From a virus: a DNA stretch of 64,000 bases. Location of the stretch: the IMG/VR virus record IMGVR_UViG_3300047160_027173, positions 66,240-130,239 of that record; one strand, 5' to 3'. The notes below the pieces were generated by a model. That model searched no databases and was not told where the DNA came from. It saw nothing but the letters and a program-made list of their open reading frames with translations. Positions 1-64,000 of the stretch are shown here, one piece after another (within the stretch, counting starts at the first letter, position 1; each line of letters begins with the position of its first letter). The translations under genes and the position numbers were made by a program.

Positions 1-2420
1 ATGACAACGTTCCGGAAGCCGCGGGGAGCGTCGTCGCTGGGGGCGATGAGCTTCAGCCGGAGGAAGTTCGCCATGATGTTCTCGATGGCGGACTCTGCGA
101 CCTTGGCGTTGATGTCAGCCAGGCTCTGGCCGACGAACTGAGCGTTCATCTGCTGGGCGGTGGTCACGCTGACCACGTCCGCGGCGTAGACGGCCTGGAT
201 GCTGTTGAAGACGAAGTTGTTGTCCTTGCCGTAGGTGGTCTGGTCCGAAACCCAGGTGAAGCCACCGCCGGCAGCGGGCTGAGCCGGGAGCAGACCGGCC
301 TGGAGGGCCTGGGTGATCTGGTCGCGGTTGCGGGGGTTGTAGCTACCGTCGGCCATCAGGACGCCGCTGGTGTTGATCTGCTTGTTGACGATGGCCTTGT
401 AGAAGCCCGCGGCCTGCATACCGGCGGCGAGAGCAGCGCCCATCCAGGACGGGAACTGGACCAGGTTGCCCTGGCTGTCGGTCTGCTTCATGTCGAGGAA
501 GCAGAGGCTGGCGCGGAAGCTGGCGAGGTCGGCAGCAGCGGCCTGAGCCAGGGCGAAGCTGGTGTCCTTGGAGAGGAAGCTCTGACGGTTGCGGCCGAAC
601 TTGGTCTCGGACATCAGCAGGACGTGGTTCAGGGTGGCGGTGTTGATGCTGTCGATGGTGTAGGTCGAGCTGGGGTCGGTGACGCCGTTGGCGATGTCCT
701 GGCTGGCGTCGCGGCTGAAGGCCGGGACGACGAAGTTCAGCTGGGCGCTCTGCAGGGCGTCGAGAGCAGCCTGGACCTGGGCGTTGCTGGTGCCACCCTT
801 GCTGCCGCCGGTCAGGAAGGAAGGACCGCTGGTGACGTCGGGGAGACCGGCATCGGCGCGGGCCGCGGGGCTGTTCTCCTGGAGGAGGACCGACTGCTGG
901 CTGATGACGTTGAAGAGGTCGGAGGCGTCAACCTTGACGCGGAGGGCGCCGACACCCCACTGGGTGCTGGCGTTGGCGGCGCTGACGCGGTCCAGGTCGG
1001 CGCTGGGGCGCTGGCCGAGGACGGCGGTACCGACGCTGGCCACGTAGTTGGGCTGGGCGTTGATGAACGAGGCCAGGGCGGCCACGGTCGGGAAGTCCGA
1101 GAAGTTGATGGTGAGGCTGTCGGCCGAAACCGAGGCCGTGGTCACCAGCTGGGTAGCGCTGATGGTCACCGTGCAGCTGGTGCCCTTGTAGCCCATCTTC
1201 AGGGCGACGCGGCCACCGGCAACCAGGCTTTCGCTGGTGGCGGTCGACTGGCGGTTGACGTTGAGCTTGATCTGGTACTCGGCGCCGCTGACGAGCTGGG
1301 CCGGGGCACCGGTGAGGCTGACCCAGCTGACCTGGGTGTTGGTGCCGAGGAGGTAGGCGGTGCGGATGAGCTGGTCGCCACCGGTACCGAGGTCGGCGAT
1401 CTCCAGGCTCTTGCCGACGCCGTCGATGACGCTGGCCGAGGTGAGGCTGATGCTGACCGGCGACCAGGCCTTGGCGTCGGTCAGGGCGGCGATGGGAGTA
1501 GCGGCCACAGCGCGGGGGGCGGTGACGGTGCCAGCGACGGGGCTGTTCGTGCTGCCGGCATCGCTGAGCTTGATGGCGGTCAGGGTCGAGGTCGAGACGG
1601 CGGTGATGACGTAGGCGCCGACGTTGCAGTCAGCGTGGACGCCGTCGTCCTGGAGGACGGAGCCGTGGGGGATGGTCAGGGTGTCGCCGATGACGGGGCT
1701 GGCGGCCCAGGCAACGGAACGGGTCACGGTCACGGTGCGGCTGGTGCCGGGGACGCCGACAATGGCCAGAGCCAGAGTGCCGGACACGGCGAGGATGACG
1801 CGGTCAACGCCACCGACGGCGGTGATTCCGGAGAGGGCGCCGACCAGGCCCTGGAAGCTGGCCGGGGTCATGTTGGCGGTGACCGTGAAGGTCTCGCTGG
1901 CGCCACCGTTCACGCGGAGGGCGGCGTTCACGCCACCGACGGGCGGGATGTACGTGAAGGCGCTGGTCGTCGGGACGACTTCGGCGACGTTGGACAGGGT
2001 CTGCCAGTAGATCTGGTTGCCGAGGGCGCCCTGGCTCTTGTCGAGGATGGTGGCGTAGGTGCCGCCGCCGATCTTCGGCAGGGCGCCAGAGGCCTTGCCG
2101 CTGACGTTGGTCTTGACGATGATGATGGCCTGAGGAGCGCCGGTGATGCCGGGATCCTTCGAGGGAGCGCACATGGCGCGGAAACCGTCCACGAGGGGGC
2201 CGCTGCCGTACTTGGCAGCAACAGAGGCGAAGCTGTCCGGACCGAAAGCGTTCAGCTGGAGGTCCTGCTCCAGGGTGAAGTCGGGGCCCTGGTTGGACTC
2301 ACCGATGAGGGCGATGACGCCGGTGGTGGCCAGGCCTGAGGGCGTGGTCTGCACCGTGTACCTGGAGTATGCTCCAGGGATAGTAACGGTTCCGTCGACA
2401 GTTGCGAGACTCTGGGCCAT
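1..2420 (-). CDS. Contractile tail sheath protein (3' end outside window; absent from ORF track)
   Basis: Manual translation from ATG 2420: MAQSLATVDGTVTIPGAYSRYTVQTTPSGLATTGVIALIGESNQGP..., a typical sheath N-terminus (PG.Y...G.IALIG....GP). SD GAGGA upstream; frame appears open to the window edge. Confidence 0.85.
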   Translation of the reverse strand, partial: MAQSLATVDGTVTIPGAYSRYTVQTTPSGLATTGVIALIGESNQGPDFTLEQDLQLNAFGPDSFASVAAKYGSGPLVDGFRAMCAPSKDPGITGAPQAIIIVKTNVSGKASGALPKIGGGTYATILDKSQGALGNQIYWQTLSNVAEVVPTTSAFTYIPPVGGVNAALRVNGGASETFTVTANMTPASFQGLVGALSGITAVGGVDRVILAVSGTLALAIVGVPGTSRTVTVTRSVAWAASPVIGDTLTIPHGSVLQDDGVHADCNVGAYVITAVSTSTLTAIKLSDAGSTNSPVAGTVTAPRAVAATPIAALTDAKAWSPVSISLTSASVIDGVGKSLEIADLGTGGDQLIRTAYLLGTNTQVSWVSLTGAPAQLVSGAEYQIKLNVNRQSTATSESLVAGGRVALKMGYKGTSCTVTISATQLVTTASVSADSLTINFSDFPTVAALASFINAQPNYVASVGTAVLGQRPSADLDRVSAANASTQWGVGALRVKVDASDLFNVISQQSVLLQENSPAARADAGLPDVTSGPSFLTGGSKGGTSNAQVQAALDALQSAQLNFVVPAFSRDASQDIANGVTDPSSTYTIDSINTATLNHVLLMSETKFGRNRQSFLSKDTSFALAQAAAADLASFRASLCFLDMKQTDSQGNLVQFPSWMGAALAAGMQAAGFYKAIVNKQINTSGVLMADGSYNPRNRDQITQALQAGLLPAQPAAGGGFTWVSDQTTYGKDNNFVFNSIQAVYAADVVSVTTAQQMNAQFVGQSLADINAKVAESAIENIMANFLRLKLIAPSDDAPRGFRNVV

Positions 2421-2451
2421 CGTTAATTCCTCAAGGTCCTAGTTTGCCGGT

Positions 2452-5400
2452 TCACTTGCCCTGGAGCTTCCCGAAGATGCCCGGCTTCTTCGGTGCGGGG
2501 GCGGCGGCGGGCTTGTTGGCCAGCGGGCCCGGGCGGGCACTGAGCTGGGGGCGCTGGCTGGGCAGCGGGTTGGAAGCCATCGGGGTGGAGGGCGGCTTGA
2601 TCTGGGACTGGACCTTGGCGGCGGTCGCGTCCATGTGGGGCTTGACCATGCCACCGGTCAGGGCTGCACCGGCACCGAGCATGGCACCGGCGACCTTGCC
2701 CTTCCAGTTCTTCTCCAGGTCACCCTTGGCCACGGGGGGCTTCGGGGCCTGGACCAGCTTGGCCTTGGCGTCCTTCAGGTCCTGCATGGTGAACTTCTTC
2801 TTGGGCTTGGAAGCCTCTTCGCTGCGCTCCGGGAGACCTTCACCGGCCCAGGTGTCGAGGCCACCGGCCTTCTTCACGGGGGCGGCGTCTTCGAGAGCCG
2901 AGTTCTCACCGCTGTCCTTCTTGGAGGCAGCGTCCGAGGCCAGGGCGTCGTTCTTGCCGCTGTCCTTCTTGCTGGGGGCGTCACTCATGAGGGCGTCGTT
3001 CTTGCCGGAGTCCTTCTTCGAGGCAGGGGCGGCGTCCAGGCCCTTGTTGTCGGCGGGGACCTTGTCGGGGGCGGCGTTCTCCAGGGCCGAGTTCTCACCC
3101 GAGTCCTTCTTGGACGGGGCGTCGGTCATGAGGGCGTCGTTCTCGGACTTCTTGGCGGCGAGCTTCTTACCGGCCTCGACGCGGTGCTCGACCTTGGCCT
3201 TGGTGGCGTCCATGTGGGGCTTGACGGCGCCAGCCGTCAGGGCGACGCCAGCAGCCAGGGCACCGGCAGCGACCTTGTCCTTCCAGCCCTTCTCCATCGG
3301 CAGCTGGGGACCAGCAGGCGGGCGGAGATGCGAGCCCGGGAGCTTGATGTGGGACTCGACGCGCTTGGCGGCGTGATGAGCCTGGGCGGGGATGGCACCG
3401 GCAGTCATGGCCGTACCAGCGGCCAGAGCAGCGGCGGCGACCTTCTCCTTCCAGCCCTTCTCGACGGCTTCACCCTTCATGGCCATGCCCGTGCTGGCAG
3501 TGCCAGGGGCAGCACCCATCTTCGGGGGCTTGGCCATGGCCGGGGCCGGCATGCCGCCCATACCCTTGGCAACGCCGGAGACACTGGTCTCCATGGGGCT
3601 GGCCTCGGGCTTGGCGGGCTTCTTCATCCAGTCCTTGGTCTCGGCGCTGGCGGGCTTCTTGACGCCGTCAGCCAGTGACTTGGCGTAGGTCTTGTCGTTG
3701 GCACCCTCGCCGCGCTTGCTGTAGGTCTTGTCGCCGTTGGCACGGCCAGGACCGGGGGCATCCTTGCCCTCGCCACGCTTCGAGTAGGTCTTGTCGGCGT
3801 CGGACGGACCGCTGTCGGCCTTGTAGGGATCATTGCTGCCCTTGTCAGAGAACTGACGGGCGCTGGCGTCGTCGGCCTTCTGGCCGGGGTTGCGCTTGAG
3901 CTTGGCACCGGGCAGCACCGCGCCACCGGAGCCGTTGGACTCTTCGTCGCGGAACTTCTGGCCGTTGCCGACGGGCTTCTCGGGAACGCCCTTGCTACGG
4001 GTCTTGCCGCTGGCCTTCGGGGGGAGGACCGCGTCGGGGTCGACGCCGTTCTCCACGAGGTGTCCCTGGTTGTCCACGAACTCTTCGGCCTTCTCCAGGG
4101 CCTTCTTCATCTTGTTGTGGATCTTCCAGGCGGTGGCGTAGGCCTTTTCCTTGTCGCCGCCGTACTGGGCCTTGAGCTTGTGCATCGTCTTCTCAGACAC
4201 GCCCGGAGGAGTTACCTTCTCCAGCATGTCCTGATGCTCGTCGCTAGCTGACTTCTCGCCCTCGGGCTTGGAGTCGCTGACGGTCTGAGCCTGGGGGGAT
4301 TCCCGGGGCTCGTCCTTCTTCACGGGCTTGGCCTTGCCACTGTGGGCAGAGCAGAAGTCCTTGTCACCCCTGATGCCCTTGCCGCAGGCCGGGTAGTTGC
4401 AGACGTGGGTCGGGCCACCGCCCTTCGCCATCTCGTCCTTGGCCTCGCAGCCCTTCTCCAGGTCGTGGGCCTTGCCACACTTCTTGCACAGAGCTTCGGC
4501 CTTGACGGCCATGTCAGCAGCGGGCACGTCCTCGGCGCCACCGCTCGCGGAAGACGCGGGCTTGTGGGCGTGGACAGGGATCAGAGACTTGGCAAGCTCG
4601 CGCTTGCGGAGACCATCGATCTCCTTCGCGAACGCATCGATCTTCTCACGAGTAGCCTTCAGAAGAATGTCCCGAGCTTCCTCGGGCGTGTAGAGCTTCT
4701 CGTTCTTGGCGTCGGCCATGGATACCTGTCCTCGGACGTATGTGTAGATTGCGTCCAGTTCCTGCACTTCAGCCTTGGCGACCGGGCTAGGTACGGGCTT
4801 GGACTTTAGGGTTTCGTGGGGCTTCAGACCCATGCGGGCAGCGTGTCCGCTGACCAGGGCCAGGGAGGTCGTCAGGGGCACCTGGCCGTTGTGGGGCTGG
4901 AAGCCTTCCTTGACGGGGTCCGTGAACTTACCGGTGACGGCGCGGTGGGCGGCGTCGTGCATGACGGTGTTGTACTCACGGTTGAAGTCGTCATCGCTGA
5001 TGTGCACGCCGAGCTTGGCGCTCAGCTCCCGCTGCTTGTGAGCGGCGAGGTGCTCCCAGTGGACGGCGCGCAGGGCCTCGTTGGGGGTGCGGTGCTGGCC
5101 GAGCTTGCCGATGCGGCGACCCTCGCCGTAGAGGCGGTTAACCTCGGGGTAGGTCAGCGCATGTGCTAGTTCGTGAACTTTCCGCCAGTTGTCGGTGTAC
5201 TCGCGCTCGCCGAAGTCACCACCCGTGCCCGGGTCCGGGTCGTAGATCATCAGGTGCTTGGTGTTGTAGTTGCGGTTGGCCAGGTCGGGCTTGCCGTACT
5301 TGCCACCGGCGTAGTAGTGGCTGTAGCCGTGCTGCTGGAGGAGGTCGTTGATGGCCTGGCCGTGGCCCCCATAGTTGTAGAACTTGAGATTCTGGCTGCC

Positions 5401-6108
5401 GGGCTTTCCAATGCCACCATAGTGCTGGGCGAACTCGCCGTAGGTGCTGACGCCTGCCGGCGCGAACTGCTCGTTGGCCTTGTTCAGGCTCCGGTCGAGC
5501 TTCATGCCCTCGCCGACGGGCATGTTCTGCGGGCCCTGCTCGACGACGGTGCTGCCCTGGTTGGCGGGACCGCGCGGGGTCGGGAAGCCGGCCGCATCAG
5601 GCGGGAGCTTCTCCATCTGCGTGGCCTTCTTGACGGGCTCCTCGGTCTCGACGCGCTTGTGGTGCTCGGTGTTGCCGTCGTGCCAGCTGTAGGCGTTCGG
5701 GTGAGGGGTGCCGCCTTCAAGGTTCAGCCGGAAGAAGCCCTGGCCGGGGATCTCCGTGTAGAAGTCCTCGGGGGCCTCGGAGAAGACCTCGTGGCCGTGG
5801 CCGGTCTGGTGCTGGCCGCGCTTGGGGCCGTTGGTGAAGAGGAGCTTGTTCTGGTGGCCGATGCTGTGGATGACCGATTCCTGGCCGTAACGCTCGCCGA
5901 GGTCGCGGAGATTCTCCTCGCTGATGCCGGGCAGGAAGAAGCTGCGCTCGGGCTCGCCGTACTTGCCGTTGACGACCTGGAAGGGAATCTGACGCCTGGT
6001 CAGCTCCCGATGCAGGCCCTCGTGGCCACCGTTGGCCGTGGCCCTGAACAGGGGTCGGTCACCGGACATGAGGCCGAAGGCTTGGCCGCTGAGGATGGCG
6101 TGTTTCAT
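2452..6108 (-). CDS. Large virion/head polyprotein: N-terminal DUF3293/SAM-lyase-like region, zincin (HELAH), repeat-rich C-terminal half
   Basis: ORF track 1218 aa; GKYGEPERSF...LGERYGQESV; VHELAHALT; many xxK[ASG] motifs and tandem repeats. Confidence 0.7.
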   Translation of the reverse strand: MKHAILSGQAFGLMSGDRPLFRATANGGHEGLHRELTRRQIPFQVVNGKYGEPERSFFLPGISEENLRDLGERYGQESVIHSIGHQNKLLFTNGPKRGQHQTGHGHEVFSEAPEDFYTEIPGQGFFRLNLEGGTPHPNAYSWHDGNTEHHKRVETEEPVKKATQMEKLPPDAAGFPTPRGPANQGSTVVEQGPQNMPVGEGMKLDRSLNKANEQFAPAGVSTYGEFAQHYGGIGKPGSQNLKFYNYGGHGQAINDLLQQHGYSHYYAGGKYGKPDLANRNYNTKHLMIYDPDPGTGGDFGEREYTDNWRKVHELAHALTYPEVNRLYGEGRRIGKLGQHRTPNEALRAVHWEHLAAHKQRELSAKLGVHISDDDFNREYNTVMHDAAHRAVTGKFTDPVKEGFQPHNGQVPLTTSLALVSGHAARMGLKPHETLKSKPVPSPVAKAEVQELDAIYTYVRGQVSMADAKNEKLYTPEEARDILLKATREKIDAFAKEIDGLRKRELAKSLIPVHAHKPASSASGGAEDVPAADMAVKAEALCKKCGKAHDLEKGCEAKDEMAKGGGPTHVCNYPACGKGIRGDKDFCSAHSGKAKPVKKDEPRESPQAQTVSDSKPEGEKSASDEHQDMLEKVTPPGVSEKTMHKLKAQYGGDKEKAYATAWKIHNKMKKALEKAEEFVDNQGHLVENGVDPDAVLPPKASGKTRSKGVPEKPVGNGQKFRDEESNGSGGAVLPGAKLKRNPGQKADDASARQFSDKGSNDPYKADSGPSDADKTYSKRGEGKDAPGPGRANGDKTYSKRGEGANDKTYAKSLADGVKKPASAETKDWMKKPAKPEASPMETSVSGVAKGMGGMPAPAMAKPPKMGAAPGTASTGMAMKGEAVEKGWKEKVAAAALAAGTAMTAGAIPAQAHHAAKRVESHIKLPGSHLRPPAGPQLPMEKGWKDKVAAGALAAGVALTAGAVKPHMDATKAKVEHRVEAGKKLAAKKSENDALMTDAPSKKDSGENSALENAAPDKVPADNKGLDAAPASKKDSGKNDALMSDAPSKKDSGKNDALASDAASKKDSGENSALEDAAPVKKAGGLDTWAGEGLPERSEEASKPKKKFTMQDLKDAKAKLVQAPKPPVAKGDLEKNWKGKVAGAMLGAGAALTGGMVKPHMDATAAKVQSQIKPPSTPMASNPLPSQRPQLSARPGPLANKPAAAPAPKKPGIFGKLQGK
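2880..3150 (-). repeat. Tandem ~48-nt coding repeats (KKDSG[EK]N[DS]AL...AP)
   Basis: Repeated peptide units visible in the translation and in the DNA (gtccttcttg...gggcgtcgtt). Confidence 0.8.
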
Positions 6109-6111
6109 GGC

Positions 6112-8739
6112 TTAGGTCAGAGCGAACGGGCCCACGAAGACGGTCTCGGTTCCGGCCGAGGTCCAGACAGTCTGCGGGATGGCGTTGAGGGCGGTGTCGG
6201 CCATCGTGAACCGGAACGAGGTCGTGAACGGCGTCGTGCACTGGCACAGGTACCAGCCGCTGCCGAGAGAGGTGATGGCGCCGACGGCACCGCCAGCGGT
6301 GGCGGCGACCGTGCCCAGGCTGAGGTCGAAGATGGCGTAGGCGCCGTCGTTGCTCTGGTCCCAGATGGTGATGAAGTTGACCGTGCCCGCCTTGTAGGCA
6401 CCGCTGCCCTGGCTGCCGGTGCCGAGGAGGGTGTTCGAGTACGCCGAGTGGACGTCCGTGACCGCGGCCAACGTGACCGTGCAGGCAGCGAAGAACTGTC
6501 CCGTCCAGCTGGAGACGTCTTGAGCCGCGCTCAGGTTCTGGAACACGGACCAGTGCGTGAACAGGGCGGCGTCGCCAGAGTTGAGGAACACGTTGGTCGG
6601 GATGGGATTACCGCGAGCCTCCACGTAGTAGGAGATGAGGTAGTTCGTCAGGCCCGCTCCGAGCCAGCTGCTCTCAGGCGGCGTGTGACCGAGGATATCC
6701 GCGCCCTGGATGGCCCAGTTCGAGCCGAAGTGGAGCGCGGTCGGAACCGTCATCTCGAAGAAGTAGAAGCCGTTGCCGGCCGTGTTGACCGTGGACGTGG
6801 CCGCGCCGAAGTTCGTGTTGATGCCGGTCTGGAGATCGAGGACGGAGTAGTCGGCCAGGACGGTGTTGTTGTACAGGGTTACGTAGCGGACGCCGGGACC
6901 CTGCTTGAAGAAGCCACCGACTTTGGTCGTGCCCAGGGGCAACTGACCATTGCTCCAGGTCCGGTGACCGCTGTTGGATGGCTGCAGCTGCAGGCTCCAG
7001 GCCGCGTTGGCGTTGCCGTCCTGGTCCTGCTGGTCCTGCGCCGGGAACACGCCCAGGTTCAGCCAGCCAGTGAAGTCGACGCCGCCCGCGGGCGGGTTGA
7101 AGTGGCCAGAGGTGACGTCGAAGCTGACGTTGAAGGTCTGCGGGCTGTTGGTGACACCCGAGGCGAAGACGCTGACGACGGCGTTGTACGTGGCCACGGT
7201 CAAGGAGCCAGTCACGGGCTGAGCGGTGATGAGCTGGGAGTTGCCGCTACCGGACTGAGTCAGGCCGAGCCAGCCGCTGCCCTGGAGGTAGTTGATGCTG
7301 GTCGTGACCGTGGGCAGGATACCGCCACCGGTGTTGGAGACGGTCTCGTCCTGGCTGGCCGGGTTGGCGCCACCAGCCGTGGCCGTGAAGCTGAGGTCGC
7401 CTGGGCTCAGGGCGAGCACGGGAGCCACGGAGACCGTGAAGCCGACGTCAACGACCTGAGGGGTGTTCGAGGCGCCAGGGCTGTTGATGCTGACCTGAGC
7501 CGAGTACGAACCCGCGGCCAATGAGCCCGTGCTGGGCGCGACCTGCAGCGAGAAGGCGTCACCGCCACCGACGATGGTCGCGTCCAGCCAGCCCGTGGCG
7601 CCGGTGCCGTAGGTGACGAGGACGAAAGGCGAGGCCAGGCTACCGCCACCGCTGTTGAAGACGGCCAGGGTCTGGAGGGCGGGATCGCTGCCGCCCTCGA
7701 TGGCACTGAAGGACAGCGACGAGCCCGACGGGAACATGGTCGGGCGACGGGCGCTGGCGGCTGCACCGGCCGCGGCCGAGGGAGACTGGACCGTGCCCCA
7801 GTTCTGGTCAAACTCAAGATCGGTGAGATTCGAGATGACCTTGACGTCGGGCTCCACGACGAGGATCTTCTGCGTGAAGGCCTTGGGCCAGTACTGGCGG
7901 ACCTTGCCGGTGATGGTGATGTACCGGCTGAAGAAGGACTCGGTGTCGACGATGGGGTTGCGGCTGAAGTCCGAGCTGGAGAAGACGCTCTGCTCGAAGC
8001 CGCGGTGCTCCAGGAGGTCCTGCTTGTAGCGGAGCAGGATGAAGCAGACGATGCTGTGCAGCCAGGTCAGGTAGGTGGGCTCGGCGGCGCAGTGCACGCC
8101 GATCTGGTAGACCTCGTTGTAGAGCACGGACTCCAGGAAGTTGATGCCCGTCGGGGGCACGCCGCGGACGACCATGCCCTGGAGGTTGCCTACCGCGCCC
8201 GGGCGAATCTGGATGGTGTCGGCGCCGGCAGTGCCGACGACGGGGATGCGGGTGCCGTCCCGGAGGAGGACGAGCATGTCCGAGACGATGATGAAGGAGC
8301 CGATAGTGCCCTGGGGCCAGGTGATGATGCCTGTCGCGGGGTCGTAGCCGATGGGGTCAACAGGGCCCAAGAGGTTGGGCCAGGTAAGGTCGTTCTCTTC
8401 CTGGGGAATGTAGTGGGTGTCGCCGGTCGTGACTTCGGTCTCGGAGCTGCTGACGAGCTTGATGCTGATGGTGAACGGCTTGGGCTCGTTCGAGACCGGG
8501 ACCATGCGGACGCTGATCTGGTTGTTCTGGAACCACTTCCGGGCCTGGGCGATGTCGCGCTCGCCGTACTTGGCCCGGGTCAGGTCGTCCTGGGCCTCGC
8601 TGGCGAAGACGTAGTCCAGCAGCCAGGGATTCCTGCGCAGGTCTGCGATCCCCTCCTCAAGGGCGGAGCGGATGATGATGTCGCTCTGAAAGATGCCCTG
8701 AGCTTCGGTGGTCCGGACCGGGACCTGGTAGTCAGCCAT
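6112..8739 (-). CDS. Virion structural protein: tail-completion-like N-terminus plus two BACON-like domains
   Basis: Start revised to MADYQ (ATG 8739, 7 nt after CAATCT). Two LSF.A..GG..PA.Q...V.N.GGG.L...WL repeats. Confidence 0.65.
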   Translation of the reverse strand: MADYQVPVRTTEAQGIFQSDIIIRSALEEGIADLRRNPWLLDYVFASEAQDDLTRAKYGERDIAQARKWFQNNQISVRMVPVSNEPKPFTISIKLVSSSETEVTTGDTHYIPQEENDLTWPNLLGPVDPIGYDPATGIITWPQGTIGSFIIVSDMLVLLRDGTRIPVVGTAGADTIQIRPGAVGNLQGMVVRGVPPTGINFLESVLYNEVYQIGVHCAAEPTYLTWLHSIVCFILLRYKQDLLEHRGFEQSVFSSSDFSRNPIVDTESFFSRYITITGKVRQYWPKAFTQKILVVEPDVKVISNLTDLEFDQNWGTVQSPSAAAGAAASARRPTMFPSGSSLSFSAIEGGSDPALQTLAVFNSGGGSLASPFVLVTYGTGATGWLDATIVGGGDAFSLQVAPSTGSLAAGSYSAQVSINSPGASNTPQVVDVGFTVSVAPVLALSPGDLSFTATAGGANPASQDETVSNTGGGILPTVTTSINYLQGSGWLGLTQSGSGNSQLITAQPVTGSLTVATYNAVVSVFASGVTNSPQTFNVSFDVTSGHFNPPAGGVDFTGWLNLGVFPAQDQQDQDGNANAAWSLQLQPSNSGHRTWSNGQLPLGTTKVGGFFKQGPGVRYVTLYNNTVLADYSVLDLQTGINTNFGAATSTVNTAGNGFYFFEMTVPTALHFGSNWAIQGADILGHTPPESSWLGAGLTNYLISYYVEARGNPIPTNVFLNSGDAALFTHWSVFQNLSAAQDVSSWTGQFFAACTVTLAAVTDVHSAYSNTLLGTGSQGSGAYKAGTVNFITIWDQSNDGAYAIFDLSLGTVAATAGGAVGAITSLGSGWYLCQCTTPFTTSFRFTMADTALNAIPQTVWTSAGTETVFVGPFALT

Positions 8740-8770
8740 GGCCCCTAGATTGACGGGTGAAGATTCGTAC

Positions 8771-8949
8771 GCCGGACGTATCTCACGCCGGTGGCGACGA
8801 CCTGGTGGGGTGCGGCCTGGGGTGCGACCCCAGGGCCCGTTCCAGGTTGGCTCCCGATCCCGAGGCGGCTGCAGCAACCTCTTTCACACCGGCTCTAGGC
8901 CGGCGGCACGTACGAGTTGCCTAGGTTAACGGCGACGGTTGCGTCCGGC
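8771..8949 (-). ncRNA. Unclassified structured RNA at the 3' end of the tRNA array
   Basis: Nested helices GCCGGACG/CGTCCGGC, GCCGGTG/CACCGGC, ACCTGG/CCAGGT, CCTGGGG/CCCCAGG; no credible ORF. Confidence 0.45.
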
Positions 8950-8974
8950 AAAGGAGTCTCTAACAACAGGACAG

Positions 8975-9047
8975 TTCCCCCGCTACGACTCGAACGTAGA
9001 TTTTCGGATTCAGAGTCCGACGGGCTGCCAATTACCACCACGGGGGA
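8975..9047 (-). tRNA. tRNA-Gln(CTG)
   Basis: Cloverleaf; anticodon loop CT CTG AA. Confidence 0.85.
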
Positions 9048-9052
9048 TCAAG

Positions 9053-9126
9053 CTCCAGGGGTTGGGATCGAACCAACCTAGTCCGAATTAACAGTTCGGC
9101 GCAGTCACCCTGATTGCTACCCTGGA
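9053..9126 (-). tRNA. tRNA-Asn(GTT)
   Basis: Cloverleaf; loop CT GTT AA. Confidence 0.85.
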
Positions 9127-9135
9127 ACACTACAG

Positions 9136-9207
9136 AGCGGGAGAAGGGGATCGAACCCTCGGCCCTCGCCTTGGCAAGGCGATGCTCTACCGCTGAGCTA
9201 CTCCCGC
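9136..9207 (-). tRNA. tRNA-Gly(GCC)
   Basis: Canonical cloverleaf; loop TT GCC AA; U73. Confidence 0.92.
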
Positions 9208-9220
9208 ATGCGGTACGACA

Positions 9221-9293
9221 TGGAGCTTGTGGGGGTCGAACCCACGACCTCAACACTGCCAGCGTTGCGCTCTCCCAACTGAGCTAAAGCCCC
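9221..9293 (-). tRNA. tRNA-Ala(GGC)
   Basis: Canonical; G3:U70; loop CT GGC AG. Confidence 0.92.
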
Positions 9294-9679
9294 GGAAACT
9301 TCTCGTAGGTTGCTGCGTAGTGGATGCCCGTCTTCTGCCCATTCAACGGCGGAGTCAGTCGCAGCTGGCCGGGACCGTCAAGGGGAATCCAATAAACGAC
9401 GTCCTTGTGCACAACGGCGAAGAGATCAATCTCCTCGGCTGTGTACTTCCGCCGCACGCCCGGACGTGGGTAGGACTGTTTCGGGAAGGCAATGGCTGTA
9501 CCACCTCTCACCAACTGCCCAGTCTTGACCTGGACCCGGATCAGCTTGGTACCGACCTCGACGAGGAGGTCGCAGCGCCCGCCATCCCCAAAGGGGAGGT
9601 AGGGGACCAGATTCTCTCGGAGGAGCCAACTGGTCACAATCGCGAGCGAGCGGTTCCCGATGGCGCTGGTGTTCTTCAC
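9284..9679 (-). CDS. PD-(D/E)XK endonuclease (group I intron-associated type) inserted in the tRNA array
   Basis: G...A.V...L...PFGD..RCDLLV...IRVQVKTG...Y..EEIDLFAV motif pattern. Confidence 0.8.
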   Translation of the reverse strand: MKNTSAIGNRSLAIVTSWLLRENLVPYLPFGDGGRCDLLVEVGTKLIRVQVKTGQLVRGGTAIAFPKQSYPRPGVRRKYTAEEIDLFAVVHKDVVYWIPLDGPGQLRLTPPLNGQKTGIHYAATYEKFPGL

Positions 9680-9703
9680 GTTCTGTACTTAACACCGACA
9701 CAG

Positions 9704-9775
9704 AGCCCGCGCTCGGAGTCGAACCGAGTCCTTCCGTCTTACAAGGGCGGCGCTCTCCCTCTGAGCTACGCGGGC
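9704..9775 (-). tRNA. tRNA-Thr(TGT)
   Basis: Cloverleaf; loop CT TGT AA. Confidence 0.88.
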
Positions 9776-9777
9776 AA

Positions 9778-9846
9778 TACCCCCGCCCGGACTCGAACCG
9801 GGGAGGCTGGTTTAGGAAACCGGCCGCTGACTCCATCAGCGGGGGC
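9778..9846 (-). tRNA. tRNA-Arg(CCT), short D-arm
   Basis: Acceptor and T arms intact; loop TT CCT AA. Confidence 0.7.
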
Positions 9847-9850
9847 GTGA

Positions 9851-9921
9851 AGCTCCGGGGCAGAGTCGAACTGCCGTCTCCAAGGTACGAGCTTGGCGTT
9901 CTGCCGTTGAACCACGAGAGC
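9851..9921 (-). tRNA. tRNA-Thr(CGT)
   Basis: Cloverleaf; loop CT CGT AC. Confidence 0.85.
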
Positions 9922-9924
9922 GTG

Positions 9925-10011
9925 CGGAGCCACGAGGATTCGAACCTCGGTAACGGTTTCCCGTCAACTGGTTTAGCAAACCAGCGCCTTCAGCCTCTCG
10001 GCCATGGCTCC
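9925..10011 (-). tRNA. tRNA-Ser(GCT)
   Basis: Long variable arm, G73; loop TT GCT AA. Confidence 0.9.
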
Positions 10012-10014
10012 ATG

Positions 10015-10085
10015 TCGGTGATGGTGGAGTCGAACCACCGTCGAAGCGTTATGAGCACCCCGTCCTGCCGTTGAACGAATCACCG
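10015..10085 (-). tRNA. tRNA-Met/Ile2(CAT)
   Basis: Cloverleaf; loop CT CAT AA. Confidence 0.8.
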
Positions 10086-10090
10086 ATGAG

Positions 10091-10165
10091 ATGCGGACCC
10101 GAGAGTCGGACTCGGTATCTCCAGCTTATGAGGCTGGCGTGGTTCTTCCGTTCCACTCGCCCGCG
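10091..10165 (-). tRNA. tRNA-Met(CAT), initiator-like
   Basis: C1:A72 mismatch, CGCGG start; loop CT CAT AA. Confidence 0.75.
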
Positions 10166-10167
10166 AG

Positions 10168-10238
10168 CAGGCCGTGAAGGAGTCGAACCCTCACCAAGGG
10201 GTTTGGAGTCCCTTGTGCTACCGCTACACCAACGGCCT
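10168..10238 (-). tRNA. tRNA-Trp(CCA)
   Basis: Cloverleaf; loop CT CCA AA; G73. Confidence 0.88.
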
Positions 10239-10242
10239 ATAA

Positions 10243-10313
10243 TGCTCCCTCTGAGAATCGAACTCAGATCGCGACCGTACCAGGGCCGTGCTCTTCCACT
10301 GAGCTAAGGGAGC
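10243..10313 (-). tRNA. tRNA-Thr(GGT)
   Basis: Cloverleaf; loop CT GGT AC. Confidence 0.88.
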
Positions 10314-10732
10314 TTGCGCTGCTGCTTCCAGGTCCGAACGCGATGGCAGTTCGCGCAGACCAGGTCGCACTTGGCGATCTCTTCCAGGACACGCTGCTTG
10401 TTGAAGCCTGTCACGCGCATCATGGAGACGTTCTCGGTTTTCTGCGTCGGATCGCGGTGGTCGAAGTCCATGACGTACGGCGGATACTTCACACCGCAGT
10501 CCATGCAGGGATGGTCCTTGATCTCATGGATCATGACATCCAGCTCAGCTCGGTGCTTGATCTCACGTCGCCGAGCCTTGTCCTTGTACATCTTCGGGTT
10601 CTCCAGGTAGTGATTCCGGTGATACTCGGCCTGGCAAGGCTTGCACTTACCGATGCGGCCGTCCTTGCTGCGCGCGTTCTTGTGGAACTCGCCCAAGGGC
10701 TTCTCGACCTGGCACGTGTTGCAGCGCTTCAT
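10304..10732 (-). CDS. HNH endonuclease inserted in the tRNA array
   Basis: MKRCNTCQVEKPLGEF...CMDCG...MDFDHRDP...EIAKCDLVCANCHRVRT; start revised to ATG 10732. Confidence 0.85.
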   Translation of the reverse strand: MKRCNTCQVEKPLGEFHKNARSKDGRIGKCKPCQAEYHRNHYLENPKMYKDKARRREIKHRAELDVMIHEIKDHPCMDCGVKYPPYVMDFDHRDPTQKTENVSMMRVTGFNKQRVLEEIAKCDLVCANCHRVRTWKQQRKLP

Positions 10733-10750
10733 CCGGATCATATAACAGTG

Positions 10751-10823
10751 GGCGGCCACTCGGACTCGAACCGAGATCTCAAGGCTTGGAAGGCCTGCGT
10801 CTTGCCATTGGAGCCATGGCCGC
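10751..10823 (-). tRNA. tRNA-Gly(TCC)
   Basis: Cloverleaf; loop CT TCC AA. Confidence 0.85.
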
Positions 10824-10826
10824 GTA

Positions 10827-10912
10827 CGGAGGAAGTAGGAATCGAACCCGGCCGCTTGCGCAGCTTCCGGTTTTCGAGACCGGCGAGAGCACCATTGCCC
10901 TCCGCTTCCTCC
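10827..10912 (-). tRNA. tRNA-Ser(CGA)
   Basis: Long variable arm; loop CT CGA AA; imperfect T stem. Confidence 0.75.
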
Positions 10913-10915
10913 ATG

Positions 10916-10987
10916 TGACCCCACCGGGTGTCGATCCCGGTCCTGCAGCGTGAGAGGCTGCTGACCTAGCCGGTAGTCTATGGGGCC
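10916..10987 (-). tRNA. tRNA-Glu(CTC)
   Basis: Cloverleaf; loop CT CTC AC; T-loop ATCGACA. Confidence 0.85.
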
Positions 10988-11057
10988 AAAAATAGGGGTC
11001 GGGGGCAGATGTTATCCCCGACTGCTTCAGGCGCGTCCGCCGCTGTGCTTTCCCCAG

Positions 11058-11129
11058 TGCAGCCTAGTGGGATTGAACCACTGACCTCCCCCGTGTCAGG
11101 GGGGCGCTCTTCCGCTGAGCTAAGGCTGC
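11058..11129 (-). tRNA. tRNA-Val(GAC)
   Basis: Cloverleaf; loop CT GAC AC. Confidence 0.9.
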
Positions 11130-11132
11130 ATG

Positions 11133-11204
11133 TCGAAGGACTGGGACTCGAACCCAGAACGCCGGCTTCCGACGCCGGAAGGTTAGCCATTACCTCATCC
11201 CTCG
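11133..11204 (-). tRNA. tRNA-Pro(CGG)
   Basis: Cloverleaf; loop GT CGG AA. Confidence 0.85.
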
Positions 11205-11209
11205 ATGTA

Positions 11210-11282
11210 TTGCGGAACTCCGGGTCGAACGGAGATCTACGGGTTCAAAGCCCGCCGGGCTGCCAGTTACCACCATTCCGCA
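11210..11282 (-). tRNA. tRNA-Gln(TTG)
   Basis: Cloverleaf; loop CT TTG AA. Confidence 0.8.
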
Positions 11283-11283
11283 G

Positions 11284-11356
11284 AGACAGATGCGAGAGTC
11301 GAACTCGCCTCTTCGGGGTTGCAACCCGAGGCCCTCACCGCGAGGACGAATCTGTC
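11284..11356 (-). tRNA. tRNA-Cys(GCA)
   Basis: Cloverleaf; loop TT GCA AC; U73. Confidence 0.85.
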
Positions 11357-11358
11357 GT

Positions 11359-11431
11359 TGAGTCTGCTCGGATTCGAACCGAGAACGCATGGTTTAAAAG
11401 ACCAGTGTGATAGCCGTTTCACCACAAACTC
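11359..11431 (-). tRNA. tRNA-Lys(TTT)
   Basis: Cloverleaf; loop CT TTT AA. Confidence 0.85.
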
Positions 11432-11434
11432 GTA

Positions 11435-11515
11435 TGGGCAGGGAGGGACTCGAACCCTCAAGCCTTTCGGCGCTGGCTTCTGAGACCAACGTGTATACCA
11501 TTCCACCACCGGCCC
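11435..11515 (-). tRNA. tRNA-Leu(CAG)
   Basis: Long variable arm; loop CT CAG AA. Confidence 0.88.
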
Positions 11516-11518
11516 GTG

Positions 11519-11592
11519 TGCCGCGGGAGGGACTCGAACCCTCACAATCCAGACTCTCAGTCTGGCACGTATACCAATTCCGTCACCTCGGC
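11519..11592 (-). tRNA. tRNA-Leu(GAG), short variable arm
   Basis: Leu-type D loop; loop CT GAG AG. Confidence 0.85.
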
Positions 11593-11595
11593 ATG

Positions 11596-11669
11596 CAGCG
11601 CTGCAGGGAATCGAACCCTGAACTCCACGTTCGTAGCATGGCGTGATGAATCCGTTTCACCACAGCGCC
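11596..11669 (-). tRNA. tRNA-Arg(ACG)
   Basis: Cloverleaf; loop CT ACG AA. Confidence 0.88.
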
Positions 11670-11671
11670 AG

Positions 11672-11745
11672 CACGACCGAAGGGAATCGAACCCTCATCA
11701 CCGCCTTCGGAGGGCGGTACTCTTCATCCGTTGAGCTACGGTCGC
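11672..11745 (-). tRNA. tRNA-Arg(CCG)
   Basis: Cloverleaf; loop CT CCG AA. Confidence 0.88.
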
Positions 11746-11747
11746 AG

Positions 11748-11832
11748 TTGAGGAGGAGGGAATCGAACCCTCTTGTGAGATCGTCACACCGGTTTTACAG
11801 ACCGGCGTCCCTTCCAGTGGAACCTCTCCTCA
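11748..11832 (-). tRNA. tRNA-Tyr(GTA)
   Basis: Long variable arm; loop CT GTA AA. Confidence 0.85.
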
Positions 11833-11833
11833 G

Positions 11834-11905
11834 TAGTTCCTCAGGGGATCGAACCCTGGACCTTCGCCTTGTAAGGGCGCCGCTCTTCCGCTGAGCTAAG
11901 GAACT
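11834..11905 (-). tRNA. tRNA-Val(TAC)
   Basis: Cloverleaf; loop CT TAC AA. Confidence 0.88.
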
Positions 11906-11908
11906 GTG

Positions 11909-11979
11909 TAGGCTCGTAGGGAATCGAACCCTCGTCATGCGCCTATCGAGCGCAGGTCTTACCACTAGACGACGAGCCA
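11909..11979 (-). tRNA. tRNA-Ile(GAT), atypical loop
   Basis: Stem TGCGC/GCGCA; loop TC GAT AG (C33). Confidence 0.7.
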
Positions 11980-11980
11980 G

Positions 11981-12054
11981 TCGAGAGACCGAGATTCGAA
12001 CTCGGAACGAAGGCTTCCAAGGCCAACATGATACGCAGGTTTCAACATCTCTCG
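11981..12054 (-). tRNA. tRNA-Pro(TGG)
   Basis: Acceptor and T arms intact; loop CT TGG AA. Confidence 0.75.
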
Positions 12055-12058
12055 TTGA

Positions 12059-12132
12059 TGCATCGGGGAGGACTCGAACCTCCACTGGTCGGGGTTTGAA
12101 GCCGCTGTCTCCTACCGTTGGACTACCGATGC
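12059..12132 (-). tRNA. tRNA-Leu(CAA), short variable arm, imperfect anticodon stem
   Basis: Canonical numbering gives loop TT CAA AC and variable region CCAGT; A73. Confidence 0.65.
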
Positions 12133-12134
12133 GT

Positions 12135-12205
12135 TGGACCGCCGGGGAATCGAACCCGGGTTGACCGGTTAAGAGCCGGCTGTTCTACCATTGAACTAGC
12201 AGTCC
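12135..12205 (-). tRNA. tRNA-Lys(CTT)
   Basis: Cloverleaf; loop CT CTT AA. Confidence 0.88.
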
Positions 12206-12288
12206 GTGAAACGCCCTGTTGCTCTTCCTTTAAGCTAGCCGCCCCATACGGGACGGCGCCGGATTCGAACCGGCATCACAGGGTCTAG
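12206..12288 (-). ncRNA. Circularly permuted tRNA-like RNA (YrlA Y-RNA-like)
   Basis: Order on the minus strand: CCCTGT, T arm GCCGG TTCGAAT CCGGC, GCCGTCCC, loop GTAT, GGGGCGGC, TA, D arm GCTT AAAGGAA GAGC, ACAGGG. Confidence 0.7.
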
Positions 12289-12360
12289 TTGCTCCGAACG
12301 GGTTTGAGCCGTTACCCTCCCAGGTAGAAGCTGGGCGCTCTCTCATTGAGCTACGGAGCA
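12289..12360 (-). tRNA. tRNA-Arg(TCT)
   Basis: Loop CT TCT AC; atypical T-loop CTCAAAC. Confidence 0.75.
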
Positions 12361-12361
12361 G

Positions 12362-12433
12362 TGGAGTCGCAGGGAGTCGAACCCTGAATTTCTGGGTGCA
12401 AACCAGATGTGTTCCCGCTAGCACTACGACCCC
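12362..12433 (-). tRNA. tRNA-Ala(TGC)
   Basis: G3:U70; loop TT TGC AC. Confidence 0.88.
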
Positions 12434-12436
12434 ATG

Positions 12437-12509
12437 CGCCTTCTCTTGGTTCCGACCCAAGGTCTCCGGCTTTTCAGACCGGCGCTTCCACCAGGTTAGC
12501 TTAGAAGGC
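12437..12509 (-). tRNA. tRNA-Phe(GAA)
   Basis: Loop CT GAA AA; atypical T-loop GTCGGAA. Confidence 0.8.
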
Positions 12510-12512
12510 AAG

Positions 12513-12584
12513 CACCTCGTAGGGGTTTCGATCCCCTCTCTTCGGCTTGAAAGGCCGAGGACCTCACCAGAAGTCGAACGAGGC
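12513..12584 (-). tRNA. tRNA-Glu(TTC)
   Basis: Loop CT TTC AA; T-loop ATCGAAA. Confidence 0.8.
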
Positions 12585-12588
12585 ACAG

Positions 12589-12656
12589 CGTATCCCCCGA
12601 GAATCGAACTCGGCTTAGCCGGTTAACAGCCGGCCCTAGGACCCAGCACGGGACAC
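12589..12656 (-). tRNA. tRNA-Asn(GTT), degenerate D-arm
   Basis: GCCGG CT GTT AA CCGGC; T and acceptor arms intact; D arm reduced. Confidence 0.6.
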
Positions 12657-12733
12657 AAGCTCCCTCCACTTCGTGCACAAGTCCGCTAAGGGTCTCGGCC
12701 AATGCCGACGCGGTTACGGGGGGAAGAACCCAG

Positions 12734-12805
12734 CGCTCCGTACGAGGGTCGAACTCGTCTCAACTGCTAGACAGGCAGTCTGCGACACCGGTCGCATCAC
12801 GAAGC
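12734..12805 (-). tRNA. tRNA-Asp(GTC)
   Basis: Loop CT GTC TA (U37); G73. Confidence 0.82.
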
Positions 12806-12808
12806 AAG

Positions 12809-12881
12809 GGCGATTGTCCGGTATCGATCCGGAACTGCGAGGGTCACGACCTCGCGTGCAGGCCACTACACTACAACCGCC
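12809..12881 (-). tRNA. tRNA-His(GTG)
   Basis: G-1:C73; loop TC GTG AC (C33). Confidence 0.8.
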
Positions 12882-12967
12882 ATCATCTATTCCGCGCTAA
12901 GCCTCTTCATCGGGTCCACCGTGAGGCCGCTCCTGGGCACTGTGACTACTCCATCATCTCCGTTCTG

Positions 12968-13450
12968 TCAACGGCCGATCACCTTGGCCTTGACGACGTG
13001 GTCGCCGAGGTGGGTCGCAGCCCACGACTCCGGCTTCAGAACACAGTACAGCCCCTGGCTGACGACCATTGCCGTCAGCTCCTTGACGTACAGGCTCGAC
13101 TTGAACTTGACGTTCGGGTTGGCGTCGACGTGTACCTCCAGGCTGCTTTCCTTGTTGAGCATGGGCTCCAGCTCCAGAGCCAGCTGAACGCTGTGGAAGA
13201 CCTCGCGGAGCAGGCGCTCGCGAAGCGACTTGATGCGGTCGGCGGTCTCCACGGTGTAGAAGGCACGGCCGCCCTTGCCGGGCTCGTGGACGGCGACCAC
13301 GGTCACGAACTGCGTGACCTTGCCGTCCTGCTGGCTGTCGGTGCCGACGTAGACAGTCCGCTGGCCGGCGAGAGCCTCGCGGATCACCGCCAGGGGCTCG
13401 GCCAGGACTGCTCCGTCTACCGTCTTCCACCTCTTTTCGAACATGCTCAC
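12968..13450 (-). CDS. RNase H-like YkuK-family protein, first gene of the tRNA operon
   Basis: VYVGTDSQ...FVTVVAVH...GKGG...LRERLLREV..S...EVHVD...KPESWAA...D. Confidence 0.85.
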   Translation of the reverse strand: MSMFEKRWKTVDGAVLAEPLAVIREALAGQRTVYVGTDSQQDGKVTQFVTVVAVHEPGKGGRAFYTVETADRIKSLRERLLREVFHSVQLALELEPMLNKESSLEVHVDANPNVKFKSSLYVKELTAMVVSQGLYCVLKPESWAATHLGDHVVKAKVIGR

Positions 13451-13465
13451 GTTTGCTTCCTTTCT

Positions 13466-13505
13466 GAAACGACGAAGGGGCCCGCGGTTTCCCGGGGGCC
13501 CCTTC
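13466..13505 (-). terminator. Attenuator terminator hairpin
   Basis: GAAGGGGCCC/GGGCCCCTTC stem followed by GTCGTTTC, the same weak tail style as other terminators in this window. Confidence 0.75.
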
Positions 13506-13546
13506 CATGGTCTATCTGGTCTCTCGGATCAGTCCATGGAAGGGGC
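13498..13546 (-). promoter_or_regulatory. Antiterminator helix, mutually exclusive with the terminator
   Basis: 13-bp perfect pairing of GCCCCTTCCATGG (13546-13534, last leader codons) with CCATGGAAGGGGC (13510-13498, overlaps terminator 5' arm). Confidence 0.75.
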
Positions 13547-13666
13547 GGTATCGGGCTTGATGCTGAAACCGCCCTCGGTACCCTGATTCGGGCACACGAC
13601 GACCGCGGCGGCCCGAAGGGACGCGCGATACCACATCGTATGCAAGGACAGAGCTTCCAAGTTCAT
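13529..13666 (-). CDS. Leader peptide (45 aa) containing all 20 amino acids
   Basis: MNLEALSLHTMWYRASLRAAAVVVCPNQGTEGGFSIKPDTAPSMD*. AGGAG abuts the ATG, so TTG at codon 3 is an alternative start. Confidence 0.65.
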   Translation of the reverse strand: MNLEALSLHTMWYRASLRAAAVVVCPNQGTEGGFSIKPDTAPSMD

Positions 13667-13679
13667 CTCCTGACGAGCT

Positions 13680-13702
13680 AGATTGAGGGCGACACTATAA
13701 CA
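13680..13702 (-). promoter_or_regulatory. Extended -10 (TG-T-TATAGT) plus CAATCT motif upstream of the leader
   Basis: Minus strand TGTTATAGT (13702-13694) and CAATCT (13685-13680). Confidence 0.6.
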
Positions 13703-13719
13703 CAGCCGCCCGACAGCCG

Positions 13720-14040
13720 CTACTTGGGCTGCTTCACCCGGGTCAGGGCCGAGTTGAGGACGTCGTAGAGGTCCTGCTGGCTGCAGCGGTCCTGGGGGAA
13801 GTCCTCGTTGAACTTCTGGCAGCGGTCGCCGAGAAACTCGAACAGGTCCTTGACGGTGGCCAGCAGCCATTCGTAGCGGTAGTGGTTGGGGCGCTCGCCG
13901 CGGGCGATCTGCTGCCTGATCATCTCCCGCTGGCGGATGCCGTAGCGGAGCTTGCTGTCGTTGTCGCTGACCAGGCGCCGGAGGACGTCGATGGCGTTGT
14001 CCAGGGTGCGGTCGTCGATCTCGGTCACGGTGTCGGTCAT
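13720..14040 (-). CDS. Hypothetical protein
   Basis: Start revised to MTDTVTE; translationally coupled to the upstream gene. Confidence 0.6.
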   Translation of the reverse strand: MTDTVTEIDDRTLDNAIDVLRRLVSDNDSKLRYGIRQREMIRQQIARGERPNHYRYEWLLATVKDLFEFLGDRCQKFNEDFPQDRCSQQDLYDVLNSALTRVKQPK

Positions 14041-14858
14041 AGGCTCTTGGTCACGGAAACAATGAACTTGTCTTTGATCTTCTCTTCCCACTGCTTCAGC
14101 GCCCACACCGCGGCCTCGTCGAGGAACTTCTTCGCTTCCAGGCCCGGATGGACCCAGCGCCCGCTGCCCTTCATCTTCGAAGAGGCCGTTCGGAATGTTA
14201 CCACAGACCTCCGCATCTTCTCCTCGCCGTTCTTATCCTTGTAGGGCTTCTGGTAGACGCGGACGCCGGCCAGGAAGGGGACGCCGGTCGGGCCCTGGCG
14301 GGGAGCGCCGATGGGCCCATGCCCCTGGCCAGGACCGCTCCCGTCCTTCAACGGAGCCGTGAGAATGTCAAAGCTGTGAATGAGGCCCTGCTTGGGCTGG
14401 CCGGCGGCATCACTCTCTAGCCCGCCCCAGGGGATGCCGCGGTCCTTCATCTCCTGCTTGATGGTGGAGGTCAGGTCTCGCTGGGCCTGGGTCTGTTGGG
14501 TGGGGCCCTTCTTGTGCTCGAAGGGCACAGCCAGGTACTTGCTGCCGTCCGCGGCGGTCTTCGTCGACTTGGACTTCAGGAGGTCGTCGATCATCTCGTG
14601 CTCGTCCATGCCTTCCTCGATCCACATGGCGTCGGGGTCGAGAATGATGGACCAGGTATCGGCGTCCACCTGTTCCACGTGCAGCGCCTCCAGATACTTC
14701 TCGCGGCTACTGTGGAGCTTGGCCTGGACCTCTTCGATGATGTGGGCCTCGGTCTGGATGACGAGATCCTGCAGGGCCTTCTTGCTCTCGGTCGCAGCAA
14801 CATCTTCCAGGTCCTTGAGGGACAGGAGGTCGCCGATGTCAAGGTTGAGGTAGATCAC
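14037..14858 (-). CDS. Putative neck/tail-completion virion protein
   Basis: Late cluster; ...KYLAVPF...VTFRTAS...WVHPG..A..F pattern. Confidence 0.5.
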   Translation of the reverse strand: MIYLNLDIGDLLSLKDLEDVAATESKKALQDLVIQTEAHIIEEVQAKLHSSREKYLEALHVEQVDADTWSIILDPDAMWIEEGMDEHEMIDDLLKSKSTKTAADGSKYLAVPFEHKKGPTQQTQAQRDLTSTIKQEMKDRGIPWGGLESDAAGQPKQGLIHSFDILTAPLKDGSGPGQGHGPIGAPRQGPTGVPFLAGVRVYQKPYKDKNGEEKMRRSVVTFRTASSKMKGSGRWVHPGLEAKKFLDEAAVWALKQWEEKIKDKFIVSVTKSL

Positions 14859-17356
14859 TGTTGGGGCAGGTCGCCGTCCGAGTAGTGCTCGGGCTGCGCT
14901 TCGGGCTTGTCCTTGGGCAGGCCACCTGGATGCTTGGCGCTGGTCGGGCGGCCAGTCGGGCTCGGGACGACACCGGAGCGCATGGCCTGCCAGCTGCTGT
15001 GACCGTCGGCGTGGGCTACCTTCCTCTTGCCGCCCTCACGGGCTCCGCTGGGGCTGGTGTCCTTCTGGCTGCCGTCGGGGAGGATGACGTTGTGCCTGCC
15101 GGTCTTGCCGGCCTCGGTGGCGGCCTTCTCCAGCTCCGAGCCGGGCTTGATGCCCTGCTTGGTCGGATCCAGGTCGGTGCCGTCGTGCAGCCGAATCCAC
15201 TGATGGCTCTCGCCCTTTGGGGTCTCGCCAACGACGGCCTCATGGGGAATGCGGTGGTGACGAAGGGTATCGCTGAGCAGCTCGGCGGCATCGTCACAGA
15301 AAAGGAACTCGCCACGACCGATGTGCCCGGCAATCTCACCCTCGTGCGCACCGATAAGGTCGCTCATTTCCTGGGGAGACTTCGCACCGCGGAGCTTCTT
15401 GGCGATGTGCCCGGGGATGTGAGCTAGCCTGAGACCGCGGGGCTTCGACTCAGCCTTCTCGACCATGTCGGGCTCGGCCGCGGCCAGCTTCTGCGGCAGC
15501 TGGACGTCGAGCAGGCGACCGGCCATGTCGGCGGCGCCAGCCGGGTGGCTCTGGTGCGGCGTCACGAGGAGTTCGGTCTGGGCACCGGAGTTGCGGCCAA
15601 ACCCAACCGAATGACTGGGGTCGAGCAGGTCGAACGAGGTGCGGACACTCTTAGTCGGCACCCAGCTGATGTACGGGCGCATGCCCTTGCCAATGGGGCT
15701 GTCGCCCTTCGGATAGAGCTTGTGAGAGTAGCTGGCGAGCGCCTGGTCCGGAACGCGCTTCATCCCCAGCACGCCCTTGTCGTCCAGGTACCGGGCCAGT
15801 GGCACGTGGGGCTCGCCGTTGATCATCTTCGACTTGGGCAACAGCGCCTTCTGGACCTGCAGATAGTGCTGATGGGCCTCATCGACGAGGTGGGAGTTCT
15901 TCACCAGCGAGGACGCCAGTTCGGCCACGTTCGGGATCTCGTGCTTGCTCGCGGCCAGACCGGCGGCGTGCTTGAGTCCGGCCATGAACCTCTGGTCCGC
16001 GTGCTGCGGATCGCTGTTGTACGAGGCCATGTTCTCCATGCGATGGTGGAGGTAACGGAGCAGCTGGGCCTTCGGCGTGTGCGCGTTCTTCTTGTAGCTG
16101 TTGTGGAGGTCCTTCAGGTCGTGGACTGCCTTGCCGGCCCGATGACCTTCCACAGCCAGCTGGAAGGCCAGTTCATCTTTTGGGCTTGGAGGGCCCTCGC
16201 TCTTGGCGAGGCCAGCCTCGGCGAGCAGTCCCTGGATGGCCTTTGAATCAAGGCCCTCCGCCTCCAGACGCTTGACGGTGTTCGCCATGGCGATGGCGGC
16301 CTGCTCGGGACGGTCCTGCTTGAACTTCGCGATGGCGCGAAGGGTATTCTTCGCGTGCGCGAGGTCCTCTTCGGGGGTCGTCGGGCGGGTACCGTGCTCC
16401 AGCGTGTCCGTCTCGTCAGGCGGAGTGCTGTTGCGGTTGTGGTCGGTGGCGATGAAGCGGCCCTGCTCGTCGCGGGGATGAGTCTTGGGGTCGAAGATGT
16501 CGGCCTTCTGCAGGCCCTTGCTCATGCCCTCGACCTCGGCGGGCTCGCCTTCCTCGGGGTCCTGGGGGGCGGCCCAGAGCGTGCGGCCCATGGCGATCAT
16601 CGTCTGGGCCATCTGATTGACGGCCTCGGCAATCTCCGGGTTCTGCTGCTGGAGCAGGGCCAGGGTCTGGGGGTTGCCCTTGAGCTGCTGGAGGATGGCG
16701 GCGATCTTCATCTTCAGGGCGTCGTTGGCGGCGTCCTGAGCGTGGGCCTCGGCGTCGGCCTTCTGCTTGTCGGCGGCGGCGTGGAAGTCCTTGAGGAAGT
16801 CAGCGGGCTGCTTCTCTTCCTTGGCGCCTTCCTCACCGTGGCCGCCTTCCATGTGCTGCATGAGCTGCTGCATGTGGGGGTCGTCGACGGTGCCCTGGAT
16901 GGCCTCTGGAGTCTCCTCGGCGCGGGCCAGGTACTCGTGGCCGAGCTTCTCCTGCTCGTCCTGCTGGAGCTGGAGGTTCTGGATGGTGTTCTCGACGTGG
17001 GGGCCGTAGGTGACGATGCGGTCTTTCCCTTCGAGTTTGGCCACGAGCAGGGCCTTCTGGGCCTCGCTGAGGCGCATGCCCAAGCCGACGCTGGCGCTGG
17101 CGCCCACCAGGGCGTGGTACTGCTGGCGGAGGGTGGGGACCTCGCCGATGCGGCTGGCGTCGACCTGGACGACGACCTCGTCGCCGCCGGCACTGACGAC
17201 CTGGCCACCGACACCCAGGGCCCACTTGGTCCAGAGGTCGTTGCCGTCGGTGATGAGCTTGCTCAGGCGGCGGACCTCGGCCACGTCATCGGCGAGGCTG
17301 GCCCGACCGACCTGGGACCCGATGCTGTCGCCGTCGATGCTGACGAAGAGATCCAT
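14855..17356 (-). CDS. Polyvalent virion protein: mCpol-like nucleotidyltransferase, ART-like and papain/transglutaminase-like modules
   Basis: Start MDLFVSIDGDSIG (ATG 17356); SAGGDEV...SVGLG...AKLEGKDR; R..S..ExL ART-like; C..H-W..DPT triad. Confidence 0.65.
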   Translation of the reverse strand: MDLFVSIDGDSIGSQVGRASLADDVAEVRRLSKLITDGNDLWTKWALGVGGQVVSAGGDEVVVQVDASRIGEVPTLRQQYHALVGASASVGLGMRLSEAQKALLVAKLEGKDRIVTYGPHVENTIQNLQLQQDEQEKLGHEYLARAEETPEAIQGTVDDPHMQQLMQHMEGGHGEEGAKEEKQPADFLKDFHAAADKQKADAEAHAQDAANDALKMKIAAILQQLKGNPQTLALLQQQNPEIAEAVNQMAQTMIAMGRTLWAAPQDPEEGEPAEVEGMSKGLQKADIFDPKTHPRDEQGRFIATDHNRNSTPPDETDTLEHGTRPTTPEEDLAHAKNTLRAIAKFKQDRPEQAAIAMANTVKRLEAEGLDSKAIQGLLAEAGLAKSEGPPSPKDELAFQLAVEGHRAGKAVHDLKDLHNSYKKNAHTPKAQLLRYLHHRMENMASYNSDPQHADQRFMAGLKHAAGLAASKHEIPNVAELASSLVKNSHLVDEAHQHYLQVQKALLPKSKMINGEPHVPLARYLDDKGVLGMKRVPDQALASYSHKLYPKGDSPIGKGMRPYISWVPTKSVRTSFDLLDPSHSVGFGRNSGAQTELLVTPHQSHPAGAADMAGRLLDVQLPQKLAAAEPDMVEKAESKPRGLRLAHIPGHIAKKLRGAKSPQEMSDLIGAHEGEIAGHIGRGEFLFCDDAAELLSDTLRHHRIPHEAVVGETPKGESHQWIRLHDGTDLDPTKQGIKPGSELEKAATEAGKTGRHNVILPDGSQKDTSPSGAREGGKRKVAHADGHSSWQAMRSGVVPSPTGRPTSAKHPGGLPKDKPEAQPEHYSDGDLPQQ

Positions 17357-17520
17357 GCACGGGCCTAGATTGCCGGATAGAGGAGGTTGCTGGCCGGAAG
17401 TCGAGGGCAGAGGTGGTGACTGGGTTGCCGTCCTAAAAGTGGGTCCAATGAGACCCCTCTCCGGGGCGAGCGGCGCCGGGCTTAAACTGAAGCGGCCACC
17501 TCTGCCTACATCTTCGGTGC

Positions 17521-17550
17521 TTGACTCCCGCCCCCGTCCCATGAGATAGT
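17521..17550 (+). promoter_or_regulatory. Sigma70-type early promoter, leaderless
   Basis: TTGACT-N18-GATAGT with an extended TG, 6 nt before ATG 17557. Confidence 0.6.
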
Positions 17551-17556
17551 TTCTCC

Positions 17557-18972
17557 ATGCCGACCGCCATCCCCGAAGTCTCCACCGCGACCTACTCGAT
17601 TCCCGAGGCCCACCTCCACGAGCTGGAGGCCAAGCTCCAGAAGTTGGTCAAGAAGTCCGCCAAGCTCTCCATGGGCGGCGTCAGCTACAGCGTCGACCGC
17701 GACAACCCCGAGGACCGCGTCATCAGCCAGCGCCGCGCCATCGCCCACCGCCTCGGCGAGGAGCCCCAGGTCGAGCAGACCTTCCGCCGCTACTTCACGG
17801 TGACCATCACCGGGACCATCCCCCGCCTCGCGGGCTGGGACTTCCTCGCGACCCTCGACCACATGGAGGTCGACGGCGAGAAGGCGAACATCCTCCGCGT
17901 CGTCCCCGGCTTCGACGGCGTCATCCCGACCGCGTTCCGGACCGCGACCCCCGAGAACTGCGACCACTGCCACAAGGCCATCCGGACCCGGAAGAACACC
18001 TTCATCGTCCGCAACGCCGAGACCGGCGAGTTCAAGCAGGTCGGTCGGAACTGCACCCAGGACTTCCTCGGCGGCCTCGACCCGCACGAGGTCGGTAAGA
18101 TGCTGGAGCTGGTCCGGCTGGCGAACGACGCCGCGGGCTCGGACTTCGAGGGCGGCCTGGGCGGCGGCTCCGACAAGGACATGGGCTTCGGCTTCGAGAC
18201 CTTCCTGGCGACGGTGAACGCGGTCATCCGCCTGGAGGGCTGGCTCAGCCGCGGCAAGGCCCGCATCGAGGACCGCCTGGAGATGGCGACCGCGAACCGC
18301 GCCCTGTACGCCCTCACCCCGCCCCGCGGCGGTGGCCAGGCCCGCGCCGACTGGGAGAAGTTCGTCGAGGAGCTGGCCGTCGGCCCCGAGGACCTGGAGG
18401 TCGCTGAGGCCGCCATCGACATGGTCCGCGACACCATCGACTTCCAGACCGAAGACAACGACTACCGCCGCAACCTCCGCATCGCCTTCGGCCAGGACGT
18501 GGTCTACAACAAGCTCGCGGGCATCGTGGCCTCGGGCGTCAGCTTCTACCTCCGCGAGGTCCAGAAGCTGAAGGAGGCCGAGGGTCTCCGCCAGGCCACC
18601 AGCACCGAGTTCATCGGCACCGTCGGCGAGAAGGTCTCCCTGGAAAACGTCCAGCTGGTCTTCATCCGCCGCCTGGAGGGTCAGTTCGGCGGCTACGACC
18701 TGGCGAAGTTCGTGACCGCGGACGGCAAGGCGGTCACCGTCTTCGGCCAGGTCGAGGGCGCCGTCGGCGAGTTCGGCAGCCTGGTCGGCAAGGTCAGCAA
18801 GCACGACTCCTACCAGGGCAAGCCCAGCACCCAGGTCAAGGGTCGCACCCTCTTCACCAGCACCGCCCGCCAGGCCGAGCTGGACGCGCTGAAGGCCGAG
18901 CAGAAGGCCGCCAAGAAGGCCCAGAAGGCCGCAGAGAAGGCCGCCCTAAAGGCGGCCGAGGAGACCAAGTGA
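17557..18972 (+). CDS. Early hypothetical protein (CxxC zinc site, C-terminal OB-like region)
   Basis: 471 aa, strong codon bias; CDHC...RKNTF...KQVGRNC. Confidence 0.75.
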   Translation: MPTAIPEVSTATYSIPEAHLHELEAKLQKLVKKSAKLSMGGVSYSVDRDNPEDRVISQRRAIAHRLGEEPQVEQTFRRYFTVTITGTIPRLAGWDFLATLDHMEVDGEKANILRVVPGFDGVIPTAFRTATPENCDHCHKAIRTRKNTFIVRNAETGEFKQVGRNCTQDFLGGLDPHEVGKMLELVRLANDAAGSDFEGGLGGGSDKDMGFGFETFLATVNAVIRLEGWLSRGKARIEDRLEMATANRALYALTPPRGGGQARADWEKFVEELAVGPEDLEVAEAAIDMVRDTIDFQTEDNDYRRNLRIAFGQDVVYNKLAGIVASGVSFYLREVQKLKEAEGLRQATSTEFIGTVGEKVSLENVQLVFIRRLEGQFGGYDLAKFVTADGKAVTVFGQVEGAVGEFGSLVGKVSKHDSYQGKPSTQVKGRTLFTSTARQAELDALKAEQKAAKKAQKAAEKAALKAAEETK

Positions 18973-19292
18973 GCTACCACCAGCCGATTCGAGTCAAGGT
19001 CGTCCGCAACGCCCGGAAGTACGACCCCGACGAGACCTCCCTCTGGAAGGTCGCCCTGGTGGCCCTGGCCATCATCGGCGGCATCGTCGGGGCCGTCATC
19101 CACTACAGCGACGGCGGCAACCAGCTGCAGTCGACGTGCTCGGAGAAGGCCGCCGAGGAGAACCAGCTCCGGACCGTCCTGAAGACTCTCGACCACGACC
19201 TCCCCGGCTACAAGGTCAACCGGGCCCGGGTCGTCCAGCTCCAGAAGCAGCTCCAGTTCTGCACCAGCGAGCCCCCCGAAGAGATCCCATGA
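18969..19292 (+). CDS. Hypothetical membrane protein
   Basis: One TM segment; overlapping start/stop with neighbours. Confidence 0.6.
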   Translation: MSYHQPIRVKVVRNARKYDPDETSLWKVALVALAIIGGIVGAVIHYSDGGNQLQSTCSEKAAEENQLRTVLKTLDHDLPGYKVNRARVVQLQKQLQFCTSEPPEEIP

Positions 19293-19807
19293 GCGACGAC
19301 TACAACGACCACTATCCCCTGGACATCCTCGGGCCCGTCGGCCGGCAGAAGTCAGTGTCCACGGCCCTGGCCGTCACCAACCGGGTCCGCCAGCGCGTCC
19401 TGAACTGGCTCCAGGGCCTGGAGGACGACGACGAGTTCCCGGAGATCGACCTCGATGACATGACCGGGGCCTGTGCCATCGTCAGCTGGATTGCCCAGCG
19501 GGTGCTCACCAACCTCGGCTACCAGGTCCACCTGGTCCGGGGCGAGTTCGACGAGCAGGTTCACTGCTGGGTCCAGATCGGCCACGTCATCATCGACGGC
19601 ACCGCGACCCAGTTCGGCATCCCCGGCCCGGTCTACCTGACCACCAGGGGCAAGGACCCACGCTACGTGGAGCTGTTCCGGGACGACGACGCCGAAGAGG
19701 AGTTCCTCCGGGACTGGCGCAGCCAGAGCCCGTACCGATTCGGCCGGGAAGTCACGACCATCGCCGACGAAGTCGTCAAGCTCTACCGGAGACGGAAGAA
19801 GGCCTGA
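19289..19807 (+). CDS. Transglutaminase/papain-like protein
   Basis: GACAIVS...HCWV...IIDGTATQF Cys-His-Asp pattern; start MSDDY. Confidence 0.6.
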   Translation: MSDDYNDHYPLDILGPVGRQKSVSTALAVTNRVRQRVLNWLQGLEDDDEFPEIDLDDMTGACAIVSWIAQRVLTNLGYQVHLVRGEFDEQVHCWVQIGHVIIDGTATQFGIPGPVYLTTRGKDPRYVELFRDDDAEEEFLRDWRSQSPYRFGREVTTIADEVVKLYRRRKKA

Positions 19808-19924
19808 TGGACCCTGCCCTGGACTTCCTGGAGTCCGCATTCTTGTTTTTGGCGCTCCCCCTGGTTACATGGGCGTTCATCCAGGTAAGCCTGCGACTTT
19901 GGGCCAGCCTGAGGGAGCGATCTG

Positions 19925-20161
19925 ATGCGACTCAAGCAAGGCGAGAACCAGGCCCGAAAGGCCTACGTGATGACGATGTTGACGGAGAACCCCCGGGCTA
20001 GCTACGCCGCCCTCCAGCGAGGCCTGAAGGACAGATTCGGCCACGCCATGCAGCAGGGCCTGCTCAGGGGCTACGTCGAGGAGTACACGGTGACACTGAC
20101 GGCACCCATCAAGGTCACCATCACCGAGGCCGGTGACAACACCGACGTGGTGATCGAGTGA
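19925..20161 (+). CDS. Hypothetical protein
   Basis: SD GGAG; coupled to the downstream gene. Confidence 0.5.
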   Translation: MRLKQGENQARKAYVMTMLTENPRASYAALQRGLKDRFGHAMQQGLLRGYVEEYTVTLTAPIKVTITEAGDNTDVVIE

Positions 20162-21018
20162 GCTACCCGCTAATCGGCATCCTCGGCGGGTCCAAGTCCG
20201 GCAAGGACACCGTCGCCGAGTACATCAACGAGTTCCTGGGCGGGGTGAACATCGCCCAGGCCGACCCCATGAAGCGCTTCGCCAAGCAGATCTTCGACTT
20301 CACCGACGCCCAGCTCTGGGGTCCGAGCGAGAACCGGAACGCTGTCGACCACCGGGGCACGGACTATTTCTACTGGGACCACGTCGCCAAGAACATCACA
20401 GCTTCCGCCAAGGACTTCTTCGAGGCCTGGAGCCTGCCCCAGAAGAGGCGCGACTATGGCACCTGGCCAGAGAGGCCGGTCGCCCTCAACGACTACGAGG
20501 CCGCTGGAGCCCTGACCGCCCACTACGACATGCTGCGCGAGCACTACCGGAACACCTTCAGCCCCCGGATTCAGCTCCAGCACTTCGGCACGGAGTTCGG
20601 TCGGGCCCTGGACAAGAACCTCTGGAGCCGCCAGGCCATCTGGCTGGCTGAGGGCCTCCTCGAAGGCAAGGTGCTCTACGCCCGCGAGGGTGCTGTCGGG
20701 AGCAAGCTGGGCATGGTCACCGGCACCAGGGCTCGGATGGACCACGAGCCCACGCCGGCCTGGGTGACGGTTTCCGACGTCCGCTTCCGCAACGAGGCCC
20801 TGAACATCAAGGCCAAGGGCGGCCTCCTGGTCAAGGTCGTGAACCCGGAGATCACCGGCGCCGTCAAGGTCGGCCTCCAGAACCACGCCAGCGAAACCGA
20901 GCTGCTCTCCATCCCCCAGAGCTGGATGGACTTCACGCTGACCAACGACAAGACCCTGGGCCTGGAAGCTCTTCGGGCCATGGTCAAGAGCGCCCTGCGC
21001 AGCCTGGAGCTGCTGTGA
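20158..21018 (+). CDS. Deoxynucleoside monophosphate kinase
   Basis: IGILGGSKSGKDT...ADPMK...PRIQLQHFGTEFGR...VSDVRFRNE...HASE. Confidence 0.9.
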   Translation: MSYPLIGILGGSKSGKDTVAEYINEFLGGVNIAQADPMKRFAKQIFDFTDAQLWGPSENRNAVDHRGTDYFYWDHVAKNITASAKDFFEAWSLPQKRRDYGTWPERPVALNDYEAAGALTAHYDMLREHYRNTFSPRIQLQHFGTEFGRALDKNLWSRQAIWLAEGLLEGKVLYAREGAVGSKLGMVTGTRARMDHEPTPAWVTVSDVRFRNEALNIKAKGGLLVKVVNPEITGAVKVGLQNHASETELLSIPQSWMDFTLTNDKTLGLEALRAMVKSALRSLELL

Positions 21019-21629
21019 GGGTCCACGACCCACGTCCGGTGGTTGGCGTCGACGTCGACGACACCGTCTGCAACCTCATCGGGGGCTGGATTCCGGCCAT
21101 CAACCGGGACTTCGGCCTCAACGTCCGCCTGGACCAGATCACGGAGTGGTTGCTGGCTGACTGCACGCCGGAGCTGAAGGCCATCGGCGACGACCGCCTG
21201 GCCGAGTACTTCGGCAAGCCCGGATTCCACCTGAACCTGGACCCGATGCCGGGCGCCATCGAGTCCCTGCGGCGCCTGAGCAAGGACTACCGGCTGTACT
21301 TCATCACGGCCCGGCACGGTCCGCTGGCCATCAGCGAGACCTTCGACTGGTTCAAGAAGCACCTGCGCTGGGTCCAGCACAAGCAGATCATCTTCGCCCG
21401 GGAGAAGCACATCTTCCAGCTGGACGCGGCCATCGATGACAAGCTCGACCACCTGAAGGGATTCCGGATGGCCCCGCACCTGGCCCAGGCCAAGGTCCTC
21501 GGCGTCGAGCGCCCGCACAACCTCCGGGAGCGGACGCCAGACGTCGCCCACTTCTGGTTCGAGCCCAGCGTGACCGGCTGGAACGCAGCCGTCGACTACC
21601 TGTACACCAACGTCCACCCCAAGGAGTAG
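21015..21629 (+). CDS. 5'(3')-deoxyribonucleotidase (HAD, NT5C-like)
   Basis: DVDDT...PMPGA...FITAR...K...IDD motifs. Confidence 0.85.
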   Translation: MRVHDPRPVVGVDVDDTVCNLIGGWIPAINRDFGLNVRLDQITEWLLADCTPELKAIGDDRLAEYFGKPGFHLNLDPMPGAIESLRRLSKDYRLYFITARHGPLAISETFDWFKKHLRWVQHKQIIFAREKHIFQLDAAIDDKLDHLKGFRMAPHLAQAKVLGVERPHNLRERTPDVAHFWFEPSVTGWNAAVDYLYTNVHPKE

Positions 21630-21631
21630 AC

Positions 21632-21844
21632 ATGGCCTGGCTCTACGCGGTTCCCATCCTCTTCGCCGTAGTCTGGTTGTTCTCCATCGCCTACCACTGG
21701 GGCTGGACCAGTCGACAAAAGGACCTCGACCACTGGCACGAGCTAGCCACCAAGCAGGCTCTGGAAATCATCCGCCTGAAGACCGCCCTCTTCAAGCTCC
21801 AGGGCCGGGCTGGCATCCGCCGCCTGAACGAGCCCGAGAACTAG
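21632..21844 (+). CDS. Small membrane protein
   Basis: SD AAGGAG; N-terminal TM segment. Confidence 0.55.
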   Translation: MAWLYAVPILFAVVWLFSIAYHWGWTSRQKDLDHWHELATKQALEIIRLKTALFKLQGRAGIRRLNEPEN

Positions 21845-22200
21845 CCGGGATCATTGACAGTTGCGCGGGACACCTGACCGTCGTTAGCATGTTAGTCATG
21901 AACCTCCCATCCGACACGAAGTTGGTGCTGCTGGCGTTTACCGTCGAAGACCACGAGCTTCTCTACGACGTGCTTCACAACGCCCTGACCGCTACGAGCT
22001 GTGCCGACCGCATCGCCGCCATCAAGATGTTGGAGGAAGTGGTCGAGCGTGCCGAGGCCCGTGGAGAAGCCTTCCAAGGCGATGCTGTAATCGAACTAGC
22101 CTGAAAACTAAGTTCGGCGTTAATTGCAGATCTGGGGTGTACTCTGTATAGAAGGTTCGGTGGCAATTTCGCCATCGAAAACTCAACCGAGGAAACCATC

Positions 22201-23055
22201 ATGCCCACCTTTGCCGGATACCAATTCACCGAAGAGAGCATCCCGCTCGCCTCCATCCTTCCCTCCGACACCCAGCCCCGCAACCGAGACGACCTCTCGG
22301 ACCCGAAGCGTCAGGCCCTGCTCCGTAGCATGGCCAAGAACGGTCTCAAGGACCCCATCGACGTGGAGCTTCTGCCCAGCGGCATGTACTCCATCATCGA
22401 GGGTCACGGCCGCTACACCTGCGCCCTCTTTCTGGAGGGGCCCGACAGCCTCTTCGACTGGAGCCGCATCCGCGCCAAGGTCTACCGCGTCTCCCCGGAA
22501 GAGAGCCCCAGGCTGCGCTCCGTCATCATGGAGGCCGAGGCCGCCAAGAAGAAGATGAACGGCCAGCAGGCCGCTGAGTTCATCTACCGCAACCGTCTCC
22601 TGAAGAACGACGTCAGCGAGGCCGAGGAGGCCAACCCGAAGGCGGCCCGCCTCGTGGACTTCCTCCTGGACCCGAAGCGGTTCACCGAGCAGCAGGCCGA
22701 ACGGCTGCTGATCAAGCTCCAGGCCAGCCCCGAGACCCTGTCCGTGGCCAGCATGCACGTCCGTCGCCGGCTGGGATTCGGAGAGCGTGGCGTGTTGCCC
22801 GAGAGCCCGGAAGCCCAGGGACTGCTCCGACGCACCTTCGTCTGGCTGGCCGAGTACGGCATGGTCGGTCCCGTCAAGGAACACTACAGCAACAGCGAAA
22901 GCGGCTGGCGCAAGGTCCAGGAGTCCATCGACAACGACAAGCCCATGGCCCGGAGCCGAAAGGCCAAGGAAATCGAGGCCCGGAGGGCTGAGCGCGAGGC
23001 CCGCCGGCTGGACGACATCCTCGACACCGATGACGACACGGCGGCGTTGAATTAG
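22201..23055 (+). CDS. ParB N-terminal (ParB/Srx) domain protein
   Basis: QPR...L..SM..NGLKDPIDV...YSIIEGHGR. Confidence 0.75.
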   Translation: MPTFAGYQFTEESIPLASILPSDTQPRNRDDLSDPKRQALLRSMAKNGLKDPIDVELLPSGMYSIIEGHGRYTCALFLEGPDSLFDWSRIRAKVYRVSPEESPRLRSVIMEAEAAKKKMNGQQAAEFIYRNRLLKNDVSEAEEANPKAARLVDFLLDPKRFTEQQAERLLIKLQASPETLSVASMHVRRRLGFGERGVLPESPEAQGLLRRTFVWLAEYGMVGPVKEHYSNSESGWRKVQESIDNDKPMARSRKAKEIEARRAEREARRLDDILDTDDDTAALN

Positions 23056-23124
23056 CGTCGGGTCGCTGTTAGAGGCACCCCATGGGCGGCCGGATTCCCC
23101 GGCCGCCCCAACAAGGAAGAAGTC

Positions 23125-23478
23125 ATGAAGAAGCTGCTCGCCGCCCTGTTCCTGATGTCTGGCTGTGCCACCACCTACAGCGCCGGAGGCCATGTCACCG
23201 ATGGCTGCGACGCCACGACCGACTCCCGGGCCCCCGGGTACTCGATCTACGTCTGCCATCGTCCGTTCCCGTCCCAGTGGGCGGCCTACAACGGCAAGGA
23301 CAAGTCCCAGGCCACCCGTGAGGCCAGCTCCGCCAAGGGGCCGTTCATCCCCGCCGGCTGGACCGATGGCTTCACCGACCGCGCTCACCAGGAGATCTTC
23401 GTCTACGACGTCTTCCTGCCGGAGAACTTCGAGCACGAGCTTCGCCACGTCCGCGGCGAGATCCGGGACAGCGAGTGA
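23125..23478 (+). CDS. Lipoprotein with HExxH motif
   Basis: MKKLLAALFLMSGC lipobox; FEHELRH. Confidence 0.6.
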   Translation: MKKLLAALFLMSGCATTYSAGGHVTDGCDATTDSRAPGYSIYVCHRPFPSQWAAYNGKDKSQATREASSAKGPFIPAGWTDGFTDRAHQEIFVYDVFLPENFEHELRHVRGEIRDSE

Positions 23479-24083
23479 GCCTGGCTTCCTGGTGGAAGTA
23501 CGGTCGTCGGACCGGAACCAGCGTGAACGGGCAACAGGACTACCCTGAGCCCGTTCACAGCTTCCTGGAGACAGTCCTCAAGCGCCTGTTCAAGTACTAC
23601 GACATCGTCGGCAAGGACGAGGGCGGCGGGAACGCCCTCTACCTGCGCCGGTTCATCCTCCGCTGGGGGAACGGTCAGAAGGGCCACATCTTCCTCCATC
23701 ACATCTACCGCTCGGACAGCGACCGCTATCCTCACTCGCATCCGTGGGCATTCAAAACCCTGGTGCTGAGCGGCGGCTACACCGACGAGTCCTACGACGT
23801 CCACTGGACTCTGGGGCCTCCGACCCGGGACGCCGTCGACAAGGCCCAGGTCTACCGGTGGCCAGTCGTTCGCAGCAGCGAGCCCCGCCGCACCCAGGCC
23901 ATCCCCGGGCACCTGTACTACCGTCCCCGGACCCACGTGCACCTGCTCAAGCTCCCGGAGGGGGAAACGGCCTGGACCCTGGTTAAGACCTCGGGACGCG
24001 TTCAGCCCTGGGGCTTCCTCACGGAGAAGCAATGGGTGTACTGGCGCGAATACCTCAACGATTGGACCTCGGAGCCCGGATAA
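23475..24083 (+). CDS. Cupin-like hypothetical protein
   Basis: LHHIYRSDSDRYPHSHPW...SGGYTDE...H...WTL...WGF. Confidence 0.65.
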   Translation: MSLASWWKYGRRTGTSVNGQQDYPEPVHSFLETVLKRLFKYYDIVGKDEGGGNALYLRRFILRWGNGQKGHIFLHHIYRSDSDRYPHSHPWAFKTLVLSGGYTDESYDVHWTLGPPTRDAVDKAQVYRWPVVRSSEPRRTQAIPGHLYYRPRTHVHLLKLPEGETAWTLVKTSGRVQPWGFLTEKQWVYWREYLNDWTSEPG

Positions 24084-24403
24084 TGAGCGTTCTCAAACAC
24101 AAGATGTGGCGGTCGCTGAAGCCCTTCATCGTCCTGGAGCCCGACGGGACCCGGAACCGGATCGAGTTCGCTCCGATGCCGACCAGCCTCCGGCGGTCTG
24201 CGCTGCGGTGCTCGATGAAGTGCGTGGCCTGCGGCCGGCGGATTCGATTCGTCCGATCCCGCACTCCTGGTGGCCGAAAGCCGAGCCACAACCTTTACTT
24301 CGCCCCGACCTGTCCGCTCAACGTTCGCATCGGCTGCAGCCGAGGCACGGCTGCCAGAAACGAGTACAAGGCCGTGGCCTGGGCCGTGAACTGGCAGCCA
24401 TGA
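24083..24403 (+). CDS. Cys-rich hypothetical protein
   Basis: TAATG coupling; CxxC motif. Confidence 0.5.
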   Translation: MSVLKHKMWRSLKPFIVLEPDGTRNRIEFAPMPTSLRRSALRCSMKCVACGRRIRFVRSRTPGGRKPSHNLYFAPTCPLNVRIGCSRGTAARNEYKAVAWAVNWQP

Positions 24404-24780
24404 GTCTGCAGGAAGTCCTCGACCAGCTCCGGGAGTTCAACTACCTCGGGGCCCGGATTGAGATCGAGCGCCCACTGGCCAAGGACTACGACTCCAGCTG
24501 GAAGCGTCTGTTCCGCTACGGCGACCAAAACTGCCACATCGCCTTCAAGTACTGGGTGGTCATCGACGACGGCCGCGGTCAGACCTGCGAGCAGCAGGCC
24601 GTGATTCTGGAGGAGTTGATTCCCAGGGCCCATCGCCTGGGCGTGGACCGCCAGCTGCGGAAGATCGTCGACGACCTCCGCATCGAGCGTAAGATGCGAG
24701 CCTACTGGGATCTGACCGAGCGCTTCTCGCAGCTGGTCCTGCACTACACCGCAGACGACGCCTTCGAGAGCGAGTCTTAG
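24400..24780 (+). CDS. Hypothetical protein
   Basis: ATGA coupling, start MSLQEV. Confidence 0.55.
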   Translation: MSLQEVLDQLREFNYLGARIEIERPLAKDYDSSWKRLFRYGDQNCHIAFKYWVVIDDGRGQTCEQQAVILEELIPRAHRLGVDRQLRKIVDDLRIERKMRAYWDLTERFSQLVLHYTADDAFESES

Positions 24781-26051
24781 TCTACGCCAGTCGTGCCCTG
24801 GCCGTAGCTGCCGACGCCACTGTCGTAGTTGCCGGTGCCGTCCGAGCTGGCACGCTTCTGGGGGTGCTCGCTCTTCTTGACCGCGGATCCCACGCCGGGG
24901 CACGGGTGACGGCCAGCGCCGGGGGCCTGGTAGGTGTGCATGGGGAACTTCTCGCCCGGAGCCAGCTTGAAGTTGGCCTCGCAGTGCTCGCAGGTCTCGT
25001 ACTTGGCCTTGGGCTTCGGCTCTTCCTTCTGCACGTCGTGACTATGGGCGCCTTCACCGGCGTCAGGACGATTGTTGGCCGGAGCCTCGGGGGTCTGGGG
25101 CTTGGCCTGGTCCTGGCCGCTGAAGCCGTGGTCCATGGTCTCGACCTTGCGGACGCTAGGAACCGGGTAGCCCTGGGTGAGGAAGTGGCGGGCCAGGCCG
25201 TCGCTGACGTGGCCGAGGTCTTCGCTGTTGTCCAGGGCCCTGCCGCCGTGCTCCAGCAGGCCTTCCTGAACGACGGCCTGGGGAATCCGGAAGCGCTTGC
25301 TGAGGCCGTCGCTGACGGCACCGAAGTCACCGGCGTTGTCCAGAGCCCGGCCGCCGTGATTGTTGGCCAGGTGGTGGCGGATCTCCGCGGACCAGTTCTG
25401 GTAGGCGGGCGGCTTGCCACCCTTGAGGCTGGCGTACTTGGCACCGGTCCTCTGCATCTCGGCCATGATGGCCTTGGGGTCCTTGCTGGCGATACCGGCC
25501 ATGGTGTCGCCCATGGACTGGGGCTTCTGGAAGGGGCGGCTGGCGGCAGCGATACGGCTGACGTCGGCATCAGCGCCGAGGTCCTTGCCGGGAGCTACGC
25601 GCTCGCTGGGGAACCTGAGCAGGTCACCCTTGGCCAGCTCGGCCTTGGCGACGGCGTCCTGGTGGTCGTGGACGAGGAGGCCGTCACCCTTGTGGGCGCG
25701 GAACTTGTAGTGCTTCTGGGCGTTGGCGTCCAGGCGGCTGCTGACGGCGGAGTCGATGCCCGCCATGGGGTCCTTGCCAGCAGCGCGGGTGTGGAGATCG
25801 TACATGACGCCGTGCTTGTGGGCGGCCTCGTGGTCACCGACGGCCAGGGCGGCCTTCATGCCGGCGAAGTGGTGGGCGCGGGCGTCCTCGTGGTGGCCCT
25901 GGCGGTACTCGCGATAGGCGCGCTCCTCGGCGGCGCCACGCTCCAGACCGTCCCGGAACTCCTTGACGGCGGCGTTGTTCTCCAGGACCTGTCCGTCCTG
26001 AGCGTTGAGGAGCTTGCGGCCCTTCCAGAGATCGTTGTGCTTGTCAGCCAT
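24777..26051 (-). CDS. Putative head-internal protein with xxK[AS] motifs
   Basis: MADKHND...; VAKAELAKGD, VKKSE; HGGRALDN repeat twice. Confidence 0.6.
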   Translation of the reverse strand: MADKHNDLWKGRKLLNAQDGQVLENNAAVKEFRDGLERGAAEERAYREYRQGHHEDARAHHFAGMKAALAVGDHEAAHKHGVMYDLHTRAAGKDPMAGIDSAVSSRLDANAQKHYKFRAHKGDGLLVHDHQDAVAKAELAKGDLLRFPSERVAPGKDLGADADVSRIAAASRPFQKPQSMGDTMAGIASKDPKAIMAEMQRTGAKYASLKGGKPPAYQNWSAEIRHHLANNHGGRALDNAGDFGAVSDGLSKRFRIPQAVVQEGLLEHGGRALDNSEDLGHVSDGLARHFLTQGYPVPSVRKVETMDHGFSGQDQAKPQTPEAPANNRPDAGEGAHSHDVQKEEPKPKAKYETCEHCEANFKLAPGEKFPMHTYQAPGAGRHPCPGVGSAVKKSEHPQKRASSDGTGNYDSGVGSYGQGTTGVD

Positions 26052-27333
26052 GGAGGGCATCCCTCTTAAAGTTCAAGATTAGAGCCCGGGCCTCGTCGGG
26101 GTCGATGTCGTCGGCGAAGTCCAGGACGAAGCCGTCCCGGTAGGCACTGGTGGTGATGGACTTGGCCAGACTGGCGAAGCACATGCAGCCCCGGAACCTC
26201 GTGCCCTGGAACTGACGGCCGCCGCAGCGCTTGCACGCCACCTGGGCCTCGGACTTGTTCAGACCCAGGCTCGGCAGGCGACGCTTCTGCTGCTTCTTGG
26301 ACTGGAAGCCCATCGGGCCACGGGGGCCTTCCGGAGCCTGAGGCGGGGCTGGCTGGCCCGGGCCTTCCTGGCCACCGGCCTTGTCCATGCTCTGCTCGCC
26401 CTTGCCGAAGGGACGGTTGGGCTGGGCCCAGAGAGCTGAGCCCTCGTCGGTCTGGATGCTGCCGGGGTTGATCTTCTTGCCCAGGACTCGCTCGGCGTGC
26501 TGGTACATGGCCGTGGCCAGACCCCGCCTGCGGTGGTCCTCGTCGACGACGACGTAGCCCGGCTTGAGGACGTTGCCGGTGTTGGCGCCGTGGATGAGCT
26601 TGGCGATGCCGACCTGCTGGCCGTTGGGGCCGTGCGCGGTGACGGTCAGGCTGCTCAGGCCGGGAGCGTCGTGCTGCTCATGACTGATGCGGTAGCCAGC
26701 GCCTGGGTCCAGCTCCTTCTTCGAGAGGTCCTTGCGGAAGCTGCCGCCCCACATGGTCTGTTGCCGGTCGGCGTGGTCGGCAGCGTCACGGAGTCGACCG
26801 AAACCTGCCTTGACCACGCCCCCTGACTTGGCGACGACCGCGTAGCCATCTTCAGACTTCTCCACGCGGTAGTGGCCGTGCTCAGACACGACCTGGGGGC
26901 CCAGCCGTGACTTGCGAAGCTCCTGGACCTCGATCTGGGTCCGGAGCAGAGAATCGACGTGCTTGCCGAGGACCGATACGACCTGGTCTCGGAGCCTGGC
27001 GTCGGCGGCCTGAACCTGCAGGCCGAGGGCCGTGGCCACGGTGGCCGCCATCTGGCTCAGGCTGCTGCCGTGGAAGTCCAGGAGGCCGTCGACGTCGGGT
27101 AGACTCACGGAGCCCGTGAAGGTGTCCTGCTCGGTCTTCTTGAAGACGAGGTAGCTGTTGTCGCAGCCCGGAATCGAGCCCTCGAACTGCTCCTGCATGG
27201 ACAGCCATCCCAGGATAGCCCTGGGTAGAAGGATGGGCTCCAGGAACTCGTCCCGCCGGCAAGCCTTGCGGAGCGCATCTGCGCCCTGCTGCCCGAGGGT
27301 GATCGTCAAGAAGTCTGGAGCCTGGTGCGCCAT
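26044..27333 (-). CDS. Virion polyprotein with GNAT module
   Basis: VDEDHRRRGLATAMY (GNAT motif A); CAATCT 8 nt upstream. Confidence 0.7.
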   Translation of the reverse strand: MAHQAPDFLTITLGQQGADALRKACRRDEFLEPILLPRAILGWLSMQEQFEGSIPGCDNSYLVFKKTEQDTFTGSVSLPDVDGLLDFHGSSLSQMAATVATALGLQVQAADARLRDQVVSVLGKHVDSLLRTQIEVQELRKSRLGPQVVSEHGHYRVEKSEDGYAVVAKSGGVVKAGFGRLRDAADHADRQQTMWGGSFRKDLSKKELDPGAGYRISHEQHDAPGLSSLTVTAHGPNGQQVGIAKLIHGANTGNVLKPGYVVVDEDHRRRGLATAMYQHAERVLGKKINPGSIQTDEGSALWAQPNRPFGKGEQSMDKAGGQEGPGQPAPPQAPEGPRGPMGFQSKKQQKRRLPSLGLNKSEAQVACKRCGGRQFQGTRFRGCMCFASLAKSITTSAYRDGFVLDFADDIDPDEARALILNFKRDALHG

Positions 27334-27339
27334 CGGGTC

Positions 27340-27690
27340 CTAGATTGACCTGGGGAGGACGCTTTCCGGCACCGGCCAGTCAGTGAACAGCTCGTGGGCG
27401 ATGGCGTCCTGCTCCATGGGGATCTTGTCGTGGCTGAAACCGTGCGTGACGGCCTGCCAGAGGTACTTGCAGTAGAACTTGAGCGCGCCCCAGAGGCCTC
27501 CGCCCATGTCCAACCACTGCCGGACGTGCTGGGCCTCGTGCCTGCGGACGAAGCTGTAGCCGTAGGGGAAGCCAGCCGCGGGCGGCTTCAGCTCATCCTT
27601 CGACCAACGGTAGAAGATGCCGAACGGGGGCAGGGTGATGGCACCCATGCCGATGACCTTCGGGACCCAACTGCTGAAGTGCTCTTTCAT
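27340..27690 (-). CDS. Small zincin-like protein
   Basis: AITLPPFGIF...RHEAQHVRQW...PMEQDA. Confidence 0.6.
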   Translation of the reverse strand: MKEHFSSWVPKVIGMGAITLPPFGIFYRWSKDELKPPAAGFPYGYSFVRRHEAQHVRQWLDMGGGLWGALKFYCKYLWQAVTHGFSHDKIPMEQDAIAHELFTDWPVPESVLPRSI

Positions 27691-27693
27691 GCC

Positions 27694-28584
27694 TTACCTC
27701 GGTTCAAAGCTCGGGGCCTGCGGTGCGAAGTTCTGGCGCAGGGTCTCGGCGGGAGCCGTGCCACCGCCACGACGGATCTCGTCGGCGCTGCTGTGGTCAG
27801 GGCCGAGGTTCTGGCTGTCGAGGAAGAGGTACTCGCGGTTGAGGATGCACTGCTGGGGGCCGCGGACCAGTTCCCGCTGATCGTCGAGGGGCTCCTGGCT
27901 GACGCGGATCTCGTGCTGGTAGCGGGCGATGTACCAGAAGGGCCGGTACCGGTAGCGGACGCTGATGACGGCCTTGCCGCTACCCTCGTCAGGAACAGGC
28001 TGCCGGTCCGGCCTCCAGACGATCTGACCGTTGCTGTCCAGGTCAAAGTCCTGACCGCAGACATAGCTGACGCCGCGGAAGTCGATGAGGCGGTCGACGA
28101 AGACGGCCGGGAAGGCCAGACGGTCCTTGCCGTTGCCGCTGATGACGTGGGTCTGCCAGGTCGGGACGACGATGCTCTTCTCCGCCAGGTAGAAGCGGTC
28201 GAAGGGTGCGCCGTAGAACTGACGGTCGTCGGCCTTGCAGCTGTTCGGGTCGTAGTAGCGGGGAAAGGTCGCGAAGCAGCTGGCGCCGTTCACGTAGCCG
28301 ATGTCCTCCAGCTTCTGGTTTTTGCTGTTGCCACTCATCCAACCGGTGATGGTGCCGCGGTAAGTGAAGAGGAAGCCGTTAGAGCAGCCGCTGTGATCGT
28401 GGGTCGGGCGCCTGTTGTCGTTGGTGTCGACCATGCCGACTGGACACCTAAGAGATTCGTAGTGTTCGAGCTTTACGCCCTGGGAGTGGATGAACGCATC
28501 GAAGGCCTCGTTGTCGAACGAGAGCGCCGAGTGCGGCATCTGGGTGATGATGGTCTCGTCTGAATCCCAGGCGCGATCAGCCAT
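27694..28584 (-). CDS. Putative head-completion/neck protein
   Basis: FDAFIHSQG...RCP...GCSNGF...DRFYL...ISVRY..P; resembles Herelleviridae-type neck proteins. Confidence 0.55.
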   Translation of the reverse strand: MADRAWDSDETIITQMPHSALSFDNEAFDAFIHSQGVKLEHYESLRCPVGMVDTNDNRRPTHDHSGCSNGFLFTYRGTITGWMSGNSKNQKLEDIGYVNGASCFATFPRYYDPNSCKADDRQFYGAPFDRFYLAEKSIVVPTWQTHVISGNGKDRLAFPAVFVDRLIDFRGVSYVCGQDFDLDSNGQIVWRPDRQPVPDEGSGKAVISVRYRYRPFWYIARYQHEIRVSQEPLDDQRELVRGPQQCILNREYLFLDSQNLGPDHSSADEIRRGGGTAPAETLRQNFAPQAPSFEPR

Positions 28585-28587
28585 GGC

Positions 28588-28899
28588 TTACCCCTGGCTT
28601 TCGAGGGCTCGGGCTCGGGCGGTCAGCTCTTCGGCGGCGGGGATCATGTCCTGGTACAGGCGAATGTCCCAGTGCTCGGACTTGCTCAGCTCGGTCCAGA
28701 CCACGTCGGGCTCGTACCTTTGGGCCATGTGCTTGGCGACGGCAACGTGATGAGCCATGCCCAGCGTCTCGTGGCCCATGCCCTTGGCGGCGGCGATGAT
28801 GTGCAGGCCACCCTTGAGGCGGACGTGCATCACCGGCCGACCCTTCAGGGTGCCGAGCTTGCGGGGCTGTCCCTCGACTTCCTTTCGATCAATCTGCAT
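28588..28899 (-). CDS. Late hypothetical protein
   Basis: CAATCT 8 nt upstream; ELSKSE motif. Confidence 0.6.
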   Translation of the reverse strand: MQIDRKEVEGQPRKLGTLKGRPVMHVRLKGGLHIIAAAKGMGHETLGMAHHVAVAKHMAQRYEPDVVWTELSKSEHWDIRLYQDMIPAAEELTARARALESQG

Positions 28900-28936
28900 C
28901 GTGGCCTAGATTGCCCCCAGCCGTTATCTACAGTTC

Positions 28937-29251
28937 ATGGCCGAACGGAGTCCAGCAGACAAACGCCTGGAGGACTTCCTCAACGCGAAGTCCATCGCCT
29001 GGCTCCGTAGCCGGGAGCACGGCGGCAAGGAGCGGGTGCTGTTCGGCTGCTTCTGCCCGGACATGGACATCGACGGCCCCTTCCTGACGATCAGCACGAA
29101 CCGGGACGGGACCCTGCGTCTGCTCAAGCACGGCCTGGGCGGCTACAAGCGGGACTCGTACTGGAACCATCACTGGGCGAAGGCCACCTTCAGGGACGCC
29201 GAGATGGGCATCCTCTGGGCCTGCCTGCGGTCGATGGGGTACTCGATTTAG
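28937..29251 (+). CDS. Hypothetical protein
   Basis: GTTATCT 7 nt upstream of the ATG. Confidence 0.55.
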   Translation: MAERSPADKRLEDFLNAKSIAWLRSREHGGKERVLFGCFCPDMDIDGPFLTISTNRDGTLRLLKHGLGGYKRDSYWNHHWAKATFRDAEMGILWACLRSMGYSI

Positions 29252-29790
29252 CGCGACACCAAACGGCGAGCCCAGGCCAGGAACTCCTCCACCGTCATCG
29301 ACGCTTTCGCGTTGTTGCAAGTCCGACAGGCCGGGACGCAGTTCTCCGGCGTGTATCCCTTCAGCGAATCCTGACGGTCGATACCGTTGTGGCGAATCTG
29401 GTCACGGTGCTTGATGGCCAGCATGCTGTCTGCAACGCCGCAGTAGTGACACGGCGACATGATCAGCTTCTTGAAGAGAGCCAGAGAGATCTTCCACGCC
29501 AACCCGCGCTTGCGTGCATTCGCTCGGTAGGAGCCCAGAACCTGGTTGGTGGCAGCCGTGCCTGCGGGCTTGCTCATCCGGGCTCGCGTCAGCTCGGACT
29601 TGAGACAGCCGCAGCTGTTGGAGTTCTTCAGGTTCGAGACCTGCACCCGACGCTCAGTGCCGCAGTCACAGCGACAGCTCCAGGTGTAGATGACCCAACC
29701 GCCCGGAGTGGTTTCGCTCTGTCGAGCGCCTAGAACAGTCCAACGCCCGAAGCGCTGTCCGGTCAAGTCTTTGTGCTTGTACTCTCTCAT
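29248..29790 (-). CDS. HNH homing endonuclease
   Basis: DLTGQRFGRWTV...CRCDCG...SCGC...CHYCG...NGIDRQDSLKGYTPENCVPAC..CN.AK. Confidence 0.85.
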   Translation of the reverse strand: MREYKHKDLTGQRFGRWTVLGARQSETTPGGWVIYTWSCRCDCGTERRVQVSNLKNSNSCGCLKSELTRARMSKPAGTAATNQVLGSYRANARKRGLAWKISLALFKKLIMSPCHYCGVADSMLAIKHRDQIRHNGIDRQDSLKGYTPENCVPACRTCNNAKASMTVEEFLAWARRLVSR

Positions 29791-29804
29791 ACCCCAGTAG
29801 ATTG

Positions 29805-32800
29805 CTACTGAGGATGAGCTTCCTTCCAAGCACGAAATCCACTGAGGCCTACCCAGAACTTGTTGACCTCGCGGCTGAGGTTCTCCACCCTGCCGACCTG
29901 AGACTTCAGCCATCCCAAGCGCTTCAGGCTGGGCTCAGCGCGAATGCCATACTTGCTCAAGACATCCACGAGAACCTTCGGGTCCAAGCTCTCCACCCAC
30001 TGCTGAAGGTCGTCATCCTCAGCCAGGTTCGCAGTCGGCATGACAGCCAGCCGCTCCTGGTTGGTCATCGTCTTCCAGCGCTTACCCGCGGTGGCGCGCA
30101 AGTAGAAGGGGATGAAGGAGCTGGCGTCGTGACTGGGATCAAAGGCATCACCGGCGAAGGTGCTGCCGTGGTCGATGAGCTTGACAGGGAAGCCATCTTC
30201 CTCGGTGCCCACCATCAGGTTATTGCCGTGGCGGTCTGGCGACCCCAAGACCATATCAAGCACCGCCCACTTGTAGAGCGTCCCCTCCGCCTTGAGCTTC
30301 TCGATGATGTTCTGGAGCTGGTGCGGGTTCTGGTCGCGGAGCTTCTCCATGTTCATCCAGTCCAGGGGCAGCAGCTCCATGACGGCGGTCTCCTGGCGGT
30401 CGACCTCCAGGACGTGGGTAACGGGCAGCCACTGGCCCAGACCCCAGGCGTCGGCGACCTCGTAGAAGGCACCTTCGCGGCTGCTCTGGCTGGCGGTCTC
30501 CTCGCGGACGCCAGCGGCGGGGCTGAGGTTGCCTGAGCCGGGCTTGAGGAGCCACTGCTTGCCGTCCTCGACGCGGACGATCTGCATGCCGCCGGTGTGC
30601 TTGCCCTTGAACTGAACCGGGCGGTCGTCGCCGCGGTCCATGGCTTCGACCAGCTCGTCGGCCAGGGGCTGGCTCCGGGGATCACGGGCGCTGACGGTGT
30701 GGTCACCCTCGCCCTTGTTCAGGCCTTCCTGGTTCTGGATCTCCACCAGGGCCCAGATTGCCTTCAGCGTGTCTGGGGTCGGCTCCAGACCGGCAGCCTT
30801 CAGGGCGGCCTCGGCTGGCTCCAGGTCCAGCGCCAGGGCCTGGCGGAAACGGTTCTCGTCGATGAGCTTGCCGCTGAGGAAGGCGGCGGCGCGGCACAGG
30901 GGACCGTGGATGGTGCTGGCACCGCCCTGGGCGGCAGCTACGGCCTGCATCTGGTCCTCGAACTTGTGCATGGGCTGCTCGGCCTTCATGGCGTAGTTGT
31001 AGTGGCCGCGGGCGTCGTCGAAGTCGGCCTCATCGTGGAACCTGGGGTCGACGTTGGTCTCGGCGCTGTACTTCATGCCGTGCTTGCGGGCCAGTGCCTC
31101 GTGGACGCCGTGGGCGGCCGTGCTGTGGTCCTCGCCGACGACGGTACGGGCGCCGTGCTTGTGATAGGCGTGCGTCATCAGGGCCTCGTACATGGCCAGG
31201 CCCAGGCCCTTGCGGCGGTGGTCATTGGCGAGGCGGGCGAACTCGATGCCGAGAAAAGGACCTACGCCACCACTGGGAAGGTTGCCGCTGTTCGTATGAC
31301 CCTCGACCTTGCCGACGGGTTCGTCGTACTGCTGAATGGGAGCACGTCCCTTGAAGAGGCGAACCTTGTGGTCGGCATAGTACCAACCGTCGCTCTCTGG
31401 GTGAGCCCTGGTGCTGAGCACCATCCGGTAGTTCTTCCTCTCCGCGGCGGGCAGCAGGTGGCTGTAGTCGTGGTGAACCCAGGCGACGTTGCCGGGGACC
31501 ATCGTCTTCCGACCCGGCTTGAGGTCGGCGATGGCCATCTTCTCCAGGTCCTCGGACTTCTGGACGTCCTCGTGTGGGACGAACATGGCCTGAGGGTTTG
31601 CCAACAAAATGTTGCGGTTGTCTGCTCGGTAGACCTTGCGGGCCTTCACCGGCACTACCTGAAAACCCTTCGTGGCCAGGTCGGCCAGGAGCTTCTTCCC
31701 GAACCACTGTTCGGCGTGCTCCGGCTTCTCGAATCCGAAGCGGACGTTGGTATCCGGGAAAACCGGCTCCATGACGCCACCGACTTCAGAGAACGCCTGC
31801 TGGGGGACTGGTCTCGATTGGCGGTCGCCGAATCTACGAGGTTTGCGGAAGCTGTTCGGCAGCACATCGGCCTCGTAGGGTCCTCTGCCCCTGGAGTCCT
31901 GAACCCTGTAGACCACCATCGGCTTCTCGGCGCTGTCGTGGACAAGAGCCATCTTCTCCAGGCTCTCGGACTTCCCGAACTGAGTGTTCCCAGCCCAAAG
32001 GGCTTCACCCTCGGGAGTGCGGTTACTACTCGGGACCATCTTGCGTCCGGTAACCTTCTCCGCGTGGGCATACATTGCGCTGGCCACGCCACGGCGCCGA
32101 TGCTCGGGCTCCACGCGCACGACCTCAGCGGTCATGAGACCACCAGGACTGTGATAGACACTCGCGCGACCAATCTGTCGTCCGCCGTGATGAGCGGTGA
32201 CGATGGTGCTAGGACGGTGACCCATCCACTCGGCGTTCTCGTCTCCGGGGAAGGACTCGTGGGCAAAGGTGTAGCCAGCGTCCGGGTCGAGAACAGTCTT
32301 GTCGAGGTCCTCGGACTTCTGGTAGGGCAGGTGGTAGTCGGCCCAGCTCCGCTGACGCTTGCTCTCGGCGAGAGCGTCGGGTACCTGGCCGCCCTTGCTG
32401 CGCTTGCCCGGCAGGGGCTTGTCGAGGTCGTAGCCGCCCTCGTCGAAGGGATAGCCCTGAGGGTCGACGATGCCGAAGCCGCCCAGGTGGCGCTCAAGCT
32501 CGGGCTCGATGCTGGGGCGCTTCTCAATCTTGCCGTCGACGTAGTCCATGAAGTCCAGGGCGCGCTGCTTCTTCCCGGCGTCCTTCATGCGCTGGATGCT
32601 CTGCATGCCCAGCTCACGCTGGTTGGGGATGGGCTGGTCCCAGTCGTGGACCTCGTCGGGGTTGTTCTCGTCGCCCTCGACCTTGTGGTACTCGTTCGAA
32701 GTCGGGTCCCAGGTCTTGTTGTAGACGCCCTTGATGCTGGCCGGGTCCCAGGTGATGTAGTGGCGGGCTCCCTGCGTGCCCTTCATGCCACTGAAGCGGT

Positions 32801-35800
32801 CGGCGTCGTGGACGATGCCGTCGTGGCCCATCTCCCTGGCCACCTCAGCGGCGAACTCGCCACCCATCAGGCGTCCCTCGTCATCGGTGACGTCGTTCAT
32901 GTTGACGCTGTCACGGAGGGTATCCATGACGTGGGAGGCGTGGGCTCCGCCACTCGCCATGTCATCGCCATGGTTGCTGTGGACGTCGTCCCAGATCTTT
33001 TTGCCGTCGGCGCCGTACATGGGCGCCACGCGGTGGATGGCATCGTGGAGGTCGACGCCGTTGCCGGTCTCGTTGCCGTCGTCGTCGACGTCAATTGAGA
33101 ACTGAGTACCACCTTCCTTGGTCAGCATCAGCGGGTTCTTCATCCGCAGATAGGCGGGAATCACCCGGGGCGCGGGACCGACGAGCTTCTGCTTGACCTG
33201 GCGCTTCAGCTCCCTGGCCTCTTGGGGAGACTCGGCCACGTGCTCGCTACGCTCGACCTCCTGCTGTACGCGGTTCTTGAGGTCCTGGCCGGTCCTGGTC
33301 GCGTAGTTCGCGTTGACGTCCTCGGCGCTGTCCGTGAAGTAGTGCCCGCCACCCCAGAAGTTCTCAGGGTTGGCCCTGCTCGCACCGAAGCGGGTGAAGT
33401 CGTGCGTGGTGCCGTGGTAGACACGGAGAGGGGCTCCGGTCTTGGGGTGGGTAATCTTGCTCTCACCAAACCAGTTCTTGAACTCGGGGCCACCGACTCC
33501 CATCGGGCTCGGGCCCTGCTGCCGGGGCTTGGGGGTGCGGACGGCCTTGGGACTGAAGGCCTTCTGCATGGCCTCCTTGACCTCGGAGATTTCCTCCCGC
33601 GGGTCCAGCCACTTCTCGCTGACCCGGCGGGAGTGAGCCATGAGCTGCTTGTAGGCCCGCTTCAGGGTGTTGTCGTGAATGCGGGCCTCGGTCTCGGTGT
33701 GGTCGGCGTGGTAGCGCTCGCGCTCCTTGGCCGAGTTCATGTAGTTGACCAGGGAAGCCAGCTTCTCTTCATCAAAGGCGCTGGGTGTGTTCTGCTTGTA
33801 CCAGTCACCGGCCTGGTGATGGTGGAAGCTCTCGATGGCGTGCAGGTGGCTCTTGGGCATGGCCTGCAGCAGGCGGCTGGCTAGGAGGGTACGGGCCTTG
33901 CGACCATACTTGCGCTCGACCAGGGAGAAGACTCCGTGCAGGTCCTCGTGCTGCAAGTTGCTACGGACCTCGTCAGGCGTCACCCGGGCCAGCTTCGGGC
34001 CCATGACCCCGGCCTGGTAGCTGTGCCCGGTGCGGATGCTCCAGCCGTGCATGGGCGGCGCACCGAGCTTGGTGGCGGCGTGCATCTGGCTGGCGTTGCT
34101 CTTGGCACGGTCGGCACGGGACTCAGCATCGAAGGCGACACCGTACACGGGATTGGCGTTGACCTGGTAACGCTCGTCGGCAGCGAACAGACGCCTGGCG
34201 CTGTTGTAGAGCTGCTTGGGGTCGTCGATGATCTCCGACTCGCGGCGGTTGGTGATCTTCAGCCGGGGGAAGCTCATCGGCGGACTGACCTTGCCCAGCT
34301 CCTCGCCTTCGTGCTTCTGCTGGAGAACAAACATCGGGTGATGCTCGGGGTTCTCGATGACAGAGGTCGGCTTCAGCTCCGGCGACTTGCCCGCGTGGGC
34401 CCAGTGCGGGCTCTTGAAGTTGCCGCGCTCGCCGAGCTGACCCTGATAGCCGGGGGTGGCGTGGAGCTTCGTCCAGCGCCTGGTGGCGTCGTCGCTGACT
34501 TCGCCGTCGCTGACCAGACCCCGGTGGTAGCGGAGCATGTTCTCGTAGAGGGCGTGGCCGTAGCCGTGACCACGGAGACCGGGGCTGGTGGCGCTGAAGT
34601 GGACCTGGGCGGCCTCGCCCTTGAGGGGAACCTTGACGCCGTGCTCTTCCTTCAGACGGTTGATGTCCTTGTGGGTGCCGACCGTGGCCGAGCTGACCAT
34701 GCCGCTCTGGTCGAAGGGGCTGGGCTTGGTGCTGATGACGTGCATCATCGGCGTGTAGCCCTCCTCCTCGAAGTGGGGCATGTGGTAGACGTGATGGTAG
34801 AGGCCGAGCTTGGGCTGGAAGGTCTCGATCTTCGTGAAGCGCGTGCCCGGGTGCGGGAGAGCAGGGAAGGCGCCGCCTGCGCTGGTGTTCACCCAGGCCT
34901 TGAGCATGTCCTCCTGGCTGGACTTCTGCAGGCCGAGGTCGCCGGACTTGAGGCTGGCAGCGGCCGAGCGCATCTTCTGGACGGCGCCACGAACCAGGGC
35001 CTGGAAGGCGTACTGGCGCTCGGGCGTGCGGAGCTTGAGGTGCTGGTGGACGGTCTTCCGGAACCAGGGGTCGCCGACGTAGTTCTGCGCGTAGCAGATC
35101 TTCTCCTCGGGGAGCACGTCCGGCGGGTAGTGGCCGTTGATGGACGGGTGGCTCATGATGGCGTTCAGAGCCGCGTGTTCCTTGTCGTTGAGCTGGGCGT
35201 GCAGGTGGCCGAGGACGTTCCTCCGGCCGAGGCCGCCGAACTCCTGGGCCAGACGCTTGAAGACGCCGTGCTGGGTCTCGTGACTGCGGGTGCCATGCCA
35301 GCCGCGGTGGTCGACGTTGTAGACGGCGCCGTAGCCCTTGTACTCGGGAGCGATGGGCTCGGGGCTGTTGGGCATCGTCGTGTAGCCCCAGGTGTAGCCA
35401 GCGTTGGTGTCCTTGTGAACCTGACCGCGGACGCGCAGGCGCTGGCTCATCTGCTCGGCCGTGCTCGGCATGGCCTCGACAGGGCTGGCCTGGCCGAGGC
35501 CGGGGAAGTGGATGTAGCCGATGCCGGTGCTGACGGCCTTCATCAGCTCCTCGCGGAGAGCGGGGCCAGTCAGCTGGTCGCCGACGATGTAGCTCTTCTG
35601 GGCCTCGGTGATGCGGGGATGGCCAGCGACGTGCTCGCGAAGCTCGGGGTCGTGGAGGACGGCGTCGAGGTGCTTCTCGGTGATGCCCGGGTGGCGGAGA
35701 GCGGTCTGCCTGGTGGCGAGGTCCGGGTGTTTGATGGCCTCGTGGAGAAGACCATCGGTCATGTCATCGTGGAGGACGGCCATCTCCCGGACGCGGGGGT

Positions 35801-35915
35801 CCTCGTCTGCCATGGCCTGACGGAGCTGGTCGACGCTGAGGCCGTTCCGCTTCAGGGCCACCATCCTCTTGAGGGGATCGTCGCTGTCAAGCCACGTGCT
35901 GTGATCGGGGGTCAT
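29805..35915 (-). CDS. 2036-aa polyvalent virion protein: HEAT-like, 2x zincin, 3x GNAT, ART-like, PI3K/PI4K/HipA-like kinase
   Basis: HETQH and HEDLH; three RxxG.[GA].A[LM]Y motifs; FKNWFG...VYHGT...G.YFT; LLKP...DRHGNN...LIDHG. Confidence 0.8.
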   Translation of the reverse strand: MTPDHSTWLDSDDPLKRMVALKRNGLSVDQLRQAMADEDPRVREMAVLHDDMTDGLLHEAIKHPDLATRQTALRHPGITEKHLDAVLHDPELREHVAGHPRITEAQKSYIVGDQLTGPALREELMKAVSTGIGYIHFPGLGQASPVEAMPSTAEQMSQRLRVRGQVHKDTNAGYTWGYTTMPNSPEPIAPEYKGYGAVYNVDHRGWHGTRSHETQHGVFKRLAQEFGGLGRRNVLGHLHAQLNDKEHAALNAIMSHPSINGHYPPDVLPEEKICYAQNYVGDPWFRKTVHQHLKLRTPERQYAFQALVRGAVQKMRSAAASLKSGDLGLQKSSQEDMLKAWVNTSAGGAFPALPHPGTRFTKIETFQPKLGLYHHVYHMPHFEEEGYTPMMHVISTKPSPFDQSGMVSSATVGTHKDINRLKEEHGVKVPLKGEAAQVHFSATSPGLRGHGYGHALYENMLRYHRGLVSDGEVSDDATRRWTKLHATPGYQGQLGERGNFKSPHWAHAGKSPELKPTSVIENPEHHPMFVLQQKHEGEELGKVSPPMSFPRLKITNRRESEIIDDPKQLYNSARRLFAADERYQVNANPVYGVAFDAESRADRAKSNASQMHAATKLGAPPMHGWSIRTGHSYQAGVMGPKLARVTPDEVRSNLQHEDLHGVFSLVERKYGRKARTLLASRLLQAMPKSHLHAIESFHHHQAGDWYKQNTPSAFDEEKLASLVNYMNSAKERERYHADHTETEARIHDNTLKRAYKQLMAHSRRVSEKWLDPREEISEVKEAMQKAFSPKAVRTPKPRQQGPSPMGVGGPEFKNWFGESKITHPKTGAPLRVYHGTTHDFTRFGASRANPENFWGGGHYFTDSAEDVNANYATRTGQDLKNRVQQEVERSEHVAESPQEARELKRQVKQKLVGPAPRVIPAYLRMKNPLMLTKEGGTQFSIDVDDDGNETGNGVDLHDAIHRVAPMYGADGKKIWDDVHSNHGDDMASGGAHASHVMDTLRDSVNMNDVTDDEGRLMGGEFAAEVAREMGHDGIVHDADRFSGMKGTQGARHYITWDPASIKGVYNKTWDPTSNEYHKVEGDENNPDEVHDWDQPIPNQRELGMQSIQRMKDAGKKQRALDFMDYVDGKIEKRPSIEPELERHLGGFGIVDPQGYPFDEGGYDLDKPLPGKRSKGGQVPDALAESKRQRSWADYHLPYQKSEDLDKTVLDPDAGYTFAHESFPGDENAEWMGHRPSTIVTAHHGGRQIGRASVYHSPGGLMTAEVVRVEPEHRRRGVASAMYAHAEKVTGRKMVPSSNRTPEGEALWAGNTQFGKSESLEKMALVHDSAEKPMVVYRVQDSRGRGPYEADVLPNSFRKPRRFGDRQSRPVPQQAFSEVGGVMEPVFPDTNVRFGFEKPEHAEQWFGKKLLADLATKGFQVVPVKARKVYRADNRNILLANPQAMFVPHEDVQKSEDLEKMAIADLKPGRKTMVPGNVAWVHHDYSHLLPAAERKNYRMVLSTRAHPESDGWYYADHKVRLFKGRAPIQQYDEPVGKVEGHTNSGNLPSGGVGPFLGIEFARLANDHRRKGLGLAMYEALMTHAYHKHGARTVVGEDHSTAAHGVHEALARKHGMKYSAETNVDPRFHDEADFDDARGHYNYAMKAEQPMHKFEDQMQAVAAAQGGASTIHGPLCRAAAFLSGKLIDENRFRQALALDLEPAEAALKAAGLEPTPDTLKAIWALVEIQNQEGLNKGEGDHTVSARDPRSQPLADELVEAMDRGDDRPVQFKGKHTGGMQIVRVEDGKQWLLKPGSGNLSPAAGVREETASQSSREGAFYEVADAWGLGQWLPVTHVLEVDRQETAVMELLPLDWMNMEKLRDQNPHQLQNIIEKLKAEGTLYKWAVLDMVLGSPDRHGNNLMVGTEEDGFPVKLIDHGSTFAGDAFDPSHDASSFIPFYLRATAGKRWKTMTNQERLAVMPTANLAEDDDLQQWVESLDPKVLVDVLSKYGIRAEPSLKRLGWLKSQVGRVENLSREVNKFWVGLSGFRAWKEAHPQ

Positions 35916-35938
35916 TCCGGAACTTAGATTGCCCGGAT

Positions 35939-36217
35939 TCAGTCGCCGCGAAGCGTAGTGCGGATGCGGTCGAGGATCTCGTCGCGGAGCTTCTCGATGC
36001 GCTCCAGGACGTCCTTCGCATCACGACAGTGCCTGCAGCCACAGCCGCGCTTGCGGAAGAGCTGGTGGCCGTGCATGACACAGTAGTCGATGTCTCGATG
36101 GAAGGCGCATGCGTCGCAGAGCGCGTGCACCTCACCGTGGCGACTGCATTCGATACAGCGGCGGCTGGCGTTGCTGACTCGACCACAGCCGCAGTGCAGC
36201 GTCATGTTGTCTGTCAT
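35939..36217 (-). CDS. Cys/His-rich small protein
   Basis: Multiple CxxC; GAATCT 8 nt upstream. Confidence 0.5.
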   Translation of the reverse strand: MTDNMTLHCGCGRVSNASRRCIECSRHGEVHALCDACAFHRDIDYCVMHGHQLFRKRGCGCRHCRDAKDVLERIEKLRDEILDRIRTTLRGD

Positions 36218-36834
36218 CAGTGACTAGATTCGGCCTGGACAAACTCCAGCTCTTCGCCACGCGCGGGCCAGGCCATGCCGGTCTTCGGCTGGTACCCGTG
36301 GGGGTAACTCATGTTCATGTACTTACCCACGTAGGCGTCGGCACGGATGTCGGCCTCGCTGGCATCCTCCGCGGCGCCATCCCCCCAACGCCAGGCAAAA
36401 ATCGAACGGGGCAGGCCGAAGTGACGCTTCATCCGCTGGAAGCCGGTGCTGGCGACCTCGTTGTAGAAGGCGACGTCCGTCCGGAGCTTCTCGAAGAAGG
36501 TGTCCTGGTCCAGGCCCGGGTAGCGCATGCGGAGGATGGGGCTCTTCTGGTAGAAGCCCCAGGCCGTGCTGGGCTTGAGGCCGAGGTGGCCGAGGGCCGT
36601 GTAGAAGGGGCCACGGATGCTGGGCTCGTGGTTGACGTGGAGGCCGTTGTTCGACTCCAGGTGGCTGATACCGTAGAGGTCCGGCGTCAGGGCCGTCTGT
36701 ACGGTCACCAGGAACGGCGAAGGCGAGAAGGGCAGCTCCGGGAGGGGGGCGGCGGGGATCGCCCTTCCTGCGGGCGCGTAGGCCCTCGCGGGCAACGCGA
36801 GGACGACCAGCACGAGGAGGCGCAAACTCTGCAT
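36217..36834 (-). CDS. Lysozyme-like/SLT-family protein with signal peptide
   Basis: ISHLESNNG...LGHLGLKPSTA...AW.WG.G...YV.KY. Confidence 0.6.
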   Translation of the reverse strand: MQSLRLLVLVVLALPARAYAPAGRAIPAAPLPELPFSPSPFLVTVQTALTPDLYGISHLESNNGLHVNHEPSIRGPFYTALGHLGLKPSTAWGFYQKSPILRMRYPGLDQDTFFEKLRTDVAFYNEVASTGFQRMKRHFGLPRSIFAWRWGDGAAEDASEADIRADAYVGKYMNMSYPHGYQPKTGMAWPARGEELEFVQAESSH

Positions 36835-36887
36835 GGACCAAGCCTAAGCCTGGTCCCCAGGTCAATGCAACTCCGGGGATGGGTGAA

Positions 36888-38360
36888 TTACGCCTTGGGT
36901 GTAACTTCGAGGGCGTGCAGCTGCTTGTGCCCCAGGGCCCGGGCTGCCTCCAGGCGGTGGTTGCCGTCCAGTAGCCTCCAGCCCTCGCCGGAGCGCTGGA
37001 CGACGACAGGCGGGAGCTTCTCGCCGGCACCGAGCATGCGCCGGTAGAGCTGGAGCCGGGGGCGGTTGACGGCCATGTTCGTGCCCAGGCCGGGCTGCTC
37101 GACGTCGATCATCGTCGGCTTGAGCCGGGTGTGCTCGCCACCGGCGAAGGCGTCGGCGATGCCCTGGACGAACTTCTTGTTCCAGGTCCGGCGCTCGGGG
37201 GTTCCGGCGACGGGGATGCGGAGCCCGTCCTGGCTGCGCCAGTGCTGGGCGGCCTCGGCCTTGACGAGGGGGTTCATGGCGCGCTCGATGATGATCTTAG
37301 CCCGGTGACTGGGCCTGCCGCCAGGAGTCTGAAAGCCGCACCCACGGCCCTGCTCGTATGGCGGCTGCTCCTGGAACTGGTCCGCGGTGGGGTCGATGAT
37401 GTGCCCGCTGGCCTTGTGCCGGAGGAACCAGTGCGTGCTGCCCTCGTGGTGGACGTAGTGAGGGACGTAGGGGCCGCTGGTGCCTCCCAGTAGGTGGTAG
37501 ATGGCCTCGGTGGCGGCGCTGCAGTGGCCGTGGAGCCGGTTCGGGTGGCCCTGGTACTCGGGGCGGCGAAGCTCGTCGCTGAGGCTGTCCTGGATGCGCC
37601 GGACCAGCTCGGCCTGGTGAGGGTCGAAGGGGGCAGGCTCCAGGCTCTTTTTCATGCTGGCCATGGGAGCGCCGTGGAGGTTGGCTCCGAAGGTGCTGGC
37701 GTGCTCCAGGGCACCCTCGTGGGTGGCGGCGACGAGGTGGCTCTTGGGCTGCTTGTTCTCGTCCAGCCAGGTGCAGCGCCAGTGCTGGCGGTTGTGCGGG
37801 TCCCGGCCGACGATGGCGAAGCCCTGCAGGCCCAGGTTCCAGGCGCTGCCCGAGGTGGTGGTGGCAAGCTCGGCGATACGGGCCTTCCTCCGGGTCCGCT
37901 TCTCGGCCTCGTTGGCGAAGAAGTCCGGGTCCGCCTTCCTGAAGTGGGTGTCGATGGTCTTGCCGTGGGGGACGCCGAGCAGCTCCAGGACGACGTTCGG
38001 ACAGTCGCGGAGGTCGTCACGAATCTGCGCCGGAATCTGGCCCGGGTCTACCCAGCGGAACTCGACGAACTCGCCGTCGGGGTCCTGGCTGGCGTCGGGC
38101 TCACCGGCTACGAGACACTTGAAGGCCCAGACGCTGATGCCGGGGTCGGAGCCACGGGCCGAGCCCAGGTACTCCATGTCGATGCTGATGAGGCCGGTCT
38201 CTTCCTGCAACTCGCGCTTGGCGGCGTCGAGGGGGTTCTCACCCTCGTTGAAGTGTCCGCCCGGCAGGCACCAGCCGCGGCCGTCACCGCGGAGACCGAA
38301 GAGGAGCTGGCCGTCGTCGTTGAAGGCGGCCACAGCGGCCACTCGGTCGAAGAGCTTCAC
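36888..38360 (-). CDS. Polyprotein: NUDIX + unknown + papain-like + ParB-like modules
   Basis: Nudix box PGGHFNEGENPLDAAKRELQEETG; GHCSAATEA...HWFL...DPTADQF; PPVVV...LLDGNHRLEAA. Confidence 0.8.
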   Translation of the reverse strand: MKLFDRVAAVAAFNDDGQLLFGLRGDGRGWCLPGGHFNEGENPLDAAKRELQEETGLISIDMEYLGSARGSDPGISVWAFKCLVAGEPDASQDPDGEFVEFRWVDPGQIPAQIRDDLRDCPNVVLELLGVPHGKTIDTHFRKADPDFFANEAEKRTRRKARIAELATTTSGSAWNLGLQGFAIVGRDPHNRQHWRCTWLDENKQPKSHLVAATHEGALEHASTFGANLHGAPMASMKKSLEPAPFDPHQAELVRRIQDSLSDELRRPEYQGHPNRLHGHCSAATEAIYHLLGGTSGPYVPHYVHHEGSTHWFLRHKASGHIIDPTADQFQEQPPYEQGRGCGFQTPGGRPSHRAKIIIERAMNPLVKAEAAQHWRSQDGLRIPVAGTPERRTWNKKFVQGIADAFAGGEHTRLKPTMIDVEQPGLGTNMAVNRPRLQLYRRMLGAGEKLPPVVVQRSGEGWRLLDGNHRLEAARALGHKQLHALEVTPKA

Positions 38361-38385
38361 GGGTGCCTAGATTGCACCCGACGCG

Positions 38386-38688
38386 CTACGCGAAGTGGCG
38401 CTTGACGGCCCGGTGCCAGGCCATGTAGCGGTCCAGCTCCGTGCGCGCCTCGGGCGCGTGCAGCACGAACCAGCCCTCGCGGGGCAGGCTGGGCTCACGG
38501 GGACGGCGGGGAGCGGCGACCACGAGGGCCGACCACTCCGCGGGGAGCACGTCGAGGGCGGCGTTGAGCCGCGGGCTGCGTGCGTTGGTGTTGAGCACTC
38601 GCGCGGCGCGAGCGTAGGTGGCGGGCCGCGGGTGAGCCTGTAGCCAGGCCAGGAGGAGAGCTGCGTCTGCTGCGGGGGTTGAGTTCAT
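38386..38688 (-). CDS. Hypothetical early protein
   Basis: Start MNSTP, 7 nt after the TACAGT -10 box. Confidence 0.5.
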   Translation of the reverse strand: MNSTPAADAALLLAWLQAHPRPATYARAARVLNTNARSPRLNAALDVLPAEWSALVVAAPRRPREPSLPREGWFVLHAPEARTELDRYMAWHRAVKRHFA

Positions 38689-38695
38689 GTAGGAG

Positions 38696-38724
38696 ACTGT
38701 AGCAAGTCTCCCGACGTTTGTCAA
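38696..38724 (-). promoter_or_regulatory. Sigma70 promoter
   Basis: TTGACA-N17-TACAGT. Confidence 0.75.
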
Positions 38725-38735
38725 CCGCCCAGTGA

Positions 38736-39572
38736 TTACAGGGTGCTGGCGAAGATGCGCATGCCGTAGAGGGCGCGAATCTCGCCCATCAGGCGCCTGC
38801 GCTGCTCTTCGAGCTGGGTCAGGCGGGGACCGTAAATCTGCGGGCCGGGACCGCTGACGCTCTGGCTGAGGCCGTCGGCGCCGAGGCTGTGACTGTTCAC
38901 CCGGTAGAGGGCGCCGAGCATGCCCAAGATTTCCATGGCGGCGAGCACACCGATGTAGTCGTTGACGGCGCGGGGGATGTTGCCGTTCGGGTAGCCGCTG
39001 ACGTACTCGACCTGCCACCAGGCCGGAATCCAGGCCTTGTTACCGAGAATCTGCAGGAAGGCGGCGCCGCCCGAGGACTGCTGGGGGATGTACGTGCCCT
39101 GGACGAAGGCCACCGTCAGGGGGATGATGTTGATCTGGCCGCGGGTGAGGTAGTTGGTCTCCACCCAGTCCAGGGGGACGACGTAGACGTCGAGGTCGTT
39201 CGAGGGGGTGACGCTGAGCTTGACCAGGGAGCTGACCGGGCGGTGGCTGAGCGCGAAGTAGCCCAGGGCCTGGTACATGTTGATGTCGAAGGCTTCCTTC
39301 TGGCGGCGCTGCACGGGGAAGATGTCGATCTTCAGGTCTTCCTCGGCGCGGTCGACGGCGCCGTTGATGATGTCCGTGATCTGGTCATCGTTCATGATGG
39401 CCCGTTGCCGGGTCACGGGGTCGATGAGCGGAGAGGCCAAGGGGATGCCGAACAGGAACCGGGTCTTGAGCTGGGCCGGAGTGAGGAGGCCCTCAAGGTA
39501 CTTGCGCTGGGTCTGGGTCGCGTTCTCCGGGAAGACCGCGCCCTGCGTGAACTTGCTGTTGTTCGGATCCAT
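38736..39572 (-). CDS. Head-tail adaptor/neck protein
   Basis: FLFGIPL...AE..L.I...HRPV...P..W.VEY.SG...S.SL..DGLSQS; pattern typical of Herelleviridae-like adaptors. Confidence 0.7.
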   Translation of the reverse strand: MDPNNSKFTQGAVFPENATQTQRKYLEGLLTPAQLKTRFLFGIPLASPLIDPVTRQRAIMNDDQITDIINGAVDRAEEDLKIDIFPVQRRQKEAFDINMYQALGYFALSHRPVSSLVKLSVTPSNDLDVYVVPLDWVETNYLTRGQINIIPLTVAFVQGTYIPQQSSGGAAFLQILGNKAWIPAWWQVEYVSGYPNGNIPRAVNDYIGVLAAMEILGMLGALYRVNSHSLGADGLSQSVSGPGPQIYGPRLTQLEEQRRRLMGEIRALYGMRIFASTL

Positions 39573-39575
39573 GAG

Positions 39576-39998
39576 TTAGTAGGCCGGAGGACAGCTGGCG
39601 GGCTCGACCCGGAGAGCCTGGCTGACGAATCCCGTCTTGAGCACGGGGCCGGGCTCGGTGAGACGGAGGCGGAGGCTGAAGGTGCCGCCGTTGGGGAAGT
39701 CCGCGGGGCCGAAGGTCACCTGCCAGATGCTGGCGTCGAGGGCGCTGGGCTGGGTGGCGAACTTCGTCAGGCTGTAGCTGCTGTCGACGCTGACGACGTC
39801 AACCTGGAGCAGGGACGTGGCCGGGGGGCAGTAGCGGAGGCCGCTCGGGTACCAGCGGTCCGTGGGCAGGAGCACGCTGGCGTCATCCAGCTGCAGGGTG
39901 AGGACGAAGTCAGAGCCAGCGCTGGCCTGGGCCGCGCGAGCATATTGAAAGACGTTGACCGAGGCAAACGCCTCAAGAACACGGGCAGAGAGAATCAC
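39576..39998 (-). CDS. Late structural protein
   Basis: CAATCT 7 nt upstream of the GTG; co-oriented with the adaptor gene. Confidence 0.6.
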   Translation of the reverse strand: MILSARVLEAFASVNVFQYARAAQASAGSDFVLTLQLDDASVLLPTDRWYPSGLRYCPPATSLLQVDVVSVDSSYSLTKFATQPSALDASIWQVTFGPADFPNGGTFSLRLRLTEPGPVLKTGFVSQALRVEPASCPPAY

Positions 39999-40015
39999 GG
40001 AGCCTAGATTGTAGG

Positions 40016-42131
40016 CTACTCGTCCTCGTCCTTGGGCTCGGCCGGGAGGGCCCGGAGGTACTGGATGAAGGCTCCGACGGCGCAGATGCCGGCGACGGCC
40101 ATCTGCATGTGGGCGGCGTCGACGAAGCCGTGAGCCAGGTCAAACTCGATGAGGATAACGTTGATGAAGAAGCAGACCGTGCAGATCCAGAAGCTAATGT
40201 CAAGCCAGTTCTTGACGATCCACTTCACGGCATTCTCGTGTGGTCGCGGAGCTGCCGGACCTCGTCCTGGGCTTCCTGGAGCTTCTCCCGGAGCCAGTCG
40301 ACCTCGTCCTGGAGCTTCTTCAGCTGGCCGAGGATCTCCAGCTCGCCCAGGCTCTTCTCCTGGGGCGGCGGCCAGGGGAAGCCGGTGGGCTCGTAGGGGA
40401 CGACGGGCTTGTTGCTGGGCGGGGCCGGGTTGACAGTGATCTGCCAGGCGTAGCCGGTACCGGAGCAGGCCTGACACATCATGTACGTGAGGACGTCTAT
40501 CGTCGAGCCCGCGTTGGGGTACGTGTACCTCTGAGTCTGGGTGATCTGACCCTTGCCCTGGCAGAAGGCGCAGGAGCCGTAGACGTACTGACCGCCGTGG
40601 GTGTTTGAAGTTGAAGACATGGGCTACCTTGCCGAACAGACCTTGCGGCTGTCGTCCTTGCTGTACTCGCACTCCCAGACGTTGCCGTCGCTGTCCTGGC
40701 AGTGCTCGAAGAGGGTGCCGTCATCGCGGCGGAACTTGGTGCAGCTGACCGTGTCCCACCTGCCGCGCCGGCACTCGACGGTCTGCTGACCGGCCTCGCT
40801 GTTGTCGACGGTGCACTTGTACTGGCGCCCGGCCGCGCAGCCCATCAAGGACATGAAGAGTAGCAAGGCCTTCATGACAGATCCACGCGCCTCCAGCGGA
40901 CGATGAAGCGGCCTTCGTTGCTGCCTTGATAGAGCCCGCAGCAGTCGCAGCTACCGGCGGCCTCATTCACGTCCCCGACCAGGAGCTTGCTACCGTCGTC
41001 CAGCCCGAGGAGCACGCCAACCTCCCAGGGGAACGTGCGGTCGTCGCCGTAGTCGGCGTCGTCCAGCGGGTACGGCGGGTCTACCGGGGTCCAGTCACTC
41101 ATCTCTGCTCCGTCGGGAACAGGTGGGGGCTGGCGTTGAGGGCGGCGGCCAGGGCCATCTGCCAGGTCGCGGACTCCACGACGGCGAGGGTCTGGCTGCC
41201 CTGGATGACGATGAGCTTGCCCGGGTGGTAGAGGACGCGGATGCCGGGGGCGCCCTTCTGGGCGAAGTACTCGACGGCCTGCTCCAGGCTGCGGAAGCTG
41301 CGGTCAATGAACTGCCAGGGCGTGAGCTTGCCCTGGCTGGCGGTCGACAGCGGGACGTAGTTCGGGCGCAGCTTGCAGGCTCCCCGGACTCGCTGCATCT
41401 TCTGGCGCTTCGTTCTGGCCTCGGTCACAGCACTTCTCCGATCAGGCGGCCCTCACCGAACTCCCCGGGGGCCGAGTCAACGAGGAATTGTAGCAGACTG
41501 ATGGTTCCCGGTCCCCAGCTGTCGGTGTCCAGCTGCCAGGTCGGGCGCAGGTAGACGGCCTTGTCGACCTCGACGTCGAGGCGGACGCTGGACTCGTAGT
41601 CGAGGACGGCGTGGACCTTGAGCAGGCTCTGGTCGGGGTAGCGCTCGACGCGGGCGAAGCCCAGGAGCTTGTCCCCGTCCCGGACCGGCACGAGCATCGT
41701 CAGCAGGACCAGAGACCACTCGTCGCCGGGCAGGCGGATGGTGGTCTGGGCCCGGAAGAGCTTGGCCGGGGGCTCGGGGACGATGAGGTCAGGGTCGGTC
41801 ATGCCTGTGCCGGTGGTTGGTTGGTCTGGTAGAGGTCGATGTCGGCCCCGACCAGACCCAGCTGGAGGAGCCGGTAGGCGAGCTTAACGAGCAGCTCGGC
41901 GTAGTGCTTGTCGGCCTTGGCCTGGAGGAACTGGATGCCGCCCGGGTCGAAGTAGGTGGGGTCGCAGCGGTTCAGGAGCGCGCAGGCCCTGGTGACCTGG
42001 TCCAGCTGCAGGTACTCGTAGCTGAGGCAGACGAGGATCTTGTGGTGGTCGTCGTCGGTAATCTGGCCCCGGGCCTTCATGCGGTCGGCGCTGTCGAGGT
42101 ACTCCTGAATCTCGTCGTGGGTCTGGTGCAT
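40016..42131 (-). other. Run of ~7 small coupled hypothetical genes (membrane protein 40016-40228, CxxCxGxG Zn protein 40225-40620, lipoprotein 40624-40875, 40872-41102, 41099-41428, 41425-41802, 41799-42131)
   Basis: Overlapping start/stop codons and phage-like codon usage. Confidence 0.6.
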
Positions 42132-42132
42132 G

Positions 42133-42762
42133 CTACCTAGGTTCCCGCCAGCCCATGGCCTCGGCGACGACGGGCAGCTCATTGCTGAGCAGGTCCTGGA
42201 CCTGCAGAGCAAGCTGCCGGTGCTCCAGCTGGGCGCTGGGATGGGTCCTGGCCTTGAGGTAGTGGATCCAGGAGCGGATGGTGCCGTTCATGTACAGGGT
42301 CGTCTGGGTGTTCAGCGGCAGCAGCATGCGGGCGCACTCCTTGGCGACGCCCTGCTCGATGGCAGCATCGTAGTACTGCTTGGCCAGGGCCCAGACTTCC
42401 TCCTGCCAGATGGCGAAGTTCATCTTCGTCTCGTGGGGGAGGTCGTCGATGCTGTTCTGCCGGTTCTTGTCGTCCTGACGCCGGGCCTCAGTGCTGACGT
42501 AGGTCGTGGGCTCGGCGTAGCGCTGGCTGAACTCCTGGAAGTTGAAGCTCCGGTGGCGGAGGATCTGGGCGGCGATGGCTCGGCTGGTGGTGATCTCCAC
42601 GACGGCGTTGGCCATCTCGAAGACTGACCAGTGGCCGTGCTCGGCGCAGTACCGGAGCAGCTTGCTGACGTCCGGGTTGTCCTGGTTCTTCGGATTGGAG
42701 ACACGGGCGCAGTAGCCCATGGTCTGCTCCGCATGGGGGGTGATGCTAACGAGACGGACCAT
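42133..42762 (-). CDS. thyX: Flavin-dependent thymidylate synthase
   Basis: MVRLVSITP...CARVS...GHWSVFE...SRAIAAQILRHRSFNFQEFSQRY...ECARMLLP...AQLEHR. Confidence 0.95.
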   Translation of the reverse strand: MVRLVSITPHAEQTMGYCARVSNPKNQDNPDVSKLLRYCAEHGHWSVFEMANAVVEITTSRAIAAQILRHRSFNFQEFSQRYAEPTTYVSTEARRQDDKNRQNSIDDLPHETKMNFAIWQEEVWALAKQYYDAAIEQGVAKECARMLLPLNTQTTLYMNGTIRSWIHYLKARTHPSAQLEHRQLALQVQDLLSNELPVVAEAMGWREPR

Positions 42763-43171
42763 CACTGGGCCTTGTCGTACTTGGTCCAGCAGGCCACACA
42801 CCCGCAGGTCGGCGCTCGGATGGCCTGGTACTTGCGGCTGCTGCCGCAGTCCTTGCGGTAGGCGCGGCCCTTGGTCTTGGCCAGGATGGTTGGCGCGCGG
42901 ACGGCCTCGGACTGGTCCTGGACGATGATGAGCTTCTCGCCGTTCATGATTCCGATCATGACTCCTCCCGGCGGAAGATTCGGTCCTCGCGGGGGCCGCG
43001 GTCCTGACGCCGCCTGCGGGCCTTGGCCTTGACGTAGGCCTTTTCCCTCTCGGCATGTTCCTTGGCTTGGCCGGCGAAGGACCAGCACTCCCAGAAGACA
43101 CCCGACAGACAACCGGGACAACGACCACGCTTCGCATCGTCAAGGATCGAGTTTTTCGCCATGGACTGGAC

Positions 43172-43597
43172 TTAACTGCGGGCCAGGGCGGCTGCCACGT
43201 GCGCCACCCAGCGCAGCGCGGGGTCGACGCCCAGGCCCAGAACCAGCCAGTACGGCAGGTAGCGCCAGTTCACCGTGCCCCAAAGCAGGGAGCCCGGCCT
43301 GGGCCTGTAGTCCCAGGGCACCACGCCCAGGAGGAACCTCAGGGCCATGCCGGAGACGAACTCCAGGCCGTAGATGGCCGCCGTCCACTCCAGGGGCCGG
43401 TACCAGGCGTGAGTCAGGTGCCGGGCGACCAGCTCGAAGGCCACGCCGCCGGCAGCCCAGACCACGGGCATCCAGAGGTAGCTCCGGGTCGGTGCCCTCT
43501 TGTCCCCTTCGAGGACGGCCGAGAGCCCGGTGAAGAGGTTCTCCACGAGCATGCCCAGGAGGCCGTAGAGGAGGGCTCGGAGAATCACGGGCCGCAC
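43172..43597 (-). CDS. CmpB/TMEM229-like membrane protein
   Basis: YGLLG..VE..FT...SYLWM...IY.LEF.SG...PWDY...G.V...Y.PYW. Confidence 0.65.
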   Translation of the reverse strand: MRPVILRALLYGLLGMLVENLFTGLSAVLEGDKRAPTRSYLWMPVVWAAGGVAFELVARHLTHAWYRPLEWTAAIYGLEFVSGMALRFLLGVVPWDYRPRPGSLLWGTVNWRYLPYWLVLGLGVDPALRWVAHVAAALARS

Positions 43598-44044
43598 TCC
43601 TCGAAGCTGACGGGCTTGTGGCGGTTCAGGTAGAGGCGGACCTTGGAGATCAGCTCCCGGGGCAGGCCGTGGTCGGCGAGCAGCTCGGACCAGTCAGCCA
43701 GCGGGCACTCACCGAAGCCCTTGTCGTTGGCGTGACCGACGACGAAGATGCAGGGGTCAGAGTAGATGTTGAGACCGTCCTCACGGACGTGCGGGAGGAC
43801 CTCGATGGCGCCGGCAGCGTCGGTCCGGTGGGTGACCTCCATGAGGTCGCAGAGGCCGTTGACGCCAGCCGAGCACAAGCGGACGACGCCGAGGTGGTCG
43901 CGGAAGGCCCGGAGGTCGGAACGACGGCAGAGGGCGGCTTCGATTCTGGTCACGAGCAGTGAATCGGCTCCAAGATTGGACCGAAGTTCAGCGACGTGTT
44001 TCCCGAGATCAACCAGCACCGCGCCCTCGCTGCCGTGTGAGCTT

Positions 44045-44236
44045 CTAGATTGCGCTCTCGTCTTCGTCTGGAAAGTAGCCAAGACCATCGCAGTCGGGGC
44101 AGCGGCTGAGCCCAGAGCCCGCGCAGTCATCACAGGACTCGCGCCCGGCCACGGTATCGATGAATCCGTGCCCCCGGCAGGTGCTGCAGTCGTCTCCGCT
44201 GTACCCGGTACCGGCGCACTTCTCGCAGCTGGTCAC
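44045..44236 (-). CDS. DnaJ-type CxxCxGxG zinc-finger protein
   Basis: Four CxxCxGxG repeats. Confidence 0.65.
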   Translation of the reverse strand: MTSCEKCAGTGYSGDDCSTCRGHGFIDTVAGRESCDDCAGSGLSRCPDCDGLGYFPDEDESAI

Positions 44237-44707
44237 TCGACAGACCTCGGCAGGGAGTCGACGTAGCGCCGCCAGACCTTGTCGGTGTCGCTGTCGGGCT
44301 TGACCATGAGCAGGCGCTCGTTGAACTCGAAGATGACGGGCTTTTTCTTCTTCTTGGCCAGGGTCAGGGCCTCTTCAAGGACCTGGGGCAGGAATCCCCA
44401 ACGGCAGGTGATGAAGATGGCGGCCTTGGGATCGACCAAGGACTCCAGGTCAGCCTTCTTCACGGCGTCTCCACGGGGCGGAGCTGGTCGAGAGGGACCA
44501 TGCGCTCCACGGTGACCACGTACGTGGGCAGGTAGAGGATGGGCTCCGGTCCGCCGGCCGCGTACTTGACCTGGACGGCCTTGGCGCCGCGGTCCTGTTC
44601 GACGGACTCGGTGCTGACGACCTTGCCGCGGGCCCAGGCCGGGACGATGACCTGGTCATCGGGCAGGAGGGCGGTGACACGACGATTCAGGATGGTCTTG
44701 ACGAGTT

Positions 44708-45049
44708 TCACGGGTAGTCCTCCGGGGAGAGAGTGTCGCGGTATGCGACGACGACGTCCTTGGACTCCTTGAGTCCGAACCCGGTCCGGTTCCGGTGGGC
44801 CTTGATGGCGTCGATGGTGAGCTTGCGGCGGACGAGGCCCTTCTCGTACTCGTTCAGCTGGTCCGGGCTCCGGGTCGGGGCTCCGGAGCTGGTGTTGGGC
44901 GGGACGATGGTCCGGAGGTCGGTGAGCACGTTCAGGAGCCGGGCGACATCCTCGAAGCGGTCGATGTCGATGGCGAGCTTCGCCGCGGAGCGCAGGGTCT
45001 CGTCGGCGTTCTGCAGCTCGGCCTTGAACTGGATGATGGTGGTGTCCAT
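44708..45049 (-). CDS. Protein with a ribosomal L7/L12 C-terminal-like domain
   Basis: IDAIKAHRNRTGFGLKESKDVV; SD AGGGAAAGG. Confidence 0.6.
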   Translation of the reverse strand: MDTTIIQFKAELQNADETLRSAAKLAIDIDRFEDVARLLNVLTDLRTIVPPNTSSGAPTRSPDQLNEYEKGLVRRKLTIDAIKAHRNRTGFGLKESKDVVVAYRDTLSPEDYP

Positions 45050-45060
45050 TGTTCCTTTCC

Positions 45061-45756
45061 CTAACTCTGGCTCTTGCTCGGCGCCAGCGCTCTGACAACT
45101 TCGTTGGGAGATGTGAAGACGAACTCGGGAGGAAAGTGCACGGGAGCCACGGTCATCCGACCAAAGTGGTTCCTGGCCAAGGGCAGGCGCTGAAGATCCT
45201 GACGTCGGAAGGCGTAGTAGGTGACGCTGTCGCCGTTCAGGCGAATAAACACGGTGGCCCAGACTTCCTTCTTGGGGATGAGATTGTTGGGGCCAGACAC
45301 GTGCCAATTGGCGTGAGAGTAGTTCCTGCCGATGATGTGAGCCCCCGGCACCAGGTCCTTGATCTCGCTCTTGAGAACTTCCAGCCGGTCGTCCTTTGCT
45401 ACCGCCGGGCTCTTGCTCTTTTTGTAGGCGCCTGCAGCAGTCTCCGCCGAGAGACGGAACGGTTCACGACCGTCCTGAGTCACCACGACTCCATCGCGGT
45501 AGAAAACGACGTACGGGTAGGCCACGCCCTCCCGCCGTGGCCCAGTGTACCGGGGATAGGCGCGACCGGGGTCGTCGATTCCGGCGAACTTCATCGTGGA
45601 CTTGACGTCCACGGGCTCGCCGTCGACGAGGAAGTCCACTCCGCCTCGATTCTGACGGACGCAGCCCGGGTGTAGAGCCGCGAAGATGTCCTCGGCCCAG
45701 TAGCCCCGCTTGCTGAGAGCCTGCCCCCGCAGGTTGCTGAGCAGCTGGTCGTACAC
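45061..45756 (-). CDS. Putative PD-(D/E)XK nuclease-like protein
   Basis: G.WAE...GVDFLVDGEPVDVKST. Confidence 0.45.
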   Translation of the reverse strand: MYDQLLSNLRGQALSKRGYWAEDIFAALHPGCVRQNRGGVDFLVDGEPVDVKSTMKFAGIDDPGRAYPRYTGPRREGVAYPYVVFYRDGVVVTQDGREPFRLSAETAAGAYKKSKSPAVAKDDRLEVLKSEIKDLVPGAHIIGRNYSHANWHVSGPNNLIPKKEVWATVFIRLNGDSVTYYAFRRQDLQRLPLARNHFGRMTVAPVHFPPEFVFTSPNEVVRALAPSKSQS

Positions 45757-45757
45757 G

Positions 45758-46150
45758 TTACTCTCCAGCCCGGTTCGGCGCCAGCGTCGTGAAGCTCTCG
45801 ACGTCGTAGACGACTTCGTCGCGCTCAGTGGCCAACCTGAAGGCCTCTTCCTCGGTGGCAATCAGCTCGACCAGCTCGAAGACGACCTCGGTGTAGCCGT
45901 GCTCCACGGCGGCGCTGCCGTCAGTCCAGACGTGGGCCAGGCCGCCAATCTGCTCAGCCTGGTTGAGGACCCAGGCCGCGGCCTGCTTCAGCTCGGGGAT
46001 GTTGGCCGTCACCGGCACCCGGACGTGGTTGCCCTCGCCCCCGAGGGGGACGATGAACCCCGTCGAGGGGACGTCGCCGGTGACCGGGTCCACGGTGTGC
46101 CCGCCGTAGTAGCGGACAAAGGCCAGCAGGGTGTCGATGTCGATCTTCAT
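45758..46150 (-). CDS. Hypothetical protein (possible SAM-lyase-like)
   Basis: GGHTVDP.TG..PSTGF.V...W...V...EEA..LA..R.E.VYD. Confidence 0.4.
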   Translation of the reverse strand: MKIDIDTLLAFVRYYGGHTVDPVTGDVPSTGFIVPLGGEGNHVRVPVTANIPELKQAAAWVLNQAEQIGGLAHVWTDGSAAVEHGYTEVVFELVELIATEEEAFRLATERDEVVYDVESFTTLAPNRAGE

Positions 46151-46665
46151 GACGTCTTCCTCCAGGTGACGATGTGTTCGGCGCTGAAGCGGCCCGGGAC
46201 GCAGAGTCCGCAGCTGCTGGTGCGGTTCATCCGGGGGGCCCGGACGCGCTCGTGCTTGTGGCCACCCGGGCAGGTACCCTGCCAGGGCAGAGCCGGGCGT
46301 TGGATCCGGCCCAGGGGGCTGTCGGAGTCCGCGTCGTAGCAGCGGAGGCCGTCGCAGCCGATGCGCTCGGCAACCCGCTGCCAGGTCCAGTCGTGGTGGC
46401 AGCCTGGCGTGAGGGCGTGGGCAATCTCGTGGAGGATGGTGTTCCTCACCCGGGGTTCCTCGTTGTGGCGGATAAGCCAGGCGGCGAGGGAGAGCTGGCC
46501 CTCGTCGACGACGATGTCCCCTGACCAGGACCGGTGCCACCGGAACCGGCAGTGGCCGCTCCGGCGCCGGGACCGGCGGTCAATCTTGAAGGTCCAGACC
46601 ATCGGGTCCAGGCCGTGTTCCTTCATCAGGGCCACGGCCAGACGGCGGGCGTCGCGCTCGGTCAC
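46147..46665 (-). CDS. SprT-like metalloprotease
   Basis: RRSGHC...TILHEIAHAL...H..TW...IG...C..H...C..C. Confidence 0.85.
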   Translation of the reverse strand: MTERDARRLAVALMKEHGLDPMVWTFKIDRRSRRRSGHCRFRWHRSWSGDIVVDEGQLSLAAWLIRHNEEPRVRNTILHEIAHALTPGCHHDWTWQRVAERIGCDGLRCYDADSDSPLGRIQRPALPWQGTCPGGHKHERVRAPRMNRTSSCGLCVPGRFSAEHIVTWRKTS

Positions 46666-46915
46666 TTGCGCACCTTGACGTTCTCGCCGCGGGTCCGGGA
46701 CATGCCCGTCACGAACTCCCCGTTCTCGACGATGCGGACGTCGCCGGGCTGGTCCTGGAGCTGGTCCATGGCCCAGGCGTAGGCCTCGCCGCGACGGACG
46801 AAGTCGCGGGTCTCGTAGCTGCGGCCGACCTCCTGGCCGCGGTCGTTGGTGAGGAAGCCGATGAAGAAGACGGTCGTCACGGTGCTCTCCTTGATTGAGA
46901 CCACTGCATCTTCGC

Positions 46916-47551
46916 CTAGTGCCGGGCCAAAGTCAAGAGGGCCCGTTCTAGCCTCGGAAGTACCCGATTCAACAAGGGGTTCCACCAGCCGGAGAGGATG
47001 CACCAGTTCTGCTTGTACGGGGCCCGGTGGTGCTCGTCGTGGTCTTCTGGGCTCTGCACGATGCCCAGCTGCGCCAGCAGCACATAGAGGTGGGCGCCCG
47101 CTGGCATCCGGGCCGGGAGCCAGAGCTTCAGGCGGTGGGCGGCGCGGTGGACGAGGTTGGCCTGCACGGCGAAGACCGCCGTCCAGCTCAGCAGCTGCGC
47201 CCAGGCCGCAGGCAGCCAGAGGGCGGGCAGCAGCAGCGGCAGGATCGCCCAGCAGCTGTTCCCGACGGTCTCCAGGAAGTCGTGGCGGACGATGTCCAGC
47301 GGCGTCTGGTGGTGCTGCCGGAAGGGGGCGATGACCTGGCCCAGCACCGGCGTCTCCGGCGAGCCCCAGGTGTCGAAGAACCAGTGCAGGAGGCCGGTGA
47401 AGAGGTCGGCCAGCACGTAGCCGGCGAGGACGAGCGCCGCCAGCTCCCAGAGGGGCAGCTTGCCCCAGGTGCGGACGAGCACGGCGACCTGGACGCCGTT
47501 GTAGACGTAGAAGCCGAGGCGGTCGACGCGGACCTGAGCCCTGGAGCGCAC
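46916..47551 (-). CDS. carF: CarF/TMEM189 (PEDS1)-family lipid desaturase
   Basis: ADLFTGLLHWFFDTWGS..TP..G...FRQHH..P...HRAAH...HDEHHRAP...CILSGW.NP. Confidence 0.85.
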   Translation of the reverse strand: MRSRAQVRVDRLGFYVYNGVQVAVLVRTWGKLPLWELAALVLAGYVLADLFTGLLHWFFDTWGSPETPVLGQVIAPFRQHHQTPLDIVRHDFLETVGNSCWAILPLLLPALWLPAAWAQLLSWTAVFAVQANLVHRAAHRLKLWLPARMPAGAHLYVLLAQLGIVQSPEDHDEHHRAPYKQNWCILSGWWNPLLNRVLPRLERALLTLARH

Positions 47552-47770
47552 GTCAGACCTCGTAGAGGCGAGAGGACTGGCCGTTGTCCAGATCCCGGAG
47601 AACCCGGAGGAAACGCTGGGCTACATCCAGGCTGTAGAAGTGGTAGGTCTGGGTGGGACGACCGAACCGGTCGTAGATGACGATGGTGGGGTTGGTGGGG
47701 TGCATGGCCCTCCTCTAACTCCAGACTCTGTACTCTGCAAGTGCCCGTCGGGACTCGAGTTTTTACCCCC

Positions 47771-47799
47771 TTGACAGGGAAGTAAGGTTCCATTACTAT
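47771..47799 (+). promoter_or_regulatory. Sigma70 early promoter, leaderless
   Basis: TTGACA-N17-TACTAT, 6 nt before ATG 47806. Confidence 0.8.
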
Positions 47800-47805
47800 G
47801 GGCCC

Positions 47806-48819
47806 ATGTTCGACACCGCCAAGTTCCTCTCAGTGGTTCCCGCCGACCGGAAGGCCCGCGCCGAGAAGGCCATCGCCGACCTCGTCGTCGCCCTCTTCGA
47901 GAAGAAGATTTACAACGTCCACCTTCAGGAGCTGAAGCTGACCCTGGACCGCTCCGCCGAGGAGGGCTGGAAGGCCGCCACCCAGAGCCCGGAGTTCAGC
48001 GAGGCCATTCGCGCCGCTGGCTGGGAGAGCGCCCTCCGGAAGCTGACCTGGGACGTGCGCCTGAACTACGTCCGCGACGCCATCGCCTGCTCGAAGAAGC
48101 TGGCCAAGACCAAGGTCGAGAGCCCGCTGGTCGACGCCATGCGCGCCTTCGTCGACGCCGTCCTCCCGACCGCCATGGCCCTGGAGGCCGTCAAGGCCTT
48201 CATCGTCAAGGGCCGCGTTCCCAGCGAGAAGGTCATCGCCCGCACCGGCCGCGAGGGCACCTGCCCGGTTTGCTTCGGGGAGTACCAGACCCGCGGCGCG
48301 AACTTCCTCGTCAAGCACGGCTTCCAGCGCCCCGGCTGCGGCTACCTCATTGGCGAGTGCTTCGGCGTCGACTACCCGGCCTTCGAGAAGAGCACCGCCG
48401 GCACCAAGGCCTTCATCACCCACCTGCAGGACATGCTGGCGACCAACCTGGCCGACCAGGTCAGCCTCCGCCAGGGCAAGGTCGAGTCCCTGGCCTGGGG
48501 CTACACCGCGGCGGTCCTCAACGCCGACGGCAGCCCCGTCCGTGACCACTACGGCCGCCGCCAGACCCGCGAGGTCGTCATCATCGTCAAGAAGGACGCC
48601 CCCCGGAGCACCCAGCTCCGCGTCGACGCCGACAGCGAGGGCCCCCGTGGCCGTGGGCTCAACAGCAACCACGTCGAGGTCCCCAGCTTCGAGGACCTGG
48701 CCGGGTGCGAGCTGGCGAACCTGGAGAGCACGGAGAAGTCCCTGGAGGGCGACATCGCCCGCCTGGAGGACCTGGTCCGGACCTGGACCCCGGGCTGGAA
48801 GCGCCCCGTGGGGTGGTAG
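47806..48819 (+). CDS. Early hypothetical protein (GTCPVC...HG...C.G zinc site)
   Basis: 337 aa; strong codon bias. Confidence 0.75.
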   Translation: MFDTAKFLSVVPADRKARAEKAIADLVVALFEKKIYNVHLQELKLTLDRSAEEGWKAATQSPEFSEAIRAAGWESALRKLTWDVRLNYVRDAIACSKKLAKTKVESPLVDAMRAFVDAVLPTAMALEAVKAFIVKGRVPSEKVIARTGREGTCPVCFGEYQTRGANFLVKHGFQRPGCGYLIGECFGVDYPAFEKSTAGTKAFITHLQDMLATNLADQVSLRQGKVESLAWGYTAAVLNADGSPVRDHYGRRQTREVVIIVKKDAPRSTQLRVDADSEGPRGRGLNSNHVEVPSFEDLAGCELANLESTEKSLEGDIARLEDLVRTWTPGWKRPVGW

Positions 48820-48854
48820 TTGACTTTCGACACGAGATCGACGAGGATGGCACC

Positions 48855-50272
48855 ATGAGCGAGACTCCCGAGCAGGCGAAGGCAGCAGTCGACGTCATCA
48901 TGGCCGTGGCCGAGGCCATTCGCGAGCTGAAGACCGTCCCCAGCGGGCACCTGTACGCCCGGCTCATGGGGTACATGGACCTCCAGACCTACAACCGCAT
49001 CATCGACACCCTCAAGAGGGTCGGCGCGGTCTCCGAGAAGAACCACGTCCTCACCTGGGTGCAGAAGTGACCGAGAGCCGCGACGAGCGCAGCGCCCGCA
49101 TCCTCCGCGAGCTGGAGGCCCTGGGCCCGACCAGCGACCGCGGCAGCGGCTGCCACGTCTGCGGCGAGTACATTCCCGGGCAGCGCTACCCGGAGCAGCT
49201 CTGCTCGGCCCCGTGCCGAGCCGAACAGAGGAAGAGAACCCGAGCGGCCAACAAGGCCAAGAAGGAACAGTCATGAGTATGGACATCACCATCCGAGTCT
49301 TCAGTGCCAAGCAGCTGGACCTGGTCCGCACCGCGGTCCGGAACGCGATCACCGCCAACGTGCAGCTCGTCGACGGCTTCAACGGCAAGTCGCAGAAGGA
49401 AATCGACCGCAACCAGGGTCTCATCAGCCTCGCCGAGGCCCGCATCAACGCCCTCCAGGGCGTTCTCGCCCAGCTTCCGACCAACTACGGGAGCTACTAG
49501 TGGAGCGCGTCCTCCGCTACCGGCGGTACGTCCGCTGGACTTCCGACGGCCCCGAGGTCGTCGAGGAAGTCGTCGCTGCCGAGAGGCCCTTGCTTTTCTC
49601 CGGGCCTGTCGTTAGAGGAGGGCCCTTGCGCTCTTCCTTCTGGTCCAGCTTCGACGCGGGCGCCTACTGGGGCACCCTGCTGGCTCTGACTATGTGCTTG
49701 GGAGTCCTAATCTGGGGGATGCTCGCGTGATCACCCGCTTCGTCGTTCACCGTACCTGGCCCGTCACCAAGGACAACGTCAAGAGCCTGGACAACGTCCG
49801 GAACAGCACCGGACACGCCCGGGAAATCGGCCGCGAACTCTGGCTGGTCTTCAAGCGTTGCGGCTGCACCGAGGAGTACCGCCGTACCCCGTCACTCTTC
49901 GGGGACCTGGAGTTCACCGACCAGGTCAAGGCCCCGTACCACACGCCTCCCGCGCCCGTCGTCGTCTGGATGGGCGCCGTCGCCCAGCAGGACTGGGAAT
50001 GGGCCAGCAGGCTGCTCCGCTGCAAGAACTGCAAGAAGGAAGTCTGGCGGGAGTTCCCCACCTTCGAGGAGTTCGTCGAGCACTGGAGCCGCGAGCTGAT
50101 CATCTACGAGCAGTGCATCGTCCGCGTCGAGACCATCATGCAGGAAGAGGTCTTCAAGCTGGTCAGCGTCGAGTCCGGCGACGGTGCGCACTTCGAGACC
50201 CAGCTCTTGACTCCGGTCGAGATGATGAAGTACCTTGGCTACGCTGATTTCACCCCCAACGAGGAGAAGTGA
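48855..50272 (+). other. Run of small early genes (48855-49070 wHTH-like, 49067-49276, 49273-49500, 49500-49730, 49727-50272)
   Basis: Coupled ORFs; TTGACT promoter at 48820. Confidence 0.55.
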
Positions 50273-50455
50273 CATGGCTGCTGATACCCGTCCGAAGTGT
50301 CCTGTCTGTGGAGCCCGCGTCGGTGACGCCGCGGCCCGCGACGGTTCCAACCGCGTGCTGGCTCCGTTCAACCCGGCCATCTACGCGCCGTACTCCAACC
50401 CGAAGAATGCGGCCCAGGCTGCTGCCATTCGCGCCAAGAATGAGGGCAAGACCAA

Positions 50456-51166
50456 GTGAGCAAACGCGCCAAGAAGGGATACGTCAGTAGTCTGCAGGGC
50501 CTGGTGAAGATGGCCCTGGTGCAGGCCAAGATGACCCGCGAAGAGGAGCTGACCCTGGCACGCCTCGCCATCCGTGGCGACAAGGCCTGCCAGGACAAGC
50601 TCATCCGGGCCGTCGCCGTCATGGCCGAGCACTACGGCAAGCAGCAGGCCATCTCCTACGGCATGAACGTCGACGAGCTGGTCGCCGAGGGCATGGTCGG
50701 CCTGGGCATGGCCCTGCGGAAGTTCAAGCCCGAGAAGAAGATCCGCTTCGCGACCTACGCCATCTGGTGGGTGCGAGTCTACGTGGACCGCTACGTCAAG
50801 GAGTTCAGCGACAACTGGGAGAGCACGGACGGGACGAAGAAGCTCAAGTTCGTGTCCACGGAGACGCCCATGCAGGGCAAGGACGGCGAGAGTGAAGAGA
50901 CTCTCGGCGACCACCTGCGCAGCACTGACGAGGGCGCCGAAGTCCACTTCCAGGACATCCAGGCCAAGGCCAGGGTGCACGAGATTCTGGCCGGCGCCGG
51001 GCTCACGGACATCGAGAAGAGCATCGTCAAGTACAGGCTCATGGACGATGCCCTGACTCTGGAGCAGCTCGGTGCCAAGCACGGCGTCAGCCGGGAGCGT
51101 ATCCGCCAGCTGGAGATTCAGCTCAAGCCCCGGCTCCAGGTCATCTTCGAGGCCGCCGATGATTGA
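50456..51166 (+). CDS. Phage sigma-70-family sigma factor
   Basis: TREEELTLA...GD...LI...ELVAEGMVGL..A..KF.PEKKIRFATYAIWWVR...TLEQLG...VSRERIRQLE. Confidence 0.9.
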   Translation: MSKRAKKGYVSSLQGLVKMALVQAKMTREEELTLARLAIRGDKACQDKLIRAVAVMAEHYGKQQAISYGMNVDELVAEGMVGLGMALRKFKPEKKIRFATYAIWWVRVYVDRYVKEFSDNWESTDGTKKLKFVSTETPMQGKDGESEETLGDHLRSTDEGAEVHFQDIQAKARVHEILAGAGLTDIEKSIVKYRLMDDALTLEQLGAKHGVSRERIRQLEIQLKPRLQVIFEAADD

Positions 51167-51621
51167 CCCCCACGACAGCCTGTGGATCATGACCAGGGCG
51201 GAGATCGACGTCCTCCGCTCCAAGCTCACCCGCGCCCGCGAGGTCCTGGAAACGACCAGGGCCCTCAGCGACCAGCGGGCGGTGGAAATCGAGGCCCTCC
51301 GGGCCGAGCTGAAGGCCACCACCAACGAGGCCATCGAGGTCATCGACGGCAAGACGACCCTGCTCCTGCAGATCCGGGAATGGGCGAAGGGCGCGACCGC
51401 TGCCGGCGTCGTCAACATGACCTGGTACAAGGAACTGGAGAGGCTGTTCCCATGATGGCCCTGCTCCGAGACCCCCGGGCCTTCAACTGGTTCGTGGTTG
51501 TGCTCTACGCCGTTGTTAGCGTACGCTGGGCCTGGGCCCGGAACTGGCCCCAGGTCGTGTACTGGATTGGCGCAGTCATCATCAACGCAGGCGTGGCCAT
51601 GATGGCCCCAGGAGGCAAGCC

Positions 51622-52299
51622 ATGAAGAAGAAGCGCGAGATTCGGAAGCTGAAGTCCAAGGTCCGCACCCTCGAAGCAGCCAACGTCAACCTGCTCTTCC
51701 GCCTGGAGCGGCTGGAGAAGGCCCTGACCGGCGACAACAAGGCGAAGACGGACATCAGGGTCGACGTAGCCGTCAAGGCCGTCGAGAAGGGCATTGAGCA
51801 GGAGCTGGACGCCGCCATGATGGCGATGCCCAACAGCTTCGAGGAAGCGCTCCGGGAGCCTGAGTCGACCGGCGACGTCTTCCTGACGGGTCTGGAAGCC
51901 CAGGCCAAGCTCCAGGAGGCAGCGGCGGCTGACGAGATTGCCGACCCCATGGAGAACACGGACAAGATCTTCGCCGACATTCAGTCGTCGCTGGACGAGC
52001 TGGCCGACGAGGAGATCATCGCCCAAGACCAAGGGGACTGGATGCAGAGGTTCCAAGACGGGCCCGAGAACGGGGCCGAGCACTACACCTTCGACAGCTA
52101 CCAGGGAACGTTCGCTGAGGTTCTCCAGAGGCGCATCGAGGGCCAGAAGGACGGCACCTACCAGGGGCCGCTCTACACCAACGAAGACCTGGAGCGCCAC
52201 CCCCTGGAGAATGGCCGCTACATGGCCGCGGACGTGGATGCCAACGGCAGCCCCGTCATCGACCTGGACAACCCCATCATCGAAGGCGAAGAGTCATGA
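51622..52299 (+). CDS. Acidic hypothetical protein
   Basis: SD AGGAGG; 225 aa. Confidence 0.65.
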   Translation: MKKKREIRKLKSKVRTLEAANVNLLFRLERLEKALTGDNKAKTDIRVDVAVKAVEKGIEQELDAAMMAMPNSFEEALREPESTGDVFLTGLEAQAKLQEAAAADEIADPMENTDKIFADIQSSLDELADEEIIAQDQGDWMQRFQDGPENGAEHYTFDSYQGTFAEVLQRRIEGQKDGTYQGPLYTNEDLERHPLENGRYMAADVDANGSPVIDLDNPIIEGEES

Positions 52300-52639
52300 T
52301 CTCCCTGGTAGCGGCACTGGTGTTGACCCTGGCCCCGCAGAGCTGCGACGAGCTGGACAGGCGTCGCGCGGCCATCGACGAGGCCATCAGCGACACCGCC
52401 ATCTCCCTGGAGCACTGGCAGGGCGAGCGCGACGAGGCCTACGACAAGTGGGAGTCTCTGCTGCTGAAGCTGATTGCGGCCAGGGACGACATCGACACCA
52501 AGCAGAAGCAGCTGGGCTGCCAGTGATGCGCTGGCCGGTCTTCGTGCACTGGTGGGCTTGGGAGCTACCGCCCTCTGTGGTCGGGATGCGCGTTGTACTG
52601 GCTCGGGCCAGTTACGACGATCTCACACAGCGGATGACG

Positions 52640-53014
52640 CTACACTGAGAACGTAGACGGCGTCACGACCAGCGTCAGGTCCGCGGTCACGGGCGCGTTC
52701 GGCGAGAACTGGCCGGTGGCGACGACCTGGCAGGGGTACGTGCCCGGGACGACGTTGCCCACGGTCAGCGTCAAGGTCACGGCGGTGCCGACGGCGACCG
52801 GGTTCGGGGCGAAGCTCACCTTGACGCCCGGGGCCGGGTTCAGCGTGAACCTCGCCGACTGCGCGAAGTTGAAGGGCGGGATCAGCGGAATGACCGGCGG
52901 CAGGCCGGTGATGGTGAACGTCAGGAGCTGGTCGAAGCCAGTCAGGAGCGTGGTCGAGACGGCGACCGTGCCCGTTTCTCCCTGCGCCAGCGTGATCGTG
53001 GATGGAGTCAGCAT
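52640..53014 (-). CDS. Ig-like virion protein
   Basis: Beta-rich L.PS...L..G.TG...F.PNPV..G....LT...PGTY..V; CAATCT 8 nt upstream. Confidence 0.6.
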   Translation of the reverse strand: MLTPSTITLAQGETGTVAVSTTLLTGFDQLLTFTITGLPPVIPLIPPFNFAQSARFTLNPAPGVKVSFAPNPVAVGTAVTLTLTVGNVVPGTYPCQVVATGQFSPNAPVTADLTLVVTPSTFSV

Positions 53015-53032
53015 CGGGTCTTAGATTGCGCC

Positions 53033-53070
53033 AGAAACACAAAGCCCCGGCCGGTGAAGGCCAGGGCTCG
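53033..53070 (-). terminator. Intrinsic terminator
   Basis: GAGCCCTGGCC/GGCCGGGGCTT stem followed by TGTGTTT. Confidence 0.6.
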
Positions 53071-53118
53071 GGGAGCTGGCGTTCCTGCCCATGCGAGCCG
53101 GGCACGAACGCCAACGGG

Positions 53119-53796
53119 TTAGAACTTGAACGAGGTCGGAGCCGGGAGCGGGCGGAGAACGACGAGGACGTCGTGGAGGGTCGGGGTGAAGTTGATGGTG
53201 TTGGCGGTGGTGACGACGACCTTCAGCGAGGTGTTGTCGGCAACCGTGGTCAGGTCCAGGACGAGGTCGCCGGGGAGCAGACCGGCAAGGGTAGCCGAAG
53301 CCAGGCTGTTGGCAACGAACTTGACCAGGCTGTAGCCACCGGCGCTGAAGCCACCGACGAGGTGAGCGCTGGAGGCGCTGAGCTTGCTACCACCGGACGC
53401 GGTGACCGTGGTGACGTAGGCGTTGCCGAGGTTACCAGCAGCCGGGCCGGTAGCGTTGGCCACGATCCGGACGGTGCCGGCGTTGTGGGTAACGGTCAGC
53501 TCGGGGGCAGCGGCGGCGATGGCAGCAGCCAGGGCCGTGGCGTCGGTAGCCGCGGTGCCCGAACCGGTGATGCTGATGCCGGTGTGGGGACCAACGGTCA
53601 CCGTGCAGGCGCCAGCGGAGCCAGCGATGAACGTGAAAGCGGTGTTGCTGGCGCCGGAGCCGTGAGCGGCAACGGAAGCCGAGACCAGAGCCTCGGAGGC
53701 ACCGGCGGCGTTGACGGCCGTGGCTACCTGGTTACCGAGATCCTGGGAAGTAAGGGCGATGGCGAGACTGCGGACTGCATCAGCTGAAAGAGCCAT
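53119..53796 (-). CDS. Putative capsid decoration protein, long paralog
   Basis: Ala/Thr/Gly-rich; shares both termini with 53816-54136. Confidence 0.6.
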   Translation of the reverse strand: MALSADAVRSLAIALTSQDLGNQVATAVNAAGASEALVSASVAAHGSGASNTAFTFIAGSAGACTVTVGPHTGISITGSGTAATDATALAAAIAAAAPELTVTHNAGTVRIVANATGPAAGNLGNAYVTTVTASGGSKLSASSAHLVGGFSAGGYSLVKFVANSLASATLAGLLPGDLVLDLTTVADNTSLKVVVTTANTINFTPTLHDVLVVLRPLPAPTSFKF

Positions 53797-53815
53797 GTTG
53801 GTGGTTCCTCAGAGC

Positions 53816-54136
53816 TTAGAACTTGAAGCTGGTGGCGGCCGGAACCGGACGGAGAACGACGAGGACGTCGTGAGCAGTCGGGGTGAAGGCGATGGTGTTG
53901 GCGGTCACGACGAGGATGCTGGCGGCAACGTTGTTGGCGACAGTGGTCAGGTCGAGGACGAGGTCACCGGGGAGCAGGCCCGCGAGAGCCGTGCTGGCGG
54001 CAGCGTCGGTGACGACCATGACGACGGCGTCGGAAGCGCCGGAAGCGCCGTTGATCGCAGAGGCGACCTCGTTTCCGAGAGCCTGCGAGGTGAGGGCGAT
54101 AGCAAGGGAACGGACTGCGTCAGCTGAAAGGGCCAT
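53816..54136 (-). CDS. Putative capsid decoration protein, short paralog
   Basis: MALSADAVRSLAIALTSQ...HDVLVVLRP...TSFKF. Confidence 0.6.
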   Translation of the reverse strand: MALSADAVRSLAIALTSQALGNEVASAINGASGASDAVVMVVTDAAASTALAGLLPGDLVLDLTTVANNVAASILVVTANTIAFTPTAHDVLVVLRPVPAATSFKF

Positions 54137-54172
54137 GAGATCTCCAAGCAGGGTTTCCTGCTAGCCCCTAGT

Positions 54173-54493
54173 TTAAGTTGCGCGAGAGACAATCCTGGCG
54201 ACCCAGGCCAGGAACTCAGCCGTGCTCCGCCGACCCTTAGCCCTGGAGCAGATGCTGCAGATGGGGATGACGTTGGCCGGGACGTAGCCCAGGGAGGTGT
54301 TGCGGCGGTCGAGGTTGTACGAGGGTTGGTTGCCGCAGTACGAGCAGGGCAGGGCGAGCAGCTGCAGAGCCACCTTGTCCGTGAGCTGCCAGAAGCCTCG
54401 GCCCCAGCGCCGGGCCTCGGTCTTGATGCGCTGCAGGCGGGCGTCAGGGCGCTTCCGGTACTGCCGCTGGTAGTCGCTGCGCTTAGCGGCCAC
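54173..54493 (-). CDS. HNH endonuclease-like protein
   Basis: CSYCG...LDRRNTSLGY.PANV.P.C..C...KG...EFLAWV. Confidence 0.7.
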   Translation of the reverse strand: MAAKRSDYQRQYRKRPDARLQRIKTEARRWGRGFWQLTDKVALQLLALPCSYCGNQPSYNLDRRNTSLGYVPANVIPICSICSRAKGRRSTAEFLAWVARIVSRAT

Positions 54494-56253
54494 GGCGGAG
54501 GGTCTTCCTGAGCTTCAGGTAGAAGGTCACCCGCCAGAGGTAGTCGTAGACGCCCTTGAAGAACAGCCGCAGGCGCTCGATGCGGGCGGCGCGCTTCAGG
54601 ACCTGGGTGATGACCCTCTGGGCTCGGTTATCGAGGAGGAAGGCCTCGAAGCGGGCGTTGCCGAAGTCGGCGACGACGAAATAGGTGCCGTTGCCGCTGT
54701 CGAACAGCTTCCGGTAGGACTCGTTGGTCCGGTCCGGGGTCAGGCTCTTGACGTCGACGCCGCGCTCGCCGAGGGCGTTGATGTCCTCATCGGTGAGGTA
54801 CTTGACGTACTCGTCGCGGGCGATCTCCACGCCGATGTCGGCAGTGCTGGGCGTGGCGCAGCCGGGGATGGCGTACTCGCGGGCGGTGGTGACCGCGTAG
54901 TCTACTTCAGCCAGGAGCTTATCGATCTCGTCAGTCATCGTAGTCTCCCCAGGGGCGCCAACATGATAGACAGCAGGTTCAGGGTCAGCTTCAGTGCGGG
55001 ATGCATCAGTCTTGTCCTCCGAGAATCCTCTGCAGCCAGAGGACGATAACGACGAAGATGATGGAAAGCGTGATGATGCCGACGCCCTCCAGGGTTTCGA
55101 TGATGGCAGTGGTCACTTGCGCCCCTTCAGGTGGAGATCGACGATGACCGTCAGAGTCCGGAGCTGGTCCTGAAGGTCGACGATGGCCACACTCTGGGCT
55201 TCGATGAGCTTGAGGAGGCCGGTGAAGCGCTCGGCGAGGGTGACGTTGGTGGGCTCGTAGGCGGCGTCGTCGGCCTCTTCCTCGTACTTGACCATGCCAC
55301 TGGGGCCGAAGGGGTGCGCCAGGCAGAAGATGTACTGCTCCCGGTCGCGGTGACAGGTGCAGTTCATCGGAGGCAGGCTCACGGCATCGTCCTGATGTAC
55401 TGCCAACCCTCGGCGTCGCGCTCGACGATGACACCGCCGAGGAAGCGGACGCTGGTCAGATGGATGCGGACGCCCGGGCTGGCCTCGATGGGAGCGCCGA
55501 GGGCGATCTCCGCGGGGCCGATGCGAATCCACTGGGGCTCGACCAGGCGGGGATCAACGAAGGCCGTCCAGGCGGCCTTGATGCGGGTCCAGAGACTCAC
55601 GGCAGCTCCATCCAGCGGGTGATGCCCTGGCTGGCCCGGTAGAGACAGAAGATGCCGACGCCGGCATTGAGGAGGCCCAGCAGCAGACGACCCTGGAGCA
55701 GGTTCATCGGGGCGAAGAACAGGTTGAGGAGGCCCATGACTCCGGCCAGGACAGAGACAAACAAGATCAGAGCTTTCACTTGGAACTCCTGAAGAGGTAG
55801 ACGCTGAGGGCGATGCCGCCCGCGGAAAGCGCCATGCCCAGGGGCGCCTCCACGCAGAGACTGATCAACAGGTAGAGCCCGAAGAGGATACCCATGAGGG
55901 CGGCCATCAGTCTCACCGGCGTTGACTCCGGACGTAGACGAGGGCGGCGACGAGGATGGCGATCATGAGCAGGGACAGCATCAGAGGACCTCGGAGAGCA
56001 GCAGGACCGCGGTTGCCATGTCCGTGGGGGACATGAGGAGCCTGTGGGCCTCGCCGAGGTCGTAGACCGTGCTGGGCGAGCAGACCCAGAGGGCCTCGAA
56101 GATCTTCTTCTGCAGGGCCTTGTCGGCCTTCTGGCTGTAGAGAGTCTTGTCGATGACCGTGGCCGAGACGACGGCGTTCTCGTTGAACAGGTGGGGACGG
56201 GAGGCGAGGGCCTGGGCGGCCCGGCGCATCTGGCTCTTGTGGCGGGAGTTCAT
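54483..56253 (-). other. Run of small hypothetical and membrane-protein genes (54483-54938, 55379-55600, 55597-55779, 55981-56253 and others)
   Basis: Coupled short ORFs. Confidence 0.5.
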
Positions 56254-56286
56254 GGCCCCTGACTTAACAGGGGCCGAGGCTGGCCG

Positions 56287-57021
56287 CTACTTTCGGGCCA
56301 GACGCCGGGTCAGACGGCTCCTGGCGTTCTGGGCGCGGAGATCCTGCCGCCAGGCCGGGGGAGCCTTCTCACCGAGGACCTGCTGCTCGCTGCCGGGGGC
56401 ATTGCGGACGATCATGTAGCCGCCCGGGGTCATCGTGAAGGGAGCGCTGAGCTTCTTGAGCTTGTCGAAGTACTGGCCGGCAGTGGCCTGGGCGTCGAAC
56501 CAGTGAGGGGTCACAAAGTTCGAAACGGAGACAATCTCCGTCGCACTCAGGTGGACGGCGTAGCTGTCGCCCTCGACGGGGTCGGCGACCTCCAGGGCGT
56601 AGCTCTGACCCTGGGGGAGGACGGGGCCATCAGCCCAGGCGTTCACGTAGCGGTCGATGATCAGCTCGCAGACCTCGTGGCTGAGGACGGAGGCCACGCT
56701 GACGTTCTCAGGGTTCTTGGCGTCGTAGAGGACGACGCCGCCGTTGTCCAGGACGGGGCCGACGAAGATCTTGCCCGCGGGCAGGTCGCCGTTCTCGTCG
56801 TGGTAGCCGAGAGCACCCTGTACGTCGGGGGTGTCGAGGACGAGCATGCCGAAGCTCCCGGCAGGGACCGGGCTGGCCGCCGGCCAGAGGACGACGGGGA
56901 TGCCGGAACGGGACCAGGCCGGGGCCAGGTCCTGGAACACCTGCTGAGTGCAGGCCCGGCACATGAGGGAAACATCGGAATCGCTGACGCGGGTGGACTG
57001 GTTGATGACGCAGATCTGCAC
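56287..57021 (-). CDS. Zincin metallopeptidase-like late protein
   Basis: GALGYHD...SVLSHEVCE..ID...EVADPVE...VSNFVTP.WF; SD GGAGG and CAATCT upstream. Confidence 0.7.
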   Translation of the reverse strand: MQICVINQSTRVSDSDVSLMCRACTQQVFQDLAPAWSRSGIPVVLWPAASPVPAGSFGMLVLDTPDVQGALGYHDENGDLPAGKIFVGPVLDNGGVVLYDAKNPENVSVASVLSHEVCELIIDRYVNAWADGPVLPQGQSYALEVADPVEGDSYAVHLSATEIVSVSNFVTPHWFDAQATAGQYFDKLKKLSAPFTMTPGGYMIVRNAPGSEQQVLGEKAPPAWRQDLRAQNARSRLTRRLARK

Positions 57022-57075
57022 GTGGACCTCCTGGGTCCACGCTTAGATTGTTCGGAGGGCCGCGGACTGGCGCCA

Positions 57076-57112
57076 GAAACGAAACGGCCCCGGTGTTTCC
57101 ACCGAGGCCGCG
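57076..57112 (-). terminator. Intrinsic terminator
   Basis: CGGCCTCGGTG/CACCGGGGCCG stem followed by TTTCGTTT. Confidence 0.65.
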
Positions 57113-57135
57113 TCAAGAAAGTCTCAGGTCAGGAC

Positions 57136-58509
57136 TTAGAAGTTCTGGGTCATGAAGTAGATGGTCAACGACGAGGCAGCGCTGGAGCCGGAGTTGATGG
57201 TAGCCTCTTCGATCACAAACGTGATCAAGCTGCCCGCCAGGGGTGTAGGCCAGACCGGCTGTCCGCTGTTCGGGGTCAGCGTAGAGGATGAACAGGCGGT
57301 GGCGGCGTTGTTCACACTGTATCCGGCAAAAACCAAGTACGTAGTGTTGTTGTTGACGTGATAGCAGTTCTTGTAAACATTTCCGTGGAAATCCGTCACG
57401 GTAACAGAGGCCCAAGCGGTCCACTGCTCCGAGTCGCCCTCCATACGAGCCAGGTTGATAAAGCTGACGTTATCACGTCCTTGTCGATAGACCACGGGAT
57501 ACCCATCCGAACTCTGCGGCTTGACAACCCGCACCACGTACGGGGTATCCTTGTTGAACCCAGTTACCTGGCTAATCGACACCGCACGCGGCAGCGTAGG
57601 AATGTAAGAGTCTCCAGGAGGCCCCTGAGGACCAGCGGCTCCAGCGGGACCCTGAGGGCCGGTAGCTCCGTTTGCGCCAGCGGCGCCCGTTGCTCCGGTG
57701 GCCCCAGTGAGTCCAACGGAACCTTGAGGACCTGCGGCACCGGTTGCGCCCGTCGGGCCAACAGCGCCCGTAGAACCAGTCGCACCAGTGAGACCGATAG
57801 GTCCTTGGGGGCCGGTTGCGCCATCCGCACCGGAAAGGCCTGCAGGACCCTGAGGTCCAGTGGCGCCAGTGGATCCCTGAGGACCAACGGCACCCGTGGC
57901 GCCAGGAGCGCCGTTGCAAACGCTAGAAGTTGAAAGGACAGGCTCGCCGGGATCGACGATACCGTTGTCGTTGCTGTCTTCAACGAACTGAAGGGCGGTA
58001 CCACCGTTGAGACAAACGGTCATGTCTGCCGGGGAGGCATCGACAAGCACAGAGTGCCCGCTGGGTCCGATAGAGCCAGCGGCTCCGGCAGGACCAGCAG
58101 CCCCTTGGGGGCCGGTGGCTCCAGCTGGGCCGGTGGGACCTGTTGCTCCGGTGGGACCGGCAACGCCCTGGGCTCCCTGAGGGCCAACAGAGCCCATTGG
58201 GCCAACGGCACCGGTTGGACCTACATCGCCCTGGGGACCCTGAGCGCCATCAGCGCCAGCTGCACCCTGAGGGCCGGCAGGCCCTTGCGATCCAACAGCA
58301 CCGGTGGGGCCAGTGGCTCCGGGGAGGCCGTTGCAGACGTAGGTGGTGGAGGTCACATTCCCGTAGACGCCGATGGTCTCGATCTTGTCACCGCCGAGGC
58401 CGAAACAGTTCGGATCGGAAGTGAAGGGAGTGACTCGAACCTGGGAGCCAGTACCTGCATTGGCAACCAGAGAGAGCAGCAACACTGCAGAGAGGAGGAG
58501 CTTGTTCAT
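57136..58509 (-). CDS. Collagen-like protein with signal peptide
   Basis: [18 protein letters not shown]; two long Gly-X-Y tracts separated by C.NGG...D.N.NG..D..E...VCNG. Confidence 0.85.
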
Positions 58510-58609
58510 GGCCGGGGTATAACGGCCAGGAAGGTCTAGCGCAGCCCGAGCAAGCACAGCAGAGCACGGTTAAGACAGAGAGGTGGGACTGGTCAGGCTC
58601 GTACCCCAC

Positions 58610-58640
58610 AAAAGACAACGCCCCTTGCGGGGCGGGTGTC
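58610..58640 (-). terminator. Intrinsic terminator ending the antisense unit
   Basis: GACACCCGCCCC GCAA GGGGCGTTGTC followed by TTTT. Confidence 0.65.
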
Positions 58641-58674
58641 CAGAACCTGGGACCGTTGGTGATTTCAGGTTCGT

Positions 58675-58758
58675 GCTCCTGTGGTGAAACGGTAAACACA
58701 GCGGATTACCACTCCGCCGCCTGCCAGGGCTTGTTGGGTTCGAATCCCACCAGGAGCA
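58675..58758 (+). tRNA. Orphan tRNA with Leu-type body and anticodon ACC
   Basis: Acceptor GCTCCTG/CAGGAGC with A73; D arm GTG..CAC; GCGGA TT ACC AC TCCGC; ~15-nt variable arm; GTTCGAATCC. Confidence 0.75.
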
Positions 58759-58810
58759 TATTCAGTTGTTCGTGCCAGATCTAACAGCACGGTGCTTAGA
58801 TTGCTGGGTC

Positions 58811-59437
58811 TCAGCAGTACCTGAACGCCAGCCCTCCAGCCGACTTCCGACGGCCCTTGAGGCAGTGGACGATGTTCCCAGGCGGGATACCCCAGAGTTC
58901 GGCAGCCTCCTTGATAGTGCTGTAGACACGGCCGTGCTGATCTTGGAAGGGCGGTATGGTCCGAGCCGCGGCGTGCTTCACCTTCTCCGCTGGACTCAGC
59001 GGTCGCCCCTTCTTTTGGCTTGGACGGCCCGTCAGGGCGGCTGCGATCTTGGCCTTGTGCTCAGCCGATTTCGGAACTCCCCGAAAGTGAGCGGCTCTCT
59101 TTTCGATGGTCTCGGGGCGCTGCTTGTAGCCCAGGTGACCTCCGCCTCCATCGGTGAGATTAGTCAGTGGACATCCGCGAGCACGCATCTCCGCGATCCA
59201 AAAGACTTCTGCTGCATCCAGGTGTTCTGCCGAGGGCAGCTCCAACAGCACGACGAAGCCCGGACGGAGACCTTGATCGAGCAGGGTCTGAACCCAGCGC
59301 TTCTTGTGAATGGAGGAATCCCGAGACTTGATTCCCTTCAGGTGCTGAGCTTCACGCTTGGCAGCAGTGAAGATCGTCTGCCCCACGTAACGTGAGCAGC
59401 CGCAGCTAGGGCATGTGAGTGCGTAGATGAGTGCCAT
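58811..59437 (-). CDS. GIY-YIG homing endonuclease with NUMOD3/NUMOD1-like motifs
   Basis: LIYAL...RYVGQT...R..QH...AE.FWI...LTNLTDGG; KSAEHKAKIA; YSTIKEAA...C.KG.RKSAGG..FRY. Confidence 0.85.
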   Translation of the reverse strand: MALIYALTCPSCGCSRYVGQTIFTAAKREAQHLKGIKSRDSSIHKKRWVQTLLDQGLRPGFVVLLELPSAEHLDAAEVFWIAEMRARGCPLTNLTDGGGGHLGYKQRPETIEKRAAHFRGVPKSAEHKAKIAAALTGRPSQKKGRPLSPAEKVKHAAARTIPPFQDQHGRVYSTIKEAAELWGIPPGNIVHCLKGRRKSAGGLAFRYC

Positions 59438-59463
59438 ACCAATCAGATTGTCACCTAACACCA

Positions 59464-59500
59464 AAATGAAACCGGCGCATCCCGAAGGACGCGCCGGTTC
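59464..59500 (-). terminator. Terminator after the major capsid gene
   Basis: AACCGGCGC/GCGCCGGTT stem followed by TCATTTT. Confidence 0.75.
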
Positions 59501-59526
59501 GAATCAGCGAAAGTTCAAATCGTCAA

Positions 59527-60900
59527 CTAAAACGATCCGACCAGGTTGTCGATAAGAACGTTCTTCCTCGGCTGCTCCACGCTAAGGGTCAGAAACCTGA
59601 AGTGAGCCTCAGGGAGCGACAGGTCGCTGACGGCCAGCTTGAGGCGGCTGTACGGAGACAGCTCGCGGATGGTCATCGTGTCCTTCTGCACCAGGAAGCC
59701 AGTCACCCAGCCCGGGAGCTTGTTGTTGAGGTCGACGAAGGTAGTAGCGTTCTTCGTACGGCCGATCCAGCGAGCCGAGGCGGCGGTACCACCGGCAGCC
59801 GAGCGGTAGACGTTGGTGAACGTACCGGCGGTGGCGGTGAGGGCCAGGGTGTTGTAGTCACCGGCGGCGTTGACCTGCGACTGGGAAGCCGTCGGGGCGG
59901 ACTCGCCCTGGGTGTTCTCAGCAGTCAGGTAGTAGACGTAGGTGCCAGCGGCCAGGCTCGTGGTCGAGTTGGTCGGGGTGATGGAGGTGAACGTCGGGGC
60001 GGCCGGCGAGGTAGTGCGGGCAGCGGCCGGACGGGTCTTGCCGGAGAGGAAGCGGCTCATCTCGACGCCGACGGTGCCACCGGACACGTACTGACGGCGG
60101 AGGGTTCCACCGGTCACGTCCTGGGCGCCGCTGTTGGCGACGATGATGCGCTCCTTACCGAACACGATCTTGTTGTAGGCCGAGGCGACCTTGGGGTCGG
60201 TCACGAGCTTGTCGGCGTAGCCGAGGTTCATGGCCGAACGGACCGAGGCGTCCTCGATCATGTTCTGGGTCAGCACGCCGCCACCGCTGATGACAACGGT
60301 GTCGTCCGAGCCGTACTCGCCGAACATGAGGTCGTGGGCGTTCTGCTCGAAGTCCGACTGACGGACCTGAACTTCCAGGCCGAGGATGTTCGGCAGCGCG
60401 GGGATCGAGGCGTACGAGCCATCGAACACACCGGCGTTGCTGAAGCCTTCCTTGCCGCGGAAGAGGTCGAACTCGATGTCGCCGGCCAGCTTCTTGGCGG
60501 CGTCAGTCGCAGCGCGGTCCTCAGCCTTGACGCCGTCCACCGTGTCGACCATGTTGGCGACGATGGTGACGCGACGAACGTGGCTGTAGTAGGCCATCGG
60601 AACCACGATACGGACGAAGTCCGAGGTCTCTTCCTGGCCGACAGCGCCTTCAATTTGCGCGCTGCCACCGAAGATGCCGTAGCTCAGCTGACGGTCGAAC
60701 TGGGCGAGGGTGCTCTTGCACGACTCGACCTTCAGCATCTTCTGGAGGTGGATGTGGCTCTCGTCGAAGGTGACGTTGTTCATCACCGCGGAGAGGTTTT
60801 CGATCTGGAGGGCCGAACCCTGGACGAGGGTCGACGGAGCGGCGTTGTAACCACCGGCTTCGAGTGCCTTCAGAAGTGCTTGAGTAACCTGAGTTCCCAT
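59527..60900 (-). CDS. Major capsid protein (Herelleviridae/Twort-like family)
   Basis: MGTQVTQALLK|ALEAGG...GSALQIENL...ST...IEFDLF.G; C-terminal Y.Y.LTAEN..GES.P insertion; T.FVDLN..LPG. Confidence 0.9.
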   Translation of the reverse strand: MGTQVTQALLKALEAGGYNAAPSTLVQGSALQIENLSAVMNNVTFDESHIHLQKMLKVESCKSTLAQFDRQLSYGIFGGSAQIEGAVGQEETSDFVRIVVPMAYYSHVRRVTIVANMVDTVDGVKAEDRAATDAAKKLAGDIEFDLFRGKEGFSNAGVFDGSYASIPALPNILGLEVQVRQSDFEQNAHDLMFGEYGSDDTVVISGGGVLTQNMIEDASVRSAMNLGYADKLVTDPKVASAYNKIVFGKERIIVANSGAQDVTGGTLRRQYVSGGTVGVEMSRFLSGKTRPAAARTTSPAAPTFTSITPTNSTTSLAAGTYVYYLTAENTQGESAPTASQSQVNAAGDYNTLALTATAGTFTNVYRSAAGGTAASARWIGRTKNATTFVDLNNKLPGWVTGFLVQKDTMTIRELSPYSRLKLAVSDLSLPEAHFRFLTLSVEQPRKNVLIDNLVGSF

Positions 60901-60928
60901 TGTGTTTCTCCTAGAAAGGAAAGGTTCC

Positions 60929-61852
60929 TTACTTTCCGTAGTTCTCAAAGAGCGGAGCCAGCTTCTCGATGCCGGCACGACGCTCGAAGTAGTCGTTGAT
61001 CAGATCCCGGTCCGCCTTCTTCAGAGAAGGAGAAGCCGTGATCTTCGCGAGATGGTCGTTGACGTCCTTGATGGTCAGCTTGGTGATGTCCTTGCTCTCG
61101 GCCTTGGGGGCCTCGGGGCGGACGCTGACGATGGACTTCCGAATCGGCTGCTCGCCGAGCGCGGTAACGACCTTGGTGAGGACTTCGATGTCCTCGGACT
61201 GAGACTTCAGCTGGGCCCGGAGCTGCTCCACCTCGGAGTCGACCTCGGCCTTAGCCATGGCCTTGACCTTCTCAGGCGTCATTTCGGCCTTCATGGCCGG
61301 ACCAGCGCCGTCGGCGGGAGCACCCACCGGCGGGGCCATCGGAGGAGCCATCGGGGCAGCGGCGGCGTCGGCAGGACCGGCACCGGCAGCGCCCATGGCG
61401 GCTTCCTTGGCAGCGAGGGCAGCGTGGATGTGCATCTCCAGCTCCTCGGGGGACAGCTTGCTGTACTCAGCCTGGAGGGCCTCAGGGGTCAGTTCGGCGC
61501 CCTGCTCAGCGGCAGGATCGCCCATGGCACCTTCAGCACCTTCGGGAGCACCCATCTCGCCAGCGGACGAACCGCTGGACTCGGAAGCCGACTCGTCGCT
61601 ACCGCTACCGGAAGCCGAAGCCTCGGGAGCAGCAGCAGGAGTCTCAGGGGCGGCCGGAGCCGAACCCGAAGCCGAGCCCTCGGAAGCGCTGGAAGCGCTG
61701 CCAGAGGCCTCAGGCGGGAAGTCCTTCGCCATCGAAGACGAAGACTCCTCACCCTTCACGAGCGCGTCCTTCGAGTCGGCGAAGGCCTTCTGAAGGTCCT
61801 CAGCCACCTCATCGAGGAGGGCGCGAAGCTCGGTGTCGTTGATCTTGGACAT
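60929..61852 (-). CDS. Capsid scaffolding protein
   Basis: Immediately upstream of the MCP; acidic coiled coil; LQKA, LVKG, MAKA, PIRKS motifs. Confidence 0.7.
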   Translation of the reverse strand: MSKINDTELRALLDEVAEDLQKAFADSKDALVKGEESSSSMAKDFPPEASGSASSASEGSASGSAPAAPETPAAAPEASASGSGSDESASESSGSSAGEMGAPEGAEGAMGDPAAEQGAELTPEALQAEYSKLSPEELEMHIHAALAAKEAAMGAAGAGPADAAAAPMAPPMAPPVGAPADGAGPAMKAEMTPEKVKAMAKAEVDSEVEQLRAQLKSQSEDIEVLTKVVTALGEQPIRKSIVSVRPEAPKAESKDITKLTIKDVNDHLAKITASPSLKKADRDLINDYFERRAGIEKLAPLFENYGK

Positions 61853-61884
61853 GGTAGTCTCTTTTCTCGATCAGGGACCCGAAC

Positions 61885-62358
61885 TTAGATCTGGGCCATC
61901 AGGGGGTACTTGGGGGACACGCCGCCCCAAACAGCGGCGGGGGTGCCAGTGATACCGGAGACGCTGGGAGCCGTGGTGTTGATGGTCAGGTACAGGTTGA
62001 CAGCGCAGCCCGTGTCGGCAATGGCGGCGAGCAGGGGCAGGAGACCAGCGGCCTTCAGCACCAGGGTGCCGGTGTTGCCGGAGAGCTGCTCCAGGACGAG
62101 GTTAACCACGTCCGGGGTGTACACGTTCTGGTTGTTGCCGAGAACGTCCTTGTTGATGGTCGACACAGGAGCGACTTCGATGAAGGCGTTCTGGTGACCG
62201 GCAGTCGAGTCGCCGAGGAGGATCGACGGCAGGCCGTTCGAGTCGATGGCGTAGGGAGCAGCGGTGATAGCGCTACCCTCGAAGGAAGACGCGAACGCGG
62301 CGAGGACGTCACGCAGCTCACGGGCGATAGCAAAAGGCTTCTCAGAAACGTAGGACAT
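61885..62358 (-). CDS. Virion structural protein
   Basis: Capsid operon; SD GGAG. Confidence 0.6.
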   Translation of the reverse strand: MSYVSEKPFAIARELRDVLAAFASSFEGSAITAAPYAIDSNGLPSILLGDSTAGHQNAFIEVAPVSTINKDVLGNNQNVYTPDVVNLVLEQLSGNTGTLVLKAAGLLPLLAAIADTGCAVNLYLTINTTAPSVSGITGTPAAVWGGVSPKYPLMAQI

Positions 62359-62458
62359 GTTCTTCTCCTAGGGATCCCCAGACACGTCGGTCGGGGAAAG
62401 TCGTTGTCGAAGACGTAGTTACGGACGCCCAATTATGCGCAGTCCGAATCTACGGAAC

Positions 62459-62806
62459 ATGGCCATTCACGTCTGTGCGGGTTGCTTCCTACCGAAGAAC
62501 ACCCAGGACAACGGCAACTGCAGCCCCTGCAACGTCAAACAAGGACTCCAACGGTGCCGGCGGTGCAAGGACTACCTGCCACCGGTGAGCTTCCTCCGAA
62601 ACAGGACCATCTGCGATGGTTGCTCGAAGACCTCAGGCCGGGGTCGGCCCAGGAAGCTGCACTGGCGTCAGGTGGAGTTTGCCCAGGCCATGATGGCCGA
62701 CGGTATGAGCCTGTCGGCGGCGGCCAGGGTCGTCAGGGCTCAGCGGGATACTCTCCGACGGGCGCTAGGTAGAGCTTCACGGGCCCGATCAGGTGCTGGC
62801 CCTTGA
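62459..62806 (+). CDS. Zinc-finger/HTH protein
   Basis: Four CxxC plus GRPRKL...GMSLSAAARVV; GAATCT 7 nt upstream. Confidence 0.55.
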   Translation: MAIHVCAGCFLPKNTQDNGNCSPCNVKQGLQRCRRCKDYLPPVSFLRNRTICDGCSKTSGRGRPRKLHWRQVEFAQAMMADGMSLSAAARVVRAQRDTLRRALGRASRARSGAGP

Positions 62807-63457
62807 AGTGCACACCCCAGTAGAGGGTGCCGTTGAACTGGTGATGGATGTAAGCGTTCCGGGCCTTCTGCCGGTCCCCGTAGAACTCGGGCTGGCTGCC
62901 GTCAGCGTACTCCTCGCCGGGCTGGCAGCTGCAGTCGACGAGCATCACCGCGGGCGGTCCTTGGGGAGACCGAGCAGCTCACGGAGAGCGGCACGGGCCT
63001 CGGCGGGGTCAGCGCCCAGCTCCTGGGCCTTGGTGACGAGGTAGTCCAGGTCGCGGACGACGGTGCTGGACACTACCTTGAGGGCGATCTCTCTGGCGGT
63101 CATGATTCCTTCTTGAGGCGCTCGATCTCCTGCCGGGCCTCGTGGAGCAGGTTCTGGTACTCGCCGAGCTTGACGGTGAGGGCGGCGGCTTCGGCGCGAG
63201 TCTTCTTCACGGACTCGGAGAGCTTCTCGTTCATGGCGTCGTGCATGGCGTAGAACTCGGGGATGCTGAAGCCGAGCTGGTTCTCTTTCCCGTTGCCGTC
63301 CACGGTCATCCAGCTGTAGATGTCGCTGGTGTGGTGATACCACCACCGGCCCCGGTACTGGTGAGTCTTCGGGTCATCCATGCCCAGCGGATCCAGCTCG
63401 CTGGTGTTGAACTCGTACCACTCGCTGTAGGTGGAGGACACGAAGTCCTCTAACCGG

Positions 63458-64000
63458 CTAGCCCTGGCTGAGCAACCCCTCGCGACCAGGCACGCGGCTG
63501 GCGGCGTAGGTCGGGGCGTGGCCGTGGGCGTGATTGCCGGCGGTCTTCGCGCCCTTGGCGTCGATGAGAGCGGACTCGGCGTGCTCGGGGGTGTGGCCGA
63601 AGCCCATGCTGACGCTGAGCTGGTGGGTGCCACCGATGGGGGCGATCTTCTCCAGGCGGTTGCGGAGGTTCCTGGCGAAGACGGCGGCATGCTCGTGGGT
63701 GGGCATGTGGACGCGGAACTCGTCACCGCCGACGCGCCAGCCCTTGGCCTTCTTGCTGCCGACGGTATCCTCGATGGCGCCGCGGATGTTCTGGCCCAGG
63801 GCCTGGATGGCTTGGTTGCCGACGTGGTGACCGTGGAGCTTGTTGATGCCGCCGAAGTCGTTGGCATCGATGTGGACGTGGATGCCCGGGCGGGGACGGG
63901 TGAGGAAGTCCTGGTGGCTGCGGTAGTTGCCCAGCTCGGGGGTGAGCGCGTCCTGGTAGACTTCCCTGCGGAGGTTGTTGTAGACGTCCGGGTGGACGTG
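63458..64000 (-). CDS. C-terminal GGDEF (diguanylate-cyclase-like) domain of a gene starting outside the window
   Basis: Manual translation: YQDALTPELGNYR...HIDANDFGGINKLHGHHVGNQAI...WRVGGDEF...LSVSMG. Confidence 0.85.
   Translation of the reverse strand, partial: HVHPDVYNNLRREVYQDALTPELGNYRSHQDFLTRPRPGIHVHIDANDFGGINKLHGHHVGNQAIQALGQNIRGAIEDTVGSKKAKGWRVGGDEFRVHMPTHEHAAVFARNLRNRLEKIAPIGGTHQLSVSMGFGHTPEHAESALIDAKGAKTAGNHAHGHAPTYAASRVPGREGLLSQG

Follow-up and report, generated by a model that had tools for sequence, protein, structure and literature searches.

A candidate transcription attenuator with an amino-acid-complete leader peptide at the head of a phage tRNA array

Organization of the locus

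The locus lies in a stretch of 64,000 nt (hereafter, the window; positions 66,240–130,239) of the 130-kb IMG/VR virus record IMGVR_UViG_3300047160_027173, which has a GC content of 65%. In soil metagenome DNA, low-depth fragments from four runs are identical to the window at the locus, with no variants and no joints, and the window phage is a soil phage. Among the sequencing runs found to contain the locus, none is of RNA. All of the features described here are on the minus strand. The upstream gene (128 codons) ends at 13720 and is followed by a gap of 53 nt, in which an extended -10-like box, TGTTATAGT, is found at 13694–13702. This box, a putative promoter, is the sole exact copy in the window, where the motif is not recurrent. 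The first-pass annotation had placed a promoter at this point; the -10-like match does stand at 13702–13694, but it stands alone, and a two-hexamer promoter scan, for lack of a -35 box, did not report it. A Shine-Dalgarno-like AGGAG (13667–13671) directly adjoins the ATG at 13666; 6 nt separate it from an in-frame TTG (13660), two codons past the ATG, whose spacing from AGGAG is the better of the two. The open reading frame that follows (13529–13666), here called the leader, consists of 45 codons and a TGA stop codon (13531–13529).

Within the leader, folds contain a hairpin at 13543–13574, formed by a repeat of 10 nt that is 90% complementary. The last leader codons (13546–13534) can pair over 13 perfect bp with 13510–13498, and the loop of this candidate antiterminator helix (13498–13546) comprises the stop codon and 18 further nucleotides. 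A GC-rich, terminator-like hairpin (13474–13505; dG -27.4), with 14-nt arms at 13505–13492 and 13487–13474 that contain one mismatch (93% complementary), begins 23 nt past the stop codon and is followed by a weak T tract (13464–13473), with four T in the first 8 nt. The first gene behind this putative switch (12968–13450) encodes a YkuK-like, RNase H-like protein (PF04308, E = 2.9e-31), and behind it lies the tRNA array (8974–12880), whose 37 tRNA genes have 34 distinct anticodons and serve 19 amino acids, with two ORFs inserted among them. The order and spacing of these elements on the minus strand (box, AGGAG, ORF, helix, hairpin, YkuK-like gene and tRNAs) fit an attenuator. The 45-codon ORF with its 20 amino acids and 34 codons, the hairpin, the 13-bp pairing of the last codons with a strand that overlaps the terminator, and the ykuK-like gene had all been described in the first-pass annotation, and all of them were recovered on recounting, pairing and domain search.

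ARAGORN with default parameters found 34 tRNAs in the array; relaxing them added three, of which Rfam confirmed one (Phe-gaa). The count of 37 tRNAs given earlier is thus correct, but the coverage of 20 amino acids claimed with it is not, since neither ARAGORN nor Rfam found a tRNA-Asp in any part of the genome, the array included. The two ORFs that interrupt the array are located at 9284–9679 and 10304–10741; one encodes a PD-(D/E)XK endonuclease (PF11645, E = 2.8e-16), and the other has no Pfam match and contains Cys/His motifs that resemble, by eye, a homing nuclease. Gaps of 69–82 nt at 12206–12287, 10988–11056 and 12657–12732 contain no tRNA by ARAGORN or Rfam, and the first of these gives a weak match to Y RNA-like (YrlA) RNA (26.7 bits, gathering score 69).

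Two genes upstream, at 14855–17542, is encoded an 895-residue protein with an N-terminal minimal CRISPR polymerase domain (mCpol, PF18182, E = 4.4e-14). Searches of IMG/VR with two upstream proteins returned either nothing or one distant, non-syntenic locus, L003, which contains a shorter relative of the 895-residue protein. A distant blastn search of a phage GenBank collection with positions 12900–14200 gave no match.

Composition of the leader

The leader uses all 20 amino acids in 45 codons, 34 of them distinct. By comparison, all 20 amino acids occur in only 199 of 33072 windows of 45 residues taken from the long ORFs of the phage (0.6%; the ORFs are six-frame and include spurious ones), and a null of independent draws agrees with this figure. 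The completeness of the leader has a probability of about 0.004–0.006, and the probability of at least 34 distinct codons is about 0.0006–0.0009. Eight amino acids are used once and the commonest, Ala, six times, so that, contrary to trp/his-type leaders, the composition is not enriched for one amino acid. Six of the codons had been named as disfavoured in this phage, and their relative use is indeed low: 0.05 for TTG, 0.08 for TAT, 0.09 for AAT, 0.12 for CTT, 0.27 for CAT and 0.30 for GAA.

The leader touches 30 of the 34 anticodons of the array (null mean 23.1, P = 0.0025). By simple wobble, 38 of its 45 codons can be read by the array, against 88.9% of codons genome-wide, and this rules out a mirroring of the array anticodons as an enrichment in the leader. 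Because the leader codons are no more readable by the array than the codons of the phage in general, the hallmark of the leader is breadth rather than matching. The seven codons without an array tRNA by simple wobble are TCC (three times), CCC, CCT, GAT and GAC. It had been stated that most leader codons are matched and that those for Ser and Pro are the exceptions; the majority and both exceptions hold, but the Asp codons GAT and GAC have to be added. The two Asp codons occupy leader positions 39 and 45. A ribosome stalled at either of them would probably mask the antiterminator strand, and this coincides with the lack of tRNA-Asp in the array.

Alternative folds of the leader RNA

Across the 130-kb genome, a search for perfect inverted repeats of at least 13 bp (with a loop of 3–40 nt) finds the 13-bp helix and no other. 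The 5' strand of the helix stops 2 nt short of the TGA, and eight of the bases of the helix are common to the 5' arm of the terminator-like hairpin. The two folds had been described as mutually exclusive, and the eight common bases bear this out in part; however, the thermodynamic folds allow an antiterminator of 7–9 bp alongside a hairpin of 6–8+3 bp, so that the exclusion is partial. The antiterminator helix appears in the minimum free energy folds of the locus. When the ORF and 11 further nucleotides were masked, which mimics a ribosome at the stop codon, the full terminator formed, and when the first 75 nt alone were masked, the antiterminator formed together with a shortened hairpin. Because the unmasked fold favours the antiterminator, the default without translation would be read-through, unlike the situation in trp. 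The antiterminator strand shares its first bases with the 3' arm of the upstream hairpin (13543–13574), which may thus be a counterpart of a 1:2 helix. As a candidate intrinsic terminator, the window hairpin combines a strong GC stem with a T tract that is weak, whereas the T tracts are clear in three related loci (L142, L145 and L148).

A leader that is translated might have a simpler effect, namely to couple a ribosome to RNA polymerase and so to protect the start of an untranslated tRNA transcript, with no sensing involved. In general, tRNA operons are untranslated, and a translated ORF at the 5' end could shield them. However, the presence of all 20 amino acids, the rare codons and the unique, terminator-competing 13-bp helix would all be left unexplained by coupling alone, and we consider it quite improbable as the full account.

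In an Rfam search of the window, the best match at the locus was RF01055 (Moco RNA motif) with 24.5 bits (gathering score 36; local E = 0.0009–0.0012), and no T-box match was found. This sub-threshold match could be taken to mean that the region is a known riboswitch, or that a chance ORF stands beside tandem hairpins with no function. However, scans of the loci of six relatives yielded neither Moco nor any other non-tRNA family above noise, and the ORF property recurs in 9–10 lineages, so that an absence of function, or a known riboswitch, is hardly credible here. The Moco riboswitch, being below threshold in the window and absent from the six relatives scanned, was rejected.

Leaders at the heads of related arrays

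Array heads were gathered from metagenomes, IMG/VR and genomes by using the YkuK-like protein as an anchor, and 18 were examined. The first-pass annotation had pointed to homologous loci as the place where the diversity of codons and amino acids, and an alternative helix, should recur if the leader has a function. An ORF of 44–54 codons with all 20 amino acids is located directly upstream of the array, on the same strand, in nine of the 18 array heads (the window, L004, L008, L005, L001, L010, L142, L147 and L148), and one further leader (L145) is nearly complete, with 19 of the 20 in 38 codons. The diversity of these ten leaders has a per-locus probability of 0.003–0.03. The short ORFs of L146, L153, L154 and L156 show ordinary diversity, no higher than background (P = 0.27–0.49), and no leader candidate was found at the array heads of L149–L152 and L155.

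The leader peptides are essentially unalignable. Their pairwise identities in optimal alignments are 12–37%, which is the chance level; only L001 and L005 are closer (62%). As background, all 20 amino acids were found in 10 of 471 non-leader six-frame ORFs of 44–53 aa in all of the fetched DNA (2.1%), and when 64% of the positions of the window leader were randomly redrawn, all 20 survived in only 1.6% of trials. Given identities at the chance level, this background and this low survival, shared ancestry alone cannot explain the recurrence, and amino-acid completeness itself looks selected, as far as sequence comparison can tell.

Several signs point to translation of these ORFs. The window leader has a single close homologue among the collected proteins: P0001 shows 86% identity and an in-frame insertion of two codons, and its C-terminal part, over the helix, is identical. 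Shine-Dalgarno-like sequences also precede the leader starts in the relatives. Together, the in-frame indel and these sequences are what would be expected of coding sequence, and the leader is presumably translated. The same signs, with the conserved position and length of the ORF, might be taken to mean that its product is a small protein with an independent role, the hairpins being an ordinary terminator and a fortuitous or stabilizing helix, and the completeness incidental. However, no family match for the leader was found in Pfam or PHROGs, and although the peptides are only 12–37% identical, nine of them contain every amino acid, against an expectation of about 2%. A folded protein of 45 residues would preserve sequence motifs and not composition, and such a small protein is thus very unlikely. 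We conclude that the leader is very probably both translated and selected for its amino-acid completeness.

Two of the diverse leaders, L142 and L145, are in Acidobacteriota genomes: L142 is on a 3.4-Mb contig of a metagenome-assembled genome, and L145 is in a genome from the same phylum. Both have textbook promoters (TTGACA with 17-nt spacing), and the T tracts of their terminators are clear. The hairpin of each of the four GC-rich loci starts at a similar distance past the stop codon (23 nt in the window, 24 nt in L004 and L142, and 21–27 nt in L145), which, from what is generally known of ribosomes, would place it just outside the reach of a terminating ribosome.

The alternative pairing also recurs. 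In folds of the nascent RNA, the 5' arm of the terminator pairs with the region of the stop codon in nine of ten hairpin-followed leaders; of 66 control hairpins located behind long ORFs, 21 pair in this way. The comparison is approximate because the controls were required to have at least three T in the tail and to start 10–35 nt past the stop codon, whereas the leader hairpins were chosen without those limits. Duplex energies of the terminator 5' arm with RNA upstream of it were compared with shuffles, and no single locus was significant (P = 0.10–0.24). Both the diversity and an analogous alternative pairing, which the first-pass annotation had proposed to look for in homologous loci, are thus found in a number of the relatives, in favour of its interpretation.

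Four loci (L008, L010, L001 and L005) have a different arrangement. They keep the ORF with all 20 amino acids and have no hairpin between its stop codon and the first tRNA (tRNA-Gln), so that terminator logic cannot hold in them; instead, a hairpin encloses the end of the ORF and lies 14–36 nt from tRNA-Gln. These ORF-end hairpins, of 9–11 bp, are located at about 470–550 in L008, 2320–2395 in L010, 2830–2895 in L001 and 230–290 in L005, and bases of their loops are complementary, by eye, to a purine-rich stretch just before tRNA-Gln. A pseudoknot enclosing the stop codon is a possible outcome of such pairing between loop and downstream bases.

These four loci speak for another interpretation, in which the leader is translated and selected for completeness but its output is not the choice of a terminator: the position of the ribosome might instead affect how the first tRNA precursor is processed or how stable it is, or whether Rho gains access. 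The possible pseudoknot, recognized by eye, would suit this interpretation, as would the weak T tract of the window. However, terminator-like hairpins are found 21–31 nt past the stop codon in the window, L004, L142, L145, L148 and L153–L156, and several of them combine a clear T tract with pairing to the stop region. For the window we regard an output other than termination as unlikely, although it deserves more weight than the other alternatives considered here, and we favour transcription attenuation.

Some further features of the related arrays were observed. In the low-GC phages L153, L154, L156, L148 and L060, a conserved cassette precedes the array and consists of a promoter, an ORF of 35–47 codons, a AAAAACGTTTAAC-type motif and a canonical terminator; in this group, all 20 amino acids are present in the ORF of L148 only. 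Within the tRNA array of L010, positions 3823–3912 give a tmRNA-like Rfam match below threshold (30.5 bits, gathering score 47).

The YkuK-like gene

Genes for PF04308 YkuK-like proteins are widely embedded in phage tRNA arrays. The search of IMG/VR returned 204 YkuK relatives, and 80 loci were kept (L009–L088). One or more tRNAs lie within 2.5 kb in 63 of these, and three or more in 54. In the closest relatives, the gene order is leader, tRNA-Gln(ttg), YkuK and tRNA-Ser(tga). In the distant loci (L011–L088), the YkuK-like gene is mostly in the middle of the array, and these loci are uninformative without more sequence; ten of them were extended. A role of the YkuK-like protein in the processing or repair of tRNA would be our guess.

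A model for control of the array

On the basis of these features, we propose that the tRNA operon of the window phage is probably headed by a ribosome-mediated transcription attenuator. Transcription would begin at the extended -10 box, and a ribosome would load at AGGAG and translate the 45-codon leader close behind RNA polymerase. If decoding is smooth, the ribosome would arrive at the TGA and cover the last codons (13546–13534); because these would then be unable to pair with 13510–13498, the terminator (13505–13474) would form, and most transcripts would end near 13466. If the ribosome stalls in about the first 35–38 codons, the 13-bp antiterminator would form first and take eight bases of the terminator 5' arm, and the polymerase would continue into the YkuK-like gene and the 37 tRNAs. 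A stall at codons 39–45 would probably mask the antiterminator strand, being so near to it.

With every amino acid and 34 different codons in the leader, the array would be turned on when nearly any charged tRNA becomes scarce. For the natural trigger, we infer that starvation, a mismatch of codon usage with the host and the anticodon nucleases of the host are all possible, and the phage would probably make its tRNAs when decoding is slow. A broader and more tentative proposal, about which we are ourselves somewhat doubtful, is that a complete test peptide has been kept by selection at the heads of tRNA arrays, in unrelated phage lineages and in arrays of Acidobacteriota genomes, as a universal readout of decoding. 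If any tRNA species were lost, for instance to host anticodon nucleases, replacement tRNAs and the YkuK-like nuclease would then be turned on, in a circuit for counter-defence and translation homeostasis that is not described in print.

Why phages carry big sets of tRNAs, and when these are used, is an open question in the field. If the model is correct, the synthesis of phage tRNAs is driven by demand, and the arrays are linked to tRNA-cleaving defences of the host and to starvation. The attenuator would also be one selected for completeness and not for enrichment in one residue, and it might find use as a small natural device for sensing translation stress. Full-text searches of the published literature (main texts) found no case in which a leader peptide controls tRNA genes, so that the present case, if true, would be the first found in such a search.

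Comparison with known systems

In the classical attenuators of amino-acid operons (trpL, hisL, leuL and pheL, and the multivalent thrL and ilvL), a ribosome that reaches the leader stop codon allows the terminator to form, and a stalled ribosome allows the antiterminator. In their leaders, one regulatory codon or a few occur in runs, and the genes that they control are biosynthetic. The logic proposed for the window is like theirs, and its helices overlap in a manner similar to their 1:2, 2:3 and 3:4 helices. However, unlike them, the window leader contains all 20 amino acids and would control tRNA genes.

The closest system in print, as far as the available text of the source describes it, is the attenuator of whiB7 (wblC) in mycobacteria, in which a promoter-proximal uORF is followed by a terminator and stalling leads to an antiterminator (PMC10274678). 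According to that text, the uORF of M. smegmatis whiB7 contains every amino acid but Cys, its sequence is variable among uORFs, and the attenuator is activated by depletion related to 18 of the 20 amino acids (PMC10274678). Removal of the single Trp codon or of the three His codons abolished sensing of the amino acid concerned, and thus single codons can suffice (PMC10274678). This precedent, as the text gives it, supports, together with the relatives of the window, the claim of the first-pass annotation that the array is gated by a leader which samples almost all of the tRNA pool; the claim has to be qualified in that tRNA-Asp is absent from the array and the leader has no preference for array anticodons. 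The two systems share a variable uORF of diverse amino acids with a terminator and an antiterminator. However, no relationship of sequence or genes was seen between the whiB7 locus and the window: the former, on the same account, controls the gene of a transcription factor in Actinobacteria, whereas a PF04308 gene and tRNAs of a phage lie behind the latter. In addition, the whiB7 uORF described there is enriched for Ala and incomplete, while in the arrays studied here it is the completeness itself that recurs.

A further parallel comes from Anabaena sp. PCC 7120, in which translational stress is reported to induce a long tRNA array, the trn operon (PMC8421152). The available text of that study (2021) makes no mention of a leader, of attenuation, of a terminator or of a small ORF. 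Control of the array has been assigned, in the text available of a further report, to the RHH repressor TrcR (PMC10272220). In both Anabaena and the model for the window phage, an extra set of tRNAs in the form of an array is turned on when translation is impaired; as far as these sources go, however, a repressor governs the array in Anabaena, whereas in the phage the translation of a leader peptide would itself provide the control.

What the first reader, a model, noticed from the sequence alone, without database searches (positions are those of the whole stretch)
29805..35915. Virion effector polyprotein punctuated by the capsid-maturation motif [LMVF]xK|[ASG]
Seen: recognisable modules of the 2036-aa protein are bounded by Lys motifs. 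In order: HEAT-like | ELMKA (~35540) | zincin | LQKS..MLKA (~34900) | GNAT | LGKV (~34290) | zincin | MQKA (~33560) | ART-like | YHKV | unknown | YQKSEDLDKT (~32300) | GNAT | FGKSESLEKM (~31960) | unknown | VQKSEDLEKM (~31550) | GNAT | AMKA..MHKF | unknown | LNKG (~30715) | PI3K/HipA-like kinase. The same motif is at the MCP N-terminus (ALLK|ALEAG) and throughout the scaffold. Established: Herelleviridae-type MCPs are matured by cleavage after an N-terminal Lys (K|S), and polyvalent proteins with ART/GNAT/peptidase domains are known from phages. Inference: these are head-packaged polyproteins that the prohead protease cuts into separate enzymes for injection. The same applies to the ORFs at 2452-6108, 14855-17356, 24777-26051, 26044-27333 and 36888-38360.
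Basis: partly seen in the sequence, partly recalled or inferred. Interest (0 to 1): 0.85.

Follow-up and report, generated by a model that had tools for sequence, protein, structure and literature searches.

The report
Phage multi-enzyme protein with cleavage-like linkers
A soil phage related to Myxococcus phage Mx1 encodes a 2036-residue chain of about eleven enzyme modules joined by conserved lysine linkers that look like the site where its capsid protein is trimmed, so the chain may be cut into separate enzymes inside the phage head, but this is not yet shown.

Summary
It is a polyvalent protein: HEAT-like, two HExxH modules, three to four GNATs, ART-PolyVal and a PI4K-like kinase. It lies in the late structural region of an incomplete Mx1-like myxophage contig.

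The stated motif [LMVF]xK[ASG] is not enriched in this protein alone (9 seen, 5.6 expected). Only 7 of the 15 listed lysines fit it.

Several results do favour functional boundary sites:
- Related MCPs and the exit of every related prohead-protease domain carry a hydrophobic-x-K followed by ALEAG-like residues.
- Boundary lysines are conserved in orthologues far more than other lysines.
- Shuffling and indel edges fall on them.
- AlphaFold puts 4 of 7 N-terminal-half sites in low-confidence linkers.

Cleavage by an S78-like prohead protease is plausible (about 0.5) but untested. The protease gene is not on this contig. Intact packaging, or self-processing by the HExxH modules, remain open. Iyer et al. 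(2017) already proposed processing of polyvalent proteins. This is a new variant of a known kind.

The parts
29805..35915 (-). P0001, a 2036-aa polyvalent protein (whole ORF including stop)
35538..35915 (-). Module 1, aa 1-126, HEAT-like repeats. Ends at ELMK126|A.
   Evidence: HEAT_2 E 3e-4, below cut-off. K126 invariant in 5 of 5 orthologues.
34899..35537 (-). Module 2, aa 127-339, first HExxH (HETQHGVF) helical module. Ends at LQK331|S..MLK339|A.
   Evidence: Motif read. No Pfam hit. Helical domain of model residues about 101-246. Homology block with Mx1 starts at aa 331.
34290..34898 (-). Module 3, aa 340-542, weak GNAT. Ends at LGK542|V.
   Evidence: Acetyltransf_1 E 0.011. K542 invariant in 5 of 5 orthologues and inside a pLDDT<50 segment.
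33561..34289 (-). Module 4, aa 543-785, second HExxH (HEDLHGVF) helical module. Ends at MQK785|A.
   Evidence: Motif read. VIA Z 6.3, rmsd 4.4, 163 aligned to anthrax lethal factor residues 64-263, which is weak. K785 inside a pLDDT<50 segment.
32682..33560 (-). Module 5, aa 786-1078, ADP-ribosyltransferase (ART-PolyVal). Ends at YHK1078|V.
   Evidence: Pfam 4e-13. VIA Z 10.7 to cyanophage A4 pre-ejectosome chain 9k3a_B and Z 8.6 to tankyrase-2. Homology blocks end at aa 1079-1081.
32316..32681 (-). Module 6, aa 1079-1200, unknown. Ends at LPYQK1200|S.
   Evidence: No Pfam hit. Conserved in 5 orthologues, K in 4 of 5 and R in 1. The indel in P0003 starts right after K1200.
32298..32318 (-). 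Linker 1, K1200-SEDLD-K1206. Also a DNA-level repeat copy.
   Evidence: Repeat family D1 copy 32280-32319.
31971..32297 (-). Module 7, aa 1207-1315, GNAT. Ends at FGK1315|S.
   Evidence: Acetyltransf_1 4e-7. A paralogue in ORF 26044-27333 ends PFGK|GEQSMDK|A.
31953..31973 (-). Linker 2, K1315-SESLE-K1321
   Evidence: Repeat D1 copy 31935-31974.
31557..31952 (-). Module 8, aa 1322-1453, unknown mobile module (PHROG 1106-like)
   Evidence: phrog_1106, E 8.8e-9, at aa 1330-1450. The same module sits inside the protease polyprotein of relative L009 at aa 345-490, with block edges 1319-1450.
31539..31559 (-). Linker 3, K1453-SEDLE-K1459
   Evidence: Repeat D1 copy 31521-31560. Homology blocks start at 1451-1461.
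30963..31538 (-). Module 9, aa 1460-1651, GNAT. Ends YNYAMK1644|AEQPMHK1651|F.
   Evidence: Acetyltransf_1 1e-5. The end Y.Y.(L/M/I)K|[ASGD]E is kept in the related GNAT copies listed.
30714..30962 (-). Module 10a, aa 1652-1734, five-helix pre-domain of the kinase module. Ends at LNK1734|GE.
   Evidence: Helices at model 459-539. K kept in 24 of 24 aligned kinase-module proteins. pLDDT dips to 59 in the block holding K1734.
29808..30713 (-). Module 10b, aa 1735-2036, PI3K/PI4K-like kinase core
   Evidence: VIA Z 18.3, rmsd 3.3, 253 aligned to PI4K II-alpha 4pla_A, from model residue 553 (P0001 aa 1742) to 847. HipT 12.3 and HipA 11.3. Pfam PI3_PI4_kinase 21.7 bits, below the 27.1 cut-off.
59527..60906 (-). 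Major capsid protein, with candidate maturation site LLK11|A12LEAG
   Evidence: phrog_752 2.7e-39. 58% identical to the Mx1 MCP. N-termini of relatives compared.
60929..61852 (-). Scaffold candidate, by position and composition only
   Evidence: Homologue of the Mx1 gene just upstream of its MCP. 5 motif sites against 1.7 expected, and 3 against 0.29 with an acidic P2'. No family hit.
63458..64000 (-). GGDEF/nucleotide-cyclase ORF running off the contig end. In 4 relatives this module is the C-terminus of the prohead-protease polyprotein.
   Evidence: GGDEF 3.6e-11. Fusions seen in L002, L004, L005, L007.
36888..38360 (-). NUDIX plus two further modules. All 3 strict motif sites (K142, K238, K367) lie 2-14 aa from shuffling edges against Mx1.
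   Evidence: NUDIX 1.9e-20. Sites. Block edges 7-149, 236-372, 353-490 computed.
26044..27333 (-). 429-aa protein with a GNAT module. Strongest motif excess in the genome.
   Evidence: 9 sites against 1.7 expected, p<0.001. Its Mx1 homologue has 8 against 1.9. GNAT 23.9 bits.
24777..26060 (-). 427-aa protein of unknown function with motif sites
   Evidence: 4 against 2.0 expected. With an acidic P2', 3 against 0.24, p 0.002.
14855..17542 (-). mCpol-containing multi-module protein with motif excess
   Evidence: mCpol 4.4e-14. 9 against 3.6 expected, p 0.006.
2452..6108 (-). 1218-aa Lys-rich protein upstream of the tail sheath gene, with motif excess
   Evidence: 15 against 7.8 expected, p 0.012. 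Strict motif 14 against 6.0.

Best explanation
P0001 is a phage polyvalent protein: a string of about eleven independent enzyme modules. In order they are HEAT-like, HExxH, GNAT, HExxH, ART, unknown, GNAT, unknown, GNAT, a helical pre-domain and a PI4K-like kinase. It is made late by an Mx1-like myxophage.

The most likely mechanism has three steps:
- It is loaded into the prohead together with similar proteins.
- The phage's S78-like prohead protease cuts after a lysine preceded by a hydrophobic residue at P3, and usually followed by a small then an acidic residue.
- The freed enzymes leave with the DNA and modify host proteins by ADP-ribosylation, acetylation and phosphorylation.

Shown here: the module composition, the conservation of the boundary lysines, and the coincidence of the lysines with shuffling edges and (for 4 of 7 N-terminal-half sites) predicted linkers. 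Also shown: the same site form at the MCP N-terminus and behind the protease domain of relatives, and a motif excess that is specific to this clade and to a group of late proteins.

Inferred, not shown: packaging, cleavage, which protease does it, which sites are used, and injection.
For: (1) Polyvalent architecture.

(2) Late structural context. The gene lies between the MCP and the tail sheath, co-oriented with both. Mx1 has the homologous modules at the same place.

(3) Site definition.
- 8 MCPs (7 relatives plus the window) have a variable 10-13 aa start, then L-x-K, then invariant A[LM]EAG.
- 7 of 7 related protease polyproteins carry hydrophobic-x-K|[AT] plus a copy of the MCP N-arm right after the roughly 200-aa protease domain.
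- The protease N-domain is nearest to Peptidase_S78 clusters (score 0.96).

(4) Group enrichment. 56 against 25.4 expected (z 6.5), and 22 against 3.4 with an acidic P2' (z 9.9). The rest of the genome has 68 against 77.9. R, E and Q in place of K give no excess (z -1.1 to 0.3); D gives a smaller one (35 against 22.6, z 2.8). The reversed motif scores z 1.5, and shuffling within 30-residue windows still gives z 6.7.

(5) Partial replication on 83 Mx1 CDS. The homologue of ORF 26044-27333 has 8 against 1.9. The scaffold homologue has 5 against 1.8.

(6) Clade specificity for the motif plus acid. 16 against 3.9 in 6 orthologues and 25 against 6.5 in 19 kinase-module proteins. In 147 unrelated ART polyvalent proteins it is 157 against 160.2.

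(7) Boundary lysines are conserved.
- 6 of 7 against 11 of 67 other lysines (p 4e-4, 3 orthologues).
- 5 of 7 against 10 of 67 (p 0.003, 5 orthologues).
- The K1734 equivalent is kept in 24 of 24 proteins.

(8) Shuffling and indel edges fall on aa 331, 1079-1081, 1318-1319, 1450-1461 and 1646-1676. Orthologue P0003 lacks exactly the stretch from K1200 to about K1651.

(9) AlphaFold. K542, K785, K1078 and K1200 lie in pLDDT<50 segments and K339 lies one residue before one. There is a dip at K1734, 6-8 residues before the kinase core.

(10) The same kinase module is fused to the prohead protease in L006, L003 and L009, so there it must enter proheads.

(11) The ART module's best structural match is a capsid-internal ejection protein of cyanophage A4 (Z 10.7).
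Against: - No protein-level data exist for this phage or for Mx1. The Mx1 genome announcement, read whole, has no proteomics.
- In P0001 itself the stated motif is not enriched (9 against 5.6, p 0.12; broader form 10 against 7.1, p 0.17). The same holds for its Mx1 counterpart (9 against 6.8).
- Half of the boundary sites need a relaxed P1' (V, T, M, F, N, D, H).
- Motif sites K688 and K1522 lie within the HExxH-2 and GNAT-3 module segments.
- K126 and K331 are not in pLDDT<50 segments.
- The model of aa 1190-1650 was too poor to test the three KSEDLEK linkers.
- Much of the kinase-set enrichment is one conserved site.
- The GNAT junction motifs could be the first and last strands of the domain.
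- The three linkers are also DNA repeats, so recombination could keep them alike.
- The protease gene is missing from this contig. Its family rests on weak sequence evidence: no Pfam hit, no PDB sequence hit, and phrog_1028 at E 0.002.
- Lys specificity of S78 proteases is recalled only and was not found in the library.
- Known precedents (P1 DarB, N4 vRNAP) are packaged uncut.
Confidence: 0.5

Rival explanations
1. The protein is packaged and injected intact, like P1 DarB or N4 vRNAP. On this reading the conserved hydrophobic-x-K-small-acidic linkers are not cleavage sites. They would be domain caps, flexible joints, or recombination joints that let modules move as cassettes.
For: - The three KSEDLEK linkers are the top DNA direct-repeat family in the gene (73-78% identity over 40 nt).
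- Modules are shuffled between relatives and inserted or deleted exactly at linkers.
- The motif count in P0001 alone is at chance.
- DarB, N4 vRNAP, ArdC and TraC1 are transferred uncut (Iyer 2017 passages).
Against: - Recombination does not explain why the same site form stands at the MCP N-terminus, behind the protease domain and in the scaffold candidate.
- It does not explain why only the forward order of residues is enriched.
- It does not explain why a lone lysine is kept in 24 of 24 kinase modules inside an otherwise variable loop.
Confidence: 0.25
2. The chain is cut, but by its own two HExxH (zincin-like) modules, in the head or after injection. This is what Iyer et al. proposed for MPTase domains of polyvalent proteins.
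For: - Two HExxHGVF motifs are conserved in 3 of 3 aligned orthologues.
- The model is in print (Iyer 2017 passages).
- There is a weak zincin-like fold match (Z 6.3).
Against: - The most motif-rich proteins (26044-27333, 2452-6108, 14855-17542, the scaffold candidate) and the MCP have no HExxH module of their own.
- The site follows the prohead-protease domain in 7 of 7 relatives.
- There is no Pfam support for a peptidase here.
Confidence: 0.12
3. The protein is not a virion component. It would be a late cytoplasmic multi-enzyme that acts in the producing cell, and the lysine motifs would have no role in assembly.
For: No direct evidence of packaging. Thymidylate synthase, dNMP kinase and a lipid desaturase also sit in this late region, so position alone is weak.
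Against: - Homologous kinase and GGDEF modules are fused to the prohead protease in relatives.
- The ART module is most like a capsid-internal protein.
- The motif is shared with the MCP and the scaffold candidate.
Confidence: 0.1

Closest known systems
Polyvalent proteins of phages and conjugative elements (Iyer, Burroughs, Anand, de Souza, Aravind 2017, PMC5512222; abstract and passages read)
   Same: - Many effector domains sit in one chain (ART-PolyVal, GNAT, kinase, zincin-like).
- The gene is phage-encoded and lies near structural genes.
- The authors predict packaging and processing by peptidase domains. They say assemblin-like peptidase domains in such proteins probably process them during assembly.
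   Different: - Here the candidate processing enzyme is a separate prohead-protease polyprotein with the protease at the N-terminus. The paper says assemblin-like domains are always C-terminal.
- A concrete site form shared with the MCP can be named here.
- The kinase is PI3K/PI4K/HipA-like, not the truncated Ser/Thr/Tyr-type kinase the paper describes.
- The paper's supplementary files were not seen.
Phage P1 Dar system (DarB about 2000 aa in the head; DarA N-terminus cut by prohead protease Pro; PMC12810830 and PMC9024508, passages read)
   Same: Large multi-domain anti-host proteins are carried in the head and ejected with the DNA. The prohead protease trims both a cargo-associated protein and the MCP.
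   Different: In P1 only an N-terminal piece of DarA is reported as removed. DarB uses an N-terminal localisation signal and is not described as cut into modules.
Ejection proteins of phiKZ-like phages processed by the prohead protease (SPN3US gp245; PMC10052503, passages read)
   Same: Many internal head proteins are cut at a short motif shared with the MCP, and propeptides hold several motif copies.
   Different: There, 13 of 14 sites remove N-terminal propeptides. The paper reports the gp54 cut after a glutamate (E-124); that the motif as a whole ends in Glu is recalled. The protease is of the T4 gp21 type (recalled). No chain of enzymes is released.
Cyanophage A4 pre-ejectosome protein, PDB 9k3a chain B (PMC12002296, passages read)
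   Same: It is the best structural match of the ART module (Z 10.7, rmsd 3.8, 172 aligned, chain residues 1418-1601). It is a very large protein that physically sits inside a capsid.
   Different: It belongs to a podovirus core protein. 'ADP-ribosyl' and 'protease' have no occurrences in the main text, and the one 'cleav' hit is a reference title. Sequence identity is 13%.
Polyproteins of eukaryotic viruses (for example Gag-Pro-Pol); recalled, no call
   Same: A protease encoded in the same chain as other enzymes cuts them apart inside the assembling particle.
   Different: No homology. This is a tailed-phage HK97-type system, and it is unproven here.

Membership tests
Polyvalent proteins (Iyer et al. 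2017) | 2 to 15 distinct effector domains in one polypeptide | tested here: met
   At least 6 domains have family or fold support: 3 GNAT, ART-PolyVal, a kinase, and HEAT-like (weak).
Polyvalent proteins (Iyer et al. 2017) | Encoded by a phage or conjugative element | tested here: met
   Tail sheath, MCP and tail fibre genes are in the window. The nearest relative is Myxococcus phage Mx1.
Polyvalent proteins (Iyer et al. 2017) | Signature domain ART-PolyVal (PF18760) | tested here: met
   42.3 bits against a 31.2 cut-off. 50.9 bits on the segment alone.
Polyvalent proteins (Iyer et al. 2017) | Zincin-like MPTase domain | tested here: inconclusive
   Two HExxH motifs, no Pfam hit, VIA Z 6.3 to anthrax lethal factor residues 64-263.
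Polyvalent proteins (Iyer et al. 2017) | Delivered with the DNA (packaged in the capsid) | not testable with these tools
   Needs virion proteomics.
Substrates of a prohead protease (as T4 internal proteins, phiKZ/SPN3US ejection proteins, P1 DarA) | Carries the same short site as the MCP or scaffold of the same phage | tested here: met
   The hydrophobic-x-K form is at the MCP N-terminus, in the scaffold candidate and at the module junctions. In P0001 alone the count is not above chance.
Substrates of a prohead protease (as T4 internal proteins, phiKZ/SPN3US ejection proteins, P1 DarA) | New N-termini at those sites in virions | not testable with these tools
   No proteomic data. The Mx1 announcement has none.
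Substrates of a prohead protease (as T4 internal proteins, phiKZ/SPN3US ejection proteins, P1 DarA) | A prohead protease is encoded by the phage | tested here: inconclusive
   Not on this incomplete contig. Present upstream of the cyclase, scaffold and MCP genes in 7 of 7 relatives with that region.
Peptidase S78 (HK97-family prohead protease), for the relatives' protease domain | Match to the family model | tested here: inconclusive
   No Pfam hit at E<=1 for 3 of 3 proteins. phrog_1028 'head maturation protease' E 0.002. 25 of 30 nearest named Atlas clusters carry PF04586, best score 0.96. No PDB sequence hit.
Peptidase S78 (HK97-family prohead protease), for the relatives' protease domain | Conserved His and Ser | tested here: met
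   H44 and S127 are invariant in 6 of 6 sequences. That they are the catalytic pair is inferred.
PI3K/PI4K-like (and HipA-like) kinases | Kinase fold | tested here: met
   Z 18.3, rmsd 3.3, 253 aligned to PI4K II-alpha. Z 12.3 to HipT and 11.3 to HipA.
PI3K/PI4K-like (and HipA-like) kinases | Pfam PF00454 above the gathering score | tested here: not met
   19.1 and 21.7 bits against 27.1. Precomputed PF00454 is listed for 14 of the 19 related proteins. DRHGNN and IDHG are in the sequence; their reading as catalytic and Mg loops is recalled.
GNAT acetyltransferases | Pfam PF00583 above the gathering score | tested here: met
   56.6 bits against 20.7 for the whole protein. Segments score 30.7 and 26.1 bits. 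The segment 340-542 scores 16.4, below the cut-off.

The most novel reading that the evidence does not exclude
Mx1-like myxophages may use a true polyprotein strategy.
- A few giant late precursors, including the prohead protease's own chain, would carry the whole set of injected host-modifying enzymes.
- The protease chain drags a kinase or a GGDEF cyclase behind a copy of the capsid protein's N-arm. That copy may act as both the targeting signal and the self-cleavage site.
- An S78-type protease would dice the precursors into single enzymes at hydrophobic-x-Lys linkers inside the prohead.
- The linkers would double as exchange points for swapping effector cassettes between phages.
Probability: 0.35. 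Interest if true: 0.8.

Novelty: new variant of a known kind. Interest (0 to 1): 0.6.

Why it matters
If the linkers are cut, this would be a tailed phage that makes many separate injected enzymes from one precursor. That is how many animal and plant viruses work, and it has not been shown for phage effector proteins.

It would give a simple rule for this clade (hydrophobic-x-Lys, then small, then acidic) for reading where each injected enzyme begins and ends. It would also give a testable answer to a question left open by Iyer et al. 2017: whether, where and by what polyvalent proteins are processed.

The protease chain with an MCP N-arm copy followed by cargo suggests a way to load foreign proteins into capsids. 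Mx1 grows on Myxococcus xanthus DK1050, so the prediction can be tested directly.

Tried and rejected
- Megablast of the gene against 50,697 phage records found no match.
- Chance as the explanation for the group enrichment was rejected by global and local shuffles and by residue-order controls.
- Composition or helix periodicity as the explanation was rejected. The reversed motif scores z 1.5 and six other orders score between -1.1 and 1.2. Only small-hydrophobic-x-K is also raised (z 3.9), which suggests a P4 preference.
- I tested whether the motif is a general property of polyvalent proteins. It is not: 157 against 160.2 in 147 proteins.
- An HMM of the MCP N-arm was searched in all proteins of the contig and of the relatives. 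It was found only in MCPs and protease polyproteins, not in P0001 or other cargo candidates. So P0001 has no recognisable copy of that putative targeting element.
- Protease family: Pfam found nothing and the PDB sequence profile found nothing at E<=10.
- Foldseek of the 1101-residue model against the PDB gave no match at E<=0.001. The VIA second look then gave ranges.
- Other parts of that model (HEAT-like, HExxH-1, GNAT-1, module 6) were barely tested. Nothing can be said about their folds.
- The model of aa 1190-1650 was below pLDDT 50 almost throughout. The structural test of the three KSEDLEK linkers therefore failed.
- PF26820, listed as precomputed for P0001, is not in the local Pfam, so I do not know what it is.
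- Literature on Lys-specific cleavage by SPO1/Twort-like or HK97-type proteases: four searches and passages of the Felix O1 paper gave no statement. That premise is unverified here.
- A search for papers holding both 'polyvalent protein' and 'prohead protease' found 2. I read passages of Iyer 2017 only; the other, a Thermus virus preprint, I saw in the search listing only.
- Supplements of all papers were closed. The Iyer 2017 architecture files and the SPN3US tables might bear on how new this is.
I did not check it. They could be alternative proteases.
- The gene calls used for statistics are my own GC3-based heuristic: 133 ORFs, 100 of them 100 aa or longer.

Full report
WHAT THE WINDOW IS

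The window is the second half (66240-130239) of a single 130,239-base virus contig. It carries:
- a tail sheath (phrog_279, 2.5e-25);
- a major capsid protein at 59527-60906 (-) (phrog_752, 2.7e-39);
- collagen-like and other tail-fibre genes.

The nearest named phage is Myxococcus phage Mx1 (MCP 58% identical over 98%). It is one of only 3 matching records among 50,697.

The contig is incomplete. It ends inside a GGDEF/cyclase ORF (63458-64000). tblastn with the Mx1 portal finds nothing. The Mx1 'putative prohead protease' matches only 32 residues, and these fall on the N-terminus of our MCP.

THE OBSERVATION

ORF 29805-35915 (-) encodes 2036 residues.

Pfam on the whole protein gives:
- GNAT: 56.6 bits, 3 stretches;
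- ART-PolyVal: 42.3 bits;
- PI3_PI4_kinase: 19.1 bits, below threshold.

On ten segments cut at the lysines, Pfam gives:
- HEAT_2 (3e-4);
- GNAT in 340-542 (0.011), 1207-1315 (4e-7) and 1460-1651 (1e-5);
- ART (4e-13);
- kinase (2e-4);
- nothing for the two HExxH segments or the two 'unknown' segments.

phrog_1106 covers aa 1330-1450. So the module map is largely right. The 'zincin' label rests on two HExxHGVF motifs and a weak fold match.

IS THE MOTIF MORE THAN CHANCE?

Not in this protein. [LMVF]xK[ASG] occurs 9 times against 5.6 expected (p 0.12). With I and Y allowed at P3 it is 10 against 7.1 (p 0.17). With an acidic residue added at P2' it is 4 against 0.96 (p 0.013).

For the group the excess is strong.
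- They hold 56 sites against 25.4 expected (z 6.5).
- With an acidic P2' they hold 22 against 3.4 (z 9.9).
- All other proteins of the contig hold 68 against 77.9.
- R, E or Q in place of K gives no excess (z -1.1 to 0.3). D in place of K gives a smaller one (35 against 22.6, z 2.8).
- The reversed motif scores z 1.5.
- Six other residue orders score between -1.1 and 1.2.
- Shuffling within 30-residue windows leaves z 6.7.

The set had been chosen by eye, so I ranked all 100 proteins of 100 aa or more without prior choice. The top five were:
- 26044-27333: 9 against 1.7;
- 14855-17542: 9 against 3.6;
- 2452-6108: 15 against 7.8;
- the scaffold candidate: 5 against 1.7.

On 83 annotated Mx1 CDS the result replicates in part. 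The homologue of 26044-27333 has 8 against 1.9 and the scaffold homologue 5 against 1.8. An unrelated 824-aa protein also scores (12 against 4.2). The 1479-aa counterpart of P0001 does not (9 against 6.8).

WHERE THE SITE FORM COMES FROM

Eight related loci were fetched.
- Eight MCPs (7 relatives plus the window) begin with a variable 10-13 residues. These end in L-x-K, followed by invariant A[LM]EAG.[YF]NA.PS.
- Every related protease gene (7 of 7) encodes an 895-1437-aa chain.
- Right after its conserved N-terminal domain of about 200 aa comes hydrophobic-x-K, then [AT], then a copy of the MCP N-arm (..AP..L.GG[AS]ALQ.E).
- An HMM of this element finds only MCPs and protease chains.
- The protease N-domain has invariant His and Ser.
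- Its nearest Atlas clusters are Peptidase_S78 (0.96).
- It has no Pfam hit, no PDB sequence hit, and only E 0.002 to a PHROG protease family.
- The chains continue into a PI3K-like kinase (L006) or a GGDEF cyclase (L002, L005; L004 and L007 by BLAST).

DO THE LYSINES MARK MODULE BOUNDARIES?

Homology blocks between P0001 and the shuffled proteins of relatives begin or end at aa 331, 809-810, 1079-1081, 1318-1319, 1450-1461, 1646-1676 and about 2022.

Mx1 spreads the same modules differently. Its 1479-aa protein is a mosaic of pieces of P0001, ORF 36888-38360 and ORF 36217-36834. Its kinase is a separate gene.

In ORF 36888-38360, all three strict sites (K142, K238, K367) lie 2 to 14 residues from those block edges.

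Three orthologues found in the large protein libraries were aligned (two more were added).
- P0003 (67% identical) lacks exactly the stretch between LPYQK1200 and MHK1651.
- P0004 lacks the ART module.

Junction sequences recur across the clade:
- GNAT ends: Y.Y.(L/M/I)K|[ASGD]E;
- bipartite linkers: K|[SA]E.[LF].K|[MA];
- ART ends: (Y/F).K|(V/D/S).

One relative has five tandem GNATs. They are separated by a 26-residue spacer (GELAPDHDEEALLLCPPGCHDQKIEK) that follows one such lysine and ends in another.

The boundary lysines are conserved far more than other lysines.
- With 3 orthologues: 6 of 7 testable sites against 11 of 67 (p 4e-4).
- With 5 orthologues: 5 of 7 against 10 of 67 (p 0.003). 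One K-to-R change occurs at K1200.
- The lysine before the kinase core is present in 24 of 24 aligned proteins. By my reading of the alignment, 23 have a hydrophobic P3 and 20 an acidic P2'.

STRUCTURE

The model of aa 100-1200 has mean pLDDT 71.
- K542, K785, K1078 and K1200 lie in segments below pLDDT 50. K1200 is at the model's end.
- K339 lies one residue before such a segment.
- K126 and K331 lie in blocks averaging 51 and 66.
- The unlisted motif site K688 lies in a confident domain.
- 285 of 1101 residues are below 50.

The model of aa 1190-2036 is uninformative for its first 460 residues. It is confident for the kinase module.
- Five helices come first.
- Then comes a dip to 59 in the block holding K1734.
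- Then comes a core that matches PI4K II-alpha from P0001 aa 1742 (Z 18.3).

The ART module is most like chain B of the cyanophage A4 pre-ejectosome (Z 10.7). This ranks above tankyrase-2 (8.6) and MbcT (7.2).

CLADE SPECIFICITY

The motif with an acidic P2' is enriched in the 6 orthologues (16 against 3.9). It is also enriched in 19 kinase-module proteins (25 against 6.5), largely through the one conserved site. It is not enriched in 147 ART-containing polyvalent proteins from other elements (157 against 160.2).

READING

The protein is a polyvalent protein in the sense of Iyer et al. 2017.

Packaging is likely (about 0.7) for four reasons:
- its place in the late structural region;
- the fusion of its kinase module to the prohead protease in relatives;
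- the structural match to a capsid-internal protein;
- the P1 DarB precedent.

Cleavage at the lysine linkers by the prohead protease is the best single mechanism (about 0.5). It alone explains the shared site form in the MCP, the protease chain, the scaffold candidate and the cargo proteins.

It remains an inference. Three rivals stand:
- Intact packaging, with linkers kept for recombination. The three KSEDLEK linkers are also the top DNA repeat family of the gene.
- Self-processing by the HExxH modules.
- A role outside the virion.

COMPARISON AND NOVELTY

- Iyer et al. already proposed that peptidase domains process polyvalent proteins. They said this includes assemblin-like ones, which they describe as always C-terminal.
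- Prohead proteases are known to trim ejection proteins in SPN3US and its relatives and DarA in P1.

What is new here:
- a named, clade-specific site form shared with the MCP;
- bipartite linkers between unrelated modules;
- an N-terminal protease followed by an MCP N-arm copy and cargo.

A search for both 'polyvalent protein' and 'prohead protease' found only 2 papers. Supplements were closed.

LIMITS

- There are no protein data.
- The protease is missing from the contig.
- Alignments for several modules are shallow.
- Gene calls are heuristic.
- The premise of Lys-specific cleavage in related phages is unverified.

Noticed in passing
L001:5273-8992 (Mx1), and L002-L006 and L009 protease genes: Every related prohead-protease gene encodes an 895-1437-aa chain. 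The protease domain is followed by a roughly 30-residue copy of the MCP N-terminal arm, then by cargo: a PI3K-like kinase or a GGDEF cyclase. This may be a capsid-targeting or self-release element.
   Followed up: partly
window 63458-64000 (-): A GGDEF/cyclase ORF runs off the contig end. In four relatives this module is the C-terminus of the protease chain, so the missing upstream DNA may be the protease gene itself.
   Followed up: partly
window 46916-47551 (-): The phage encodes a lipid desaturase (PF10520, 1.4e-39). By recall this is the family of Myxococcus CarF and the human plasmalogen desaturase. It is a possible host-lipid auxiliary gene.
   Followed up: no
L022 (G003:C1:3500-11500), minus strand, 1781-aa frame: The frame begins with a DGDRIG-type motif like that of the window's mCpol protein (14855-17542) and holds five tandem GNAT modules. 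The modules are separated by a 26-residue spacer with a CPPGC motif, flanked by lysine sites.
   Followed up: partly
window 36217-36834 (-): This 205-aa protein has a signal-peptide-like N-terminus. Its homologue in Mx1 has no such start and is embedded inside the 1479-aa polyvalent protein.
   Followed up: no
PDB 9k3a chain B residues 1418-1601: The cyanophage A4 pre-ejectosome protein has an ART-like domain that matches this ART-PolyVal module better than PARPs do (Z 10.7 against 8.6). The term 'ADP-ribosyl' has no occurrence in that paper's main text.
   Followed up: partly
window 31521-31560, 31935-31974, 32280-32319: The three KSEDLEK linkers are also the top DNA direct-repeat family of the gene (73-78% over 40 nt). 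They are possible joints for cassette exchange.
   Followed up: partly
window 57136-58557 (-): A collagen-repeat tail-fibre protein (Collagen 6.6e-29) lies between the MCP and the polyvalent genes.
   Followed up: no
P0001, precomputed Pfam list: The protein library lists PF26820.1 on P0001 and on two relatives. This family is absent from the local Pfam, so one module may already have a curated family that I could not read.
   Followed up: partly
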